Shown here one piece after another: positions 1 through 64,000 of a stretch of DNA of 64,000 nt. A program made the translations under genes and the position numbers. The stretch lies in assembly GCA_040285745.1 (NCBI GenBank), contig JAUFOR010000008.1, forward strand, positions 744,001 through 808,000, in the 5' to 3' direction. Below the pieces are notes generated by a model, which saw nothing but the letters and a program-made list of their open reading frames with translations, ran no database searches and was not told the DNA's origin. The DNA comes from Barthelona sp. PCE. Taxonomy: Eukaryota. Positions within the stretch are counted from its first letter, which is position 1. Every line of letters begins with the position of its first letter.

Positions 1-3000
1 TTTAAAATCCTCGATAGAAATTGCTGACGTTGCAGTACTATTATTGAACACGTACCAACTATACCGCAATTGCGGTTTAATTCTTGATTGCTGTGCACTA
101 TGAGAATTTTTAAATCTAGAAAACCCAAGTTCAATACCAGCATTACTTGCTACAGTGTTTTTGTACTTATGCACTAATTCCCGTATCTTTTCCACACCTT
201 TCACTGCTGGATTCGTGTGACCATAGGCAAGCGCTAGACGGATATCAGTTTCACGCACACCCTGATCGGAAAAATCATACTTATTCCTCTCAGTCCTCTG
301 AATACGTGTTGGTGTGCCGTCAACTGTTCTCGATTCTCTGGCTAGTCTTCTTCGTCTTGGGGATACTATAGCAATCATAAGAAATTGGGAATCATTTGAT
401 CTCTCTTCAACGGTTTGATGTACAATTCCCTTTTCCCGACTTTCGCAGGAAGCAGAGAAACATGCATCAAAATTGGAACAGAGAATGGAAATGATATGGG
501 CAACCAAGCCTTTGTAATATCCAAAATTCCTGAACTCATTACTTATCTCCCGTTCAAAATTAGTGTGTAAAACTGTAATACTAGCAAAAGGGAAATCGGG
601 CCCAGCCGCTTGGAACTTTGTTGGCAAAAATGAATAGATCATCAATCCTTTAAGACGTGCAAATTCAAAGCTTTTATCAGAAAGCTCAGTGTTATCAGGA
701 GCTATGATATACTTCAGCTTTGCTTTTAAAAACTCGTCATACAACTCTTCAGCAAAACTACTCCTATGTTCATTAGAAATGGTTTCAACCCACACATCTT
801 CTTCACTGCAGAGCAGATATGCTGCCAATGGTTCGGGCATTATGAGATACTTGCAAAAATAATGGCGCAAATACTCGAACAAACCAGAGAGGTACTTGTA
901 CAAAAATGTTTCTGTGTGCTCTCTTGCAGCATCACTTCGGTTCTTCAGGATATAGAACAGCAACTTTGCAACGTGATGATAAGCTTGCAAAACAGACGTT
1001 GATTCGGCGCTGCACAATTGTTGCACGAACACCATACAACGAAAAGCACGCAGATATACACGGCACATTTCCCACATCTCTTGCTCCAAAGAAAACCCTT
1101 GAGGCTCCTTGTATAAAGGGCTTAGAAAGTGACGATAGTGTGTATTGGAATCATAAGTGTTATCAGTTGAAGATAAAATGCGCTTGATTTTCAACATTGA
1201 TTCATCGTCATTCTCATACCTGCCGTAAAAAAAAGTTCTTTGTGAGTTCAAAATGTGAAATATTTAAAACTATTGAGGTAGAAATACTGTCTGTTGATGC
1301 ATCATCATGAATTTCAACATCAAGTGCTTGTTCCAACGCACCCAAGGGTATATCAACGTACAGAGATCCGCATAAGATATCGCAAATGGACTCTACTGAA
1401 CCCCATCGAACATGTTGAAGGACACTACTATCTCTAAAGTCACACAACAATAAGTGGTACTTTAACCCTAATTGCATGAGTTCAGCACTTAAAATGGTCT
1501 GAATACCAGCGAATGTCTTCAAGTACTGCTTTTGTTGCTGTATCTGCTTGGCATAATCGTATAACGGTGTTAATGTGAGATGGTAGGTAAAGTTGCTGTA
1601 GTTGGGCACTGTTTCTTGAAATGACGGCTGCTCCCTGTTCTGTGAAGATCTCCCCCTTGCCTCATAACCAACGATGTTATTGACAAACTTTTGAATATCT
1701 AAAAATTTGTAATTCTGATGCTGGTTCAAAAAATCGACACATGATGACTCAAAATACGATACATATGCAAACATGAAGAGCAGCGCTTCATCCTTAAAAT
1801 TCTCATTGGTATCATACACAATACTAGAGAATGTCTCATCATCTACTTCTTCAATCGAAGCATTATCTGGAACATCCTCAAACAACTCATGGGTCTTATT
1901 GAGTTGCACCACAGAGGATAGCCTAACCAGGGGGGAGCGTGCTATACAGCGATTGGTGAAAAACTGTTCGCCTTCAAGCTGCTTGTAAAGCCTCTTGACA
2001 ATACTATTAGGGATTGATCCGATGTCTGACAGTCTATCCTGCCACTGCTGATCTGAATGAGTATTCATGAAACCATAAAGGCTATCAAAAACTGCTTCAG
2101 CTACAGCTAAAGTATCAATTGCCTCAAAACCACATGTTTTGGCTAAAGCCTTGTTCATAACATGACAGGTACATGGCTGACGAGAAAAATAAAGACAGGC
2201 ATCCACCATCTTCTGACAGGCAAGCTGCTCAGGTAACCCATTGTCAGTTCCAAGAACAATCTTGAGCTTAGTATCTCCCATATCGATTATACAGTCGTGT
2301 AATCTCCAACAATTATTGTACTTTTTCTCGATGATTGTGAACGAATCAATAACACCATAGCGCTTGAAAGCTGAGAGTATATGATAGGAAACATCCTGTG
2401 CTCGCTTGCCATAATCCTTCCTCACATGCGTAAAGTAGCGCTGCCCTTCAGGCAACTGGTCACTGGGGGTGGTATGATCATCGATATTCGTGTATTCGCA
2501 ATCACCAATATCAAAAACGATAGTCTTACCACGTAAGCTATTCAAATGCTCAGACAAGGTACAAAATTTGTGATCAATATCGATCATGGGAAAGTCCTCA
2601 TCGAATATACTGCCCTCCATAAGCGAAATAGATAAATCTTTTGGAACGCTAAAGTTAATAAGGTACGCTTGGTACTTGTCACTGGATGCGCCATACTGAA
2701 AGCTACCGACGGTTGGTACTTCTTGCTGTTTCATTGAATGAATTAGCGTTTGCAAAATGAATGGATGTATCACCTTATCGTGATATTGAATGAATTTCTT
2801 GAATTCATTCTGTACGGAAAGGTTATATCGTCTTTCAATTTCTTTCAAGCTCAATTTTCTGACGTTGTATGCCCTAGAACCCATTGGTTCATACGTGGCT
2901 AAGTTTCTGGGAAGCATTACAGCAATTTTATGCACATTAAGAGGTGAAATACCTGATTTTTCAACATATAATGATTCAGTAATTGTTTTTAAATCTGTGC

Positions 3001-3592
3001 ATTCCAACCATGCCCCGTTCCTTATGAAATCGTCCGAATCAAACAGCTTTTTGTATTGTGAACTGCTGATGAAGGGTCGATTGGATGAATGGCTTTTGTA
3101 TGGCGATTTTTGTCGCTCAAGTTCTCCCTGTGAATAGTTATCCAACAAAACTCTGTTAATATATTCATCTGGAAGGAAGCTCCTTTTAATTATATGATTT
3201 CTTTCAGTACGTAAAGATCTTATAATCCTTGCCTGTTCCATTAAATTCAGCTGATGTAACCAAATTTTCCCTGTGAATATGTTTAAACCACACATCTGAC
3301 CCTGAGCTTTTGTCAAGCATCCATCACCAAGTTTGAAGCCAGATTCTCTGATTTCGTTGTTGTAGAGATCAACACAAACTTCATGGGCGAAAATGCAATA
3401 TTTCTCCGATTTAAAGTTTGCATTCGTTGCATAAATACCACCAGAGACAGTATACCGGTGAGATACCTGGGTGTGACCTCCATTTTTGGATGTAATCTCA
3501 ACATACAAATTGTTTTGATATTCTCGTGGCTGTTCTTCCACTGCAGTAATTGCTTCAAGTGGTAGATTGATTAATTCACTGCATCTGTTCAT
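1..3592 (-). pseudogene. Second, inverted copy of the 1217-aa IR-flanked orphan gene; +1 frameshift at A8 run 1227-1234; 3' end runs off the window
   Basis: Reverse complement matches ~25670-29270 almost exactly (position 1 = 29270). The run is 8 nt here versus T7 at 28038-28044, giving an early stop at 1214. First ATG is at 3592 (MNRCSE). The frameshift could be a homopolymer sequencing error. Confidence 0.75.
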
Positions 3593-3629
3593 CGTTGTTA
3601 TGTTTTCAAAAAGGCCCACCAGGAAAAGT

Positions 3630-3703
3630 GAATTATTTTGTTCTCCAATTGTTAAGCTTTATTTAAATTATGTCTGATTCACACCCAATATGGGCATGTG
3701 TTT
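3630..3703 (-). repeat. Diverged homolog of the element's inverted repeat, upstream of copy 1
   Basis: gaatt..gttctc..tgttaagctttattt.aaatt..gtctga..acaccca.tatg aligns with 29441-29515 and with the reverse complement of 25530-25604. It sits just upstream of the ORF start, as in copy 2. Confidence 0.75.
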
Positions 3704-3779
3704 CAACAGCCAATACTTCAACTTTTTAATGTGTATCTGGAACTTCAATTTTTACTTATTTTTTCTCCTGTTATCACAC

Positions 3780-4049
3780 ATGCCGACGGTCAAACGTGCA
3801 CACATTTCTGTGGATAAGTATAACGAGCTTGTTGCAGAAAATTCTATGCTTGAAAGCGAGATAGAACGGTTACATCTCAAGAACGCTGAATATCGAACTC
3901 GATTGGAAAAGGTTGAAGAACAGAAGGCTCATCTTGAAGCCAGAATAGCAGAATTAGAAGCACAAAATGTTCAAAATGTACCAGTTATGCAACAAAATGA
4001 CACCGCACCAGTATCTCCAAGGACAGATACAGAGTGTCAGACCCAATAA
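3780..4049 (+). CDS. Small coiled-coil protein, unknown function
   Basis: Likely start MPTVKR after a T-rich leader; heptad-like E/K/L-rich helix. Confidence 0.55.
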   Translation: MPTVKRAHISVDKYNELVAENSMLESEIERLHLKNAEYRTRLEKVEEQKAHLEARIAELEAQNVQNVPVMQQNDTAPVSPRTDTECQTQ

Positions 4050-4149
4050 GTCATAAAGATACAGTTTACTCTCCCTTACTTACTGCCCATTAACATGGAT
4101 GAAACTCGGGAAGGAAACTCAGTAAAATAGCTGTTTTATTTGATGTTAC

Positions 4150-7100
4150 TTATGTTGGTGGCGAGTATCCTACGTAATCGTCGATATTCTCGTCTGGAGA
4201 ATACCCATACGCAGGACTGCTGGTGTTGTATGTAGGAGACGCTGTTGGTGAGTATATGTTGGCATCCATTTGTGCGTAAGCGGGTGAAGTTGTGGGTGAA
4301 TAAGCTGGTGATGCGGCTGCGCTAAAGTTTCCATACGCTGGCGAAGATGTTGGTGAGAACATACTCTGCTCCATGTACGATGGGCTCGCTCCGCTATGGA
4401 ACTGTGATGCTGTTGTGGGGGAGTACATGGGTGACGCAGAGGCACCAGGTGTGATGCCAAACAATCCATCTGTTGGTGAGTAATCGACTTCAGTGAGTCC
4501 TCCAGCAGGTGAAGCCTCAGGTGAAGCTCCTGAAGGTGTAATGCCTGTGAAAGCAGTCTCCGATGTCTGGTATGTGTATTGTCCACTGAGGGAGTCTGAC
4601 CATTGCTCGTCGATATCAATCTCAGTGCCAATATCCATTCCGGCAGGTGAAGCCATCATATCCGGTGTAAAATCAAACGCAGCAGGTGTCATGTTGGCAT
4701 CGTCAACATACATATCCTCATCAGGAGACATGCTGAGAGAGAGTCCTTGCAGATTCTCAAACTGAGTTTGCTGCATTCCCATCTCTGTGACGGGAGTGCC
4801 CTGCATGTCAACACGCTCATCAATGATGAAATCTTTCGCCCTGTGGCGTGTGGATGAGACTGACGATGACATGACCTTGTCAACATCAACAAAGACGTCG
4901 AAGGAACCAGTGCCGAACTTACCAGGCAAACCGCAGATTAGACGCTGTGAGGGTCCCTGAAGTGTATCACGTTTGAAGTTCATAGCACCCCGTGCCAAAA
5001 TTGGGCCCATGAGCTCGACAGTAGCACGTTGAAGACAATCAGTGGGAAGCTTATTGACACCGTGACGATCCATTGATACAAAATCACCAATGTGTGTCAT
5101 ATAATCGCACAGGATCGAAAGGTGGCGCTGGTTAACGTACGATCCATCGAAAGAGATAACTGCCTTGATTTCATTGAGCAGCTGCTGACGCGCTGCTTCG
5201 ATACCAAGTGTATTCTTGATTTCATGAAGATCGTTAGAAACCGTGCGTGTTGCATCGACACCAGGAATCTTGAGGACATCAGGAAGATTGGAACCATCCG
5301 TCTCAAGCACCCAAATAGGTTCGGTGTTGAACTCACTTGTATCTGTGTTGTAAGTTGTCATAGAGCGCTGCTTACGGAAGATACGTTTAATACCCTGTAC
5401 ACCAGACAGTTGCACACGAGCAACATTCTTGATGAGTCCCTGTCCAATGAGAAGCAGCCGACTGTCCACCTCTTCGGTGACGCCCATCTGCTTCGTTGCA
5501 AGCGGCATACGCACTCGAACAATTGGGTTGCCAGATGTTGGGCCACTAAAGGCGACAAAAGCCCCAGCCAATACGTCTTCTGCCTGACAAATCTTTGCAA
5601 TCTCCTCTGCGATGTTGGGAACGAGGTCCTCCATCATCTTATCAATGAGGATTTGACGATTGAGCTCGAAACGGACAACAAACGGAGACATAGCAGCAGG
5701 GTCGTGCAGAGAAACAGCGAGAGAATCGCTAAGGAACTCCTGATCGCTCTTTACCAGAGAGCGTTCATCGGTTGGATCAATCAAAACACTTGCATTCAGC
5801 AACAGATCCTCAACCGTGACAACCGTCAGGTCAGAACGCATGCGGAATGAATACGCGGCCTCAATCTCCTCCGGAGTCTGATGCGCCATACCTAACACAA
5901 ACTGCGCGGGTGCCTTATCCAGATATACCGTAAGAGAAGGTGTCTTCGGTTCCTTCTTACAATCAAGCAGTTCAGATAGACGAGGGATACCTAGAGTAAC
6001 GTTCTTAGCTGAAATACCAGCGTGGTGGAACGTGTTCAGCGTCATCTGTGTTGCAGGTTCTGCAATTGATGTAGCGGCGACAACACCGACAGACTCACCA
6101 GGAGCGACAATACATCGAATGAAGATGTGCTTGATCTCGGTGAGCAGCCAGTCAAAGTCCTGGGATGCAATCTTGCACTTGAAGATGAGGTCCCTTGAAG
6201 ACAGGCGTGTAAAGATGAGTGTTTTTAGTAGGAAAAGCGGATCTGCCTTGGACATTGCGTACACACCCGTCTTACTTGCGGGAAGAAGTGCCTCAAGTGA
6301 ATCTACCAATTCACGTACATCCTCAATGATTTTCTTAGGGGAGAGATCGACAACGACATCGTTAATATGACTTCTCGAAATATCGTTAATGAGACGATCA
6401 AAATTGATAGGCATTGGGTACTTGTCGGGTAGGCTGACACGACCTGTACTAGGATCGGATTCGTATCCGAGTGGGTACAGAAGATGCTTGATACGTGCAC
6501 CATACATTTGAATGTTCTCCAGCTCGGCTTGAAGCAAGTCAAACATCTCAGCATCAGTCTGAATGAGGTTGATGAGCGATGGCGTGAGAATACCGACACC
6601 GTATGAAGGGTTAGTAATATCGTGTGTATAAAAACGAGCAATCTCGCCTGCAGTCATGTTAATAACGCGGAACTTCTGCGGAATTAAATAAGAAGCATCA
6701 AGACCATCCTCACCGTACAAGAATTGATATACCCAGTCCAGTGAATTGCGAACTGTACCATCGTAGCGAGCACTTAGATCCTCAAGAGATTTGACAAGTT
6801 TACGCTCAATGTAACCAGACTCTGAAGTCTTAACCGCTGTATCTGACAGACCCTCACGACCACCAGAAGCGTGGAAGAAGAACTCTGTGGGAGAAAGACC
6901 CTTGAGGTAGGAGTTGACGACGAAACCCTTGGAGAGCGCCTGCCGATCGTTGGAGAGGAACAGAGGCAATGATCGATTCGCAGTGTATGAGAACGCAATA
7001 CGTTTACCTTCGACATTCTGTTGACCAACCGTGGCAATAATCTGCGCGATGTTAAAGAGCGAACCCTTGGAACCTGCGGTGACCATATTCTTAATGGAGT

Positions 7101-9303
7101 TGTGCGTCGACAGACGAGAGTATACCTGCTTACCGACGTTAGAAACGGCCTCATTGAGCACCCTGTTAACGTTACGTTCGAAAGCCTGCTCCATTGTTTC
7201 ACCTGGCTGCGTATCGATACCTGCAGCTGATGTAGCCTTATCAACAAACTTAGACACCTCCTGTTTGGCGTTCTGAATGGTATGCCCAATTGTGTTGAGG
7301 ATGTTGCTTGATGCAATCGTATCCTTGATACCAATCGAAAACCCGCGGGTTAGCATGTACTGGTTGAGAACCCGCTGAACTAGATTCAGGAAGAGACGTG
7401 CCTTATTGGAGGACTGGGCGCTGTCCTCGGACTTGGACTCAAGCCAAAGACGGTGCACTAGAGATCCTGTTGACTTTCCCATTGATTTCTTATCCAAGAT
7501 ACCTGCGATGTGTTGACCGTTACGGATCAGTACCTCTGTGTCGAGTGGGTTATAATTGAAATCGTCACCAACACCGCGTTGATGCTCATTTGCAATGGAA
7601 GTGAAGAGAAGACGAGACTCCTTTGCTCCAATTGAGGCTTCCAAAACTATAGAGATGACCTGTTTGCCGCTCCATAGAGGCTTGGGGTGCATAATGCACG
7701 GTGGGGGCACACGATCGGACCAACCATCAACCCAACCGAGTAGCTGGAAGAAGTCCTTCTTCTCCAAGAAGGTGTCACGCAGTGTCAGAAGACGGGAAGC
7801 CAAAAGAGCATCTTGTACCAGACCCATAACAGGTCTGTTTGATTGTGGAGATACAATCTGCTGCTCCACCTTCATAATATGCTGCAACTCTGCCTTGGCG
7901 GGAAGCGACTGTGGGAGGTGAAGATTCATCTCATCTCCATCGAAATCCGCATTGTAAGGGGATGTAACCGCAAGGTTGAGTCTAAACGTACGGAAAGGAA
8001 GGATACGAACACGGTGTGACATCAAAGACATCTTGTGAAGCGTCGGCTGACGATTAAAAGCAATGATATCACCTGTGAGCAAATGTCTCTCAACAAGATC
8101 TCCCTCTTGAAGTTTAATACCACGGCCTCCACCAAGAATCGCACGGACTTCATTGTTACGCATGTAGTAGTTTGCGCCCGGATAATCACGTGGCCCACGG
8201 TCTACCATCTCCTGTAAAGCACGCATGTTGTAGTGTGTAGCGCGCTCTGGGAATGTGAGACGTGTGGCAATCTCTGCTGGGACACCGATCTCATCGATGT
8301 CAATGATCGGATCACCAGTGATGACTGTACGCGCACAGAAGTTGACACGTTTTCCAACCAAGTTGGAACGGATCTGACCTGCCTTACCCTTAATACGCTC
8401 AATGATAGATTTCGAAACCTTGTTATCTGTCTTGACAATTTGTTTGCTGTTATCAAAATAACTGAACACACGTGCGCTGATGACGCTCGGATCGGGGTCC
8501 GACTTCTCTGTCTCTGCAATGATCGCCATTAGGAGCTTAGTCAGATCATCCTCTGCTGTGATCGATCCGGCAAGAATCTTAGGCCTGATGTTGTTCGGTG
8601 GGACTGCAAGACGCTCAATAATGAATCCTTTGATCTGATTGCGCGAGTCATATCCAATGAGGTTGAGGTGGGGCATGTGCACTTCGCTGAATCGCTTCAG
8701 CGCTTGTGCCGCCGGCACTTCTTGCTGAACTTCAATGTTTTCAAAAACATACTTGACCTCGTTCCAGCGCACAACGCTGATATCCGCATTACAATGTGCA
8801 CAAACTGGAGTTTTTGAACCGCGAATGATTGAAGCAATTGCTTTCAGTCGTTCAACAGGAGCAGGGATTTCGTCCAATGATCGTTCAATGATGCCCTTCT
8901 GAATTAATGTTTCCATAGATACTGTAAGATGATGACACTGTCGGCAAAAGCTTAATAACGCATCACGACATGTATCCTTGTACAAAGGGTGAAACACCGG
9001 TGTTGGGAGGTTTAAATATCCAAAGTGACCGTGACAGGTCTCTGAATTACCATGACAAGACTTGCAATTCTCTGATAACAAAACTGCACCAAGATGAAGT
9101 GATGTCAAAGACACTTGTTCTTCATCTTCGCGGTTCCTCGATTTAATCTCACCAACGGAATATGCTTTCTAAATGTTAGATGCTTTGTGTCCCACGAAAA
9201 AAAATACTATTGATTCGCTATCCCATGTTGAGAATGTTAAACCCTTGATGTTGCGGTACTTTCTGTTAAATTTCGACCCAAAATGCAAAGAACTCACTGA
9301 CAT
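4150..9303 (-). CDS. RPB1: RNA polymerase II largest subunit (spliced at the 5' end)
   Basis: NADFDGDEMN catalytic motif, GKRVNFCARTVI, EPATQMTLNTFH and an SP-rich C-terminal tail. Removing intron 9169-9207 joins the frame to ATG 9303 (…RNIKGLTFSTWDSESI/KAYSVGEI…). Confidence 0.97.
9169..9207 (-). other. 39-nt spliceosomal intron in RPB1
   Basis: GTATTT…CTAACATTTAG; removal deletes an in-frame TAG and restores the RPB1 N-terminus. Confidence 0.85.
9259..9297 (-). other. Possible additional 39-nt in-frame intron after codon 2 of RPB1
   Basis: GTGAGT…TTTAACAGAAAG has the same length and branch-to-AG spacing as the other introns, but it has no stop, so it is not required for the frame. Confidence 0.45.
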
Positions 9304-9572
9304 GATGTGAAGAGAAGAGAAAATGAAGTACACCTTTTTCAGGGACGCCTACCAGAAAAACTGAACACAACTAAGGGGAGATAAGATTTCCACATTGTAC
9401 AAAACACTTTTCAGTGTCTAGCATGATTTTGTATTCATAAATATTGGATATTGTAAGTCTTTGTTTTTTAAGCTATATAGGTCCTCCTATTTGTATCGAT
9501 GCAGTAAATTATCTTCACGCAACAACATGAAATATTTATTTGAGAATGGGATGGGGATTGAGAAAATCAGAC

Positions 9573-10988
9573 TTAGAACTCAAAGCCTGGCATAGGGAAT
9601 GATGTGGCGAACTCCTGAACTTCCTCCTTGAGGTTAAGAAGCTCTGAATCAGTATCGGCAATACTGTCAACGTGATGCTTGAACTGACTAAGCTTCTTAC
9701 CGTCAACCTCCTTCATGAGGCGCTTAGTTAGCTTGACGCCGCGATCAAGGAATGCAGCAACCTTTGAGAACTCCTTCTCCTTGAAACCACGAGAAGTGAG
9801 GGCAGGAGCACCCAAACGAAGACCACCTGGAATAACGGCTGAGCGATCGCCTGGAACAGAATTCTTGTTGACAGTGATATCCACAACCTCAAGTACTTTC
9901 TCAACACGTGCACCATCAACCTTGTGGGGCTTCAGATCGCACAAAAGAAGATGGTTATCAGTGCCATTACTGACGAGTTTATACCCCTTCTTCTTGAGAT
10001 CTTTGGCCAGACGACGTGCATTCTTAACTACCTGAGTCTGGTAATCGACGTATTCTGGTTGCATAGCTTCGTGAAGACATGTAGCAACACCTGCAATAAC
10101 GTTGTTATGAGGACCGCCTTGAAGACCGGGGAAAACAGCACTGTTAACACGTGCTTCAAGATCCATCTCCTCGCCGTGGCACTTGACACCACCCTTCTTG
10201 AAGAAGATCATGCCAGAACGTGGGCCTCTCAGTGTCTTATGAGTGGTTGTTGTAACAATGTCACAGTGCTCAAACGGCGACTCGATCACATCAGCTGCCA
10301 CGAGACCAGAGATGTGGGCCATGTCAGCCATAAGAAGAGCACCAACTTTGTCACAAATATCACGCATGCGTTTGTAGTCAATCTCCCTGGGATAAGCACT
10401 GGCACCAGCCACAATTAGCTTAGGGCGGTAAATGAGGGCGTTGCGCTCAAGTTCATCATAGTCAATGAGTCCTGTCTTCTCAACGAGGTGGTAAGGAAGT
10501 GATTCCCAGAAAAGAGAAGTAGCACTGACCTTCTTTGTGGGTGAGTAAAAACCGTGGGTGAGATGTCCACCATGGGCAAGATGTAGACCCATCAGGCGAT
10601 CGTGGGGGTTGAGAACGGCTGTGTAAGCCGCAAGGTTTGCAGGAGAACCTGAGTAAGGCTGAACGTTAACACCCCAATCGCTATCATCAAGGCTAAATGC
10701 CTTCAGGGCACGCTTCTGACATAAGACTTCGATTTGATCGACAACCTGGTTACCACCATAGTATCTCTTGTTGGGATATCCCTCAGAATACTTATTAGTA
10801 AGACAGCTTCCCAAACAGTCAAGAACAGCCTTTGATGTAAAGTTTTCTGAGGCAATCAGCTCCAAACCGTGGGTCTGACGATGTTCCTCTTCCTTAAGCA
10901 TGTTATGAAGAACGGGGTCAGCTTGTTTAAGAGGTCTGTGACCTGAAAATGCACGAAGAACGCTAGGTAACTGCTTAAATGGTTGCAT
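9573..10988 (-). CDS. SHMT: Serine hydroxymethyltransferase with short presequence-like N-terminus
   Basis: [24 protein letters not shown] and [12 protein letters not shown] (PLP lysine) motifs; first ATG at 10988. Confidence 0.97.
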
Positions 10989-11208
10989 GTGACTCAATTA
11001 AAAGTAAAAGAACGTTAAAAAACTTGAAAGAGGGAGTAAGAAAGTGATAAACACAAATTCTCATTCTTCATCAACCGCAGTGAAAAACGCAGGGTATTTA
11101 TTGTACTGGAGTCCTTATGGTGACATCATTTTCTTAGCTAATTTCATCATCAATGTTATTCGTTTCTTCAGGCTTTTCTATTAGTTTCTTAATATAATCG
11201 TGGTTTAA

Positions 11209-11808
11209 ATGATTGTACCGAAGAAGTTAGCTGTGAAGTTTAACCCTCCAACACTTCTGCTTGAGTTTTCCAACCAGAAGTCTCTAAAACACTATATTGT
11301 ACCTTTAGACGAATATCTTAGTCTTGGAACGACGGCTCGCACTATGGCTAGCGAGATTATCTCAAAACATTCTGTTTTTCAGGAAGTTCCACGAAGAAAA
11401 CTGGCAGAGCCACTAAATGATGTTCTTGATAGGTATACGGCAACTGTTGATCTAAACAAAGAGAGTACTGAGACCATTAAAGCGGTTAAGAAGCAAATGA
11501 ATGAGACATTTGAAAAGAACCGAATTAAGCCCACAGATGAAGGATTTGTATACGATCGTAAGGTAACCTTCCACCAGGACATCACAGTGACCAACGATTG
11601 GGATGAGGAAAGTGACGATAGCTTTGAAGAGATCGATTCCAAGGATGATATCAACATTTCCTTTTCAACAGATATTAAAGAGGAAGAAAGTGTGAATGAC
11701 CCATCTATAAGCGGTCTCATGGACAACCTCGACTTCACTGATAGCAGCGAAAGTGAAGACTCACTCGACGATCTCCTACAAGATATCGAGATGGACCTAA
11801 ACATGTAA
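11209..11808 (+). CDS. CEP19: CEP19-like centriolar/basal body protein with acidic tail
   Basis: PKKLAVKFNPPTLLL N-terminus and DLNK…KKQMNETFEKN…D.GFVYD…F motif, as in CEP19. Confidence 0.8.
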   Translation: MIVPKKLAVKFNPPTLLLEFSNQKSLKHYIVPLDEYLSLGTTARTMASEIISKHSVFQEVPRRKLAEPLNDVLDRYTATVDLNKESTETIKAVKKQMNETFEKNRIKPTDEGFVYDRKVTFHQDITVTNDWDEESDDSFEEIDSKDDINISFSTDIKEEESVNDPSISGLMDNLDFTDSSESEDSLDDLLQDIEMDLNM

Positions 11809-11860
11809 TACAATACAATTATAAACGATTTATTTGCATCAGCACATATTTATTTAATCA

Positions 11861-12934
11861 TTACAGTTCTTTAATTGATTCTGCAATAAAGTCTGCAACA
11901 TCAATGATATTCCCCTTCAAATCCTTATAGTCTGTTGCCAAGCACATCAGTCTCTTCGTGATAGCATCAGCATCATACGCGCAACCTGATAGAGCACCCT
12001 CAATAAGACCAGGCAGAGCGAGAGAGAGACAATCACTGTATACCTTCAGCTCCTTGATAACACCACCATTGGCAACAACATGCATCACAACCTCTCCCCA
12101 ATCAAAGCGAGTCTCGAGTTTGTGGGCAAAAGCTGGTGTTTTGCCGAAAATCCAGTTCCAATCACGCTGATTATGATACAGCGACATTAATTCAGGAATT
12201 TTCTCGAGAACCCCATTCTGCAGCATTTCAACCTCTGTTTCCTCACCATAAAAGCGCTGAAACTCGTCCTCGATGGCTTTTGTCAGTGTTTCGTGCGTAA
12301 CCTCAGGGTTCAATGAGTGCAAATTGACTACACGTGCCTTGACACTTTTGGTTGCCTTGGATTCAAGCTTCTTCTTCGACGGTGTCAGGTAGGAACTCAT
12401 GTGCTGCAGATCGACATCGATCAAAAGTGTTCCATGATGGAATGCCCTATCCCGAGCTTCCTTGAATGCCGCACCACTAAACTTTTTACCATCAATAAGT
12501 AAATCGTTTCGACCTGATGCTTCACCTTTGAGACCAAATCTGTCATTCAGTGCAGTTAATATGATTGAATTGTTATTCTCCTTGTTGTATTCCGATTTCT
12601 TGCTCAAAAATGTGAAATTAGTGTTTCCAAGATCGTGAAATACACAACCCCCGCCAGATGTGCGGCGTGCAAGGAAGATATCATCCTCCTGCAACTTATT
12701 AACGTGACATTCCCTCCAAGGGTTCTGATGTACACCAATAACAATAACTGGAGCATTTTGCCATAAATACAGTGTTTGTTCGGGTAACTTTGCATGATGC
12801 AGAAGATAATTCTCTGTAGCCAAGTTAAAATATGGATCATTCGTAGTAGAATGAAAAAGTTTCACTTTCTTATTCTTTTTCTTTCCAAAAAGTGATCTTA
12901 ATCCACCGCATTCCCTTGATTTAAACGATTTCAT
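11861..12934 (-). CDS. lplA: Lipoate-protein ligase A (LplA type, with C-terminal domain)
   Basis: DPYFNLATE, VIGVHQNPW.E, RRTSGGGCVFHDLGN, GRNDL, KFSGAA, HHGTLL and WNWIFGKTP motifs. Confidence 0.93.
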   Translation of the reverse strand: MKSFKSRECGGLRSLFGKKKNKKVKLFHSTTNDPYFNLATENYLLHHAKLPEQTLYLWQNAPVIVIGVHQNPWRECHVNKLQEDDIFLARRTSGGGCVFHDLGNTNFTFLSKKSEYNKENNNSIILTALNDRFGLKGEASGRNDLLIDGKKFSGAAFKEARDRAFHHGTLLIDVDLQHMSSYLTPSKKKLESKATKSVKARVVNLHSLNPEVTHETLTKAIEDEFQRFYGEETEVEMLQNGVLEKIPELMSLYHNQRDWNWIFGKTPAFAHKLETRFDWGEVVMHVVANGGVIKELKVYSDCLSLALPGLIEGALSGCAYDADAITKRLMCLATDYKDLKGNIIDVADFIAESIKEL

Positions 12935-12997
12935 CGTGAAATACAAAACAAAAAAATAATAAAAGAAGAAGAAATTATGTTTACCACTCTAATATCT

Positions 12998-15118
12998 TTA
13001 CTCAAACATTTCTCCAAACATTTCATTAGTATCTTCAAAACCAATTCGATATATCTTGTGCATCAGATCACTCGCTATACGCTCTGTAATAACATTATCT
13101 TCATCTGAATAATCAGCGTGTTTTGATATGAAATCACGCATAAATCTGGCAGGTGTAGGTATAACTCCACATGCTCTACGCTCAATAAACCGAATGTAAA
13201 GCTCCAATCGCTCCTCTGTTTCTGGTTCCAACTCAAAATTGCTTAAAAAAGTGCGAACAATTGTGCTTAGACCAATAAAATGATCAGTACCACAAATTAT
13301 CTCACTGATACTCATCTCTCGGGTTCTGATCTGCTCCTCTGAAGATAATGAGGTATCAACATTGTGTACATCATCTCCTCTGATCTCTAACGGGAGCAAA
13401 TCAATAGATTTAACTGCTTCATCTAGTTTCGGGCACCCATCCTTCGCAATAAACCCGCTGTATGATTTTGTTGTCTCTGATAAATGCGCAATTGGCGGTG
13501 GTGTGACGGTTCCAACCATTGGCAACAGCTCTTCAGATCCGTTCGGGGTTAACATCAACTTTCGTTCAGCTTTATAACTCTGAATCTCAGCAAGACATAT
13601 ATCAATGTCGATTGGGAGCGCAGTACCAAAAGCAGTCACTCTGTTTGTAGCTCGGCCACACCTACCTCCCTTCAGAGGATTTGATCGGAAAACAAAGCGC
13701 TCATTAAGCACTGCATCAATGTTCTTTGCCCTTTCGATGTTTGAGTGAATATCCGACAGTTTTGTTAAGAACGAAATATCATAACACAGAATGCTTCTGA
13801 TCAGAAGATTAATAAAAATGCAGAAGGCCGAGTTCTCGAAATCGGTAAATTGAGGTTCCATCGGCCTGAACTCAACACGACATCCGGAGTCGTGACTGGC
13901 CGGTTTCCATCGCACATGCTGCCACGTTGTGCTCAAAAATGTTGCGAGATATTTAAAGCTCTCGTCGCTTGCAGCAAGTTGTTCGGGTGACTTACTTTCG
14001 TCAAAATCTGTTGAGTAGGCGGTCATGACTGGCTTGTCAAGACAAAACGCAATGTGTTTCGAAAGCAATGTATTGCATCCTGCATTTCGTAAAGTCTCGT
14101 AAACCTCTGTATCATAAGGAAACTCCACATCCTGAAGTCCATCACACTTCAAAAACGCTTCATTAATCCCGTATCGAGACCATGGTGCTCGACTTGTTGG
14201 AGTTCTGTCATCCACAGCCTCAGATATGTTATCAACGCGAACGTCGCTATCCACCAACTTTCCTAAGAAAAACGGAGACCCTGCGGTCAGTGCAAGAAAT
14301 ATAGGAACAAGAGCGAGTAGCTGATCATGAATAAAAAGACTTTCCTCAAGATCGCAGAACTGGAAGGTTACTTGCAGTCCACAGCATCCCATACCTAGGC
14401 CGAAAGCGTCGCCTACGACTGGGTTTCCGTTCACGGACGTTCTTTCGATGTGGAACCCACCACGTCTCTGCCTTACGTTTCTTGTAAGAGAATAGAACCT
14501 CGGATGGTCACTGATAACTCGATCACTCAAGCGAGTTGACTTTGAGTATGGTTCTCCCTCGCCCTTTGCGTTGAAAAATGGGTATGTGAAGGGAATTTTT
14601 GATCCCAAAGTAGGGAATATGGGCATTGTTAGAGGAGTGAATGTATATTTATGCAAATCAACATCAAAATCCAAATCTGGGTGACCGTTAAGTCTTTCAA
14701 TAAACTTCTCTTTGTTTGCTGTAAGAATTTCGTGCAAATACTGTCGCCTGTGCACTAGATTAAACTCCATCTGAGCAAGATCATCAATGCTAAAACCAAA
14801 AGGAACGCCTGGTTCGCCCTCAATCATAAACTTTGCGTATTCAGGACAGAAATCCCACCTCCTCTCTTGTTGATGCTCTAATAAATTAAGAATCTCATCG
14901 CTGAGGAGCAAAAGTAATGGTGGTAAACTTGCATCTTTTTCCGGTAACGCCATAATGTAATACTCTACCTCGTCTCCAAATATAAATGTATCAAGATTTC
15001 GCAATGTACTACATTCCAACGCTTCAATAGCTTGGTATGTTGCAATTTCCTTCATTAAAGAATACTTTTTGTCCAGCTCTTCCAATGTCAGTGGTTCTCC
15101 CTTCGACAATAGACCCAT
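12998..15118 (-). CDS. GCLC: Glutamate-cysteine ligase catalytic subunit
   Basis: MGLLSKG start, FGDEVEY, PEYAKFMIE, HPRF..LT.N.R.RRG, GMGCCGLQVTFQ and RVEFRPME.Q.TDFEN motifs. Confidence 0.93.
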   Translation of the reverse strand: MGLLSKGEPLTLEELDKKYSLMKEIATYQAIEALECSTLRNLDTFIFGDEVEYYIMALPEKDASLPPLLLLLSDEILNLLEHQQERRWDFCPEYAKFMIEGEPGVPFGFSIDDLAQMEFNLVHRRQYLHEILTANKEKFIERLNGHPDLDFDVDLHKYTFTPLTMPIFPTLGSKIPFTYPFFNAKGEGEPYSKSTRLSDRVISDHPRFYSLTRNVRQRRGGFHIERTSVNGNPVVGDAFGLGMGCCGLQVTFQFCDLEESLFIHDQLLALVPIFLALTAGSPFFLGKLVDSDVRVDNISEAVDDRTPTSRAPWSRYGINEAFLKCDGLQDVEFPYDTEVYETLRNAGCNTLLSKHIAFCLDKPVMTAYSTDFDESKSPEQLAASDESFKYLATFLSTTWQHVRWKPASHDSGCRVEFRPMEPQFTDFENSAFCIFINLLIRSILCYDISFLTKLSDIHSNIERAKNIDAVLNERFVFRSNPLKGGRCGRATNRVTAFGTALPIDIDICLAEIQSYKAERKLMLTPNGSEELLPMVGTVTPPPIAHLSETTKSYSGFIAKDGCPKLDEAVKSIDLLPLEIRGDDVHNVDTSLSSEEQIRTREMSISEIICGTDHFIGLSTIVRTFLSNFELEPETEERLELYIRFIERRACGVIPTPARFMRDFISKHADYSDEDNVITERIASDLMHKIYRIGFEDTNEMFGEMFE

Positions 15119-15383
15119 GGTATGATGCGAATAAAGTGTGGAAAAAAGAAAACATGAGCAATTTTTCAATTCATTGCTCAATCAATTAGGGTATATAGTT
15201 AATTTACCGGTTTTGGTTCGTGCACGTTGTTAGCATGAAAACCATCACAGTTTACAAAAAAATATCACATTAAAATTAAATATTCCAAATCTTTATCCAG
15301 TTTCACAACATATTAGAATTCCCTTCCAACGTATTTAAGTCCTACTGCTTCATTTAAATAAGTTTTCTCTCAATTCTACCCCT

Positions 15384-16322
15384 CTAACGAAATGCTACAG
15401 GTTTTTTTTCTTTTTGAGAATGATATGGCTTCATCTGACTCAAACGTATCTCTCGCTTCTTTGTCTCGTTTTCTGCCATGAGCTGGCTGGCCTTTTGATC
15501 GAGCTGATCATCATAGTGTCTATTTATCGAAACAATATCACTATCATACCGCCGTTTGATATAAATAGATCTTTCCTCAAGAGATGTCTTTTGCAACAGC
15601 AAATCCTTAACAGTTCTCTCTATCTCGGAGACGCGAGTATCTATCGCAACCGCCTCTGCATCAAAGTCCATCTGCACACGCGTCAACTCGTCCACCTTCT
15701 CCTCTTCCAGTTGATCCTGTAATTGTGCCAATCTCTGTTCTAGCAATCCATCCATGGCCTCCAGAGACTGCGCAAGCTCCACTTTCTTCTTAAACAGCTC
15801 AACCTCCTGCTCTTTGTACATTAGCTCTGCTTGTTTCTTTTGTAGTTCTCTCTCTAGGTCATTTGTGGGTTGGTCGATGACAAGCAGCCGATCATCAAGC
15901 CCGCTAGACCCCAACATACCTGCAGGAAAATCATACTGTGGACGTGTGGGTGTAACATATGCAGGTGTGGGTGTAATCTTCTGGCGTTTAGGTTTTGTCC
16001 TCTGTGGTGACTTAACGGGTGACTTCTTGCCCCTCCTTCGAACTTTCTTACGCTTTTTGGGTACAATCTTCTGCACTACTTGTTGCGCTTCTTCTTCCTT
16101 CTTTTGCATCTCAAGCATTGCCCTTTCTAACGATTTGTTCGCCTGTATGATTTCATTTGACTTGTTTGAATGAAGAGAAAGCATGGAGCTTTCAACTATT
16201 GAATCCCAACCCCTAATTGAGTCATCATCATCCTTCTTACTGTGTAATTCAGTTTGGTTCCGTGGGGCCCAAGGATTATTCATCGATAGAATTGCACAAA
16301 TAGTGAAGAAATCAGTAAACAT
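15384..16322 (-). CDS. Coiled-coil protein with basic patch, unknown function
   Basis: 312-aa ORF filling the intergenic space; E/Q/K-rich helices. The start may instead be 16283. Confidence 0.65.
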   Translation of the reverse strand: MFTDFFTICAILSMNNPWAPRNQTELHSKKDDDDSIRGWDSIVESSMLSLHSNKSNEIIQANKSLERAMLEMQKKEEEAQQVVQKIVPKKRKKVRRRGKKSPVKSPQRTKPKRQKITPTPAYVTPTRPQYDFPAGMLGSSGLDDRLLVIDQPTNDLERELQKKQAELMYKEQEVELFKKKVELAQSLEAMDGLLEQRLAQLQDQLEEEKVDELTRVQMDFDAEAVAIDTRVSEIERTVKDLLLQKTSLEERSIYIKRRYDSDIVSINRHYDDQLDQKASQLMAENETKKREIRLSQMKPYHSQKEKKPVAFR

Positions 16323-16390
16323 CTGCCAATCATCTGAACCTATTTTTTAATGCCCAAATGGGGTTCAAACATCACAGGATCCATATAAAG

Positions 16391-16777
16391 TTAACCTTTT
16401 ATTTTAAAAAACAATGAAGAACAAATCAGGGTAAAATTTATAAGCGATTTAAAGCTGTATATTTCCACTTCAAAGCTTGCAAAGAGGAAAAGAGTGAGCT
16501 GTAAGATGGCAAGAAATCTTCTGCTGTGTATGAACTTGGGCTTACTTATCTGTTCCCACCATGTCTTATTGCTCCAATCGAACGGATCCCCTTTAATGAA
16601 GTGGAGAAAAAGAGTACTTATGACACCATAAAGAATATGAATGATGAGCCAGGCCGGTGTAACGCGAAAAATCATAAAACAAACTCTGCAAAAGAGCAGT
16701 GATATGACAAGAGCACACCAGAACGTATATGTACGAGCAAAGCTAATATTGGGACTGTCCAGAAGCTGTGGTGTCAT
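16391..16777 (-). CDS. ORMDL: ORMDL/Orm family membrane protein
   Basis: LHFIKGDPFD and TWWEQI…SRRFL motifs with hydrophobic segments; first ATG at 16777. Confidence 0.8.
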   Translation of the reverse strand: MTPQLLDSPNISFARTYTFWCALVISLLFCRVCFMIFRVTPAWLIIHILYGVISTLFLHFIKGDPFDWSNKTWWEQISKPKFIHSRRFLAILQLTLFLFASFEVEIYSFKSLINFTLICSSLFFKIKG

Positions 16778-16787
16778 TAAAAAATAG

Positions 16788-17300
16788 TTACAGAAGGCGT
16801 TTGTGCACTGATTCAATTTTGGAAAGAGTTCGTACCTCCAAATCCTCCCAAAACTCGCTAATCCGACCATGCCAGAGCCTTCCGAGCTCTATGAACTGCT
16901 CCTTTAGCTCAGAAACATCTGCTTTAGGATCAGTATTCCAAATATCTTTTAAAGAAATACTCTCGTTGCTACAAAAATCCTTTTTGTTTTTCATGAGTGG
17001 CACTGTCGCAATGTCATCACCTGTTTCACCAGTTATATTGACAATTGAAGGTAATCTGACGCTAAGCCGGGTAAGATTTATGGGTTGCGCAAATCGCTTA
17101 AGCACCTCATATGTATTTGTACATGTGTCAAAACTACCTTTAACGAACATGCGTCCCCCAATTTTAAACGTTTCTGCATGAGATCCATTTTCCTGATCAC
17201 AAATCGGCTTGTGAAGATCATTGCACACCCCAGCATTGGAAAACGGTTTGTTTATATCTGCTCTCAGCTTACGAAAGCATTCATCAATCCTTGACCCCAT
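16788..17300 (-). CDS. Hypothetical protein
   Basis: 170-aa ATG-initiated ORF that tiles exactly between its neighbours; no motif recognised. Confidence 0.55.
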   Translation of the reverse strand: MGSRIDECFRKLRADINKPFSNAGVCNDLHKPICDQENGSHAETFKIGGRMFVKGSFDTCTNTYEVLKRFAQPINLTRLSVRLPSIVNITGETGDDIATVPLMKNKKDFCSNESISLKDIWNTDPKADVSELKEQFIELGRLWHGRISEFWEDLEVRTLSKIESVHKRLL

Positions 17301-17476
17301 ATATATGCTATAAAAAGGGAATATAAAAGATAACCCTGCTTTTCACGTTGTCAACCTGCATGTGAAAGTTATATGGACGGAAAAGGTCAGATAGAGATTA
17401 TAGACGACGAAAAGTATTAACATTGCATGTTAATACTTTTCTTTTCCATTTCACTATTTAAGGACTTTTTCTTATA

Positions 17477-18077
17477 ATGGGAGGCTGGCTATCACGAGTT
17501 CTTGCGTCATTTCGTAAACTAGATGCAAGAATAACAATGCTTGGTCTTGATAACAGCGGTTTGTTACAGGTTTTACGTTTTTTTACAGTCAAACTAACAC
17601 TTAGGGAAGACAACCATTCTTTACAACCTAAAACTTAATCAATCACTAATGACAGTACCAACTGTGGGATTTCACGTTGAAGATATCAACTTCGGCAAGC
17701 TGAGAATGAATGTGTGGGATGTTTGTGGACAAAGTGGCTTGAGACGGCTGTGGAAGCACTATTATGCTGATGCTGATGCAGTAATATTTGTTATCGATTC
17801 AGCTGATATATACAGACTTAAAGCTTTGGAGAAAGGCAGTGTGTTCGATGTCATGCACGAAGTTATGGCAGACGAAACACTTAAAGATGCTGTTTTACTG
17901 ATTTTCGCAAACAAACAAGATATGGATGAGGCAAAACGGGCAAATGAACTTATTGAATTGCTTGAATTGGACAGGATCCAGCAGCAATGGTTCATACAGG
18001 AATCATGTGGTACAAACGGTGAAGGACTGGCTGAAGGACTTCATTGGTTGGAGCAGACCCTCACGCAATCTCGCTAG
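17477..18077 (+). CDS. ARF/ARL family small GTPase (two exons)
   Basis: MG start; GLDNSG/KTT P-loop restored by splicing 17559-17604; PTVGF, WDVCGQ and ANKQD motifs. Confidence 0.93.
17559..17604 (+). other. 46-nt spliceosomal intron in the ARF P-loop
   Basis: GTTTGT…ACTAACACTTAG; removal yields GLDNSGKTTILY in frame. Confidence 0.9.
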
Positions 18078-18083
18078 TTTTTA

Positions 18084-19019
18084 TTATAACCCACCTCTCT
18101 CGCTCTTCTGTAAAGGTCGTTTGATATCATCCAGACGCTTTGAAAGGATATTTAAAGCCTGTTTAAGGATTAGAATAGGAGACAGTTGACCTACACTCTC
18201 AAGATCGAAAACATAAATGGAATGTTCACCGCTTTTGACCTCACCGACCTCAATGGCCTGCATGAAATTAATGTTGCTCATATACTCCATACAATCACCG
18301 CAATAAACACAAGAATCTGCGTTTCTCACCTCGATACGCTTTGCACGATCATTATAGTCAAAAACTCTTGCGCAACAGCTGTTCGAAAGACCTCTGCGCT
18401 GTTCCTCCGACATGTCCTGAAGATATTCTTCATTTAATGTAACTGAAGGCATTGCCTTAAACACTGCCTTTGATACTGGAGACCATTTGGCGTGCCACTC
18501 GCCCCGTCCCTTCCTGATTGTTGCTCGGAAATGCAGGCTTTGACCAGGAGCGAGCTTAACAATAGGAGTCTTCGGGTCTACCGCCTCAACCCTAATGAAT
18601 TCATTCTCAACGAACTGCAGGTCGTTTGCTGTAATTACCCTTGTCGTAGACTGTGTGATATTCATTGATGCCTCATCGTGAGTGACATCAAGCGTAAGAG
18701 AAGGAGCACATCGTTCGCATGAACTCGCACATGTACAGTGTGGAGCATAAACCAGAGCATCAATGCCCTCCATACCATCCTGGTTCTTTGAAAACAGTTT
18801 AAAAGGAATGAGACCCAATCTTTGTGCAATAAACTCTGCTGAGAGACAGCTTGTGTTGTCATAGAACTCTACTTCTTCGATTGCTGCGGTGGGAACGTCA
18901 GACATACAGATTCTACGTAAGGAATTCACTAAAGCTAATGAACAATTGAATAGCTTCAAGGATAAGTTATTTCCATTCCATTCCAAGAGCTCGATTCGGG
19001 GCTCCAAACGTGTGTTCAT
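18084..19019 (-). CDS. RPB3: RNA polymerase II subunit RPB3
   Basis: NSLRR…VPT.AI, NTS.L..EFIA.RLGLIP, CxC..CxxC zinc loop, IVKL..GQ, HAKWSP and ESVG motifs. Confidence 0.9.
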   Translation of the reverse strand: MNTRLEPRIELLEWNGNNLSLKLFNCSLALVNSLRRICMSDVPTAAIEEVEFYDNTSCLSAEFIAQRLGLIPFKLFSKNQDGMEGIDALVYAPHCTCASSCERCAPSLTLDVTHDEASMNITQSTTRVITANDLQFVENEFIRVEAVDPKTPIVKLAPGQSLHFRATIRKGRGEWHAKWSPVSKAVFKAMPSVTLNEEYLQDMSEEQRRGLSNSCCARVFDYNDRAKRIEVRNADSCVYCGDCMEYMSNINFMQAIEVGEVKSGEHSIYVFDLESVGQLSPILILKQALNILSKRLDDIKRPLQKSERGGL

Positions 19020-19083
19020 GAAAAAATCTCACAAAAGAAATGATAAATAAAAATACAAAAGTTTATTGAAAATAGATATCCCA

Positions 19084-20208
19084 TTACAATGGATATGGTG
19101 AAACAGGGATACGAGCTACGCCCCTGTACAAATCTCTAGAAGAATAATGCTTGTAAATTACACTGAGCTTATCATTAGGCATGTCTGCCCACAACTCCCA
19201 CAATATTTTAATTACTGGTTTCAATTTCTCAAGAGTGTAAGTAGTATAGTGCCGAAGATCGTGTGTCCAAACACTGTCAACGTCCTCGGTTGGATTCAAA
19301 TTATACTTAGCCAAGAACACGCATGAAGCGGCGCGCTTTGAGGGAGGGAAGGCAAGCAATTCATTGCTCAACAGAGTGAGTTCCAATAAATAGTATGCAA
19401 GCAAAAACATAGTCGAAGATCCATGTGCAGCACGACAAAATCGACGGATGAAGCTCTTGGCCGTTGGGACATGTAATGTAAACTCAAGAGTGTTTAGAAC
19501 AAGACGTTCCATCTCCAAAAATTCCTGCTTTGAATAAGTTTCAGCGCAAACAAAGATAAAATCAGATAGTGTCAACGCATCCACTTCTTCAAGTTTAGAA
19601 GCAATGAAGAGGCACGTGGCACCCAACAACTGTAAGCGTTCCCTAAAAACTGGGCGCTTTGACAGAACACGATCCAAAAACGAAACAGCCAAAAAAAGGG
19701 TGTCGTTTGTACACTGGTACTCGGATGTAACCTCTGCAAGCCATTCAACCAAGACGGAACGCATCCATGGTTTGATATCCAACTGAACAGTTGTGAACAA
19801 CTCAGGGTTTGGAGCCATATCCTGTTCACGTTCCTTCAAGTATGCAAAAATCTCACGTGCATAGGTTGAAACAAAGCGTTGATGATCAACATTAACAACA
19901 CATAGATCCAGATCGAATAATGGAGTTTCTGGAATAACCGCAAAGCTATGCGTTTGACAGCGATTGATTATATCTTCATACAATGACTGATTTTGAGAAA
20001 AAGACTGAGAAACAGATTGAGAACTTGGTTCTACACACTAAACATTAGTACTGCAATAATGAGCGTAATAACATACTTGGTGCTGTGAGGATAGGCCTGA
20101 TTTACCATCGTCAACCGCTCTTCGGCTGCGACTTGTCCTTGTTCCAACATAATTGGAGAAAGTAGTGGATTCTTCACTTTCCGATGCTGATTCGATGTCT
20201 GTTGGCAT
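19084..20208 (-). CDS. A/B-type cyclin (two exons)
   Basis: Cyclin box MRSVLVEWL…TLFLAV..LDR…LQLLGATCLFIASKLEE. The upstream exon (MPTDIES…, 20077-20208) joins in frame via intron 20038-20076. Confidence 0.9.
20038..20076 (-). other. 39-nt spliceosomal intron in cyclin
   Basis: GTATGT…ACTAATGTTTAG; removal deletes an in-frame TAG and joins the two ORFs. Confidence 0.85.
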
Positions 20209-20378
20209 GACGTACAAAGTCAAGATGCTCAACTATAAACGAAAGACTAGGGAAAGTAGATTTCAGGGAAGAATCATTTCAAAACATAGTATAGCTTATT
20301 AAATATGACAGGTAACCTTTTTATGCTCTTCCATACTTGATATGTTGTTCAAAAATCTGTGAAAAAATCACTGTGTTT

Positions 20379-22820
20379 TTATTCATAATTTGTAGATAAT
20401 TCGCAGTATAAACATCTATCAAAACACTTAGCGTGGTATACTGTTCCGCATCTAGCACACTTAACAATGCGCTCAAAGTCAAAAGCAAACAGAATCTCGT
20501 TTTTATGACAAGTAGGGCAGAATCGACCCTGAACTTTGCAATTCTCACAAGTGTTAATATGGTAATTAAGCCTCTCATACATATGGTCGATCTGACTGAC
20601 TAAACCATCTTCTTCAAAGTGCAGAGCAAGTTCAGACAGGCTAAAACAATATGGCTTCCTGAACCATTCAATTCGATCACCAAACTCACTCAGAACACCT
20701 GCTCTGCTTGGACAAACGCTGAGAATGCGATTCATAATCGAGAGCTTGGTCTTTTTAGTAACAAGTGGCATCAAACTATCCTTAACAGCCCAATCACGAC
20801 AATCAACGTCACAAAGGTAATATGCTGCATCTATGTCGACTGCTGCTGCATGACACACGGGCAACCGCTTGCACATTCCTTTCATCAAAAGATAAAACGG
20901 AATTGGTCGCGTCTCCTCACCATGTCCTTGACAGTAACAGTCACGACAAAAGTAGGAACAGTACTGATAACAAAACCGAGCACTGCTGAAAACACCGTGT
21001 GTTATTGATGAACCACAACCCTCGCACTCTGTGGATTTAACTCCAATGACTTGGTACGGGTTGCGCAATTCAAGGACGCTATATGACGGTGGCCTGAATG
21101 ATGGTGTGGGTGCCCTGTCATCAAGGAGTGGAATCTCAAGTGTTTGAGCGATAGCATCATGCAGCTCTTCAATTGGTATTGGTATTTTCTCCTTTTCTAC
21201 AATTTCACAGTCAGGTTCCCCCTCTTCCTCTTGCAAATGTTCCTCCTCCTTTTCTTCTATAATGTGAGGTGATGTATTGGGAGATTCCCTAACGTTCTCT
21301 TTGCTCGCACTTCGAATCAGATCGCTCAGTCCACTCGCTGCGGTACGCTTGACAGGAGTCATACGGACAACAGGTGACTCGACAACGCTGGAACTTCTTG
21401 ACTTCGATTCGCGGATGATCGTTGCTTTTTCTGTGTAACTCGGTTTGACTTGCACTGTTGTTGTAATGGGAGAAATAATGGGAGAAACTGACATCTCTTC
21501 GTGGTCAGAAGGATAGTTAAACTCATCGTTAGCAGCGGAAGCGACCGTGTTCAAAGTTAACGTGTCTGTTGTCATCTCATCAATTCTCTTACGTGGCAGA
21601 CCCACCTCACTGTCTGACTCAGCGCAAAACTCGGACAGTTGCACTAAAAAATCTCTCTCAGGCTTATGATCTGTCTCTTCTGGATCTGATACTACCTTAT
21701 CAAGCTGTGATACTTCACTTTCAACCACTATTTCAACATCATCTACTTCCTTTTCTACTTCAACATTATCATGTATCTCCACTTCTTTGTCCTCACAAAG
21801 GTTCCTTTCAATGCTTCCATCAGACTCTCTCGCAGGTATGCCAGATTCAATTACAAACGAGTCAACATGTGCATCCAACACGGCTCCTTGTCTCAAAAAC
21901 TCTGTGGATGTCATAGGAGTCATGTTTGGCGAAGGAGAAGCTGTTAAAGCGTTACTGACATTCATCATTGTCGATCTTTCCAACGTGTTCTCTGGAATTG
22001 CTTCACATTCGTAGTCTGAAAGCACAAACTGCTCGTCTTCGATGTTAGATGCAACGCTTAACACGTCACTGCTCTCCATATTGTCATCAGTCAACTCGGC
22101 TGATTGTTGTACTTGTGGACTAGGCAACGTCGATCCGAACGCAAGAGAAACTGCATTTGCGTATCCTATACTGAGTACTGGAACACTACTCAGCTCACTG
22201 GGTTGCCTATCAAGCTGTTTAGTAACAATAGTACGAATGGCACCAAATCCTTCGATATCATCGTCTTCTTGATCGACTATATGTGGTAGGATCAGAGGAA
22301 GGTCGTATACGTCTATCTCTCTGTGTAAAGAGTCTTTAACCATGGATAAATCAAAAGTGAGCTCACCCAAAAGCGCTAACAATGCTTGAAAGGCACTAAC
22401 AAAACTCGAGCTCAATAAGAGCGACTCTCTGGCATAAAACTTCTTAAAATCGACATTCATATGCAACTGATAAAAGTAAATCTCGAAAAAGCTGTTGTTC
22501 AAAACAAGCCTAATAAATGATCTTCCTCTTGCTTGATCGTCACGCAGCGTTCTGATGCAGTCAACTGTGTCAAAGTCCATGGAAGACTTCTCATCAATAA
22601 CGAGTAACTGTTTAAAAAACTCATATGCACTACTCTTCTTGACAGAGCCAAAAAATGTTGTTCTACGCTGTAGCCGTCTCCCAAACAAATAGTCTAGCAG
22701 TGCAAGCAACTCCTTACAACCAGAAGTTCGCTCTGTGATAGTTTCCGATGAATGTTGCTGCAAAACCCCTAAAATCTCGGTAAATACTTGAAGGAACTTG
22801 TCCTCATTCCAAGTATCCAT
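20379..22820 (-). CDS. RUN domain plus Rubicon-homology zinc domain protein (PLEKHM1/Rubicon-like)
   Basis: RGRSFIRLVLN RUN motif; C-terminal CEGC…RFC.Y..YFC..C…IP…HI..C..C…G..C..C…C..C..VYH..C pattern. Confidence 0.8.
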   Translation of the reverse strand: MDTWNEDKFLQVFTEILGVLQQHSSETITERTSGCKELLALLDYLFGRRLQRRTTFFGSVKKSSAYEFFKQLLVIDEKSSMDFDTVDCIRTLRDDQARGRSFIRLVLNNSFFEIYFYQLHMNVDFKKFYARESLLLSSSFVSAFQALLALLGELTFDLSMVKDSLHREIDVYDLPLILPHIVDQEDDDIEGFGAIRTIVTKQLDRQPSELSSVPVLSIGYANAVSLAFGSTLPSPQVQQSAELTDDNMESSDVLSVASNIEDEQFVLSDYECEAIPENTLERSTMMNVSNALTASPSPNMTPMTSTEFLRQGAVLDAHVDSFVIESGIPARESDGSIERNLCEDKEVEIHDNVEVEKEVDDVEIVVESEVSQLDKVVSDPEETDHKPERDFLVQLSEFCAESDSEVGLPRKRIDEMTTDTLTLNTVASAANDEFNYPSDHEEMSVSPIISPITTTVQVKPSYTEKATIIRESKSRSSSVVESPVVRMTPVKRTAASGLSDLIRSASKENVRESPNTSPHIIEEKEEEHLQEEEGEPDCEIVEKEKIPIPIEELHDAIAQTLEIPLLDDRAPTPSFRPPSYSVLELRNPYQVIGVKSTECEGCGSSITHGVFSSARFCYQYCSYFCRDCYCQGHGEETRPIPFYLLMKGMCKRLPVCHAAAVDIDAAYYLCDVDCRDWAVKDSLMPLVTKKTKLSIMNRILSVCPSRAGVLSEFGDRIEWFRKPYCFSLSELALHFEEDGLVSQIDHMYERLNYHINTCENCKVQGRFCPTCHKNEILFAFDFERIVKCARCGTVYHAKCFDRCLYCELSTNYE

Positions 22821-23025
22821 TACTGGCTGGACTTACAAGATTTTTGAATGAAAAACTGAAAAGGGAGAGAAAATTAATTATGAAAAAACAATACATAGTA
22901 TGAAATTCGCATTACATTCACAACAAAAAATGCTTTAATATCCATAGGAAATACTGTTAATCGTTCCAAATTAATGATAACATTACCTATTTGCATGTTT
23001 TTTTTTTTTACAGCCATTTCACATT

Positions 23026-24111
23026 ATGCCTGCGAAGTTACTGGTACTTCCTGGTCTCCCTACTGCTAGACCTCGAGCGGATCAAATTAAAAATGCAATA
23101 GGAGAATTACACGATGTTTTTTTTCTTCCACTACCAAATCTTGCTAAAACCACACTTAATAAGCTCCTTGCTATTGTAGATAGTCTCGAAAAGTCAGACA
23201 TGGCATTTAGATCATTATCACATCGAATGGAAAAGCATTTATATGATGTGTATCAGCGCAGAGGCAGCAAATTGCTTCCAATTAATTTAGGACAAACTAT
23301 GCTCCGTGAATTGCAGCAGTCAGTTATCAGCAATAACCCCCATATTCAACATTTTCCCACAACTGAATTTTGTCAGAGCGCTCTTGAAGCTCTCCATCGC
23401 GAATTTACGCAGATAGATAGCACGTTCCGTGATAGTCAGTCAGAATTACAGAGCCAACAAGCATCGTGCACAACTTTAAAGCGTCAGCTTGAAGGTAATC
23501 TACTCTTTAGGAGTTTATATGATTATATGGAGCCAGATGACGTTGTAGAAAGTGAATTCTTGACCACAAAGATGGTGGTCGTATCATTATCTCAAGAAGA
23601 AGAATTTCTTGCAACCTACTCAACAGGACTTGAGTGGATTGTTCCAGATAGCGCTAAAGAGGTGACACGCGACAAGAGTTCTGTTGTTTTCCGTGTTGTT
23701 CTCTTCAAAAAAATCGAAAAAGAGTTCGGAATCCACTTCCAACGTCTTGGTCATCGTGTACGAAATACAGAGAAGTCAAGCATTCGTGACACACATGATA
23801 AACTCGTTGAGGAGTGTGAATCTCTCCAAAAGGAGTTTGATGAGTACTGTTCAACCACATATCCTTACCTTCTCCGTTTGTGGATGAATCTTATGCTTCT
23901 TAGAGGATGGGTTGAGGGGCAGTGTCGCTTCGAACAAACAGAAGATTCAGTGCCCTTGTGTGTTATCTATATCATGAACGAGTCCAAATATGACGGAAAG
24001 GTTGTCAAAGCTCTTGAAGAGTACTTAAGCAATGAATTTGCAACCGAGCATATGGAGAGTGTTTTCGACAATGTTGTGTATTTTTCTTTCGATATGTATG
24101 GTGGAGAATAA
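23026..24111 (+). CDS. VMA5: V-type ATPase subunit C (divergent)
   Basis: GNLLFRSL…ESEFLTT..VVV…IVPDSA…VVLFKK motifs; W..L..LR..VE…RF near the C-terminus. Confidence 0.8.
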   Translation: MPAKLLVLPGLPTARPRADQIKNAIGELHDVFFLPLPNLAKTTLNKLLAIVDSLEKSDMAFRSLSHRMEKHLYDVYQRRGSKLLPINLGQTMLRELQQSVISNNPHIQHFPTTEFCQSALEALHREFTQIDSTFRDSQSELQSQQASCTTLKRQLEGNLLFRSLYDYMEPDDVVESEFLTTKMVVVSLSQEEEFLATYSTGLEWIVPDSAKEVTRDKSSVVFRVVLFKKIEKEFGIHFQRLGHRVRNTEKSSIRDTHDKLVEECESLQKEFDEYCSTTYPYLLRLWMNLMLLRGWVEGQCRFEQTEDSVPLCVIYIMNESKYDGKVVKALEEYLSNEFATEHMESVFDNVVYFSFDMYGGE

Positions 24112-24873
24112 ATTTAGATTTTTTTAGTAAATTTCCTTTAAGGTATATTCACTCATGTTGAAAGAAAATTTTTCTTCAGTAGTTACTTACCACTACTCAT
24201 TGCAATTTCCTTTCTTAAACTTCTTTCTTCAAATTCCTATTTTTCAACTTTCCAACTCATATATATGCATAATGAAATGAATAAGTAATAAAATGCTCTA
24301 GAAACAATTTTTGATGTTAAACATTTTTGAGTTAATCACGTTGTTATCGCTTTTTTTCATGTTTAACCATGCTTTTTGTGACAGCAAGTCATTTAATGTG
24401 AATAAAAACGATAAGAAATAATAAACAAAATTTCTTTCCTTTTTATTTAATCAAGTGCATGATTATTTGTGCTCTATTCTGTATATGTACAACTCTAACC
24501 TGACAATTAGTCCTGATCAACACACCATGATCAGCGTGTATTATGTGAATCACATCTGATGAGAGATGGTAACTAGAACTATAAATAATTTCAATGACAT
24601 GATTCAACCATTAAATGATGCACACTGGGAAAAGGTGAAAAACGATGAAAAGCAACTAAACAAGGAAATGAGAAGGAAAAAAAAGATAATGACTTCACAA
24701 GGGCTGAGTTCTCTCGGATACATGCATGAATAAGTTCCTAAGATCGAGGTCTCATAATTGAGTTCCCACCCCATAATAAAAAATAGTAAAAGAAATCCGG
24801 AATGTACATGAAGGTACGTAATTCGGATAGCACATCCATCATTCAACAAGCAAAATGCAATATCATCAAAAAA

Positions 24874-24945
24874 TGCATGTGGGAAGAATCGAACTCCCGG
24901 CCTCTGCGATGCGAGCGCAGCGCTATACCACTTAGCTACACACGC
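24874..24945 (-). tRNA. tRNA-Ala (CGC)
   Basis: Cloverleaf GCGTGTG/CACATGC with G3:U70; anticodon arm CTGCG-CTCGCAT-CGCAG; TTCGATT T-loop; followed by a T6 terminator. Confidence 0.95.
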
Positions 24946-25520
24946 TTTGTTAGTTTAACGGAAAATGTTATTCAATATTTGACATATATTATCTAATGTC
25001 GTATTTTTTTAGTCCGGCATTGAAAATAACACTACCACCGTTGTTAGTTTTAATTTTTGTATCCAAAAAAATGTAAATTAATTAAAAAAGAAAGAAAAAA
25101 AAACTTTTTTAAATTATTAGCATTTTACACTTTTAGTACTATATTCTTTATCAATCTCGTAAATAAAGCTGTAAATAAGCTTTAATATTATAAAATTACA
25201 ACAAAACGAATTTACTACTTTTTATAGGATTGGATTTTGTAAATTAAATGTTGGACAATGGTGTTTATCTATACATATGGTCTTTTACGCACAGCTAGAT
25301 TTAGATTATTTATCAACAAGGCCCAATCAATGAAGTTCGGATGCTTAATAATTAATCCACAAAAATATGTAATATTAACCAAAAGAAATAGTACTCAAAA
25401 TTCAATGGTCATCTTCCTCATACCTTCATTCGTGAGAATATTATATTATAAAATTATATCTCTGAAATATAAAAATGATGTTTTCTAAGCATACACATTC
25501 CAAGCACAATCCAATCTCCT

Positions 25521-25604
25521 TTTAGTTCGAAACTGTGTGCCATACAGGGTATGGTTCAGACTGAATTTGAAATAAAGCTTAACATGAAGAGAACGTTGAA
25601 ATTC
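25521..25604 (+). repeat. Left inverted repeat
   Basis: By hand alignment ~72/86 columns match the reverse complement of 29441-29523; perfect 24-bp core AAAGCTTAACATGAAGAGAACGTT at 25574-25597. Confidence 0.9.
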
Positions 25605-25643
25605 CAGTATGTAATTATATTTTCAAAGAATGCACAGTGAAGA

Positions 25644-28600
25644 ATGAATGTAAATGTATTTGCAATGATAAGCAGATGCAGTGAATCAATCAATCTACCA
25701 CTTGAAGCAATTACTGCAGTGGAAGAACAGCCACGAGAATATCAAAACAATTTGTATGTTGAGATTACATCCAAAAATGGAGGTCACACCCAGGTATCTC
25801 ACCGGTATACTGTCTCTGGTGGTATTTATGCAACGAATGCAAACTTTAAATCGGAGAAATATTGCATTTTCGCCCATGAAGTTTGTGTTGATCTCTACAA
25901 CAACGAAATCAGAGAATCTGGCTTCAAACTTGGTGATGGATGCTTGACAAAAGCTCAGGGTCAGATGTGTGGTTTAAACATATTCACAGGGAAAATTTGG
26001 TTACATCAGCTGAATTTAATGGAACAGGCAAGGATTATAAGATCTTTACGTACTGAAAGAAATCATATAATTAAAAGGAGCTTCCTTCCAGATGAATATA
26101 TTAACAGAGTTTTGTTGGATAACTATTCACAGGGAGAACTTGAGCGACAAAAATCGCCATACAAAAGCCATTCATCCAATCGACCCTTCATCAGCAGTTC
26201 ACAATACAAAAAGCTGTTTGATTCGGACGATTTCATAAGGAACGGGGCATGGTTGGAATGCACAGATTTAAAAACAATTACTGAATCATTATATGTTGAA
26301 AAATCAGGTATTTCACCTCTTAATGTGCATAAAATTGCTGTAATGCTTCCCAAAAACTTAGCCACGTATGAACCAATGGGTTCTAGGGCATACAACGTCA
26401 GAAAATTGAGCTTGAAAGAAATTGAAAGACGATATAACCTTTCCGTACAGAATGAATTCAAGAAATTCATTCAATATCACGATAAGGTGATACATCCATT
26501 CATTTTGAAAACGTTAATACATTCAATGAAAAAGCAAGCAGATTTTTTTAAAGTACCAACCGTCGGTAGCTTTCAGTATGACGCATCCAGTAATAAGTAC
26601 CAAACGTACATTATTAACTTTAGCGTTCCAAAAGATTTATCTATTTCGCTTAAGGAGGGCAGTATATTCGATGAGGACTTTCCCATGATCGATATTGATC
26701 ACAAATTTTGTACCTTGTCTGAGCATTTGAATAGCTTACGTGGTAAGACTATCGTTTTTGATATTGGTAATTGCGAATACACGAATATCGATGATCATAC
26801 CACCCCCAGTGACCAGTTGCCTGAAGGGCAGCGCTACTTTACGCATGTGAGGAAGGATTATGGCAAGCGAGCACAGGATGTTTCCTATCATATACTCTCA
26901 GCTTTCAAGCGCTATGGTGTTATTGATTCGTTCACAATCATCGAGAAAAAGTACAATAATTGTTGGAGATTACACGACTGTATAATCGATATGGGAGATA
27001 CTAAGCTCAAGATTGTTCTTGGAACTGACAATGGGTTACCTGAGCAGCTTGCCTGTCAGAAGATGGTGGATGCCTGTCTTTATTTTTCTCGTCAGCCATG
27101 TACCTGTCATGTTATGAACAAGGCTTTAGCCAAAACATGTGGTTTTGAGGCAATTGATACTTTAGCTGTAGCTGAAGCAGTTTTTGATAGCCTTTATGGT
27201 TTCATGAATACTCATTCAGATCAGCAGTGGCAGGATAGACTTTCAGACATCGGATCAATCCCTAATAGTATTGTCAAGAGGCTTTACAAGCAGCTTGAAG
27301 GCAAACAGTTATTCACTAATCGCTGTACAGCACGCTCCCCCCTGGTTAGGCTATCCTCTGTGGTGCAACTCAATAAGACCCATGAGTTGTTTGAGGATGT
27401 TCCAGATAATGCTTCGATTGAAGAAGTAGATGATGAGACATTCTCTAGTATTGTGTATGATACCAATGAGAATTTTAAGGATGAAGCGCTGCTCTTCATG
27501 TTTGCATATGTATCGTATTTTGAGTCATCATGTGTCGATTTTTTGAACCAGCATCAGAATTACAAATTTTTAGATATTCAAAAGTTTGTCAATAACATCG
27601 TTGGTTATGAGGCAAGGGGGAGATCTTCACAGAACAGGGAGCAGCCGTCATTTCAAGAAACAGTGCCCAACTACAGCAACTTTACCTACCATCTCACATT
27701 AACACCGTTATACGATTATGCCAAGCAGATACAGCAACAAAAGCAGTACTTGAAGACATTCGCTGGTATTCAGACCATTTTAAGTGCTGAACTCATGCAA
27801 TTAGGGTTAAAGTACCACTTATTGTTGTGTGACTTTAGAGATAGTAGTGTCCTTCAACATGTTCGATGGGGTTCAGTAGAGTCCATTTGCGATATCTTAT
27901 GCGGATCTCTGTACGTTGATATACCCTTGGGTGCGTTGGAACAAGCACTTGATGTTGAAATTCATGATGATGCATCAACAGACAGTATTTCTACCTCAAT
28001 AGTTTTAAATATTTCACATTTTGAACTCACAAAGAACTTTTTTTACGGCAGGTATGAGAATGACGATGAATCAATGTTGAAAATCAAGCGCATTTTATCT
28101 TCAACTGATAACACTTATGATTCCAATACACACTATCGTCACTTTCTAAGCCCTTTATACAAGGAGCCTCAAGGGTTTTCTTTGGAGCAAGAGATGTGGG
28201 AAATGTGCCGTGTATATCTGCGTGCTTTTCGTTGTATGGTGTTCGTGCAACAATTGTGCAGCGCCGAATCAACGTCTGTTTTGCAAGCTTATCATCACGT
28301 TGCAAAGTTGCTGTTCTATATCCTGAAGAACCGAAGTGATGCTGCAAGAGAGCACACAGAAACATTTTTGTACAAGTACCTCTCTGGTTTGTTCGAGTAT
28401 TTGCGCCATTATTTTTGCAAGTATCTCATAATGCCCGAACCATTGGCAGCATATCTGCTCTGCAGTGAAGAAGATGTGTGGGTTGAAACCATTTCTAATG
28501 AACATAGGAGTAGTTTTGCTGAAGAGTTGTATGACGAGTTTTTAAAAGCAAAGCTGAAGTATATCATAGCTCCTGATAACACTGAGCTTTCTGATAAAAG

Positions 28601-29297
28601 CTTTGAATTTGCACGTCTTAAAGGATTGATGATCTATTCATTTTTGCCAACAAAGTTCCAAGCGGCTGGGCCCGATTTCCCTTTTGCTAGTATTACAGTT
28701 TTACACACTAATTTTGAACGGGAGATAAGTAATGAGTTCAGGAATTTTGGATATTACAAAGGCTTGGTTGCCCATATCATTTCCATTCTCTGTTCCAATT
28801 TTGATGCATGTTTCTCTGCTTCCTGCGAAAGTCGGGAAAAGGGAATTGTACATCAAACCGTTGAAGAGAGATCAAATGATTCCCAATTTCTTATGATTGC
28901 TATAGTATCCCCAAGACGAAGAAGACTAGCCAGAGAATCGAGAACAGTTGACGGCACACCAACACGTATTCAGAGGACTGAGAGGAATAAGTATGATTTT
29001 TCCGATCAGGGTGTGCGTGAAACTGATATCCGTCTAGCGCTTGCCTATGGTCACACGAATCCAGCAGTGAAAGGTGTGGAAAAGATACGGGAATTAGTGC
29101 ATAAGTACAAAAACACTGTAGCAAGTAATGCTGGTATTGAACTTGGGTTTTCTAGATTTAAAAATTCTCATAGTGCACAGCAATCAAGAATTAAACCGCA
29201 ATTGCGGTATAGTTGGTACGTGTTCAATAATAGTACTGCAACGTCAGCAATTTCTATCGAGGATTTTAAAGCTCTAAGGTTCAGGAGTGAAGAATAA
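25644..29297 (+). CDS. 1217-aa orphan protein with candidate RNase H-fold (DDE) nuclease core at aa ~370-515
   Basis: Intact long ORF (start at 25644 or 25665). QDVSY…VIDSFT…LGTDNG…AVAEAVFDSL resembles IS3/rve integrase motifs; function is inferred only. Confidence 0.75.
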   Translation: MNVNVFAMISRCSESINLPLEAITAVEEQPREYQNNLYVEITSKNGGHTQVSHRYTVSGGIYATNANFKSEKYCIFAHEVCVDLYNNEIRESGFKLGDGCLTKAQGQMCGLNIFTGKIWLHQLNLMEQARIIRSLRTERNHIIKRSFLPDEYINRVLLDNYSQGELERQKSPYKSHSSNRPFISSSQYKKLFDSDDFIRNGAWLECTDLKTITESLYVEKSGISPLNVHKIAVMLPKNLATYEPMGSRAYNVRKLSLKEIERRYNLSVQNEFKKFIQYHDKVIHPFILKTLIHSMKKQADFFKVPTVGSFQYDASSNKYQTYIINFSVPKDLSISLKEGSIFDEDFPMIDIDHKFCTLSEHLNSLRGKTIVFDIGNCEYTNIDDHTTPSDQLPEGQRYFTHVRKDYGKRAQDVSYHILSAFKRYGVIDSFTIIEKKYNNCWRLHDCIIDMGDTKLKIVLGTDNGLPEQLACQKMVDACLYFSRQPCTCHVMNKALAKTCGFEAIDTLAVAEAVFDSLYGFMNTHSDQQWQDRLSDIGSIPNSIVKRLYKQLEGKQLFTNRCTARSPLVRLSSVVQLNKTHELFEDVPDNASIEEVDDETFSSIVYDTNENFKDEALLFMFAYVSYFESSCVDFLNQHQNYKFLDIQKFVNNIVGYEARGRSSQNREQPSFQETVPNYSNFTYHLTLTPLYDYAKQIQQQKQYLKTFAGIQTILSAELMQLGLKYHLLLCDFRDSSVLQHVRWGSVESICDILCGSLYVDIPLGALEQALDVEIHDDASTDSISTSIVLNISHFELTKNFFYGRYENDDESMLKIKRILSSTDNTYDSNTHYRHFLSPLYKEPQGFSLEQEMWEMCRVYLRAFRCMVFVQQLCSAESTSVLQAYHHVAKLLFYILKNRSDAAREHTETFLYKYLSGLFEYLRHYFCKYLIMPEPLAAYLLCSEEDVWVETISNEHRSSFAEELYDEFLKAKLKYIIAPDNTELSDKSFEFARLKGLMIYSFLPTKFQAAGPDFPFASITVLHTNFEREISNEFRNFGYYKGLVAHIISILCSNFDACFSASCESREKGIVHQTVEERSNDSQFLMIAIVSPRRRRLARESRTVDGTPTRIQRTERNKYDFSDQGVRETDIRLALAYGHTNPAVKGVEKIRELVHKYKNTVASNAGIELGFSRFKNSHSAQQSRIKPQLRYSWYVFNNSTATSAISIEDFKALRFRSEE

Positions 29298-29440
29298 CCA
29301 GAAAATGAGTAAGAAGTTCATTGTATTTATTTCGCTTTTACTGTACGTATTTTGGGATATTTGCATAGTACTCTAACCCTTTTAGGTCTTAAAATAAAAA
29401 ATATTGAACCACTTTGACCCACGAGTTTTCAAACCTCATT

Positions 29441-29523
29441 GAATTTTAACGTTCTCTTCATGTTAAGCTTTTATGTCAAAAGTCAGTCTGAAACACCCAG
29501 TATGCCAATAGTTTAGATCTAAA
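29441..29523 (-). repeat. Right inverted repeat
   Basis: Reverse complement of the left IR; perfect core at 29448-29471. Confidence 0.9.
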
Positions 29524-29917
29524 GAGCCACGGTCTTTTGAATGGTTCCTGTTTATTTAATGTTTTCCATATTTTTTTTCTTCTTTATCAAGGTAACAAAT
29601 AAAAACCTTCCTTTTTTTATGTATATTCAGACTTCAAATTCTGTCTGCTTCACGCTCAATATGGAATATATTTCAACCGATGCATCAACTATTCGCGTTT
29701 CCTAAATATCCATAAAACCAAATAAATAACACTGCCCACAAATCAATCCCTCAATTTCCCAAAAAAGGCTACAATAGTGGGTTAAAAATGGTAAGCATAT
29801 TCATTTCTAATATACACAATATTACACCCTACTCCACTGTCACATGATCCCCACACACATCATTAGGACTTACATAACTCGGCAGAATGCATGTTCAATT
29901 CTTTTTTAACCTTTACA

Positions 29918-30931
29918 ATGAGATTACAAGGTCTTTTTTTATTTCTAATACTTTCATCATCACTTTTATTGGGAAGAGCTACTATTTTGAGCGCAGAAGG
30001 TTGTACCAAACTCGTTCAAGCTCGAAACCCTAAATACACAAAGTATTGCAAGTACCCAGCCTACCGATCTCATTTAGGCCGTGCAGCTGATCGTTACTGT
30101 GGTGGTTTCATCACAGAGAAATGTTTAAAACGCATATTGAAGTCAAACGGAGGTTCATTGGATCGTGCTATTCCAAGAACTAATCGTATTAGCAATTCGA
30201 AGATTGCAATCATCGACAGCCACAAATATACGGAGGTTACAGCCGAAACAATTGATATTCCAGGACTAGGAGTTCCAACAGAGCAACAGCTACCGTCTCA
30301 TCCGAAGAGAGATCCTAAGATGCGTGGACAACCAGCAACAGTTCGCTTCGGCGCTGTGGGTCATCGTGCTACAGTTCTTAAGGGTGTTTTTGACCCCAAA
30401 ACAGGTCAATTCTGGATGGATTCAGTTTCTCGACCTCCAGTTCCTGTGTATTCAAACGTCCCTTTCAAGTTAACTGAGTTAAATCCCAAGAAGGGGTGTC
30501 AGAGTAAGAAGGGTGGCTTTTTCGGAAAGCTAATCATGTCTTGCAAGCCATGGGTCACTTCCTCAGAAAATCCTTCTGTAGACGTTTACATTCCCAACGA
30601 TGAAGAGTTCAAGACTTTTGCTGCTGGCTCCGTTTTTGAGCTGAAAATGCGCTCAGGAGATGTCAATCTTGTGTATAAAGATGATCATCTCATTAAGCAC
30701 AAGACAGTTCCCGGACGAGGAGGATTTTTTGCAAGATTCAAGTTGATTGCAATTCCTGCACACGTACAAATGTATCGTGTTGGCGGGTCGGGGATGTTAA
30801 AACATGGTGACATTGTTTCATTTTGCCGAGATGGTGTGAAAAAGATACAGCCTCAGAGAGGGTTTGCTTTTATGTTGAAAAAGCATTCTTCTGTTGAGTG
30901 TCCTCGCTTCAAATTATCAACTGAACACTAA
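29918..30931 (+). CDS. Secreted basic, Cys-containing protein, unknown function
   Basis: Signal peptide MRLQGLFLFLILSSSLLLGRA; K/R/G-rich; repeated GGFF motif. Confidence 0.7.
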   Translation: MRLQGLFLFLILSSSLLLGRATILSAEGCTKLVQARNPKYTKYCKYPAYRSHLGRAADRYCGGFITEKCLKRILKSNGGSLDRAIPRTNRISNSKIAIIDSHKYTEVTAETIDIPGLGVPTEQQLPSHPKRDPKMRGQPATVRFGAVGHRATVLKGVFDPKTGQFWMDSVSRPPVPVYSNVPFKLTELNPKKGCQSKKGGFFGKLIMSCKPWVTSSENPSVDVYIPNDEEFKTFAAGSVFELKMRSGDVNLVYKDDHLIKHKTVPGRGGFFARFKLIAIPAHVQMYRVGGSGMLKHGDIVSFCRDGVKKIQPQRGFAFMLKKHSSVECPRFKLSTEH

Positions 30932-31044
30932 TCATATCATTTCAGAAGTAAATATTATTCGTCTTCTTTAAACGGACAAGATAATTTCAGCATTTGCAAT
31001 TCAGTAATGAACCTGATTACATTTTTTATACCTCCTTTCAGATT

Positions 31045-33132
31045 ATGCCAAGAGTTTCTCAAAGAGAGGGCGTATTTTTAACTAAACGATACAGAGAAGA
31101 TGTGATAATGACCGTAAATGAAGCAGAAGGTAATATTGGATTTATCACAATCTCTGAGGATTTCATCACAAACAAAGGGTCCTTCCGCTCTATGCCAAAA
31201 TCAGAACACCGTTGTGCAGGAGTAATAGGGGGTAAAACGATTCTGGGACACAATTTTTTTTATTCTTTTACAATTACTCATAAAATCGATGATATTTGTA
31301 TGGTGAGGATATATTTTTGGTATATTTCTACAAGTGGGCCACATGAAATTTCTGAAACAGTAGAATTTGATGCTATTTTATCAAGTAGTAAGTGGCAGGA
31401 TTTTAAGCTGTTTTGCTATAGTCCTCAAACCTTTTTTCTCGTTAAAAATAACACGCTTCAGGTGGAATATGCTCAAAAAGAGGGAAATAAGGTGGAAATT
31501 GAGTTAAATGATTTCGAGCTCATCAGTCAGACTACTTTTTCCAGAGCTCTTCCCGTTTTTTCATATGAAGAGGGTGGAATGTTCGGTTTGTACCGGATGT
31601 ATTGCTATTTAGATGATAATCTACTGCTACAGCCATTAAACAGTAATCATTCCGATCAAATTGATTACTTTATTGATGTTATCAACGCAGATTGTTTGCT
31701 GCACGTCACTGAGAATGAAGAGGAGTACGGATTAATCAAGCTGTTTGTACTCAGTGATGGTCCTAATCACATTGATCTATTTCAAGTTTTTCCATCACTA
31801 AAATCATGCTTATCAAAACTTGACTTCAACAGCTGTCACACTATGATCATATATGAGTTGACTCAGGAAGTATTTGAGTTTGCTCTTGTTTTTAAAGGTA
31901 ATTTGATGTATTGTCATGCAAACACTAGTGGAACAACTGAACTCGTTCAGTTTTCACACTGTTTACGTGGAAACAAACTTTTTTTGATGTCTAGCGAGCC
32001 AAATGCCTTCCAGAAGATGCAATCATTCTGTTTTAAAGCAAATTTGCCTGATATTTTTGGGATAGAGATGGTCGAGGTAGATTCGTTTTGCCTTAATCAT
32101 TACGTCTATCGAAGTGATAAAAACATATTCAATGATTTCACTCTCAATCACAGTTTTTGCCAGTACGCCTCCAATAATCTTTTAGTCTTCAAAGCACATA
32201 ACTACACTGAAAAAACAAAAACAGCCACCGTAATATTTGATACTGCAAACAAAACAACGCGAATTATGGACCAAATGGATAAATACTACTCGGTTAGATG
32301 CAACCCGATCATTGGTAATCGCTATATCCTACTGTTAGCAAAAGATACTCAGGGAAATAGGGAAATTACTTACGTGATTGACTTTTTGAATGATGAGATA
32401 AATCCGTTAATTGCAATTCCTGGTCAAATTTTTACCCATGCCTTTGATGAGAAAAGGGGTCTCATTTGTAGTCTACAACATAGTTTTGATAATGATGTTA
32501 TATATTTGTTCAATGTTGAAGGCGTGTTACTGGATAAAATTCGTGTTGAAGGCGTCTACAACAGTAATACAATGTTTATTGTTAATGATGTTATTCTTCT
32601 TCAAAATTCACGATCAATTATGACGGTTTCATTCGATGAACAATTCAAAATGACTGTTGAAGAAAACCACAGATCGTCTCCCTTTTTCTGTTATAATCCA
32701 TTCAAAAAGGAGCTGTGGGGCAGAGATGGTGATGATATTACTCGTGCGTATCCTGTCGAAAAAAATATCGTCTTAAATTCTGCCAATGATGTTATTGATG
32801 TTAACAGTTATCATTTTAATGACGGAAAGCTGGTATTTTTCAGTGAAAAATTAATTGTCACAGACCTTAATCCACCTTTTGTATATCAGTATTGTGATAG
32901 AAGCAAAACATTAGAGTTTGTGGAGCAATTGAGTCACAGATTCGGTGAAAAACTTCTGTTGATCGAACCATCGATTGAAGAATGTGCTTTGGTGCAAGTT
33001 TTCAGCAAACATAATCCGTTACGCTTTGTTGTTGAGAAAAGAAGCGATGTTGAAGTTGAAACATCGGTTTTTGGATTTTTGGATATGATGAAAACCTTTG
33101 ATGTGATAATTGTCAATGTAGATTTCGATTAA
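31045..33132 (+). CDS. Lineage-specific multigene family protein (MPR-start, beta-rich)
   Basis: First ATG gives MPRVSQ; shares ID..NADC, NH.DL…FP.LK and LTQ.VF motifs with 40363-42540. Confidence 0.75.
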   Translation: MPRVSQREGVFLTKRYREDVIMTVNEAEGNIGFITISEDFITNKGSFRSMPKSEHRCAGVIGGKTILGHNFFYSFTITHKIDDICMVRIYFWYISTSGPHEISETVEFDAILSSSKWQDFKLFCYSPQTFFLVKNNTLQVEYAQKEGNKVEIELNDFELISQTTFSRALPVFSYEEGGMFGLYRMYCYLDDNLLLQPLNSNHSDQIDYFIDVINADCLLHVTENEEEYGLIKLFVLSDGPNHIDLFQVFPSLKSCLSKLDFNSCHTMIIYELTQEVFEFALVFKGNLMYCHANTSGTTELVQFSHCLRGNKLFLMSSEPNAFQKMQSFCFKANLPDIFGIEMVEVDSFCLNHYVYRSDKNIFNDFTLNHSFCQYASNNLLVFKAHNYTEKTKTATVIFDTANKTTRIMDQMDKYYSVRCNPIIGNRYILLLAKDTQGNREITYVIDFLNDEINPLIAIPGQIFTHAFDEKRGLICSLQHSFDNDVIYLFNVEGVLLDKIRVEGVYNSNTMFIVNDVILLQNSRSIMTVSFDEQFKMTVEENHRSSPFFCYNPFKKELWGRDGDDITRAYPVEKNIVLNSANDVIDVNSYHFNDGKLVFFSEKLIVTDLNPPFVYQYCDRSKTLEFVEQLSHRFGEKLLLIEPSIEECALVQVFSKHNPLRFVVEKRSDVEVETSVFGFLDMMKTFDVIIVNVDFD

Positions 33133-33537
33133 GTAATAATAGTAAATTACTTAAGTGTGGTATTCCTGAAAGAAGTTGAACTACAACTCTGGTTGATAGA
33201 GAACGGTGCAATGTCAAATGCCCAATAAACGTTCTATGTTGTGAATGTGTACTCAGATTTCTCAGCCATTCAAGAGCATGACGTAAGACTCTTTGGATGG
33301 TAAATATGATCAAATGCATACCTAGTATGGTTAAAAACGGTATTTCAGTCATGTACTACACAAGGAGGGATTGCCGGTATGCAACATTCAGTAGCATTGA
33401 TTTTCAAACAGTGTTTTTGAGTCAAATATAGCACATTAATAGTGAATATATGTATAATTAAACTTTAAAAGTTAATTTAGGGGTTATAAAAATTTTTCAA
33501 AAAAATTAAAGCTAATTAATAATTTTTAATTAATTGT

Positions 33538-33667
33538 TGATTTTCTTCCAGAGTCTCATCCATGTTAACGGGTAATAAAGGAAAGTAATCAGATTCTTTA
33601 CAGAGATCTAAGTTCGGATATGGTGCCGCATACGGGCTACCTTCTTCAGAGTTTGGAAGTCCATACA
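33538..33667 (-). repeat. Split direct repeat B2 (130 bp), element 3' end
   Basis: Identical to 33815-33944. Confidence 0.95.
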
Positions 33668-33704
33668 TCTGAAAAATAGTAGTATTTCAATTACTAAATA
33701 ATAC

Positions 33705-33814
33705 AATAAAATAAATAGGAAACCTTAAAATGGTGAGAAATTGAAATACACCCGCATACGTTCTATTCCATTCTCTGTTCAAAATCAATTACAGGATCAT
33801 CCTGATCAGGACCA
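33705..33814 (-). repeat. Split direct repeat A2 (110 bp)
   Basis: Identical to 39514-39623; abuts B1. Confidence 0.95.
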
Positions 33815-36800
33815 TGATTTTCTTCCAGAGTCTCATCCATGTTAACGGGTAATAAAGGAAAGTAATCAGATTCTTTACAGAGATCTAAGTTCGGATATGG
33901 TGCCGCATACGGGCTACCTTCTTCAGAGTTTGGAAGTCCATACAACCATGCATAGAAACTTTCATACTCTATCTCCGAACTATCAATTCTCTGTCGAATC
34001 TCTGGCTCCTCAAAGGAGGGCTTCACATTAGTGAGGTAATACTCATGTGCTGAATTCGCTTGTTTCGACCACCTACCATGAATAGAACTATCGTCAACTG
34101 ACATATTTTGATCTACAATATATCCTGACCTGAGGGAATGTGGCGTCAACCTTGCATACGTGTCAGCATCGTATGGCAATACACCAATGTCCACTAGATG
34201 TTGCTGCACCTTTTTCATCGCTCCACTTATCTTTATGACCATTTTATCATATTTCACTCCGGGATGGCTTTCATCATATGTCATGTTGCCGGTATGAGGG
34301 TCGATCTTGTGGGCTTTGAAGATTGTCATTCCATCTTCGAGCTGTTGCTCCGCCCAGCATAAATATGCTACTAACCAATCGAGACCAGGTGTGTTAGAGA
34401 TATCCTCTATGGGGATATTCCACATCTTATTATCTCGGTTCGTTTTGGTATTACGGAAAACAACCGAGAACTCCTTCTTGTTTAGCACTTTAACTTCGTT
34501 GAACCTCATATCTTTGAGGTCCATGGTCCGAGCAGCAGTCAGGTAAGCTAACGCCATGTAAGCTAGCTGGGTGAGTAGCATTAAGAAAATACTTCTTCTA
34601 CTCTCCCGTGGTACTGTTTCGAGTTCCGTTTTGGTTGAAGTGATGAGTTCGACCATGACTAATTTGACTATGTCAGCAGTAGCTGCCATCTTGTACTTTG
34701 TGTCTTTGTCTCGAATAGTGGAATGGTAATAGGTAATACATCTTCTACCTATTGCCTGTTTCTGTTCGTCTGTCAATTTTTGTGAAAATTGGGGGTACGT
34801 GTACAGGAAGGCGTCAAACAGAATTCTCATTCTTGAGAAGTACGACCGATGAGTCGATCGCTTCCTAGAGGCGACTTCTACCCCTTTCTCTCCGTATTTG
34901 TGGAAGAACCAGTCATTCCAATGTTTGAACTCAGTACATTCTACCATCAGTTCGTTACAACCATGGATGCCCGTTTTCTTCTTAATATAATCACGAATCT
35001 CATTAAACATGTTTATCATACTCCTACGTGTCTTCAAGTCGTACATCTTCTTTAACGTGTCCATGACTGCATCGCTATGCATAAGAAGGGGACCACGGTT
35101 CACCTTTTCTTTAACCGGTGTTGCTGGAGGCTTTGATATCGTCAACTTTTTCGGGTCAATAATCATCTTTATCGATCCGTCATCTAATATCGAGTGTTCA
35201 ACTCTGGACCACAATGAGGTGAAAGGTACCTTTGACGGTAAGAGTACCTCGATAATCACATCGTGCTGTATGGCCTTAGTGACCAAAACTTCAATAGCTG
35301 TGTCTAATGCAACGTTGAGCGCAAAGACGCGTGAGTTTTGTCCTTCGTGACGAATGCTTAAATACGAGTGTGGTAAGTCTTGTGTGGCGCTCTCAATCTT
35401 TGACATGACCGGGAGTTCGACTTGTTCACCATCAAACGTCGTGGCAGTAATCTTTGGCGCTAGGTCGTCAAGTAATACCTGTAGATCACTGTCTAGTGTT
35501 CCCTTCAAACTAGGCTGTTCAGTGAGTACGTAGGCATTTTCAGTCTGTGAGTATTCTGGAAGCAGCATAGGTTCTGCCGTGGAGTCTGCTCTGCCGTAAA
35601 AGGCTCCCATGTGGAACATTAAGCCAGATTGTCCTTTGGATGACTGGTGTGTCTGCTTGTAAAAGGGGGCATGCATCACTGGGATGCTCACTGTCGGAGG
35701 TACAGTTGGTCGCAGTTTTATGGTCTTTGCAGGCAGCATCGACTTTATCTGGTACATCTTCTCCCTTTCGCCGATGGCTATACCTCGCGACAGATAATCT
35801 GCAGCAATGTTGAGTTTCGTCTGGACATACATAATGTTGATTCGGATGTTAAACTCATCAGCTTTTTCAAAGATCATCCTAATGACCTCGTTCAGCTCCT
35901 TATTCTTCGATTTTCCTGCTCTCAGGCCATATACAACTGCTGAGTTGTCATTACAGAGGAGAAAGTCCGAGTCCGGATTTTTCTCAGCCAACTTACTGAA
36001 CATAGAGTAAAGTGCTACAACCTCAGCTTCCATGATATGATGTGACTCTTTGCAGATTTGCAAGTCAAGATCACGCATTAACGTACCTGGATCCTCGACG
36101 GATCGATTGAGCTCATTTCTCAATTTCTCTCTCTTAAACGCAAAACCTCCACGGCCTTCAACTTTCTCGTTTAGGCATGCATCAGTGGCGATAATAACGT
36201 CATTAGCACACGCGTTGATGCGTCTCTGCTTATTTTCTTTGAGTAATTCTTTAGCTGCTCTGATCGCGAGTTTGTAGTCATCAATCAAAGATTCGGGGAT
36301 CAATCGGGACCCAAGTCCCTTGGATGTAAATAGAGGGACAGTGTCCTGGGAAATATTGATGTTTAAAATTTTTCTCGTGGAATCACGAATAATTTCTTCT
36401 ATCTGATCTGCATGACGTTTCAATCTAGGGCATGCGAACGATTTGGATGCTAATTTTCCCGCTAAACTCTTGGCTTGCAACAATGTGACCCCATCCTCAC
36501 TGTATAAGTTATCCAAGTGTTCTTTGATGGCTATAACCATCGCATCACTCTTTTTCTTTGCGATTCTGACCTTGGTGGTGAGGAGATCACTAGTGTCAAA
36601 CTCAAAGCCCAGCCAATCAATTATCTTGGTGGGTTCTACGATGGATTTCTCTCTGTTGATCTTGATTCCTAGGAGGAAACAAAGGGCCTTTATCGCTCTT
36701 ACAGTCCTTCTGACCATCTCAATGTCGTTGTGATAAATGAGAAAATCATCTACGTACACCTCAACGCATCCACCATACTTGTTCACAATTGAAGCTATCA

Positions 36801-38319
36801 TCTTGGATACTGATATCGAGATGTTACCAGCAATGGAGGACCCAAACGGAGTCTTCTTGAAGCGATAGTAATCCCCTTTGTGTTTAAAGGCAAAATAGTT
36901 GGATAATTCATCTTCCATCTTATTGTGGTAAAACCATGAAGATAGATCGATACTGGCCATATAAGCTCTAGGAGGGATCAGTTTCATGATCCTCTCGCCA
37001 GGAAGAGCAACTGGTAACATTAAACTTGCGTCATGGGCCTCAGGGGCATTCATGATAACTCGTACGTCACCATTATCTTTAGGGATCGCAAACACATCAT
37101 TAACAACTGCTATCTCGTCAATCTGATCCTCTTCTACCTTCTCCACGAAGGGAGCTATGGTGTCAAACGCCTCGTCTGCTACAGCATCATCGAATGTCTT
37201 TGGGTCTCTGCGTAAGTATTGTTCCTTAACTTTTTGTGCTAATTCTTCGTGCATCCAATTCTCTACTGATACTTCGGTAATACGTTTGCAAACTGCTGTG
37301 GGGTTGTTGATTTCAAGTTCTACCAATATTTGCCGTAGTATCTGACGTTGTCCATCGTGCCTCAAGAAGTGTTCTGAGTCATCAATGAACCAATTCTTGT
37401 CGTCTTTGAGGTCTAACCCCTGTTGTGCAATGTATGTATCCTCACATTTACCAGGCCATGCCTCTACAATCCAATTGGTTTCGCTATCGTGTGTCGCATT
37501 GACCAATCCATTCACAAAAACTCCTATTTTGTTCATATTATCTCTGGGCTTCAAGTATGGTTGGCTCAATTCGCGATCATAACCGTATTCTTCCACCTCA
37601 GTTCGACGTGGTGGAATGATATCATCAATTTCTTGTGGTTGGATATTTATCTCAACCCTACGGTTCTCTTGTGCTATGTGCCGCTGGACTTGTATGTTCT
37701 CATCGGCTAGCTGTTTCGTCTCAAGGTGTTGCTCATCCATCTTTTGGCTAACACCTTGTATATCGCTTTTAACACTTTCATTCTTCTCACCCACTTTTTG
37801 AATTTCTTTCTCGAGCACGTTCATTTTCTGCTCAAGCTTCTGGTGGGACTTTTCTACACTCTTCAAGAGGATCTTCTCATTGTGGTGCTTAATAGTTTCA
37901 GCGATCTTCTTCTGTGATTCCAGTATTTCATCACATACTCCAACTGCGCATTCATATATGTCATCGCGTTGGGCCTTCATATCCAGTTTAAGAACTTTAG
38001 CGTGCTTCTTAAACATCTTGATATCTTGTTCAAGGGACGTGTGAGCATCTTTGTGTCTGATGTCACCGTGTTTCGCAACTGTGCTCTTGTCATCAGTGCT
38101 CTCCTTCTTCTCCTTTGATTTGGTGTTGCCATTGTTGTCACCTTCAGGAGGTATTTCAAACGTTGTGGGTGTATTGTCCTCATCTTCGTTTGCTTCATTA
38201 ATAATGGGGGTGCGTGGCTCCTTGAGCTCTTGAACGCCTTCCTCACTTATTTTCTCGCGTGTAACTCGTATCTTGTATCCGTTACGTATCCACGTTCCAC
38301 TGGGGGGATCTGGAGGCAT
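33763..38319 (-). CDS. Retrotransposon ORF2: coiled coil + reverse transcriptase + RNase H + tyrosine recombinase
   Basis: RT: FAIPK..GDVRVI, SIDLSSWFYH, PFG, YVDDFLI, WLGF. RNase H: ATDAC, EAEVVAL, NDNSAVV, NIAADYLSR. YR: TAARTMD, NTKT, HSLRSG, HGRW, HEYY. Confidence 0.95.
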   Translation of the reverse strand: MPPDPPSGTWIRNGYKIRVTREKISEEGVQELKEPRTPIINEANEDEDNTPTTFEIPPEGDNNGNTKSKEKKESTDDKSTVAKHGDIRHKDAHTSLEQDIKMFKKHAKVLKLDMKAQRDDIYECAVGVCDEILESQKKIAETIKHHNEKILLKSVEKSHQKLEQKMNVLEKEIQKVGEKNESVKSDIQGVSQKMDEQHLETKQLADENIQVQRHIAQENRRVEINIQPQEIDDIIPPRRTEVEEYGYDRELSQPYLKPRDNMNKIGVFVNGLVNATHDSETNWIVEAWPGKCEDTYIAQQGLDLKDDKNWFIDDSEHFLRHDGQRQILRQILVELEINNPTAVCKRITEVSVENWMHEELAQKVKEQYLRRDPKTFDDAVADEAFDTIAPFVEKVEEDQIDEIAVVNDVFAIPKDNGDVRVIMNAPEAHDASLMLPVALPGERIMKLIPPRAYMASIDLSSWFYHNKMEDELSNYFAFKHKGDYYRFKKTPFGSSIAGNISISVSKMIASIVNKYGGCVEVYVDDFLIYHNDIEMVRRTVRAIKALCFLLGIKINREKSIVEPTKIIDWLGFEFDTSDLLTTKVRIAKKKSDAMVIAIKEHLDNLYSEDGVTLLQAKSLAGKLASKSFACPRLKRHADQIEEIIRDSTRKILNINISQDTVPLFTSKGLGSRLIPESLIDDYKLAIRAAKELLKENKQRRINACANDVIIATDACLNEKVEGRGGFAFKREKLRNELNRSVEDPGTLMRDLDLQICKESHHIMEAEVVALYSMFSKLAEKNPDSDFLLCNDNSAVVYGLRAGKSKNKELNEVIRMIFEKADEFNIRINIMYVQTKLNIAADYLSRGIAIGEREKMYQIKSMLPAKTIKLRPTVPPTVSIPVMHAPFYKQTHQSSKGQSGLMFHMGAFYGRADSTAEPMLLPEYSQTENAYVLTEQPSLKGTLDSDLQVLLDDLAPKITATTFDGEQVELPVMSKIESATQDLPHSYLSIRHEGQNSRVFALNVALDTAIEVLVTKAIQHDVIIEVLLPSKVPFTSLWSRVEHSILDDGSIKMIIDPKKLTISKPPATPVKEKVNRGPLLMHSDAVMDTLKKMYDLKTRRSMINMFNEIRDYIKKKTGIHGCNELMVECTEFKHWNDWFFHKYGEKGVEVASRKRSTHRSYFSRMRILFDAFLYTYPQFSQKLTDEQKQAIGRRCITYYHSTIRDKDTKYKMAATADIVKLVMVELITSTKTELETVPRESRRSIFLMLLTQLAYMALAYLTAARTMDLKDMRFNEVKVLNKKEFSVVFRNTKTNRDNKMWNIPIEDISNTPGLDWLVAYLCWAEQQLEDGMTIFKAHKIDPHTGNMTYDESHPGVKYDKMVIKISGAMKKVQQHLVDIGVLPYDADTYARLTPHSLRSGYIVDQNMSVDDSSIHGRWSKQANSAHEYYLTNVKPSFEEPEIRQRIDSSEIEYESFYAWLYGLPNSEEGSPYAAPYPNLDLCKESDYFPLLPVNMDETLEENHGPDQDDPVIDFEQRME
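33815..33944 (-). repeat. Split direct repeat B1 (130 bp), inside the ORF2 3' end
   Basis: Identical to 33538-33667. Confidence 0.95.
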
Positions 38320-38469
38320 AGTAGGTATTTCAATATTATGTTTCTTAACGGTCGTTGATTCGATAGCATTGGTGAGACTTGTTAGATGCTCACATAATTG
38401 CCCAAATTGAGTTGATAAATTCCCTGAGTTTACAAATGATGGGGATTCATCATCAACGACCGAACCTTT

Positions 38470-39489
38470 TCAATTCTTGTCGGTATCAGACCTCTTCTGA
38501 TAACTGTTGTTACGATTGTTCTTCGTACGCTTGTTCCTGTACGACTGTTCTTGTTTAAGGAAAAGCCTTTGTCTTTCAACACGCATTGTAAAACCCAATT
38601 TTGTGAGGAGAGTGTTCAGAATTTCCTCTCCACTTCTTGGGTCTTTCCAAACACCTTCAATGCCTGAAAACGTGTGGAACACATCATCTAGCCTTTCCAT
38701 AGGGAGTCCATGGTCCGACACCTGTTTTATCAACCATTTGGACAAGCCAAATGCAGACATCTTACCCACTACAACAGCCATCTTAATCACTTGATCACTT
38801 GTGAGTTTCTTAACACCAGCATCAACATCTAATTTGGATATGGCTCTAGCTGCCGTGTTCAGCAGATTTGCTGAGAAAGGAGCATCCTTCATGCCTAGTT
38901 CCATCAGTCTGTCATACTCAGACTCTTCGACCTCTCCAAAATCATTATTCAACCTGAGAAATTCGTGCTTAGTCAATCTAGGTCCCTCTCGTTGGATCAC
39001 AATTTCTCGCTTTCCAGCCTGTTTCTCTTGATTATCAAGACCCTCATATAAGTTCATCATGACGTTGATGTCATTTCTATTGGCTGTTCTGTAACATACG
39101 CTCTGCCCGTCACATTCTAACTTGACTCTCATGCTCAATATGGATTTCACAAAGAAGCACTGAGGACAATCTTTCGTCTCCTCATCATCACTGTTTACGA
39201 AACAAGACACGTCCAGAAAATCCATTAACTCTTCAAGACTCACTTTGGTGACCATCTCATCGCACTCACCCTTACCTATCAGGCCTGATAGCAGGGACCT
39301 CAAGCAAGCTGACCAAAAAATATTGCGAGTTAGTTCTGTAGTAAAAATCGCATACGAATGGGACTCAACTTCATCGATTACCATGTCATCTTGGAATGAC
39401 GTGCTCACATTGTACCTAAACTTACGGGACGCTTTTGTTTTCACCATTGTTACATATTCATCAACTGTTGCTTTCTCTACTGTTGTCAT
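38470..39489 (-). CDS. Retrotransposon ORF1 (gag-like by position)
   Basis: First ATG downstream of A1 (MTTVEK); basic N/R/K-rich C-terminus; ends at a TGA in frame with ORF2. Confidence 0.8.
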   Translation of the reverse strand: MTTVEKATVDEYVTMVKTKASRKFRYNVSTSFQDDMVIDEVESHSYAIFTTELTRNIFWSACLRSLLSGLIGKGECDEMVTKVSLEELMDFLDVSCFVNSDDEETKDCPQCFFVKSILSMRVKLECDGQSVCYRTANRNDINVMMNLYEGLDNQEKQAGKREIVIQREGPRLTKHEFLRLNNDFGEVEESEYDRLMELGMKDAPFSANLLNTAARAISKLDVDAGVKKLTSDQVIKMAVVVGKMSAFGLSKWLIKQVSDHGLPMERLDDVFHTFSGIEGVWKDPRSGEEILNTLLTKLGFTMRVERQRLFLKQEQSYRNKRTKNNRNNSYQKRSDTDKN

Positions 39490-39513
39490 TTGTGTTTCTG
39501 TACTAGTATACTT

Positions 39514-39623
39514 AATAAAATAAATAGGAAACCTTAAAATGGTGAGAAATTGAAATACACCCGCATACGTTCTATTCCATTCTCTGTTCAAAATCAATTA
39601 CAGGATCATCCTGATCAGGACCA
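39514..39623 (-). repeat. Split direct repeat A1 (110 bp), element 5' end
   Basis: Identical to 33705-33814. Confidence 0.95.
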
Positions 39624-39767
39624 GGGTCTCCAACGATTGATCACACGACTATTTTCGATATACTTAACCCTTAATTACATGAAATGGAGAAGAAAAACTG
39701 TGCCGGTAATTGTGAATAACCAGCACTATACTTTACACTTTGGTTGCAACTTTTCTGTCAAAATGAT

Positions 39768-39841
39768 GCCTCTTTAGCTCAGTTTGGTAGAGCGACGGAC
39801 TCTTAATCCGTCGGTCGGGGGTTCGATCCCCTCAAGGGGTA
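39768..39841 (+). tRNA. tRNA-Lys (CTT)
   Basis: GCCTCTT/AAGGGGT acceptor; GCTC…GAGC D arm; ACGGA-CTCTTAA-TCCGT anticodon arm; GTTCGATC; T-run downstream. Confidence 0.95.
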
Positions 39842-39919
39842 TATTTTTTGTGTGTATCAATATTATACTACACATGAATTTATATTTTTTTTACCTCTGA
39901 GTAAAATTCCGTAAACTAA

Positions 39920-39992
39920 TTCTCCATCGTTTAGTGGTTTATGATCCCAGATTCTCACTCTGGAGACCGGGGTTCGATTCCCCGTGGGGAAG
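39920..39992 (+). tRNA. tRNA-Glu (CTC)
   Basis: TTCTCCA/TGGGGAA acceptor; CCAGA-TTCTCAC-TCTGG anticodon arm; CGGGG-TTCGATT-CCCCG T arm; T5 terminator. Confidence 0.92.
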
Positions 39993-40118
39993 TTTTTATC
40001 ATTCAAATTTGTAGAGCGAAAGAAAGTTCCTGTACCTGTTTTCTTAACCAAAATTTCTCATCTCGAAAAGACTCATAGCTGAAAATCCCATCTTTTTCTG
40101 ATAAACCAACTTATTCTC

Positions 40119-40146
40119 GGTTCGATTCCTCGTCCAGGTATTTTTT
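40119..40146 (+). pseudogene. Orphan tRNA 3' fragment (T-loop, 3' acceptor strand, poly-T)
   Basis: GGTTCGATTCCTCG-TCCAGGT-A-TTTTTT with no D or anticodon arm upstream. Confidence 0.55.
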
Positions 40147-40362
40147 GTTTTGTGCTTGAACTGTTGTTGAGTGACGAAGAACGTAGTTGTGTGAAGTGAA
40201 AATGTTGTGAACTATTGCATTAGTAGGCTAAAGTGCAGTACGTTACACAGAATCAGCATAGCTGTGCGAATAATCACTCTTTAATAGCTTTTGATATAAT
40301 CATTATTAATTTTTTACTTTGCAACAAAACTGTGTTGAACAAATAATATTGAACATATTTGT

Positions 40363-42540
40363 TTATAAAAATTCTGCTTCATTATTTGTCTGTGAATGAT
40401 AGTTGGGCATGTGATATTCAACAATGGACGCTTCAGCGAGGAATGAGGGAAGATGGAACGTTTCAACTGTGGGATTCGTTGATTCTGGGTCTTGCTCAAC
40501 GTTAAATGTTTTCAACACCATTGTCTTGGTTTCTTCTTCGTATTTCATAACCTGAACTACATTATTTGGTAGATTTAGGTTGTTTAAAAAATCTCCATTA
40601 AATGTCAAGTTGCTATTTGAAAAAAAATGCGTTTCAATAGTACCATTAACAATGGTTACCTTATATATACCCTGATCCACACTAATATACGAGTCACCTA
40701 CGAAGCTGATGAAATTGTGGCCCTGTATTCGTTCACATTCATCTTCAAATTCATCATTTGTGTACTTATAAATTAGAACAGGTTCCAAAAAGTTGCCTGT
40801 TTCCCAATTAAGACAGTGCAATTGATGCACTTCGGATTCCACACCGTATTTATGTACAACAAAAAGCTGGTGGTCGGCTGTATCTACTAATGGACGGGGG
40901 TTATAGTTAACATTCGCAACATCATTATCATGGTAAAAGATGAAATGCTTCTGAACTTCTACATCATTTTCATCGATCAAAAATTGAAAAAAATTGATTG
41001 ACTCAGAACAAAAAATGCACGCAGAGTTTCCAACGACTGAATAAGAACAATCATTGAAGTATTCATCCTGTGGAAGCTCCAAAATTCTTGTATCTCCCAG
41101 ATAACCATGGGTTGTACCGTTATCATTGTAGCTGACATAAAAAGGTAACCCAGCAATAATGCCCACATTGTTTAATCCAATTTGACAGGAAGTTATTATT
41201 GGTTTTGATTCTGAACCCTCCCAGTGAATTTTAACAACTTCTGAAGACCCATGTCTATCATAACGCTGTGCAAGCATAAAGAAATGCTCTTCCCCAACTG
41301 GGTGAAACGATAGCTTGTTGTAACTTCTTTGAATCCTACCATTACTATTCATAACACTCTTATGTATAACGATTTTCTTTTCTTTGAAGTAAAAGAAACA
41401 TTGCATCCCACTATAATCATTAAAATGTGCTATTCCATCGAACATTACACTTAAAGGGCAAATATTGTCCAAGCGCATCACTTCATTACTGACACTTCTG
41501 TACTTCAACGGACCATAAACACCATCATAATTATTAGCGCCATACAAACAACAAAGTTCATCATGAAAGGAAATGGTTAAGTCAATATGCTTTATGTTGT
41601 CACAAACGAGATCATAGCAACCTAAACGACCAGTTGATGTCTTTAATTCCCCGTTTTCAATATGAACAACAATAAAAATCGAGTTATTTCTTCTGAGGAG
41701 TGCCGAAAATACATTTTGCGTTAATGTGAACAAGATAAACCCAGAACAGCAGTTTGTTTTTAAGTCTTTCAGTTGCGGGAATCTTTCTAATAAGTCAACA
41801 TGGTTCCGTTGACTGTCAATTATGATCAATTCTTCAAATCCAGTTCCAAATGTGGCAGAACAAACACAATCAGCATTAAAACAATCAATACATCTGTTGA
41901 ATTCTTCCAACTGTACGATATTTGGCTCGTGAGACTCGTCCATATCATCAACGCAGAAATTATAGTGGTATATCGAAAAATCACCTTCATTATTGGATAG
42001 TAAAGTATAGTTTGGCGACATTAAAGAAGTTGGATAATCACAATATTCTCCAAGGCATCTATTCTTTTCAGTTAAAATGTTGAAAATGTAACACTTAGTT
42101 AACGACCTATGATTTTCATTATTCTCTCCAATAAAGAATAAAAGATGATTGCTATCCAATGGAAGAATCCGGCTTGCTAAATACCTGTCTTGGTTGTTTA
42201 TCTCAAAAGGCAATGCCACTTTTCTGATCGTATGATCATCACTGGTGATTTCTTCGAAGAAAAGGATGTCAATATCGGTCAGAATATTGTCAGTAAAATT
42301 TTGTTCAAAGACCATATAACCTCCTGTTCCAGCCTTTTGCTTAAAAGAGTATTGAATAGGTTGGCAAGTTTCTTCAAAATATTCACAAAAATCTTTGCCC
42401 TTAACAGCACTTTCTATGAGACTGATACCTGTTTTTTCTCTTGAATTAATCAATCGAAAACCAGACTTATAAAAAAAAATCCTCCCCTCCGGATATGACT
42501 TAATTATTAAGTCATCTTCAAATTTGCGAACCCTGGGCAT
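40363..42540 (-). CDS. Lineage-specific multigene family protein (MPR-start, beta-rich)
   Basis: Likely start MPRVRK; shares motifs with 31045-33132. Confidence 0.75.
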   Translation of the reverse strand: MPRVRKFEDDLIIKSYPEGRIFFYKSGFRLINSREKTGISLIESAVKGKDFCEYFEETCQPIQYSFKQKAGTGGYMVFEQNFTDNILTDIDILFFEEITSDDHTIRKVALPFEINNQDRYLASRILPLDSNHLLFFIGENNENHRSLTKCYIFNILTEKNRCLGEYCDYPTSLMSPNYTLLSNNEGDFSIYHYNFCVDDMDESHEPNIVQLEEFNRCIDCFNADCVCSATFGTGFEELIIIDSQRNHVDLLERFPQLKDLKTNCCSGFILFTLTQNVFSALLRRNNSIFIVVHIENGELKTSTGRLGCYDLVCDNIKHIDLTISFHDELCCLYGANNYDGVYGPLKYRSVSNEVMRLDNICPLSVMFDGIAHFNDYSGMQCFFYFKEKKIVIHKSVMNSNGRIQRSYNKLSFHPVGEEHFFMLAQRYDRHGSSEVVKIHWEGSESKPIITSCQIGLNNVGIIAGLPFYVSYNDNGTTHGYLGDTRILELPQDEYFNDCSYSVVGNSACIFCSESINFFQFLIDENDVEVQKHFIFYHDNDVANVNYNPRPLVDTADHQLFVVHKYGVESEVHQLHCLNWETGNFLEPVLIYKYTNDEFEDECERIQGHNFISFVGDSYISVDQGIYKVTIVNGTIETHFFSNSNLTFNGDFLNNLNLPNNVVQVMKYEEETKTMVLKTFNVEQDPESTNPTVETFHLPSFLAEASIVEYHMPNYHSQTNNEAEFL

Positions 42541-43537
42541 GGGAAATTGGAATTCACTCACTGATAGAAGTGAGTATGTTGAAAACATTAATTTTCCTGC
42601 AATAAAAGCACTGAGACATAAAATTTATTCAATCAAGAGTATGTAGCAATAGTGTTTTTCAATAATATGTAAGAAATTTTAATCTAGAAGCACAAAGAAA
42701 ACAAGTAAAAAAATTATAAACATTATGAATAATAATAGATACACCTTCATCTAATCGCTCATCAGTTATCAGTCTGGGGCGGTAAGTATATTCCTAAAGT
42801 GCATTTTGAGTATGAATAAACCGTGTTAAAGGTTTATTACATAAAGGCAAGATGGATCCATCCAGAGGACAGTCCACAGTGAATAGCGCACAATTAAAAG
42901 ACCGTTTCAAGCTCAGATATGCACGTAACGTTGCTGTAAACGTATATTCACAGCTTTTTTTACTTTCTGTCAATTAGGAATTAATATTTGGCTGATGAGG
43001 TATATATGAGGGTAAAATTCCACTTACAGTTGTAAAACATAAGAGGGATACCGTTTTGATGATAAAAGTGTTTCTGATTTTCTTCTCGCTTTCGATTTTT
43101 TTGTAGTTTGTATCGCATAAACTGTCTATATCTCCCATTTTGTGCATAGACCTATCCTCACTTTCCTCTAAATGACATCCGAAACTAATGGAAATCGTAA
43201 TTTCTAAAGAAGTTGTGTTTGATTTTGTGGTGTAAGTTAAGAAAGTGTAATTTAGACGATTTATATTATCCACAACTGGGTCAATGGAAGCATGGTGTTC
43301 GATGGCTGCTCTTGTGTCAATCAGTACAGGATTTATACTGATATGGGGTGGAATTTGGGAATTTTTGTTCGTAGGGCGAAAGCTTCATATCTTTGGTGAT
43401 TTTCATGTCTTTTTATCTTCCAGCCTGGTACTTTTGAACAGTGGAATTGTAAGAGTGATTGAAAATGGCATTGTAGGTATTGTTAATATCAATGATTAAT
43501 GTGAAAATTTCGTTTTTAAGGATGGTGTGCTCACCAT

Positions 43538-45382
43538 TTAGTGAAGATCTCTGTAATCCGGAATTTTTTTTGTAATGTGAATATAGTGCTTTCCTTCACA
43601 TAACACTTCTGTTAGTGACACAATGCTATTTGTATGAGACAAAAGTTCGAGCTCCTGTGAGTATTCGAATGTTTCCAGCACTATATCGAACCCCATTAAA
43701 TTTTTTTTTGCAGCTCTAATTGTGTAGGGTTCAGGAGACCACAAAAAATACAAATTCGTCTCGAAGCATCCAACCTTTGTGGTTGCATCTTCTGTAACAC
43801 GCACCAGTCCGTCATCATCTAAGAAGGCATCGGGCCCAATAAAAAAAGCAAAACTATCGTGAGCGATCGTTTTGATCACTGTTTCGTTGAATATCACAAC
43901 GACCATCTCCTCTTCATAAGTACAATCTTCATAATCGAATGTTCCGTATTCAACAACAGCCATTTGTGGATTGTGAGGGTTAACTGTGATTGAGATGTCA
44001 TCCGCTTCCATGGTCATGCTCACAGAAGCAACCAACTCGCCATTTTTGTTGAATTCAACAGCCCAAATAATTCCAGTGTCAGCAAACCAAAACATGTTGC
44101 CTTCCATAGTAAATATTGCTGACTCACTGGGCTCCCGTATGAATGCAATCTCATTCTGTGTCTTCAGTACTCTATTGCCACACAATGCAATGTATCGCTC
44201 ATGTGGGAAAATTCCGTTGCAAATATCTTCTTCATAAACAAATGCATCTGTTGAGTTAACAGTGTTACCCATCTTATCAAGTACAGTGAGTTTGCTCGGC
44301 CACTCTTCCCGTGTTACGCTGTATCCATGAGGGTTGAAGTGAACGAATCTGCTTGTGCACTCATTCGCAACAAAGAAATGCGTTATCTGCCGTGATATGC
44401 AGTCGATATACATGCTCTGGGAATGGGATTGGAGAACAACAACCCCATTGACCATGTTAAGAAAGCAATTGGCACAAATTCCATTGGCATTGTGCCCTAT
44501 ATTTGATATTCGGAATTGGCTAACCATCTTTTTCTCCTTAAGCAACACAGTTCCGCAGTCGGAGGACAAAAACATGCCAGCGGGCACATTTGACGAGTCG
44601 GATACCCAAGCACCGTCGCAGTAGGCAAGCATACTCCGGTTGGGTATCGTTATAGTGTACAAGGTTTCTTGATCATAACACGCACTTGATATTATTTCTC
44701 CTCCAGGAGGTGGAGCGACAGTAGAGGTTTCAAACGAAAAAAAACCATTCTCGAAAGATATTGATGTTAGTGCGCCATCAGCAAAAAATAAGTCGGTAGG
44801 AGTTGAGGCGCTGACTAACCGACAGATACACAAGGAGTCAACCTGCTGGATTGGGATGTCAAGCTGTTTGGTGACAACTTTCTTTTGAGAAGCATCGTAT
44901 GTCAACACATAATGAGAATGCTCAACATCATCATATGTGCTGTAGTAAACAAAATTTGTATGTGAGTAAGAATTGCGATGAACTGTACATTGACCATTGA
45001 CCAATAACTCTTCTGATCCATCCATTGGGTTGACCATCATTATGCCTGCTATTCCACAATATATTAGAACAGGACCCATAGCTTTCTCAAATCTCATCCC
45101 ATCTAGATTTTCATCGTACTTAACCTTAACATGCATATCAATTTTGTAAGCATCAGAAATTGATACAAAATCTAAGGTATCAGTTTGTTGAACATAATAT
45201 CTGCCAATTACAGAATCATATCCAGTAGGGGAACGGTCAACAATCAGAAATTGTTCTAAAAGAATAACAATATAGGCGTTTTCGTTGGGTATTTGTTTGT
45301 CAGGATGAAATAGAAGTTGTTTGCTCTCAGAAATAGGTTCTACAAAACCTATATCTGTTGTAAAAGTTTTCCTACGAGGCAT
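43538..45382 (-). CDS. Beta-rich hypothetical protein, possible distant member of the MPR family
   Basis: Start at MPRRKT avoids overlap with Slu7; similar length and composition; NP motif and LETF near the C-terminus. Confidence 0.7.
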   Translation of the reverse strand: MPRRKTFTTDIGFVEPISESKQLLFHPDKQIPNENAYIVILLEQFLIVDRSPTGYDSVIGRYYVQQTDTLDFVSISDAYKIDMHVKVKYDENLDGMRFEKAMGPVLIYCGIAGIMMVNPMDGSEELLVNGQCTVHRNSYSHTNFVYYSTYDDVEHSHYVLTYDASQKKVVTKQLDIPIQQVDSLCICRLVSASTPTDLFFADGALTSISFENGFFSFETSTVAPPPGGEIISSACYDQETLYTITIPNRSMLAYCDGAWVSDSSNVPAGMFLSSDCGTVLLKEKKMVSQFRISNIGHNANGICANCFLNMVNGVVVLQSHSQSMYIDCISRQITHFFVANECTSRFVHFNPHGYSVTREEWPSKLTVLDKMGNTVNSTDAFVYEEDICNGIFPHERYIALCGNRVLKTQNEIAFIREPSESAIFTMEGNMFWFADTGIIWAVEFNKNGELVASVSMTMEADDISITVNPHNPQMAVVEYGTFDYEDCTYEEEMVVVIFNETVIKTIAHDSFAFFIGPDAFLDDDGLVRVTEDATTKVGCFETNLYFLWSPEPYTIRAAKKNLMGFDIVLETFEYSQELELLSHTNSIVSLTEVLCEGKHYIHITKKIPDYRDLH

Positions 45383-45442
45383 CAAAAGGCAATTCTTCTG
45401 AGAAAGGGATAGTTTGCAAAAAAGCAGCGTAATAATTTTTAT

Positions 45443-46036
45443 ATGGTTCATCACAGAGCTAAGCCCGTGAGATGTCGATTTTGTGGGGCAGTAGACCACT
45501 CATCAGGAAGATGTCCAACAAAATCAGGGAGAAAGCAGAAATCAGTGAATATGTTTAAAGCAGTTAAAACCAGTATCAGGAAAGCTCCAATTCCAACCAC
45601 ATATGAGGAGGCCCGCAGCTCCTGGGCATCATATGATTCAAAGAACTATCAGAAGCACATTATGAAGAAAGAAGAGCTTAAAAAGACACGAGAGGCAAAG
45701 CAGTTCCAAGAGCTCATGTCTATGGTTGAAACAAACCCCGAATTGCTCAAAGATGAGGATTTTTTGAGGCGCTTTCAGAATACAGAGGTTAACGCAGAAG
45801 TTTTAAACACTGTATTAGAGAACGCACAGGTACCGCAATACATCCAGGATATGTTGGGGATGAAGAAAGAAGTGGAAACGGCACCGAGGAAGAAGCTGTT
45901 TGGGGCAGTCGATATTTGGTATCGTGAAGCAAAGGGAGCAGAACATACACAAGTATGGGGTTCGTACTTTGTGAATGGGCGATGGGGCTACATCTGTTGT
46001 AAGTCTTGTGACAGGGAGAGTCGTTGTGTTTGTTGA
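45443..46036 (+). CDS. SLU7: Slu7-like second-step splicing factor (short)
   Basis: CxxCGA.DH…C zinc knuckle, YEEARSSWASYD and HTQVWGSYF..GRWGYICC signature. Confidence 0.82.
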   Translation: MVHHRAKPVRCRFCGAVDHSSGRCPTKSGRKQKSVNMFKAVKTSIRKAPIPTTYEEARSSWASYDSKNYQKHIMKKEELKKTREAKQFQELMSMVETNPELLKDEDFLRRFQNTEVNAEVLNTVLENAQVPQYIQDMLGMKKEVETAPRKKLFGAVDIWYREAKGAEHTQVWGSYFVNGRWGYICCKSCDRESRCVC

Positions 46037-46302
46037 TTTTAAAGACTTTCTTTCATTATGATGGAAGGTTTTCAGCAAATTGACTATGTTCAAAGCTTAT
46101 AGTGGGAGGTTGAAATTCTTATTGGATTTCTTATGGTACAATTGAGAGATAAAGAATTTTGTTTTCTATGTATACTATTAATGAGATATTGTGAAATTAT
46201 TCAGTCCATTATGGTGTGAATTTCGATATTGGGAACATGTACATGAGGGATATATAAGTAAAAACCTGTTAAATCGTTTTTTTCTTTGTTAGCGCATTTA
46301 AT

Positions 46303-49146
46303 ATGCGGGACAGGGCAGGTTCACATCAAACACACGAAAGTCCTTCTAAGGGCCGGGGGCGAGCAGTAGGAGTCCAGGTTGCAGTGAGATTAAGACGTCC
46401 AGTAACTATAGCAGAGAAGCAACAGTCTTCAGAGCCTATTTATGCAGACGTGGTGCAAAACAGCATGATATTGACCGACAGGGGACACAGATATGAATTT
46501 CCGTACGATAACGTGTTTGGGCCTGACGTTGACCAAGAAGCTATCTTTTCTTCCAGTGTTGAACCGCTAATTGCACACTTTCTGAACGGATTCAACGCAA
46601 CAGTGCTTGCATATGGATGTACAAACGCGGGAAAGACATACACATTGGGAACGTCGTTGGTTACGAGTCGTATTGGTTATTCTGAAGCTGGAATAGTTCC
46701 CCGTGCAATGGAGCACATATTCAAAGAGCGAGCGGCAAAGATGGAGTTCACAGTGTCGTTCATTGAGATTTACAATCGTAGTGTTATAGATTTGTTGAGC
46801 CATAATTCATCTTCAGAGATCGCAGCAAGATTCACAGCCAATCACGTTTCAATGCCAACGTTGACCGTAGAGCCAGTTAAGAGCGCGGAAGAGGCGATTG
46901 CTTATCTCCAACAGGGTATTACTGAGCGCAGAATTCGGGAGACAGAGGCAAACCCGCAGAGCTCACGGTCTCATGCCATTTTTATGGTGCGAATGGTGCA
47001 CAAAGGATACACATCATCCTTCTTCTTCTGCGATCTAGCGGGAAGCGAAAGCCAGAAGAAAGCCAAGACCAAAGGGCAAGGGTTCCGTGAGCACGTGGCG
47101 ATCAATCAGGGCTTGAGCGTCTTGAACGCCTGCATTCGCGCGCTTGCCGCCAAGAAGAAGCACATTCCCTTCCGAGAACACACGCTGACAATGATGTTGC
47201 GTGAGTCGTTGGGTGGTAATTCACAGACGCTCATGCTTGTGTGCGTATCACCAGCGCATGATGTTATACGACAGTCTCTCATAACCTTGAAGCACGGACG
47301 TCGTGCGCGCTCCGTCACAAACAGACTTATTCGAGTTAAGGCCCAACCTCCTGAAGATCCTGGCAAGAGATTGGAGAACGCATACAATGAGATACGAAGG
47401 CTGCGCTGTGAGCAAGTTGAGGCTGCATTCACAAAGGATGGGATCGACATACGCGAGAGTATGGTCCTTGACTACCTAGGAGAGCATTTCCCGACTCTCA
47501 TGTCAAAGAAAGATCGTGAAGAGGAAAAGAAAAAAGCAAAAGAACGGCCGAGCTTCAATATATATAAACGCGACATGTTGAGCCTTATCCAACAGGTTGA
47601 AATGGAGAAGCTTGATGATGGTAAGTTCATACGCAAAGACCCTGGGGCCAACTTTGCCGTGCAGGTTGATCTGACAGGTGCAGGCCAGACACAGATCGCC
47701 GCCAGCTTTGAGAGCTCACCCAACCAGAAAAGCATTGTTGTCGACTCCGACAACGATGAGTTACAGTGGGAGGACAAGATGATGTCTTTACATTTCAAGG
47801 TTGCGCCGATGCTGAGGAACGACAAGAGCGATGCAGTGATCCTGGATACGATGGTGCCACGTCAGCGCACAGATTCATTGAGCGGTGAGCTGAAATCATT
47901 TGAGGACCGTAACGTAATCAAGAACGACGATGTTCTTTTGGCATTCAACGATGTTGCTGTACCTGATGAGAGCCGTACATACAGAGATCACTTCTTCGAC
48001 GAGGGTAAACGACGACTGAGGTCAGTATTTGCGAACGAACTTAAGGAGGCGGGGAGATTTACGACTTCTTCGTTTGCATACGTTCGAGGTTCCTTTTATG
48101 AGTTCATCAAGAGACTCGGTATTGGAACGGGAGATGCCATGCGGGAGTTACGTGAGCAGAAAGTTATGTTCAACGCAAACATGGCGAAGAAGCTTGCTGT
48201 TGGCCGCAGTCGCTGTGAAGTTTTTGAGCGAAAAATGGAACAATACAAGCACGATCCGAACGGCGAAAAGAGCCAACAGTACCGATCCAAGTATGAAAAA
48301 GCGCACAAGTTGTTTATCCAATTCAGTGACGACGTTTCACAAGAGTTAGAAGGATTTGACATACAGATTGACATGTTTAACAAGCTTCATGACGGCTGTA
48401 AGGCTACGCAGGAGCTTATTGCACAGATGGGTCTCAAGCAGTTTACTTTTTCTCAGTTCTTCAACAGGCTTGTGGGTCAGATGACCTTCATTGGACGAAC
48501 GATTGCCATATATTCAGAGGTGCTCAAGAGACAACGAGGAGAAGAGGTCGACGACACAGATGTTGTTGATGTTAAGGTTTCAGAGCTCCTTATGCAGTCA
48601 CAGAGCGAGAACGAGATGCTGGTTGAGAAGTACAAGGAGGAGATGAAGGGGTTGCGTGCTTGTCTCAAGTTCTGTTTGAACGATGATCCGGTGCTCCTCA
48701 ACATTGCTGGATACCTCATGGATCAGTTAGAAGCCCTTCACAAGTATCTTTCTCGGTCTAACTCACTCATGCTCAGTGTGACAAAGTACAAACAACAGGT
48801 TCACGAGCAATCCTTTTCGATAGAAGGACTGCAGCGGCGGTTAGATGATCAAGCTGTTACTGTGCGCAAGTTGAATAATGACAAGAGGACCATGCAGGCC
48901 ACAGTGGAGAAGATGGAAATGCGTATGCAGCATAGCGCAGATTCAAGCACGAAGTTTGAGGAGCTTAGAGAGAAATACGAGGAGTTAAGAGATAATTACG
49001 AAGAGTTAAGAGCGAAGTATGATCGACAGAGCCAAACACTGTCATTAAAATCAAGAGCCTTGCTTGATCTAGCAACGGACTTCGCCCGATCTACAAATAT
49101 AACACCACGAACAATATCAGTACCTCTAGCACGTATTGAAGAATAA
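46303..49146 (+). CDS. N-terminal motor kinesin with coiled-coil tail
   Basis: VAVRLR, AYGCTNAGKTYT P-loop, SSRSHAIF, DLAGSE, HIPFRE and SLGGNS motifs. Confidence 0.93.
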   Translation: MRDRAGSHQTHESPSKGRGRAVGVQVAVRLRRPVTIAEKQQSSEPIYADVVQNSMILTDRGHRYEFPYDNVFGPDVDQEAIFSSSVEPLIAHFLNGFNATVLAYGCTNAGKTYTLGTSLVTSRIGYSEAGIVPRAMEHIFKERAAKMEFTVSFIEIYNRSVIDLLSHNSSSEIAARFTANHVSMPTLTVEPVKSAEEAIAYLQQGITERRIRETEANPQSSRSHAIFMVRMVHKGYTSSFFFCDLAGSESQKKAKTKGQGFREHVAINQGLSVLNACIRALAAKKKHIPFREHTLTMMLRESLGGNSQTLMLVCVSPAHDVIRQSLITLKHGRRARSVTNRLIRVKAQPPEDPGKRLENAYNEIRRLRCEQVEAAFTKDGIDIRESMVLDYLGEHFPTLMSKKDREEEKKKAKERPSFNIYKRDMLSLIQQVEMEKLDDGKFIRKDPGANFAVQVDLTGAGQTQIAASFESSPNQKSIVVDSDNDELQWEDKMMSLHFKVAPMLRNDKSDAVILDTMVPRQRTDSLSGELKSFEDRNVIKNDDVLLAFNDVAVPDESRTYRDHFFDEGKRRLRSVFANELKEAGRFTTSSFAYVRGSFYEFIKRLGIGTGDAMRELREQKVMFNANMAKKLAVGRSRCEVFERKMEQYKHDPNGEKSQQYRSKYEKAHKLFIQFSDDVSQELEGFDIQIDMFNKLHDGCKATQELIAQMGLKQFTFSQFFNRLVGQMTFIGRTIAIYSEVLKRQRGEEVDDTDVVDVKVSELLMQSQSENEMLVEKYKEEMKGLRACLKFCLNDDPVLLNIAGYLMDQLEALHKYLSRSNSLMLSVTKYKQQVHEQSFSIEGLQRRLDDQAVTVRKLNNDKRTMQATVEKMEMRMQHSADSSTKFEELREKYEELRDNYEELRAKYDRQSQTLSLKSRALLDLATDFARSTNITPRTISVPLARIEE

Positions 49147-49147
49147 T

Positions 49148-50812
49148 TTACAGATCCTCATCGGAAGAGTCAGACCAAAGATCCAAAGCGTTGACGCTAT
49201 TTTCAGCCTCAATATCGCGAACATATTCGGTAACCTCAATAGGTTCCTCACGCAGTTCGACGATTTTTTGAGCTTGTCTCATTGCAAACGGCTCATTGCG
49301 ATCCATGGCCTCCTTAAATGAATTGAGTGTTTTTAGTTGCATTCTCTTTCTGAGTACACGATGGAGCTTTGCCTGCTTTTCTTTTTTGCGCTCCTCATCC
49401 TCATTGTACACCTTCCGCGCCGTCAGAAGCATCTGTCTATGGTGATCATGGCCGCGTTCCATTTTTTTAGTAAAGGTAGCACCCAACCTCTTGTCGCTTT
49501 CCTTCTTGAAATCATCAAATACGACGTTTCGACCTACGGGAACAACGCTAAACTTCTTTGGATGGTCATATACACTATCCTTATTGACCACATCTTGGGA
49601 AGGTAGTAGGAAGGCGTCCAGTTCTGTGAATTCGCGTCTCTGCCTTTGCGGTACCAATGTGCTATCAACAGATAGTTTGGGAGCCTCCATACCGAGCGCA
49701 ATGGGTTCTCCAAGAGGCTTTTTGGCAAAGGCAGTTATAAAGTTGTCGCTCAAGTCCTGCAGCTCGCCCTTGAACTTATTGGCCTTCTCATCATATTTGC
49801 CTTCAAGGTCGTAATCCATAAAGACAACCCTTGTGCTCTTTGCAAATCTCTCGTGGTCGGGGCCATCGACAAGCAACAAATTATCCTCGATATTTGGTCC
49901 CAATGACTTGGGTGCAGTGCTTAACCTCTTCTTCTTTCTCTTTGAACGCTTTGTGGGCGAGAGCTTCGGCTTCGTATCGTTCGGTGATGCCTGGAAGTGA
50001 TTGTTGGTGGCTATACTTGGAGAAGCCATACTGAAGGAAGTGGTTGACATTTCACCACCTTCATCTTGGATGAAGCCGAACAAGCTTGGTCTGCGCAGCG
50101 CCACGTCCTTCAGGTTATCGTTAAAGCTTGCCCTTGAGAATGAAGACACACTTCTAATGCGCTGTGTCCTTTTTGCAACCTCCGTTGCGGGGAATATCGC
50201 ATCAAGCGTATCAGGGACCAATTGGGCCTCAAGCATTGGCTCGTGCTCGCGAGGAGATATCGTCTCACGTGGTGTGTGGGGCATTGAGTGAGCTTTAGTG
50301 ACTTCAACACCAGCTAGTTCCGTCATTGTGCGCTCAAGAGTTCGCCCAGATACCGGGCGCAGCTCCTCCGCAGTACCATGCAGCAGGGCTTTCGAGCGCT
50401 GATTCTCCGTATCCATCATAATACTGCGAAATATATCGCGCTTGGACAAGGAATTAAAATATCTCTTCTTTTCCTTCAGTTGTTCCAGTTGGATTTTCTC
50501 TTTCTTCAGCAGTTGACGCGATGTCCTGTCCTCTGCTGTTGTGTATGTCCCTGATTTTGGTTGAGAAAAGAACCTATGTGTGGAATCTCTTCGTTTAAGA
50601 ACATAGTCGACTTCAGAGTCTTTATCTGAGTCGCTGTCATCGTACACTTTTGTTATTACTTCTGAATCGAGGTTACCTATACTCCTATCGAATTCATCCA
50701 TCTGTTTGTATGTGCTATTGACCAATTTCTTTTCACTCTTCTTCTTGAGCTTGTCCAATGCCCTTCGTTCCTTACGGATCTGCACCAGTCGAGAGGTGCG
50801 AGTCGATATCAT
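49148..50812 (-). CDS. Charged low-complexity hypothetical protein
   Basis: 554-aa ATG-initiated ORF convergent with the kinesin; no family recognised. Confidence 0.7.
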   Translation of the reverse strand: MISTRTSRLVQIRKERRALDKLKKKSEKKLVNSTYKQMDEFDRSIGNLDSEVITKVYDDSDSDKDSEVDYVLKRRDSTHRFFSQPKSGTYTTAEDRTSRQLLKKEKIQLEQLKEKKRYFNSLSKRDIFRSIMMDTENQRSKALLHGTAEELRPVSGRTLERTMTELAGVEVTKAHSMPHTPRETISPREHEPMLEAQLVPDTLDAIFPATEVAKRTQRIRSVSSFSRASFNDNLKDVALRRPSLFGFIQDEGGEMSTTSFSMASPSIATNNHFQASPNDTKPKLSPTKRSKRKKKRLSTAPKSLGPNIEDNLLLVDGPDHERFAKSTRVVFMDYDLEGKYDEKANKFKGELQDLSDNFITAFAKKPLGEPIALGMEAPKLSVDSTLVPQRQRREFTELDAFLLPSQDVVNKDSVYDHPKKFSVVPVGRNVVFDDFKKESDKRLGATFTKKMERGHDHHRQMLLTARKVYNEDEERKKEKQAKLHRVLRKRMQLKTLNSFKEAMDRNEPFAMRQAQKIVELREEPIEVTEYVRDIEAENSVNALDLWSDSSDEDL

Positions 50813-51308
50813 GCTGGAAAAGGGTTGAGAAGTTTGAAACGTTTCAGTATGTCTTTGTAAATTTTCAAAGGAAAGCCTTCAGAAGTATCCTTTTTTTGAG
50901 AGTGCTAACGTAAAGGATGTTCAATTTTAAGGGTTTATGTGCTGAACTTTTATTGCATCTAACTCCTCACCAGTTAGTCAATATATATATTCAGTCCAGA
51001 GTGTTTAAATTGTATGATGGCCATAATATTTCCATAAAACTATTGTTCAACCGTTAAAAGAAAGATTTTTTGGTATAGTTGTGTAATGATGAGACAATAA
51101 CAGTAATGTGACAGAACAAGGTTGAAATATTTACTGAATGTCTGGTAATTATGTTTAAATAAAGCTTCAAAGTAGTAGTTAGCAATATCATTCTGCAGGT
51201 TTGTGTAAACTTTCATTCTTTGACATTCACATTTTATTTTGTGTCTTTTAGGGTAGGTCTACATCAGCTTATTTCATCAATTTTGTATCTAAATAATTCC
51301 CCTTTTCC

Positions 51309-51938
51309 ATGCTAAAGTTTTTAATTTTGGCGGTTCTGGTGCTTTCAGTGAGTGCCCTACATTTCAATCTTCCCGAAAACAAGCAGATGTGCTTCGTTGA
51401 GGAACTTGCAGATCATCAAATGTTTGCTGTTCTTTACCACGCTAAAACCACTGCTATTCAAGGCACAGACGGGCATGTCAACCGACTGGGGGGACATATC
51501 GAGATCAGAGATCCTGACGGAAAGATCATACAAAAACCACGAATTGAAGATCATGATCGTATTGTTTTTACGACATCTAAAGAGGGACGTCATCAGATTT
51601 GCTTCTGGGCAGACCATCACAGGTTTACAAAATTTTTGAGACAGATCAGTATTGACTTTGAGTTCAAGTATGGTGCTGATGCCATTGATTATGAAGCTGT
51701 AGCTGAATCGCAACATTTTGACGAGCTTGCAACGTCCGTATACGAACTGCACCAACATTCTGAAGACATTCTGAAAGAATACACATACCTCAAGCATCGT
51801 GAGAAGGATTGGCGAGCAACCAGTGATCACACATCCAGTCGTGTTAAATTCTGGCTTGCTTTCGAGATTATTCTGATGCTGGGATGTACATATATTCAGA
51901 TTCGTCACTTCAAACAGTTCTTAAGACCGTTTTATTAA
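51309..51938 (+). CDS. p24/emp24 GOLD-domain cargo receptor
   Basis: Signal peptide, CFVEEL…G.HQICF GOLD cysteines, coiled coil, RE…R.TS..T.SRV, C-terminal TM. Confidence 0.9.
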   Translation: MLKFLILAVLVLSVSALHFNLPENKQMCFVEELADHQMFAVLYHAKTTAIQGTDGHVNRLGGHIEIRDPDGKIIQKPRIEDHDRIVFTTSKEGRHQICFWADHHRFTKFLRQISIDFEFKYGADAIDYEAVAESQHFDELATSVYELHQHSEDILKEYTYLKHREKDWRATSDHTSSRVKFWLAFEIILMLGCTYIQIRHFKQFLRPFY

Positions 51939-52314
51939 GCACTAGTAAAACTAGCAATGTATTTTTTTCTTCTACGGTATTTTTGGCCCTTTTATTCATT
52001 AACACACGGATATGAGCGTCGTTTTTGATGAAAATTAGTGTTGTAGTGGCAAGTTGCCGGCTTGATATTTATGTTTTCATTATTATCATTTCAAGATTAA
52101 ATTAGCAGCTAAATTGATGAAACATTAACAGTTATGCATACTATTAAGAGGATATTTCTTGGATTATACGTGGAAATCCATTTTTAAGTGATTTGAGAGT
52201 TTACACTGTTTATTTTATCATGATAAGGACAATTATGAAATGTCTTCCATCCAACAACGAAACATTGAATACTTTTCAGTGTGTTTCACGCTATTTTACC
52301 ATTTTCACTTACTA

Positions 52315-53796
52315 ATGGAGCCTGTAGATGAGATAAGTGAAAAGGACGTTATGCTTTCTTTGTACGTTGAGGCATATGAACAATCAGAAGAATACATTGA
52401 CCCATATCACCTACCACCACAAGTAGCAAAGATTCCGCTTGGGTTAGAGGGCTTTAAAGAGACATTTCAGGATGTGCGTGAGCGTAGGGAGTTGTACGAT
52501 CAGGTAGATGTTGCGGAAGACTTGTTGATCAAGTATTCACATCACAGAAAGCAGGCAGCAAAGGTTAACGTTGGCGTTCGCCCAGTGTTGCCCACAGACT
52601 ACGAATTTTTGCTGCGGTTGCGACCATGCTCATCCAGATCATCGTACAGCGATCAGGTCTCTGATGATTCTGTCAGAATTCGGATAACTGCAGCGCTTAA
52701 GCTCGATGACGAGTACGTTGTCATAATGGGTGGCGGGGTTCGCATCATGGCATACCGTTTGAAGCAAGAGGGGGTGTTGTTTAACTACTCGTTGCCACCC
52801 ACAAAGGATGATGAGAAGCTGTATTGCAGTCACGTCTTTCAGGAGGACGAAGGCAACGCCATATTGGCCGTGGGAACAACGTCCAACAGGATCATCATCT
52901 TCGAGATGTCGTCAAAGAAGTGTACTTTGCTATGTGTCTTGGCTTCTGAGCTGAGCGAGTCGGAGTTTGTGCTTGCAGACATCCAGGTTTGCGGAGAGTT
53001 TGTCTTCGGCCTTGACAATTCGGGCATGCTTTCAGTGTGGCGCTACAGATCTCGCGATCCGGATGGATGGGTGCTGAACCCAAAGCGAATTTATTCGCAG
53101 CTGATTGTGAACCTGCCCAGTAATTCGTTCCAGGGAGTGCTAAAGTTGCGCATGCAGTACGATCCCACAATGAATATCCTTTACGTTGCCACATCAGCGG
53201 TGGGTATTGTAGCGTATGTGGTTAACGGTGACACTGTGATTAAGAGGAGCTCCACCCCTATCTCCACGCACGTGCACCCCTCGGGCGTGTACGATTTCGT
53301 GCTTGTTGATAAGGGCGTCGCAATTAGCACAGCTGCTGACGGGTCTTGGTTGGCGTGGCAGATAAACAGTGTGCAACAGTCCCAGCAGGAGTTGCCACAC
53401 GATGCTTCAAGTCACCCGAGACTGCAGCGCGCGTTTGATGCAGGTAAAAAGCCGCGTTCATTCTGCATTAACGGATCGTGTAGACTGTTCGGTAGTGAAC
53501 TGAGGCGGAGTAATTTTAAGGAACAGTTTTTGTTTACTCCACGAAGCGAAAAGCGCGGTAAAAGCCGTGTCAGCATCGGGCTTGATATATTCTCATTGGA
53601 AGGTATGGATACACCCCCTAAAAACGGTTTTTCTACTTTTTTACGGAAACCCGTCTCTTATATTCGTTTTGATGGTATTGAGGAGGACCGTGTCGAGTCA
53701 GTGAGCGTCTCAAAGGATATGAATATTGTAGTTGTGGGTATGTCGAATAATCAGGTAGTTATTTATTCAAGATACTGGCAGGATCCTTATATGTAA
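52315..53796 (+). CDS. Divergent WD40/beta-propeller protein
   Basis: LAVGT…IIIF, GMLSVW, STAADGSW.AW and VVVGMSNNQVVIY blade-like segments; upstream ATG 52240 also possible. Confidence 0.6.
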   Translation: MEPVDEISEKDVMLSLYVEAYEQSEEYIDPYHLPPQVAKIPLGLEGFKETFQDVRERRELYDQVDVAEDLLIKYSHHRKQAAKVNVGVRPVLPTDYEFLLRLRPCSSRSSYSDQVSDDSVRIRITAALKLDDEYVVIMGGGVRIMAYRLKQEGVLFNYSLPPTKDDEKLYCSHVFQEDEGNAILAVGTTSNRIIIFEMSSKKCTLLCVLASELSESEFVLADIQVCGEFVFGLDNSGMLSVWRYRSRDPDGWVLNPKRIYSQLIVNLPSNSFQGVLKLRMQYDPTMNILYVATSAVGIVAYVVNGDTVIKRSSTPISTHVHPSGVYDFVLVDKGVAISTAADGSWLAWQINSVQQSQQELPHDASSHPRLQRAFDAGKKPRSFCINGSCRLFGSELRRSNFKEQFLFTPRSEKRGKSRVSIGLDIFSLEGMDTPPKNGFSTFLRKPVSYIRFDGIEEDRVESVSVSKDMNIVVVGMSNNQVVIYSRYWQDPYM

Positions 53797-53920
53797 AAAA
53801 CGTGTCTTTGTATTGGGTTGAATGTATATGAGCAGGATCTATCCTGCATTTAGTTGTGAATGTTGTTTTTGTCTTTTGAACACTTTACCTTTTCTTTTTG
53901 TATTATATATTCAGTTGCTC

Positions 53921-54580
53921 ATGTCAAGCAAGCTTGTTCCTGTCGAAAAGAGCGATTTACTACTGGGTAATCGATATGTATTTGCATACAATGTGCAAGA
54001 TAGCATTACGTGCTTTGAAGGGTATTTGTACGCTTCAAATGGACAGTACTTCATTTTGGGAGACAAGCCTGTGCGAAAAACATACCCCAAACTGCACCTT
54101 TTGCGCAGTAGGGGTATTGTCTTAATGCTCTGCAGGGAGGACGATATTTTGACTGATTCCCAGCTGACAACGTTCAATATCAACGATCAGAAGTTGGCAG
54201 CGCACCTTGATAAACAAAGATATTTGCGTGAGTTGGAGGATGAATGTGCTCGTTTAAATCAGGATTCAAAGCTAGTGGAGCTGTTCCACCACCTGTGCAT
54301 GTTCTGGACGGACGATATGTTCACTCTCAATCCGCAGACAGGGACAATCACTGATCCTGACGGAAGGACAATTAGTCAACCGTGGAGGAGCATTGAACCG
54401 AACCAGCCACGTATCCAGAAGTCTATTGATAACTTCTGGAAGGGATCAAACGCCCCTTCTGCACAGTTTTTACCACCAAAGAGCGGTGAGTTATTGATGG
54501 AGATACAACCTTTTTTACAACAGATAAGAAGTGGTAGCGCACCCAGGCGCTCTAAGAAGAAGCGCAACAGGCGCAAGTAA
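53921..54580 (+). CDS. LSM12-like protein (Sm fold plus AD domain), tentative
   Basis: FEGYLYA…ILG…LHLLR Sm-like strands; LF..L…W…I…TISQPW resembles the AD domain. Confidence 0.5.
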   Translation: MSSKLVPVEKSDLLLGNRYVFAYNVQDSITCFEGYLYASNGQYFILGDKPVRKTYPKLHLLRSRGIVLMLCREDDILTDSQLTTFNINDQKLAAHLDKQRYLRELEDECARLNQDSKLVELFHHLCMFWTDDMFTLNPQTGTITDPDGRTISQPWRSIEPNQPRIQKSIDNFWKGSNAPSAQFLPPKSGELLMEIQPFLQQIRSGSAPRRSKKKRNRRK

Positions 54581-54602
54581 ACAGTTTCTTTATTTCAAAC
54601 AC

Positions 54603-55571
54603 TCACAGCGCCATTTTTGCAATTCGTGCCATGATTTGGGAGTGATCCGGTTCTGTCTTTGCTGAAGACTCGTGTATTCGGTGGTCTACTCGCTCAAATT
54701 GTATTGTATTTGAAAAAAACGGATGGTTCAGAGCATCAAACGCTGACATTCGCTGCGACGGATAGCAAATCAGATTCTGAAGCAGATCCAAGAGGTCTGG
54801 GGGCGTATACGGCGGCAAAAAGTCGCTTAAGAGGGTGGATTGCTCGTTTGAGAAGGTTATCTTGTCGTAATCAGGGAGATCATTGACCTCACTCGGGGTA
54901 CCTAAAACTTCAATAACTCGATGCAGTTGATCGATGTCAGTGTCACCACTGAACAGTGGCGACCCGCAAAGCATCTCTGCTATGACCACACCGAGACCCC
55001 ACGTGTCTACCTTAAAGTCATACTCAATGCTGCCCCACAAGACTTCGGGAGCTCTGTACCATCTTGTCGCACCGACGTTTGACAGGGGCCTCTCGTCGTC
55101 AGTCGCTAGGTGCCAGTCGGGGTGCACTCTGCTCATTCCGAAGTCAGCGAGCTTGACGGTTCCGTCTTTGGTGATGAGTACATTGCCCGGCTTCACATCT
55201 CTATGCATAACACCAGTCATGTGACACATAACTAGGGCGCATGTTAGCTGAAATGCAATACTCTTAACCATCCCTAAAGATAGTGGAGCTGAGAACGGTG
55301 TCAGCAGCTCCGCCAAAGTGTGGGGGACGTATTCAGTTACGATTATAAGGTCATTGTTGTCAACAAATACGTCAAATACGTCAATGACGTTCATGTGCTG
55401 GACAGCTTTGAGAGTATGAATCTCTCTGAGTAACATCTTTGGGAATTCTGACAAAACAGGAATTGTGATCCGTTTCATTGCTACTACTTGTTCAAACTTG
55501 GAGTCATATGCACGAGAAACAGACCCAAATTGGCCTTCTCCAACGTGTTCTATGTTAGAAAACCTGACCAT
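54603..55571 (-). CDS. CDK20/CCRK-like cyclin-dependent kinase
   Basis: GEGQFG, VAMK, PKMLLREI, MHRDVKPGN, ADFG, ATRWYRAPE and LPDYDKITF (CDK20-like) motifs. Confidence 0.85.
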   Translation of the reverse strand: MVRFSNIEHVGEGQFGSVSRAYDSKFEQVVAMKRITIPVLSEFPKMLLREIHTLKAVQHMNVIDVFDVFVDNNDLIIVTEYVPHTLAELLTPFSAPLSLGMVKSIAFQLTCALVMCHMTGVMHRDVKPGNVLITKDGTVKLADFGMSRVHPDWHLATDDERPLSNVGATRWYRAPEVLWGSIEYDFKVDTWGLGVVIAEMLCGSPLFSGDTDIDQLHRVIEVLGTPSEVNDLPDYDKITFSNEQSTLLSDFLPPYTPPDLLDLLQNLICYPSQRMSAFDALNHPFFSNTIQFERVDHRIHESSAKTEPDHSQIMARIAKMAL

Positions 55572-55720
55572 CAAAAAAACTTGTGTGAACGATAACTAAA
55601 GAGTGCTTAACCAATCATAAACATTGTACAGAGCCAGCAGAAAAATTGTGGACCTGCAACGAAAAGGATAAGAGAGAAGTAGCAGTGTTATTCACTTTTG
55701 CTTCTATTTCATCAATTTGT

Positions 55721-57682
55721 ATGTTGAGCGCGCGGTCAATCAGAGCCGTAACGCCACTACAACGGGGTGAGAACTCAAGCAAACAATCAAACATAGTTAA
55801 TTTTCACGTTTTTGAGCCAATTTCACAGAAAAGGTACAAGATAAGCCTCAAATACGCAGATCTGCCACGATTAGCGATTGGAAAGCTAAAGCGCAATCTT
55901 CAAAAAACATTACGCATGGAGTATAGTTATAATTTATTTTTTGAGGGTCATGTACTTAAGGATGACATGATGGCATCCAGTATTGGGCTTCACGAGGGAG
56001 CTTTACTGATTATTGTGGGTGAAAGCGATAAGCACATTCAGAAAGTTGAGAGCACTCCGTTAACTGAATCGGTAAGGATGTTGAGAAGCGCTGGACCGGC
56101 GAATGATACCATCAGACGGAAGCTGAGCATAAACTCGGTCTCATCCACGGGATCTCAGCTCAGCAGCATACCTTCAATGGCATTACTCGATTCCATGCCC
56201 CGTCGTTTCGCTAATTCTTCTTTTTCATCAAGACTATCGCATTTACTGTCATCCAACGTCAAGCCGATGCGCCGGGTCCCCAAGACCCCATTGTCATATG
56301 GGGACGTTACTGCGCAGACACAGAAATTACGGGAACCAAAGGAAAAGCAGTCTCTAACTCAAAGGGAGCCCACCCCCAGACAGTTTACTCCCCAGAGGAC
56401 GGTGGACGTGCGCCAGGTTCCATTCAAAGAGCACCCGGAGTATAAGAAGTTAATGCGTTCATGGAAGGATGAGAGCACAAAGCTGTTAGAGATTGTTGAT
56501 AAAGAGAAGGCACGTTCTAAGGAAATGCAGGCGGCCCTAATGGCGTCAGAGGCCGAGATAGCCGCTATGACAACACAACAGCAAAAGCTCATTGAGCATG
56601 TCGAGATTATGTCTTCAAGGATTAAGACTTTGCTACCGTACGAGAGGCCGAACCCACACCGGTATGAACTCGATTCACTGCGGAAGGCGTATGAGGACGA
56701 GCGGCGGCGCCGTGTTCAGCTACTTAATAACTTAATGGACGCACGCGGTGCTGTTCGCGTGCTGTTGCGCGTCAGGCCTTGTTTTTCAGATAGCATGTTT
56801 GACATACGCTTGGCTAGCCACGGGGTGCGTGTTGGGGACAGAAACTACCGCTTCAACCATGTTTTTGGGCAAGATACCTCAACTAGAGGTGTGTATGATA
56901 AAGTCGTAGTTGACTTTGTTCAGTCATTTGTTGACGGTAAGAACACTTCTCTTCTAGTATACGGCCAAACATCGTCAGGAAAGACGTACACAATGATGGG
57001 AGAACAGAGGACGCCTGGACTCATCAACTTAACATTATCCACTGTTTTCTCGCAGGTGGAGCGCATTAGTGCAGCACACACGCTTTCAATGGGCGTGGTC
57101 GAGGTGTACAACGGTCGAATGACGGATTTATTATGTGACACTGAAGTTTTCTTGAGACACAACGCTCAAGCAGGGTATTTTGTGCCCCAGGGACTGGTCT
57201 ACCACCCCGTGACATCGCTGTCTTCTGCGGAGAATCTGATTGCGACAGCCCGTGAGAAGAGAGAGACAGCACAGACTTCTTATCACTCAAGGTCAAGCAG
57301 ATCACATTTGATTATATTTGTGGACCTTGTTGTGCGAGGTGATACCACTCAACGATCAACACTTACATTCGTTGATCTTGCGGGAAGCGAACGTGATATC
57401 AAGAGAAGTTCACTATCTGAAAGTGAAAAGAAACGCAAGAGGGAGATGATTGAGATTAACAAGAGTCTCACCTCACTCAGCGACGTTATTACGGCGATTA
57501 AAAAGAACACTAAACACGTACCATATCGAAACAGCGTTCTCACCAAGTTATTGTCACCATGTCTTCATCGAGAATGCAGAACGTTGTTTGTGGGGTGCCT
57601 CTCACCTGATATGCAGAACAAAAGTGAGAGTATGCATACGCTTGAGTTTCTCAATGTGCTTTCCAAAGCACGAACAGTTTAA
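55721..57682 (+). CDS. C-terminal motor kinesin (kinesin-14) with N-terminal ubiquitin-like domain
   Basis: Neck RR..L.N.L.D.RGAVRV..RVRP; YGQTSSGKTYTM, SSRSH, VDLAGSER and HVPYRNS motifs. Confidence 0.9.
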   Translation: MLSARSIRAVTPLQRGENSSKQSNIVNFHVFEPISQKRYKISLKYADLPRLAIGKLKRNLQKTLRMEYSYNLFFEGHVLKDDMMASSIGLHEGALLIIVGESDKHIQKVESTPLTESVRMLRSAGPANDTIRRKLSINSVSSTGSQLSSIPSMALLDSMPRRFANSSFSSRLSHLLSSNVKPMRRVPKTPLSYGDVTAQTQKLREPKEKQSLTQREPTPRQFTPQRTVDVRQVPFKEHPEYKKLMRSWKDESTKLLEIVDKEKARSKEMQAALMASEAEIAAMTTQQQKLIEHVEIMSSRIKTLLPYERPNPHRYELDSLRKAYEDERRRRVQLLNNLMDARGAVRVLLRVRPCFSDSMFDIRLASHGVRVGDRNYRFNHVFGQDTSTRGVYDKVVVDFVQSFVDGKNTSLLVYGQTSSGKTYTMMGEQRTPGLINLTLSTVFSQVERISAAHTLSMGVVEVYNGRMTDLLCDTEVFLRHNAQAGYFVPQGLVYHPVTSLSSAENLIATAREKRETAQTSYHSRSSRSHLIIFVDLVVRGDTTQRSTLTFVDLAGSERDIKRSSLSESEKKRKREMIEINKSLTSLSDVITAIKKNTKHVPYRNSVLTKLLSPCLHRECRTLFVGCLSPDMQNKSESMHTLEFLNVLSKARTV

Positions 57683-57808
57683 TTCTTTATTTTTGAGTGT
57701 TTGCAGTTTTAATTCTTGCTCAAAAGGGCATATGGGCTGCAAATACCGTATTTGTGTCATTATGTGTAAATATTATAATGTTAAAATTTCTTTCATTCTT
57801 TTCTTTCA

Positions 57809-58546
57809 ATGGATATACCTAAATCGCTTCTCCTGAGCGAGCTTGCTGCAGCAGCCGAGGAGCTAATTCCTGGGGAGATTCAGAATGAAGATTCCACCAT
57901 AATGCGCAAAGCTTGGGGTTTATTGAGTTCTATAAATAATTCTGTGTCAAAATGGGTCGTTCCACGCACAACAGCAACAGAACAGCCCAGAAATTCACCA
58001 AAAATTCACCAGGAAAGAATTGAAGAAGAGGTGAGAGTTGTTGATGTTCCTGAACCTGTCACATCTGAATCTATTACTAATGTAGATGTCAACGCTGCCA
58101 TCCTTGAGTCGACACAGTCAAGTATTGTGAGGTTAGAGCGACTTGTCACTGATCTGGATGTTCGTGTGCATGAGCTTGAGACGGAGAAGGTTACTTTGGA
58201 AGCACGTGTCCGTCACTTAGAGGCCCTACTTCAGGCAAGCGACCTCCTCAGGCATCCAGAATCGAAGGAAGAGGGTATTTTTCAGAGAGAGAATCCACTC
58301 GATTGCGATGCTGTTGAATCTTTTACTCCCAAGCCTCCCCGTTTCCGCAAGGTGATAGCACCACTTAGTGATGAGTCAGGCGGAGAACTCAGTCCAGCAG
58401 AATCAAATTTCTCCTTGCATGCACCTGTTTTTCAGACAGATATTCCAGTACTCTCTCCACAAAGCATTCAGAACAGTGATTTTGAGGAATATGATTTGCT
58501 GCAGCGCATCGAACAGAAAATGGCAGAAACGATGATCTCTCTTTAA
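57809..58546 (+). CDS. Coiled-coil hypothetical protein
   Basis: 245-aa ORF with a leucine heptad segment. Confidence 0.65.
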   Translation: MDIPKSLLLSELAAAAEELIPGEIQNEDSTIMRKAWGLLSSINNSVSKWVVPRTTATEQPRNSPKIHQERIEEEVRVVDVPEPVTSESITNVDVNAAILESTQSSIVRLERLVTDLDVRVHELETEKVTLEARVRHLEALLQASDLLRHPESKEEGIFQRENPLDCDAVESFTPKPPRFRKVIAPLSDESGGELSPAESNFSLHAPVFQTDIPVLSPQSIQNSDFEEYDLLQRIEQKMAETMISL

Positions 58547-58552
58547 TTGATT

Positions 58553-60202
58553 TTATGATTGAATAATTGTCAGCGATCCGAATTCTGATTCAAGGATATC
58601 GAAAATTTCTTCGGTAAGATTCTCAGTGATAAACAAGCATGAAATCACACCATTAACACCATCAAGAAATGACCGCAGTTCATCTTCATTGAGACAGTGC
58701 GCTATATTGAAACCCGCAGCAAATGATGGATTAAGGTCACGGTGAATAATGTTCATTTCCGATAAATTTGCACTTATACGACCGTTTCTCTCTGCTTCCA
58801 TAATTCTATACGCAATTTCTACGGAATCTTGCTCAATTGCAACACAGCTACTGTTATCTAGGGAGAGTGAAAAGCTGAGCTCACCCATACCAACGTTGCT
58901 AAGATCGATACGGTGGAAATGCACCGTCTCTCCTGTTATGATCTGCCCGTGGCTTGCGTTGCTTATTTGTATGGGCAGGTTGCCGTGTGCGAAGAGTGCA
59001 AGCGATTCAATAGCGACAACGCAGCCAATGGAGCTCAGTAATTGGGTCTTTGCTTCGGATGTGACGAAAGTGACAATGGGAAGTATAATCATGGCACACA
59101 CAGCCGCAGGCACGTTGACTAATTCAGTTTTAATGCCAAAGAATCGCTGTAATGCGCTCTTTGAGTTCAGTTCGAACCAGTTGTGATGCCGAGCAAGAAC
59201 CCACAGCAGTATGTAAAAAGACCCATGCCAAATGATCAGTAGGGGCTGGTACAATACGGTGACAAGTGAGACAGAGATGGCTAGAGCTCCAAGAGTTATA
59301 AATATAAGTGGTGCTGACACTATGTTCTTCATTGACTGTATGTGACCCCATATGCTATTGTCAGCACTTATCACATTCTCCAAGGGCACATATACGGCGA
59401 GAGCTAGCGCGAATAATTGAGAGAGTACAAAGGGTATAGGAGATTCCCATAAAAAAAGTATGAACAGAATGACTGCAAAAAGGACACCGATAACAGTGAT
59501 TTTCCGCACAGAGAACCTATGTAGGGATACCTTTGTCTCACATAAAGCATGTAACTCACTATTATCTGTAGTTTTCAGAATTGTCTCGAAGGCGTATCCC
59601 CTCAGTGAAAGAAAGGCGTAAAAAAAGATGAATTTCGCTGGGAGTATGGCTAACCCGACGGATGACTGCGCTGAACAATTTGAAAACCACAAAAACGAAT
59701 TGAACAAACTATCACACTTCAGTTTGATCTTCATAATAAAACCAGAAATACTTAATGGAAGTAAGAAGAACACTGTATTGATGGTCTTTATACGTGTTAG
59801 CAAAGATCGATCAAGTGAATATTCACGTGCAATACAGTTGTACAACGGGTTGTCATTAATTTCGTTCAGTTCATTATTGAATTCACGATACATTGCTTCT
59901 AAGGGGGTGCTGAACACGCGGTAGAAGATGTAAGATGCGATGGAAAATATGATAGCAGAAATAATGAGGTATATCCATTCATATGTTGATATAGGAATGG
60001 TTATCGCTCCAATCGTTAGCACAATTCCGTATACCGCAGTAGTACCTTTGAATAGAGCAAACAATACTAACGCAATAAGGAAAACAAACAAAAAAAAAAC
60101 CCAACCAATAACAGATATCCCCAATTTTGCTAGTTCAGCATAACTTTTCGCATAAAACACACACAAATATGCTGTCAGAAAGCGCCTTCTTACATCAATC
60201 AT
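58553..60202 (-). CDS. Multi-pass membrane protein, unknown function
   Basis: About ten hydrophobic segments followed by a soluble C-terminal domain. Confidence 0.7.
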   Translation of the reverse strand: MIDVRRRFLTAYLCVFYAKSYAELAKLGISVIGWVFFLFVFLIALVLFALFKGTTAVYGIVLTIGAITIPISTYEWIYLIISAIIFSIASYIFYRVFSTPLEAMYREFNNELNEINDNPLYNCIAREYSLDRSLLTRIKTINTVFFLLPLSISGFIMKIKLKCDSLFNSFLWFSNCSAQSSVGLAILPAKFIFFYAFLSLRGYAFETILKTTDNSELHALCETKVSLHRFSVRKITVIGVLFAVILFILFLWESPIPFVLSQLFALALAVYVPLENVISADNSIWGHIQSMKNIVSAPLIFITLGALAISVSLVTVLYQPLLIIWHGSFYILLWVLARHHNWFELNSKSALQRFFGIKTELVNVPAAVCAMIILPIVTFVTSEAKTQLLSSIGCVVAIESLALFAHGNLPIQISNASHGQIITGETVHFHRIDLSNVGMGELSFSLSLDNSSCVAIEQDSVEIAYRIMEAERNGRISANLSEMNIIHRDLNPSFAAGFNIAHCLNEDELRSFLDGVNGVISCLFITENLTEEIFDILESEFGSLTIIQS

Positions 60203-60236
60203 ATAGAGAAAAGCTCAAAAATCTGTATAACAATAA

Positions 60237-60821
60237 TCACTGGTTTACTTTAGGTTTATACACCATAACTGTAATAAACTTATTCTCAATTCGATGTGTA
60301 AGTGCGAAAACATCCATATTATGACATGTATTCGTTACTACATGTCTTAACAAAGTGTGGTTCGGCAATGTCATCAATACTGGATCAACTGGATCGCAAC
60401 TTGGGGAATTCAATGGATGCCGCTTTACCGATAACAGGCACATCGGTGGCCTCTTTTTAGGAATAAGCGGCTCTGTGTGAAATGATAGATTCTTTTGCGA
60501 TTTATCTTTTTTCCTTACGCTTAAGAAATTATTTACGTTTCCCATATCATCCTTAACTGTGTTCTCTGATGGGTTGTACCTCCATGTTCCGTTAACGAGG
60601 AATTTGTACTGGTATGTGTTAGGTTTCAAATATATTGTTCGTTTCCACGTCCCATCTTGTTGCAGCACTAGTGGTATCGGCTGCCGCTCCCACTGTGTAA
60701 AGCTGCCAACAAGAAGCACTTCATGAGCGCTTGTACTGTTCCATTCGAAAGTTATAGGAAATTTGTTTTCTCCTTCCTCCAACAGATCAACTCCTGTTAC
60801 TGCAGATGGTGTTGGGCCCAT
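60237..60821 (-). CDS. AMPK/SNF1 beta subunit
   Basis: MG start; CBM48 (V..VGSF..W, YQYKFLVNG.W, GNVNN); ASC end PNH..L.H…THR…KFIT…YKP. Confidence 0.88.
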   Translation of the reverse strand: MGPTPSAVTGVDLLEEGENKFPITFEWNSTSAHEVLLVGSFTQWERQPIPLVLQQDGTWKRTIYLKPNTYQYKFLVNGTWRYNPSENTVKDDMGNVNNFLSVRKKDKSQKNLSFHTEPLIPKKRPPMCLLSVKRHPLNSPSCDPVDPVLMTLPNHTLLRHVVTNTCHNMDVFALTHRIENKFITVMVYKPKVNQ

Positions 60822-61105
60822 TCAATGCTAATTTTCAACGAATAATGCAAAATAAAGCGAATCACCAAATAGAATGAGGAAAATTTGGATTACAGGTTTG
60901 AGTTTAACCATCAAGGCTCTTTGAAGCCAAAAGTTCATCAAATTCCATGTATTGATGTTATATATCGTTAACTTGGGTTGTTTACAAATATTCTGAGGGT
61001 TTGCATCTTACATGTTTGAGTCATTTTCTGATTGAAATTATCATGTGAGAAGGAGTTTTTGTCCACATACAAATCATTGAAAAAAGCTAAATTATTTATT
61101 ATTCA

Positions 61106-61693
61106 CTAAAACTGATCTAGATGACCTTCACGCACAATTTCACTCGTTCCTGCTTCAGCATCAACGACAAAGATGTCAAATTCATGTTTAAGATCAAATT
61201 CATCAGTCCTTGTAGCAAAGTTAACACTTAAAGATCCATCTTCAGAGATGACTTGATGATACACATGATTAAACCATCCCAGAATGGCGGGGCCATCGTG
61301 AATTACGCGTTCCTCACCGTTAACATTCTGGATAATCTGATTAGGGGTGACAGTGTATGAGAAAATCTCTTTTGAGAATTTGGGATTCCACAGGTTGGAT
61401 GTACGACGACCAGAAAAGACCAAGAGCTGATCAATCTGATTGGGGTGCATGTAAAAGGTGTTACATGCATCAATCTTGGTGCCATCACACTTTTCAATAC
61501 AACCAGGGCTCTGGGCATGACCAATATGTTCTACACGGTCAATTCCATCAACATGGAAATTAGGGGTACTTGAGAGGCCACAAAAAGATACAGAATCGGT
61601 CTTACGGAACTCACGCAAAGGAATAACAAAAGAAATTCCAGGTTCTAAGATATAGGTGCCTTGGGGGTATGTTGAGAGATCAATATGGCTCAT
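61106..61693 (-). CDS. RmlC-like cupin, bacterial-looking
   Basis: FYMHPNQ.D.L.V..G.R and W..HVYH…S..GS.SVN cupin motifs; intronless. Confidence 0.65.
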   Translation of the reverse strand: MSHIDLSTYPQGTYILEPGISFVIPLREFRKTDSVSFCGLSSTPNFHVDGIDRVEHIGHAQSPGCIEKCDGTKIDACNTFYMHPNQIDQLLVFSGRRTSNLWNPKFSKEIFSYTVTPNQIIQNVNGEERVIHDGPAILGWFNHVYHQVISEDGSLSVNFATRTDEFDLKHEFDIFVVDAEAGTSEIVREGHLDQF

Positions 61694-61998
61694 TGGTTTG
61701 GGATATTGGATATTATTCGAAAAGGGGGAGGGGGTAGTGGTTAGAAAACAATCTTCAGCTTACTTGATGATGCTTCGGTGTATATGAGTGTCACAGGTTA
61801 GATATGCGCATTCAAGCTCTGGTAACGGATATATACCCGTTGAATCAAACTATATGCGAATAACAATTTTTCATATTTAAAGTCTGGAACAAGCATTATT
61901 TGTCAAGATTTATATGGGTAAATTGTTACATAAAATATGTTTATTGGTTTATTTTTAATGAATTAAGTAGCAAAAAGTATTACACAAAAATTGGATCA

Positions 61999-63078
61999 TT
62001 ATCTTGTTAAATGATCCAGATCTATTCTGGGAACGGATGGTGGCCTCATATGGCGGACAAATACCCTCCTATTTTCAGGATACCGAGGGTCGCGCAGTAT
62101 TTGCGCAAATGCGCCATCATCCTTTTCTAATTCTATGTTTGGATCAATTTCATGCATTTTGTCAAATCTGTTAAGATCGTTTGCAACCTGTTCTGCAAGT
62201 ATTTTCTTTCTTCTGTTCTTTTTCTCGATTTCACCCTTTTCTAGTTTTCTAAACGTCTTCTTTTCCTTTAACCTATCAACGGGGCGGGCATATCTCAGCT
62301 CAGGTGAGACAAGCTGTATACGTAGTTTGTCAATCCTCTTCACCTTCTGCGGTGTGTGAGTCTTCGGTAAATCTATTTCCCTAAATGTTCTTGACATCGT
62401 TCTACACGACACAGGCCGCACAGTTCGCGACGTCTGACTGAGTCTACTTGTCACTCTCGAACTCTGTGGTGATTTAATATAGGCGTGTAAATCTTGTGTT
62501 AATGTGGCGCTTCTCGGTCTGATATGACGCTTACTCAATTTTGGAGACGAAGGTTTTGTGCGGTCTCGAGCACTCTTTACCCTATTGTACTTCTTCTTTT
62601 CAATTTGGTGCCCAATCACAGTTTGTTGAAATTGACGGTGAATGACCTCCTTCCGCTCCCTCTTGGTACGCTCTTCCTCTTCCTCACGAGCATACTCATC
62701 CTCTAAGCGACGCTCTATTTGCTTGATTGCAAAGAGATCGAGATAGTCCTCGTCTCTGTGGAAGTCAGGCTTGATCCCATGGAAGACCCCGGTGGCTCGC
62801 GGCGTTTTAACCTTATTCTCAAGATGTTCATTGGCTTTGGCACGTCTTTTGAAAGATTTTCGTGCTCTCTGTCTGAATTTCTTATTTTCTTTCTGCTTAC
62901 GGCGCTTTGCGTTTTCTATGTCCCTTAATTCTTCTTTACGAATTCGTTCTAAGGACTGTTTGTGTAGTTTGTAATTTTGAAATTGACGATGATATGCCGA
63001 TAACGCATCAAAATTTGCCCACAAAGATTCATCAGACCACAACTCGCGCCAGGTCTTAGGGCGCGGTTTGTCGTTCAT
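61999..63078 (-). CDS. Basic coiled-coil hypothetical protein
   Basis: 359-aa ORF, K/R-rich, with RP.SA/RVKSA motifs. Confidence 0.7.
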   Translation of the reverse strand: MNDKPRPKTWRELWSDESLWANFDALSAYHRQFQNYKLHKQSLERIRKEELRDIENAKRRKQKENKKFRQRARKSFKRRAKANEHLENKVKTPRATGVFHGIKPDFHRDEDYLDLFAIKQIERRLEDEYAREEEEERTKRERKEVIHRQFQQTVIGHQIEKKKYNRVKSARDRTKPSSPKLSKRHIRPRSATLTQDLHAYIKSPQSSRVTSRLSQTSRTVRPVSCRTMSRTFREIDLPKTHTPQKVKRIDKLRIQLVSPELRYARPVDRLKEKKTFRKLEKGEIEKKNRRKKILAEQVANDLNRFDKMHEIDPNIELEKDDGAFAQILRDPRYPENRRVFVRHMRPPSVPRIDLDHLTR

Positions 63079-63200
63079 TGTGAAAAGGGATTATATATCG
63101 TTTGCACTATTTGCCTAATTATTAGGTCGTTGAGTGGCTCTCACTGGAATTTTTTCCCATTGCAACACTATCTTCATGATAATAAGTATATTTTTTTTGA

Positions 63201-64000
63201 TTCAGCTTTCCTACCCTCTTTTTACCGTGCATTTTAAGTAGTTTTTTTTTCTACTGGGTGAAGCATGACCGATCAGTGAAAGAAGAGAGGTTTACATTTG
63301 CAGCAAGTGTAAGAACCCCTAAATCATTGGGGAATTTTCTTGAATTTATCAACTCAAATGATTTTGTGGGTCTGATATTGGGAACTACAGCCGATGCAAC
63401 ACATGTTGAATATTTTATTAGCATATTAGTGCGTCACGCTATTCAATTTAGAAATTCTACAGATTTTGAGGAATTTCGATGGTTTTGCGAAACTTTTCAT
63501 CAAAAGTTATCAGCAAATAGGAGGTATTATTACGCTGCAGTTGCATTAGAAAGGCTAATTTATACATTGGGAGGATTTCAGAGTGATAATAGGGAACCTG
63601 ATCGCTTTCCTCTGTTTAAACTTCTGTTGGAGCACTCATCCATGATGGAACAGCTTTGGACACATATAAATTCAGCAAAGAACAATACAAGTACATCACA
63701 AAGCCAACTTTTTGGTTTTGGCTCGCAGATGGCTTTTGGAAGCTCTCAAATGGATTCAGCAACTACCGACACCGATCGTCTCATACGAGAAGCACATAGA
63801 ATCCTTACTGTTTCAAAGGAAATGTTCAAAGAGCATACATCGTTTGCTATTCCAACTTTGTGTCTTAGCTTTTATGTTGGTTTTTACTTTGGTGAGTGGG
63901 AATATGACGTGTTAGCGCCTCAGATCGAGGTTATTGAGGCCAACGCTTCTTTGTTTCCGTCTTTTTCAAATTTTCTTCCCTTTTATCTTTACTATGATGT
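63201..64000 (+). CDS. Partial ORF running off the window end; start unresolved
   Basis: Frame open from the TGA at 63198-63200 to the end (…KHDRSVKEERFTFAASVR…FLPFYLYYD); first in-frame ATG only at ~63642. Confidence 0.6.

Follow-up and report, generated by a model that had tools for sequence, protein, structure and literature searches.

Features of the locus

The sequence analyzed here, called the window, is a stretch of 64,000 nt of the Barthelona sp. PCE genome (contig JAUFOR010000008.1, positions 744,001 to 808,000, forward strand). Two copies of one long gene are located in it, together with four copies of a repeated motif, two of which form an inverted repeat (IR) around the second gene copy. 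The features are given below with their coordinates in the window.

1..3619, minus strand: gene copy 1, which runs off the window 27 nt short of its stop
3639..3707, minus strand: motif copy L1, upstream of gene copy 1 (nhmmer E 4.6e-17)
25516..25606, plus strand: left IR arm L2, about 85-90 bp (nhmmer E 9.7e-26)
25644..29297, plus strand: gene copy 2, an intact 1217-aa ORF encoding a candidate hAT-like transposase
26736..27128, plus strand: first half of the candidate core, about aa 365-495, with D373, D462 and C486-x-x-H489; DUF659 matches in relatives
28998..29243, plus strand: C-terminal hAT-domain-like region, about aa 1119-1200, marked by invariant residues and ESM Atlas neighbours
29439..29527, minus strand: right IR arm R2 (nhmmer E 4.7e-21)
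29633..29678, minus strand: partial fourth motif copy, outer half only (nhmmer E 5e-4)

The 1217-aa ORF of the initial annotation is present at 25644-29297 on the plus strand. Met8 (25665) is the first residue of the same protein in its ESM Atlas record, and a start at Met8 also fits the 1210-aa gene model P0013, which belongs to the same protein cluster as the window's gene. The inner edge of L2 lies 39 nt 5′ of the ATG at 25644 and 60 nt 5′ of Met8, and R2 begins 143 nt past the stop codon, in agreement with the distances of about 40 and 143 bp given earlier.

Inverted repeats and motif copies

The core of the IR is 24 nt long and perfect when read directly from the sequence, and the segments 25574-25604 and 29441-29471 are 97% complementary over 31 nt. 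The extended pair (25521-25604 and 29523-29441) shows 83.7% identity over 86 columns (blastn, E 3e-14), is among just four non-self matches of the 64-kb self-comparison and is identical at 72 of 86 positions after re-alignment, which bears out the imperfect repeat of about 84 bp with a perfect 24-bp core described before. A 21-nt core pattern with 16 specified bases, for which up to two mismatches were permitted, was found at three sites of the window (3640-3660, minus; 25574-25594, plus; 29451-29471, minus), all with 0 mismatches; the expected number is 0.07 and none of 100 shuffles gave three sites. The IR is far beyond chance.

The motif copy said to precede the other gene copy was located at 3639-3707 on the minus strand. 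L1 and L2 have the same orientation relative to their own genes and are identical at 45 of 57 positions (79%), while the partial copy at 29633-29678 has the orientation of R2 and lies about 155 bp outward of it. The possibility that the motif recurs at unrelated promoters was also followed up: within the window no other promoter region scored better than E 0.76 (nhmmer), and in this stretch the IR is no widespread feature of promoters.

An RNA gene was rejected as the explanation of the IR. Rfam showed no match at E ≤ 1 over 25300-25700, and the folding z-scores, which ranged from -0.67 to +1.68 for three motif copies on both strands, point to no stable structure. Three tRNAs are the only Rfam matches of the whole window at gathering threshold. 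By k-mer count no array of short subterminal repeats was seen, and only AT-rich words were returned.

Comparison of the two gene copies

Window positions 1-3597 correspond to the reverse complement of 29270-25663 with 99.06% identity. The A8 run of copy 1 (1227-1234) corresponds to T7 in copy 2 (28038-28044), and because the frame is broken there, copy 1 is annotated as two pieces of 792 aa and 406 aa. Besides this frameshift the copies differ by a 12-nt indel and by 21 substitutions; codon positions 1-2 account for 15 of the latter. At about aa 289-345 the two copies and the gene model P0009 are mosaics of one another.

The 99% identity breaks sharply at the start codon. Because L1 and L2 agree at only 45 of 57 positions though the coding sequences agree at 99%, the two copies do not stem from one recent jump of the entire unit bounded by the repeats. 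Retroposition of an mRNA was rejected as the cause of an identity confined to the coding sequence, since the upstream motif is still homologous and in the same place in both copies.

Distribution of the family

When 1.84 billion representatives were searched exhaustively with HMMER, six clusters were returned at E ≤ 0.001, all of them at E ≤ 1e-10. The family assembled from these clusters, from cluster look-ups and from one additional search numbers 17 annotated gene models (the window's own three included) distributed over at least six contigs, and all 14 named models bear the label Barthelona sp. PCE. Three subfamilies are present, with 31-43% identity to the query beyond the query's own subfamily. 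The gene had been called an orphan, which holds for the curated libraries (nothing in Pfam at E ≤ 0.01, no PDB sequence at E ≤ 10) and fails for its own genome.

A coverage map of the 17 models shows seven that are full-length, copy 1 split in two, five truncated at the 5′ end, one internal fragment and two with apparent internal deletions. In P0005 and P0006 an N-terminal piece is joined directly to the C-terminal ~120 aa, and these could be gene-model artefacts due to predicted introns and not genomic deletions.

Relatives outside this genome were searched for by pattern, and none was confirmed among 192 matches in metagenome contigs, 252 in genome contigs and 87 in viral contigs. The word-indexed protein searches, one of which missed known members, returned family members only. 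The family is thus far a multi-copy one known from a single small metamonad genome.

Conserved residues and candidate catalytic core

Eight residues are invariant in all six long members that were aligned: D373 (codon 26760-26762), D462 within TDNG (codon 27027-27029), C486 and H489 (C486-x-x-H489, 27099-27110), E1166 (codon 29139-29141, within an ASNxGxExFS motif), F1169, S1170 and W1191. Outside the query's own subfamily these long members are just 34-43% identical to it. A1160-S-N1162 is likewise invariant in the C-terminal region. A CX2H motif reading C486-T-C-H489 is found in six of six long members, H489 standing 27 residues past D462. The two aspartates are spaced D-89-D and E1166 is 51 residues from the C-terminus. 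D373, D462, C486-x-x-H489 and E1166 are read from the alignment as a candidate signature of hAT type, in which the third carboxylate is likely E1166. The motif around E1166 resembles S-x-x-x-E-R-x-F-S in the Pfam consensus for the hAT domain.

The general idea of the initial annotation, an undescribed DDE transposon family with inverted repeats, is retained here, and its assignment of the core to IS3/rve (D412, D462, E511) or to a RuvC-like fold (D373, E434, D505) is dropped. D373, D412, E434 and D462 are indeed invariant in six of six long members. The residue at E511 reads E/E/D/Y/Q/Q and the one at D505 reads D/D/E/E/P/P in the same members, and neither rve nor RuvC was matched at E ≤ 10 by any of the 17 members. 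That both copies retain these residues, as argued earlier, is of no evidential value: at the DNA level the copies are 99% identical.

At the N-terminus no BED-type or other zinc finger was detected: no Pfam zinc-finger family reached E ≤ 10 in any family member, and the first 250 aa of the family alignment hold no conserved Cys/His pattern.

Profile, language-model and structural evidence

DUF659 (PF04937) is the sole recurrent Pfam family, seen in 6 of the 17 members with a best E of 0.0047. The three matches listed individually (12.7-16.1 bits, E 0.0091-0.11) cover profile positions 81-146 (of 152) at homologous sites and span the region from TDNG to the CxCH block. All scores are far under the gathering score of 34.7 bits, and the query itself gave no match. 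None of the 17 members matched PF05699 (hAT dimerisation) with HMMER at E ≤ 10, no Pfam hAT model reached threshold in the 17 members, and a sequence search of the PDB with the family profile found no hAT structure.

In the ESM Atlas, 8 of the 10 neighbour clusters listed for the whole protein are hAT, ZBED RNase-like or DUF659, with scores of 0.84-0.86, where values below 0.9 count as leads only and one third of shuffled proteins also obtain 10/10 matches in one family. For aa 1095-1217, a segment searched after the ASNxGxExFS motif had been spotted and for which the scores have no calibration, as for protein parts generally, 27 of 30 neighbours are PF05699 Dimer_Tnp_hAT clusters with a top score of 0.91. 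DUF659 and the hAT dimerisation domain co-occur in the same protein clusters in the neighbour listing. The DUF659 matches, the whole-protein neighbours and the C-terminal neighbours show a weak convergence on hAT.

AlphaFold2 gave a mean pLDDT of 34.3 for aa 18-1217, and a model of aa 280-560 had a pLDDT of 59.6. The latter model had no Foldseek match in the PDB at E ≤ 0.001 (best E 0.34), and its best VIA-align match was an unrelated designed protein (Z 5.2 over 66 residues). No hAT or RNase H chain was among the matches listed, an absence which does not exclude them, and the strand order is not obviously that of an RNase H fold. Structure prediction thus lent the hAT reading no support. As a hAT-like transposase the protein would have an RNase-H-like fold and be catalytic.

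Comparison with known systems

The available text of two papers describes the hAT layout as DDE plus CX2H, with the E about 40 residues from the C-terminus (PMC4890040, PMC4763223). Tgf2 has D228, D295 and E648 in a protein of 686 aa with a CX2H motif (PMC4890040, available text), and the Kat1 paper assigns H268 of Hermes to an active-site CXXH motif (PMC4763223, available text). The family studied here is like hAT elements (hobo, Ac, Tam3; Hermes, Tol2/Tgf2) in its candidate D, D, CxxH, E signature, in a large insertion that separates the second D from the E, in a transposase gene placed between inverted repeats and in members that look like internal-deletion derivatives, as well as in its weak DUF659 matches and its ESM neighbours, which fall into PF05699 and ZBED RNase-like clusters. 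It differs in length (1217 aa against about 600-800 aa, as given in the available text of PMC4890040), in the spacing from the second D to the E (704 residues against 353 in Tgf2), in the lack of a detected BED or other zinc finger, in an IR of about 85 bp with 84% identity where hAT elements have TIRs of 11-17 bp, and in that no 8-bp TSD was found in the flanks of copy 2.

Kat1 of Kluyveromyces lactis, as far as the available text goes, has residue numbers beyond 900, retains its CXXH motif and catalytic residues and has inverted repeats as its substrate, so that it is similar as a long hAT-type protein; it is, however, encoded by a host gene present in one copy and carries a BED finger (PMC4763223). 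Here there is a family of 17 models with decayed copies and no BED finger. The likeness to DUF659 lies in repeated weak matches over the TDNG-CxCH region and the difference in scores far under the gathering score. The IS3/rve and RuvC-like cores have no more in common with this protein than that acidic residues are generally expected on an RNase-H-like fold.

Interpretation

On the evidence assembled here, the ORF is probably a very diverged DDE transposase similar to the hAT superfamily, belonging to a dispersed, multi-copy, transposon-like family. The IRs of about 85 bp which bracket the gene are most likely the ends of the element or their relics. The substitution pattern between copies 1 and 2 and the mosaics with P0009 point to transposon-like evolution and favour this reading. 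By analogy with hAT enzymes, the transposase would bind the repeat-bearing ends as its substrate; D373, D462 and E1166 may form a metal site, aided by C486-x-x-H489, which would nick the DNA and make hairpins on the flanking DNA, and the excised element would then insert at another place. Copies may later have been homogenised or truncated through ectopic gene conversion and faulty gap repair.

Insertion was examined through the flanks of copy 2 alone, where an 8-bp duplication (at most one mismatch) beside an 11-bp TIR (at most two mismatches) was scanned for; 0 matches were returned for both flanks, compared with 0-1 for each of 30 shuffles. By eye the two flanks show no relationship where the repeats end, and the TSD of an old insertion could have been lost. 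The initial annotation had likewise found no TSD and had called mobility unproven, and so it stands, while the family may still be mobile at the present day.

A bolder and less likely form of the transposase reading is that the family founds a deep branch of eukaryotic cut-and-paste transposons, related to hAT and of superfamily rank, with a doubled insertion domain, a DNA-binding N-terminus other than BED, terminal repeats of about 85 bp and insertion that makes no 8-bp duplication, and that it is still or was very recently active and gene-converting.

Domestication is the strongest of the rival explanations and is rather unlikely. The genes would then form a hAT-derived host family (nuclease or DNA binder) that is retained because it serves the cell and is subject to gene conversion. 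The ~85-bp motif would act as the family's promoter or as a regulatory element at the 5′ end, and the inverted copies downstream of gene copy 2 would be relics or a second regulatory site. The motif stands at a similar short distance 5′ of the ATG and in the same orientation in both copies, and therefore also fits a promoter; a promoter leaves the inverted copy just past the stop codon unexplained. High identity that ends exactly at the coding sequence, the missing TSD, and long intact ORFs in three subfamilies (31-43%) with invariant putative catalytic residues would all suit host genes, as would the very compact genome of 10.2 Mb with 4.46% repeats given in the available text of the genome paper (PMC11316075) and the precedent of Kat1, a long domesticated hAT transposase, in that of PMC4763223. 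On the other hand, only seven of the 17 gene models are whole, the other 10 being split, truncated or internally deleted; copy 1 is frameshifted; and the 15 of 21 substitutions at codon positions 1-2 look near-neutral.

There is still less probability in a lineage-specific multigene family that is not a transposase at all, for which the hAT signals would be due to chance or convergence and the IR would be a duplicated regulatory or structural element. No Pfam threshold, PDB sequence match or fold match contradicts it and the ESM scores are mostly below 0.9, yet three separate weak kinds of evidence agree on one superfamily, the parts stand in the correct N-to-C order (a DUF659-like core and then the hAT C-terminal domain), and D, D, CxxH and E are invariant across the subfamilies. 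A new non-hAT transposon family built on the IS3/rve or RuvC-like core is highly improbable: its four invariant acidic residues, and a strand-helix-strand around 369-437 which in the predicted aa 280-560 model could put E434 at a strand end, are set against the variable E511 and D505, the absence of both families from the profile matches, and a TDNG...CxCH block that aligns with DUF659 and not with rve.

Significance

No description of barthelonid transposons was found in the searchable literature, and a repeat library in the supplements of the genome paper could already list the family. Literature on hAT or transposases in Metamonada gave nothing on barthelonids by title or abstract. Where the available text of the genome paper mentions transposons, it deals with other species or with cited software, and the genome is stated there to be the smallest currently known for a free-living eukaryote (PMC11316075).

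If the transposase reading is true, a hAT-like lineage from a deep-branching metamonad group has been overlooked by curated profiles. A genome of 10.2 Mb with 4.46% repeats (PMC11316075, available text) would then hold at least seven full-length transposase genes of 3.6 kb. The family would also provide a natural case of expansion of the hAT catalytic scaffold, with a 704-residue gap between D and E and no BED finger, and 17 'hypothetical proteins' would become one named family.

Inverted repeat around the 1217-aa gene

The initial annotation described a 1217-aa gene bracketed by an imperfect inverted repeat, and this repeat is real. Its core arms (25574-25604 and 29441-29471) are 31 nt long with a complementarity of 97%, and the extended pair (25521-25604 with 29523-29441) is identical at 72/86 positions, with a blastn E value of 3e-14 in the self-comparison of the 64-kb window. 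A 21-nt pattern derived from the core has three occurrences in the window, where 0.07 would be expected, and the homologous repeat that had been placed before the second gene copy was also recovered. The gene and the further copies of the motif are as follows.

25644-29297, + strand, ORF of 1217 aa, candidate hAT-like transposase gene (gene copy 2, the query)
3639-3707, - strand, third motif copy, upstream of gene copy 1, found by pattern and profile match
29633-29678, - strand, fourth motif copy, partial (outer half only), found by the profile of the three copies (E 5e-4)

Elsewhere in the 64-kb window the profile of the three motif copies found nothing better than E 0.76, and thus the repeat motif is not a general promoter motif within this stretch. 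An RNA gene was rejected as the nature of the motif, as no known RNA matched and no structure was evident.

Distribution of the family

The query had no match in the curated libraries searched, Pfam and the PDB sequences. HMMER, run exhaustively over 1.84 billion representative proteins, gave six clusters, all at E<=1e-10; together with cluster look-ups and one further search, the family comprises 17 gene models including the window's own three, the copies other than the window's being known from protein records alone. These models are spread over contigs of six different lengths (2,170,504 bases for the contig recorded for the window's own protein), and all 14 of the named ones are labelled as a 'hypothetical protein' of Barthelona sp. 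PCE. Searches of JGI metagenome contigs, of GTDB genomes and of IMG/VR gave no relatives. Literature searches gave no paper on barthelonid transposons, and this family does not appear in the text passages of the genome paper (PMC11316075).

The family falls into three subfamilies, with identity to the query of 82-100% in its own subfamily and 31-43% for the other two. In the coverage map seven models are full-length (1202-1251 aa), gene copy 1 is in two pieces, five models are 5'-truncated and one is an internal fragment, and in the remaining protein records, P0005 (269 aa) and P0006 (160 aa), an N-terminal piece is joined straight to the C-terminal ~120 aa. These two have the shape of the internal-deletion derivatives typical of cut-and-paste elements and could be such derivatives or gene-model artefacts.

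hAT-like signature of the protein

Among the residues that are invariant across six aligned long members, eight stand out.

D373, in FDI
D462, in TDNG
C486 and H489, in PCxCH
E1166, F1169 and S1170, in ASNxGxExFS
W1191

In the query the two aspartates are 89 residues apart, D462 is followed after 27 residues by H489, and the C-terminus is reached 51 residues after E1166. The invariant D373, D462, CxxH and E1166 form an arrangement as described for hAT transposases. For Tgf2, a known hAT transposon with a protein of 686 aa, passages of PMC4890040 give D228, D295 and E648 along with a CX2H motif; its gap from the second D to E is about half the 704 residues of the query. In passages of PMC4763223, H268 of the Hermes transposase is within a CXXH motif of the active site, and a C-terminal hAT domain of ~50 aa is a hallmark of the family.

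Of the Pfam families, DUF659 alone is hit repeatedly, matching 6/17 members with a best E of 0.0047; the three individually listed matches are at homologous positions spanning the TDNG to CxCH block, all matches are far under the 34.7-bit threshold, and the query itself has none. In the ESM Atlas, where scores below 0.9 are leads only, eight of the ten neighbour rows listed for the whole protein are hAT, ZBED RNase-like or DUF659 clusters (0.84-0.86), the top two rows (0.87) are without a hAT family, and two of the ten best matches share a family with the best one. For residues 1095-1217 alone, PF05699 hAT-dimerisation clusters make up 27 of the 30 neighbours, with a top score of 0.91, although such uniform lists can also arise by chance and scores for protein parts are uncalibrated. 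The DUF659 and ESM Atlas signals are independent and weak, and agree with the hAT reading; against it, HMMER assigned PF05699 to none of the 17 members, and no hAT chain was found in the PDB by sequence with the family profiles. Structure prediction gave no support: the full-length model had a pLDDT of 34.3, and for the model of aa 280-560 (pLDDT 59.6) the best Foldseek E was 0.34 and the highest VIA-align Z, 5.2, was for an unrelated chain.

An IS3/rve core (D412, D462, E511) and a RuvC-like core (D373, E434, D505), both proposed earlier, are not supported, since neither profile matched in any member and E511 and D505 vary between subfamilies. The protein is probably hAT-related.

Comparison of the two gene copies

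Window positions 1-3597 are the reverse complement of 29270-25663 with an identity of 99.06%. The copies differ by 21 substitutions, which are confined to the first 1685 coding nt and in 15 cases affect codon positions 1-2, by one 12-nt indel and by one extra homopolymer base (A8 at 1227-1234 in copy 1, T7 at 28038-28044 in copy 2). The last is the sole frame-breaking difference; it leaves copy 1 as two ORFs, of 801 and 417 aa (792 and 406 aa in the annotation), and could be either a genuine pseudogenising mutation or an error in the long-read assembly. Apart from the extra base, the two copies agree throughout the final 1.94 kb compared.

High identity is lost sharply at the start codon, and the motif upstream of copy 1 matches the left and right arms of copy 2 at only 45/57 and 50/69 positions, against 72/86 between those two arms. 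Nine substitutions and the 12-nt indel are clustered at window ~26508-26680 (aa ~289-345), where copy 1 matches the relative P0009 at the positions that differ; upstream of this region it is copy 2, instead, which agrees with P0009. This alternating agreement points to ectopic gene conversion, which would have taken place among at least three family copies. The identity break, the diverged upstream motifs and the mosaic together indicate that the window's two copies did not arise when the entire unit between the repeats recently jumped.

Nature of the repeats

Whether the repeats around copy 2 are transposon ends, or relics of ends, is about evenly balanced. A transposase-like gene between inverted repeats is the classic transposon layout, the similarity among the three long motif copies fades at about one outer point, and other promoters in the window are without the motif. 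Against this, a scan of the flanks around copy 2 gave no match for an 8-bp duplication, the flanks show no relation to each other by eye, subterminal repeats in an array were not found there, and the repeat is far longer than hAT TIRs (11-17 bp). The motif also precedes the ATG by a similar distance in the two copies, a placement that fits a promoter too, and in front of copy 1 a small divergent ORF begins only ~74 bp from it.

Surrounding features

That small ORF (3781-4049, + strand) has a coiled-coil-like sequence, and would have a common intergenic region of <200 bp with gene copy 1. Some 570 bp before the left repeat arm, a 1.5-kb AT-rich spacer (GC 0.317 in the bin 24001-26000) contains a tRNA-Ala (CGC) gene (24874-24945, - strand).

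The window comes from a eukaryotic chromosome poor in introns and carries single long ORFs for Rpb1, SHMT, lipoate-protein ligase, glutamate-cysteine ligase, Rpb3, a cyclin, a RUN/Rubicon-homology protein and V-ATPase subunit C. The translated Rpb1 ORF (4150-9114, - strand) has a Ser/Pro/Tyr-rich tail with loose YSPT-like repeats only and no regular heptads. A retroelement at 33538-39623 carries a 1518-aa ORF (33763-38319, - strand) with a reverse-transcriptase domain (RVT_1, E 1.9e-13) and two pairs of direct repeats, each 100% identical, of 130 bp (33538-33667 and 33815-33944) and 110 bp (33705-33814 and 39514-39623); it directly adjoins tRNA-Lys (39767-39842) and tRNA-Glu (39920-39992). Long ORFs without a Pfam match (346-741 aa) are at 29891-30931, which has a hydrophobic, signal-peptide-like stretch at its start, 30994-33132, 40363-42588 and 43538-45499.

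Classification

The query is not classed as a hAT member, because no TSD was found at copy 2, no BED feature was found in the protein and no curated model matched at threshold. On balance, the gene most likely encodes a strongly diverged hAT-like transposase and belongs to a dispersed, partly decayed and gene-converting family.

Follow-up and report, generated by a model that had tools for sequence, protein, structure and literature searches.

An in-frame TGA between the two open reading frames of a divergent Ngaro/PAT-type retrotransposon of Barthelona sp. PCE: lineage-specific mutation or recoding site

Described systems and the retrotransposon in the window

Gammaretroviral readthrough of the MuLV type, at the stop codon between gag and pol, takes place in the context UAG-G, and the RNA structure associated with it starts about 8 nt after the stop. 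Split direct repeats, laid out as A1 - ORFs - B1 A2 B2, are typical of tyrosine-recombinase retrotransposons of the Ngaro/PAT type. DIRS1 and PAT have a methyltransferase-like domain that separates RNase H from the recombinase, whereas Ngaro lacks it. The Panagrolaimus group of nematodes hosts PAT elements. [quoted passage not shown] ORF1 of the Ngaro elements of Cafeteria burkhardae has been described, in the accessible part of that study, as a module that can be exchanged or lost and is tied to target choice (PMC8547959). In the literature open to full-text search, which does not extend to subscription articles (the first accounts of Ngaro among them), no description of stop-codon readthrough in tyrosine-recombinase retrotransposons was found, and frame overlaps between pol and recombinase were the sole relevant mention in the accessible portions of two articles (PMC3783388, PMC3266345).

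We analysed a window of 64,000 nucleotides from Barthelona sp. PCE (assembly GCA_040285745.1, contig JAUFOR010000008.1, positions 744,001 to 808,000 of the forward strand); all positions given below are those of the window. A retrotransposon of 6086 nt was found on the minus strand (33538..39623), bounded by split direct repeats in the order X1 - ORF1 - ORF2 - Y1 X2 - 37 nt - Y2. Repeat X is 110 nt long, its 5' copy (X1, 39514..39623, minus strand) lying directly upstream of the ORF1 ATG and its 3' copy (X2, 33705..33814, minus strand) containing the ORF2 stop codon. Repeat Y is 130 nt long, with an internal copy within the 3' end of ORF2 (Y1, 33815..33944, minus strand) and a terminal copy (Y2, 33538..33667, minus strand), and the distance from X2 to Y2 is 37 nt. 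The two copies in each family are 100% identical, and the arrangement as a whole is the A1 - internal - B1 A2 B2 pattern of split direct repeats that characterises Ngaro-type elements. The final codons of ORF2, some 60 in number, sit together with its stop in repeats Y1 and X2. Since X2 holds the ORF2 stop, the identical X1 has this stop codon too, a short way upstream of the ORF1 start but in another frame. Searches with tblastn and blastn revealed no further copy of the retrotransposon in the 64-kb window. A stretch of 64 nt that adjoins the 3' end of the Rpb1 gene (4054-4117) is 78% identical to repeat Y; the similarity may mark what is left of another element, or it may be due to chance.

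Two tRNA genes were found on the plus strand beyond the 5' end of the element (39623): tRNA-Lys(CTT) at 39767-39842, 144 nt away, and tRNA-Glu(CTC) at 39920-39992, 297 nt away. Insertion close to tRNA genes is practised by some retrotransposons of compact genomes, and the placement observed here may be another instance of it.

ORF1 (38473..39489, minus strand, ATG at 39489) encodes a protein of 339 aa in the gag position. It matched no Pfam family, and its predicted structure (pLDDT 34.2) was too poor for a comparison of folds. ORF2 (33763..38319, minus strand) extends from an ATG at 38319 to a TAG at 33763 and encodes 1518 aa, laid out as a long N-terminal region (about 400 aa between the ORF2 start and the reverse transcriptase), a reverse transcriptase (RT) with the motif YVDD, RNase H-like motifs, a conserved region of about 280 aa and a C-terminal tyrosine-recombinase-like domain. 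The RT was identified by Pfam RVT_1 (E = 2e-13, 51 bits against a cut-off of 29.6), and its nearest named matches were Panagrolaimus proteins. No Pfam match to an aspartic protease or a DDE integrase was obtained with the whole ORFs at E up to 0.01, nor to a protease or DDE integrase at E up to 1 with residues 341-830 and 1031-1908 of the protein read through from ORF1 into ORF2. The ~280-aa region between RNase H and recombinase is conserved in P0004, a fused relative described below, and had no Pfam match at E up to 1. The C-terminal domain found no match in Pfam, PHROGs or the PDB sequences, and the AF2 model of this segment (pLDDT 35.8) was again too poor for a comparison of folds. On inspection, however, R135, D138, K163, H265, R268, W288 and Y298/Y299 of the C-terminal segment proved invariant between ORF2 and P0004, and we take the spacing of these catalytic residues to resemble that of Cre recombinase. 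Judged by these residues, the C-terminal domain of ORF2 is likely to be a tyrosine recombinase.

The element thus shares with Ngaro/PAT elements of the order DIRS the split direct repeats, a gag-position ORF1 of unknown fold, RT and RNase H-like motifs followed by a recombinase-like domain, and the lack of a match to a protease or DDE integrase. It differs from them in being very divergent, with the RT alone reaching the Pfam threshold and the recombinase recognisable by its catalytic residues only, and in having a close cousin, P0004, in which ORF1 and ORF2 are fused. The ~280-aa region could be neither assigned to the methyltransferases nor excluded from them, and the class is left at Ngaro/PAT. 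Apparently, then, this is a young, single-copy tyrosine-recombinase retrotransposon of the Ngaro/PAT type, order DIRS. With gammaretroviral gag-pol it has in common a gag-position ORF and pol in one frame, a single stop between them and some pairing potential downstream; however, its stop (in the context UGA-A) is not conserved, the structure 12-15 nt past the stop is weak and unexceptional, and the fusion product is putative. The parallel with Tca2 lies in a microbial host with a small genome, gag-UGA-pol in frame and a predicted downstream pseudoknot, but the UGA of Tca2 is a feature of the element family, whereas here a single copy bears the stop. The Ngaro elements of Cafeteria burkhardae likewise have Ngaro-type repeats and an exchangeable ORF1, which in Barthelona is swapped between loci; they differ in having three separate ORFs (Gag-like, RT/RH and YR), and no sequence relationship to them was detected in our searches.

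The interrupted reading frame and its homologues

An earlier sequence-only reading of this DNA had described ORF1 and ORF2 as a single frame split by one TGA, and its coordinates were exact: the TGA (38470..38472, minus strand) stands in the context AAT TGA AAA, with AAT TGA at 38475-38470. Translation also confirmed that the stop is followed by a spacer of 50 sense codons (38320..38469, minus strand), KGSVVDDESPSFVNSG...EIPT, which runs in the same frame into the ORF2 ATG at 38319-38317, and that reading through ORF1, spacer and ORF2 would give 1908 aa. The remaining two frames of the spacer contain stops. A C6 run is present at 38309-38304. Apart from the TGA the element is intact over 1907 codons.

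The first 1200 residues of the through-read protein were used as the query in an exhaustive HMMER search of 1.84 billion representative sequences. Only four proteins fell below an E-value of 1e-30, namely the two ORFs of the window themselves, P0004 (1893 aa) and P0005 (425 aa), and a word-indexed search added P0152 (422 aa). P0152, P0005 and P0004 are all recorded as hypothetical proteins of Barthelona sp. PCE, and the comparisons with them were made on their protein sequences. P0152 matches ORF1 at 86% over the query and P0005 at 33%. At the position of the TGA both have Arg (KN-R-KGSVVDDES, against KN-stop-KGSVVDDES in the window) in an alignment that is ungapped around the site. Both read on past this Arg through the spacer, where 37 of 50 residues are identical to those of the window and both indels are in frame. 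Arg was therefore observed in two out of two ORF1 homologues that align across the site, but their junction sequence is one and the same, so that they count as one independent lineage. P0004 is a single fused ORF with ORF1-like, spacer-like and ORF2 parts, showing 42% identity to ORF2 over 1523 columns and 24% to ORF1, and it has the distal motifs of the spacer, STTVK and PP..G.W..G.KI.VT, in common with the window. An alignment gap of about 33 columns extends across the stop position in P0004, which for this reason does not settle whether Arg gave way to the stop or the stop to Arg. Altogether the stop is present in none of the three related proteins, two having Arg and one being fused with a gap at the site.

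The initial Met of ORF2 is replaced by Leu, Leu and Val in P0152, P0005 and P0004, respectively. Since this Met is not conserved and P0004 is fused, the design of the group appears to be one long polyprotein, in which ORF2 would not be an ancestral separate cistron. These alignments support the view that elements of this group naturally encode the ORF1-spacer-ORF2 through-read as their protein. The open spacer had been judged to exceed chance (a probability of 0.03 in the sequence-only reading, and about 0.014 with the base composition of the window). This judgement stands, and coding homology explains it: such a spacer would be rare in non-coding DNA, but this one is homologous to translated sequence in the relatives. 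Its persistence in relatives was also borne out, P0152 and P0005 being translated through it with in-frame indels only. Persistence of the stop was not, for Arg occupies the site in both aligning homologues; a sense codon elsewhere had been named beforehand as the mark of a private nonsense mutation, and it is what the nearest relatives carry. As to the proposal of programmed readthrough, the through-read product finds its counterpart in P0152, P0005 and P0004, but a conserved, structure-stimulated signal is unsupported.

Clustering at 90% identity gave one member each for ORF1 and for ORF2, and no second TGA-bearing copy is on record in these clusters. Among 7998 scored candidates, drawn by a word filter that is incomplete, there was no ORF2 homologue shorter than 834 aa at E up to 1e-15, and no ORF2 protein is on record beside P0152 or P0005. 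According to the accessible part of the Barthelona sp. PCE genome paper, repeats were masked before gene prediction (PMC11316075), so an unannotated ORF2 near P0152 or P0005 is no proof that ORF2 is absent there. Pattern scans for relatives gave 250 and 592 matches in two scans of metagenome contigs and 129 matches in viral contigs, none of which was confirmed.

Comparison of the ORF1 proteins revealed a boundary close to the stop. The body of ORF1 is identical between the window and P0152 at 276 of 300 positions (92%), the tail at only 24 of 39, and the body of P0005 agrees with that of the window at 75 of 295 positions. P0152 and P0005 nevertheless have an identical tail of 90 aa from about residue 329, despite their very different bodies. 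The recombination breakpoint between ORF1 types and junction types thus lies near residue 329 and precedes the stop by eleven codons, and the combination of divergent bodies with an identical tail implies that ORF1 types have been exchanged by recombination at this point. From these alignments ORF1 looks like an exchangeable module. The stop itself sits at the boundary between the ORF1 and ORF2 modules. A stop is created by 820 of the 17172 possible single-base changes in the ORF, and only 3-5% of these stop-creating substitutions fall within residues 300-400 or 310-365.

The sister junction lineage is interrupted at the same boundary by other means. After 'PPD' the tails of P0152 and P0005 correspond to the +1 frame of the window (38226-38309, minus strand) and reach a stop 31 codons later, so that ORF2 at those loci would be in the -1 frame. 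The break between ORF1 and ORF2 in this lineage therefore lies about 55 codons further on and comes about by a frame change, at two loci. This hints that a translational barrier at the ORF1/ORF2 boundary may be under selection. Mutations clustering near a template-switch junction could, on the other hand, explain the intactness and youth of the element together with the frame break of the sister lineage, without selection.

RNA folding downstream of the stop and the genetic code of the host

The stem and loop pairings named in the sequence-only reading exist at the positions it gave: GTTGATGA (38457-38450) can pair with TTATCAAC (38418-38411), TCCC with GGGA (38424-38421), and GATGATG (38454-38448) with CATCATT (38441-38435). 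The last of these forms a 7-bp hairpin with a 6-nt loop (38435..38454, minus strand; -6.2 kcal/mol), which starts 15 nt past the stop. Fold energies and z-scores were calculated without a pseudoknot, the proposed second stem of which is 4 bp. For the 101 nt from the stop we obtained z = +0.48, with 133 of 200 shuffled sequences folding as well; the corresponding values were z = -0.69 (49/200) for 70 nt and z = -1.06 (31/200) for 47 nt. The 27-nt stretch with the 7-bp hairpin, which was chosen post hoc, gave z = -2.8, and only 2 of 200 shuffles were as good. A fold of equal stability at the same offset was found at 117 of 1868 codon positions elsewhere in the ORF for 27 nt, at 245 for 47 nt and at 291 for 70 nt, and over the lengths compared such positions made up 6-30% of the codons. 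The suggestion of a special downstream fold is not upheld by these pseudoknot-free folds: the RNA fold after the stop is ordinary and not unusually stable. No Rfam element was matched at the ORF1/ORF2 junction. Four codons (PSFV) missing from P0152 and P0005 contain the 3' arm of the hairpin, and stop and hairpin therefore occur together in the lineage of the window, a sample of one.

The host is a eukaryote poor in introns, with a compact and very small genome and a GC content of about 40%, and its genes in the window are cilium-related and core genes such as Rpb1, kinesins, SHMT, CEP19 and V-ATPase C. The Pfam match of the Rpb1 ORF (4150-8916, minus strand) to domain 1 begins as late as profile position 127, and the N-terminal part of the protein may be encoded in a separate exon or be divergent. 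The 28 ATG-to-stop ORFs of at least 200 aa in the window end in TAA (22), TGA (4) or TAG (2), a marked bias towards TAA. ORF1 of the element and a likely spurious antisense ORF are among the four that end in TGA, which leaves two clear host genes. A kinase ORF ends at a TGA 36 aa past its kinase domain, and no conserved gene is interrupted by a TGA. Reassignment of TGA as a sense codon was rejected, since the standard code yields complete conserved genes and the kinase ORF terminates at TGA. A tRNA scan of the window revealed no suppressor-like tRNA. Selenocysteine was set aside as well, since the relatives have Arg at this position.

Competing explanations for the stop codon

The explanation we prefer, and which may well be the right one, is that the TGA is a lineage-specific change from Arg to stop in a polyprotein gene that was ancestrally continuous. 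The TGA would then interrupt one gene in which an ORF1-like protein is joined to RT, RNase H and tyrosine recombinase, and an arginine codon (AGA or CGA, each one base from TGA) would have turned into TGA recently, either in this element or in its immediate parent. Most ribosomes on the full-length RNA would halt once the 339-aa ORF1 protein is complete. Synthesis of the enzymes would depend entirely on near-cognate decoding of UGA at background level (as Arg, Trp or Cys), if it took place at all, and the copy would be crippled or dead despite its recent insertion. We favour this explanation because P0152 and P0005 have Arg at the site and read through the spacer, because the cousin P0004 is one fused ORF that shares the distal spacer motifs, because no second TGA copy is recorded, the fold is ordinary and Rfam gave no match, and because the host uses TGA as an ordinary stop. 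As 820 of 17172 changes create a stop, one nonsense change in an ORF of 5.7 kb is not a rare event. If the TGA is a plain mutation, the value of the locus is descriptive: it would represent a new, very divergent and young family of tyrosine-recombinase retrotransposons from barthelonid-type metamonads, inserted beside tRNA genes and equipped with an exchangeable ORF1.

Several observations do not sit easily with a simple nonsense mutation. The stop falls at the module boundary, for which the chance is 3-5%, with the breakpoint eleven codons upstream; the element is otherwise intact and has identical repeats; the sister lineage has a frame break at the ORF1/ORF2 boundary at two loci; the 3' arm of the hairpin is specific to the stop-bearing lineage; UGA is only the second-rarest stop among the ORFs of the window (4/28); and the direction of the change is unsettled owing to the gap in P0004. 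Most of these observations also bear on a tentative alternative, which we regard as possible though on the unlikely side, namely that the UGA is leaky, whether programmed or selected, and yields a low ratio of ORF1-ORF2 fusion to ORF1 in the style of gammaretroviral gag-pol, aided by local context and hairpin. The sister lineage would reach the same end through a -1 frame overlap and the cousin P0004 through plain fusion. A leaky UGA would be in keeping with an open in-frame spacer that is coding, a stop at the module boundary, a young and otherwise intact element, the sister lineage's change of frame at this boundary, and a 27-nt hairpin that stands out against shuffled sequences (z = -2.8) and owes its 3' arm to this lineage. 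Of the three stops UGA generally leaks most, and Arg, which the relatives have at this site, is among the residues that near-cognate readthrough can insert. However, the stop is absent from all three related proteins, one TGA copy is known, the fold is ordinary in comparison with the rest of the ORF, and the hairpin begins as far as 15 nt past the stop. To our knowledge, UGA-A that lacks a CUAG or CARYYA-like motif does not count among the strong readthrough contexts. The UGA of Tca2 with its predicted pseudoknot, moreover, gave no readthrough in the reporter described in the accessible text of that report (PMC2194720). A conserved, structure-driven readthrough signal is probably not what the TGA represents.

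The two remaining explanations concern the ORF2 start and the reality of the stop. It is improbable, in our judgement, that ORF2 is made separately from Met391 (ATG at 38319), whether an internal promoter or a subgenomic RNA in the junction allows this or ribosomes reinitiate once ORF1 has been translated. An ATG heads ORF2 only in the stop-bearing lineage, but this Met is replaced by L, L and V in the relatives and the 50 codons upstream of it are conserved as protein. Reinitiation 150 nt past an ORF of 339 codons is, as far as we know, not expected in eukaryotes. A promoter in the junction does have a precedent in Tca2, again from the accessible text (PMC2194720). That the TGA is missing from the organism or its mRNA, through an assembly or polishing error or an intron that removes the stop, seems highly improbable. 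Deep short-read correction seldom leaves substitution errors in single-copy sequence. An error might be considered for a genome which its paper, in the part accessible, reports as a long-read assembly with short-read correction (PMC11316075), and an intron might be considered because a GT...AG pair, from GTCTGA at about 38491 to CAG 38424, spans the stop. This pair, the sole one examined across the stop, is however 68 nt long, which is not a multiple of three and breaks the frame, and the region is translated uninterrupted in both P0152 and P0005.

Lineage-specific mutation remains our preferred explanation of the TGA. Should the stop be used after all, readthrough in the style of gag-pol would be extended to an order of elements whose expression strategy is essentially unstudied, and a single genome would offer a natural three-way comparison of fusion, frameshift and readthrough. 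In its fullest form, which we consider doubtful, this would mean that three modes of coupling coexist in one genome, namely plain fusion (P0004), a -1 frame overlap (the junction of P0152 and P0005) and an in-frame leaky UGA (the window), with ORF1 modules swapped just upstream and the UGA as a true recoding site. Back-translation of 'HAGKY' from the sister lineage onto the DNA of the window suggests a putative in-phase G GGA AAA heptamer at the P0152 and P0005 loci.
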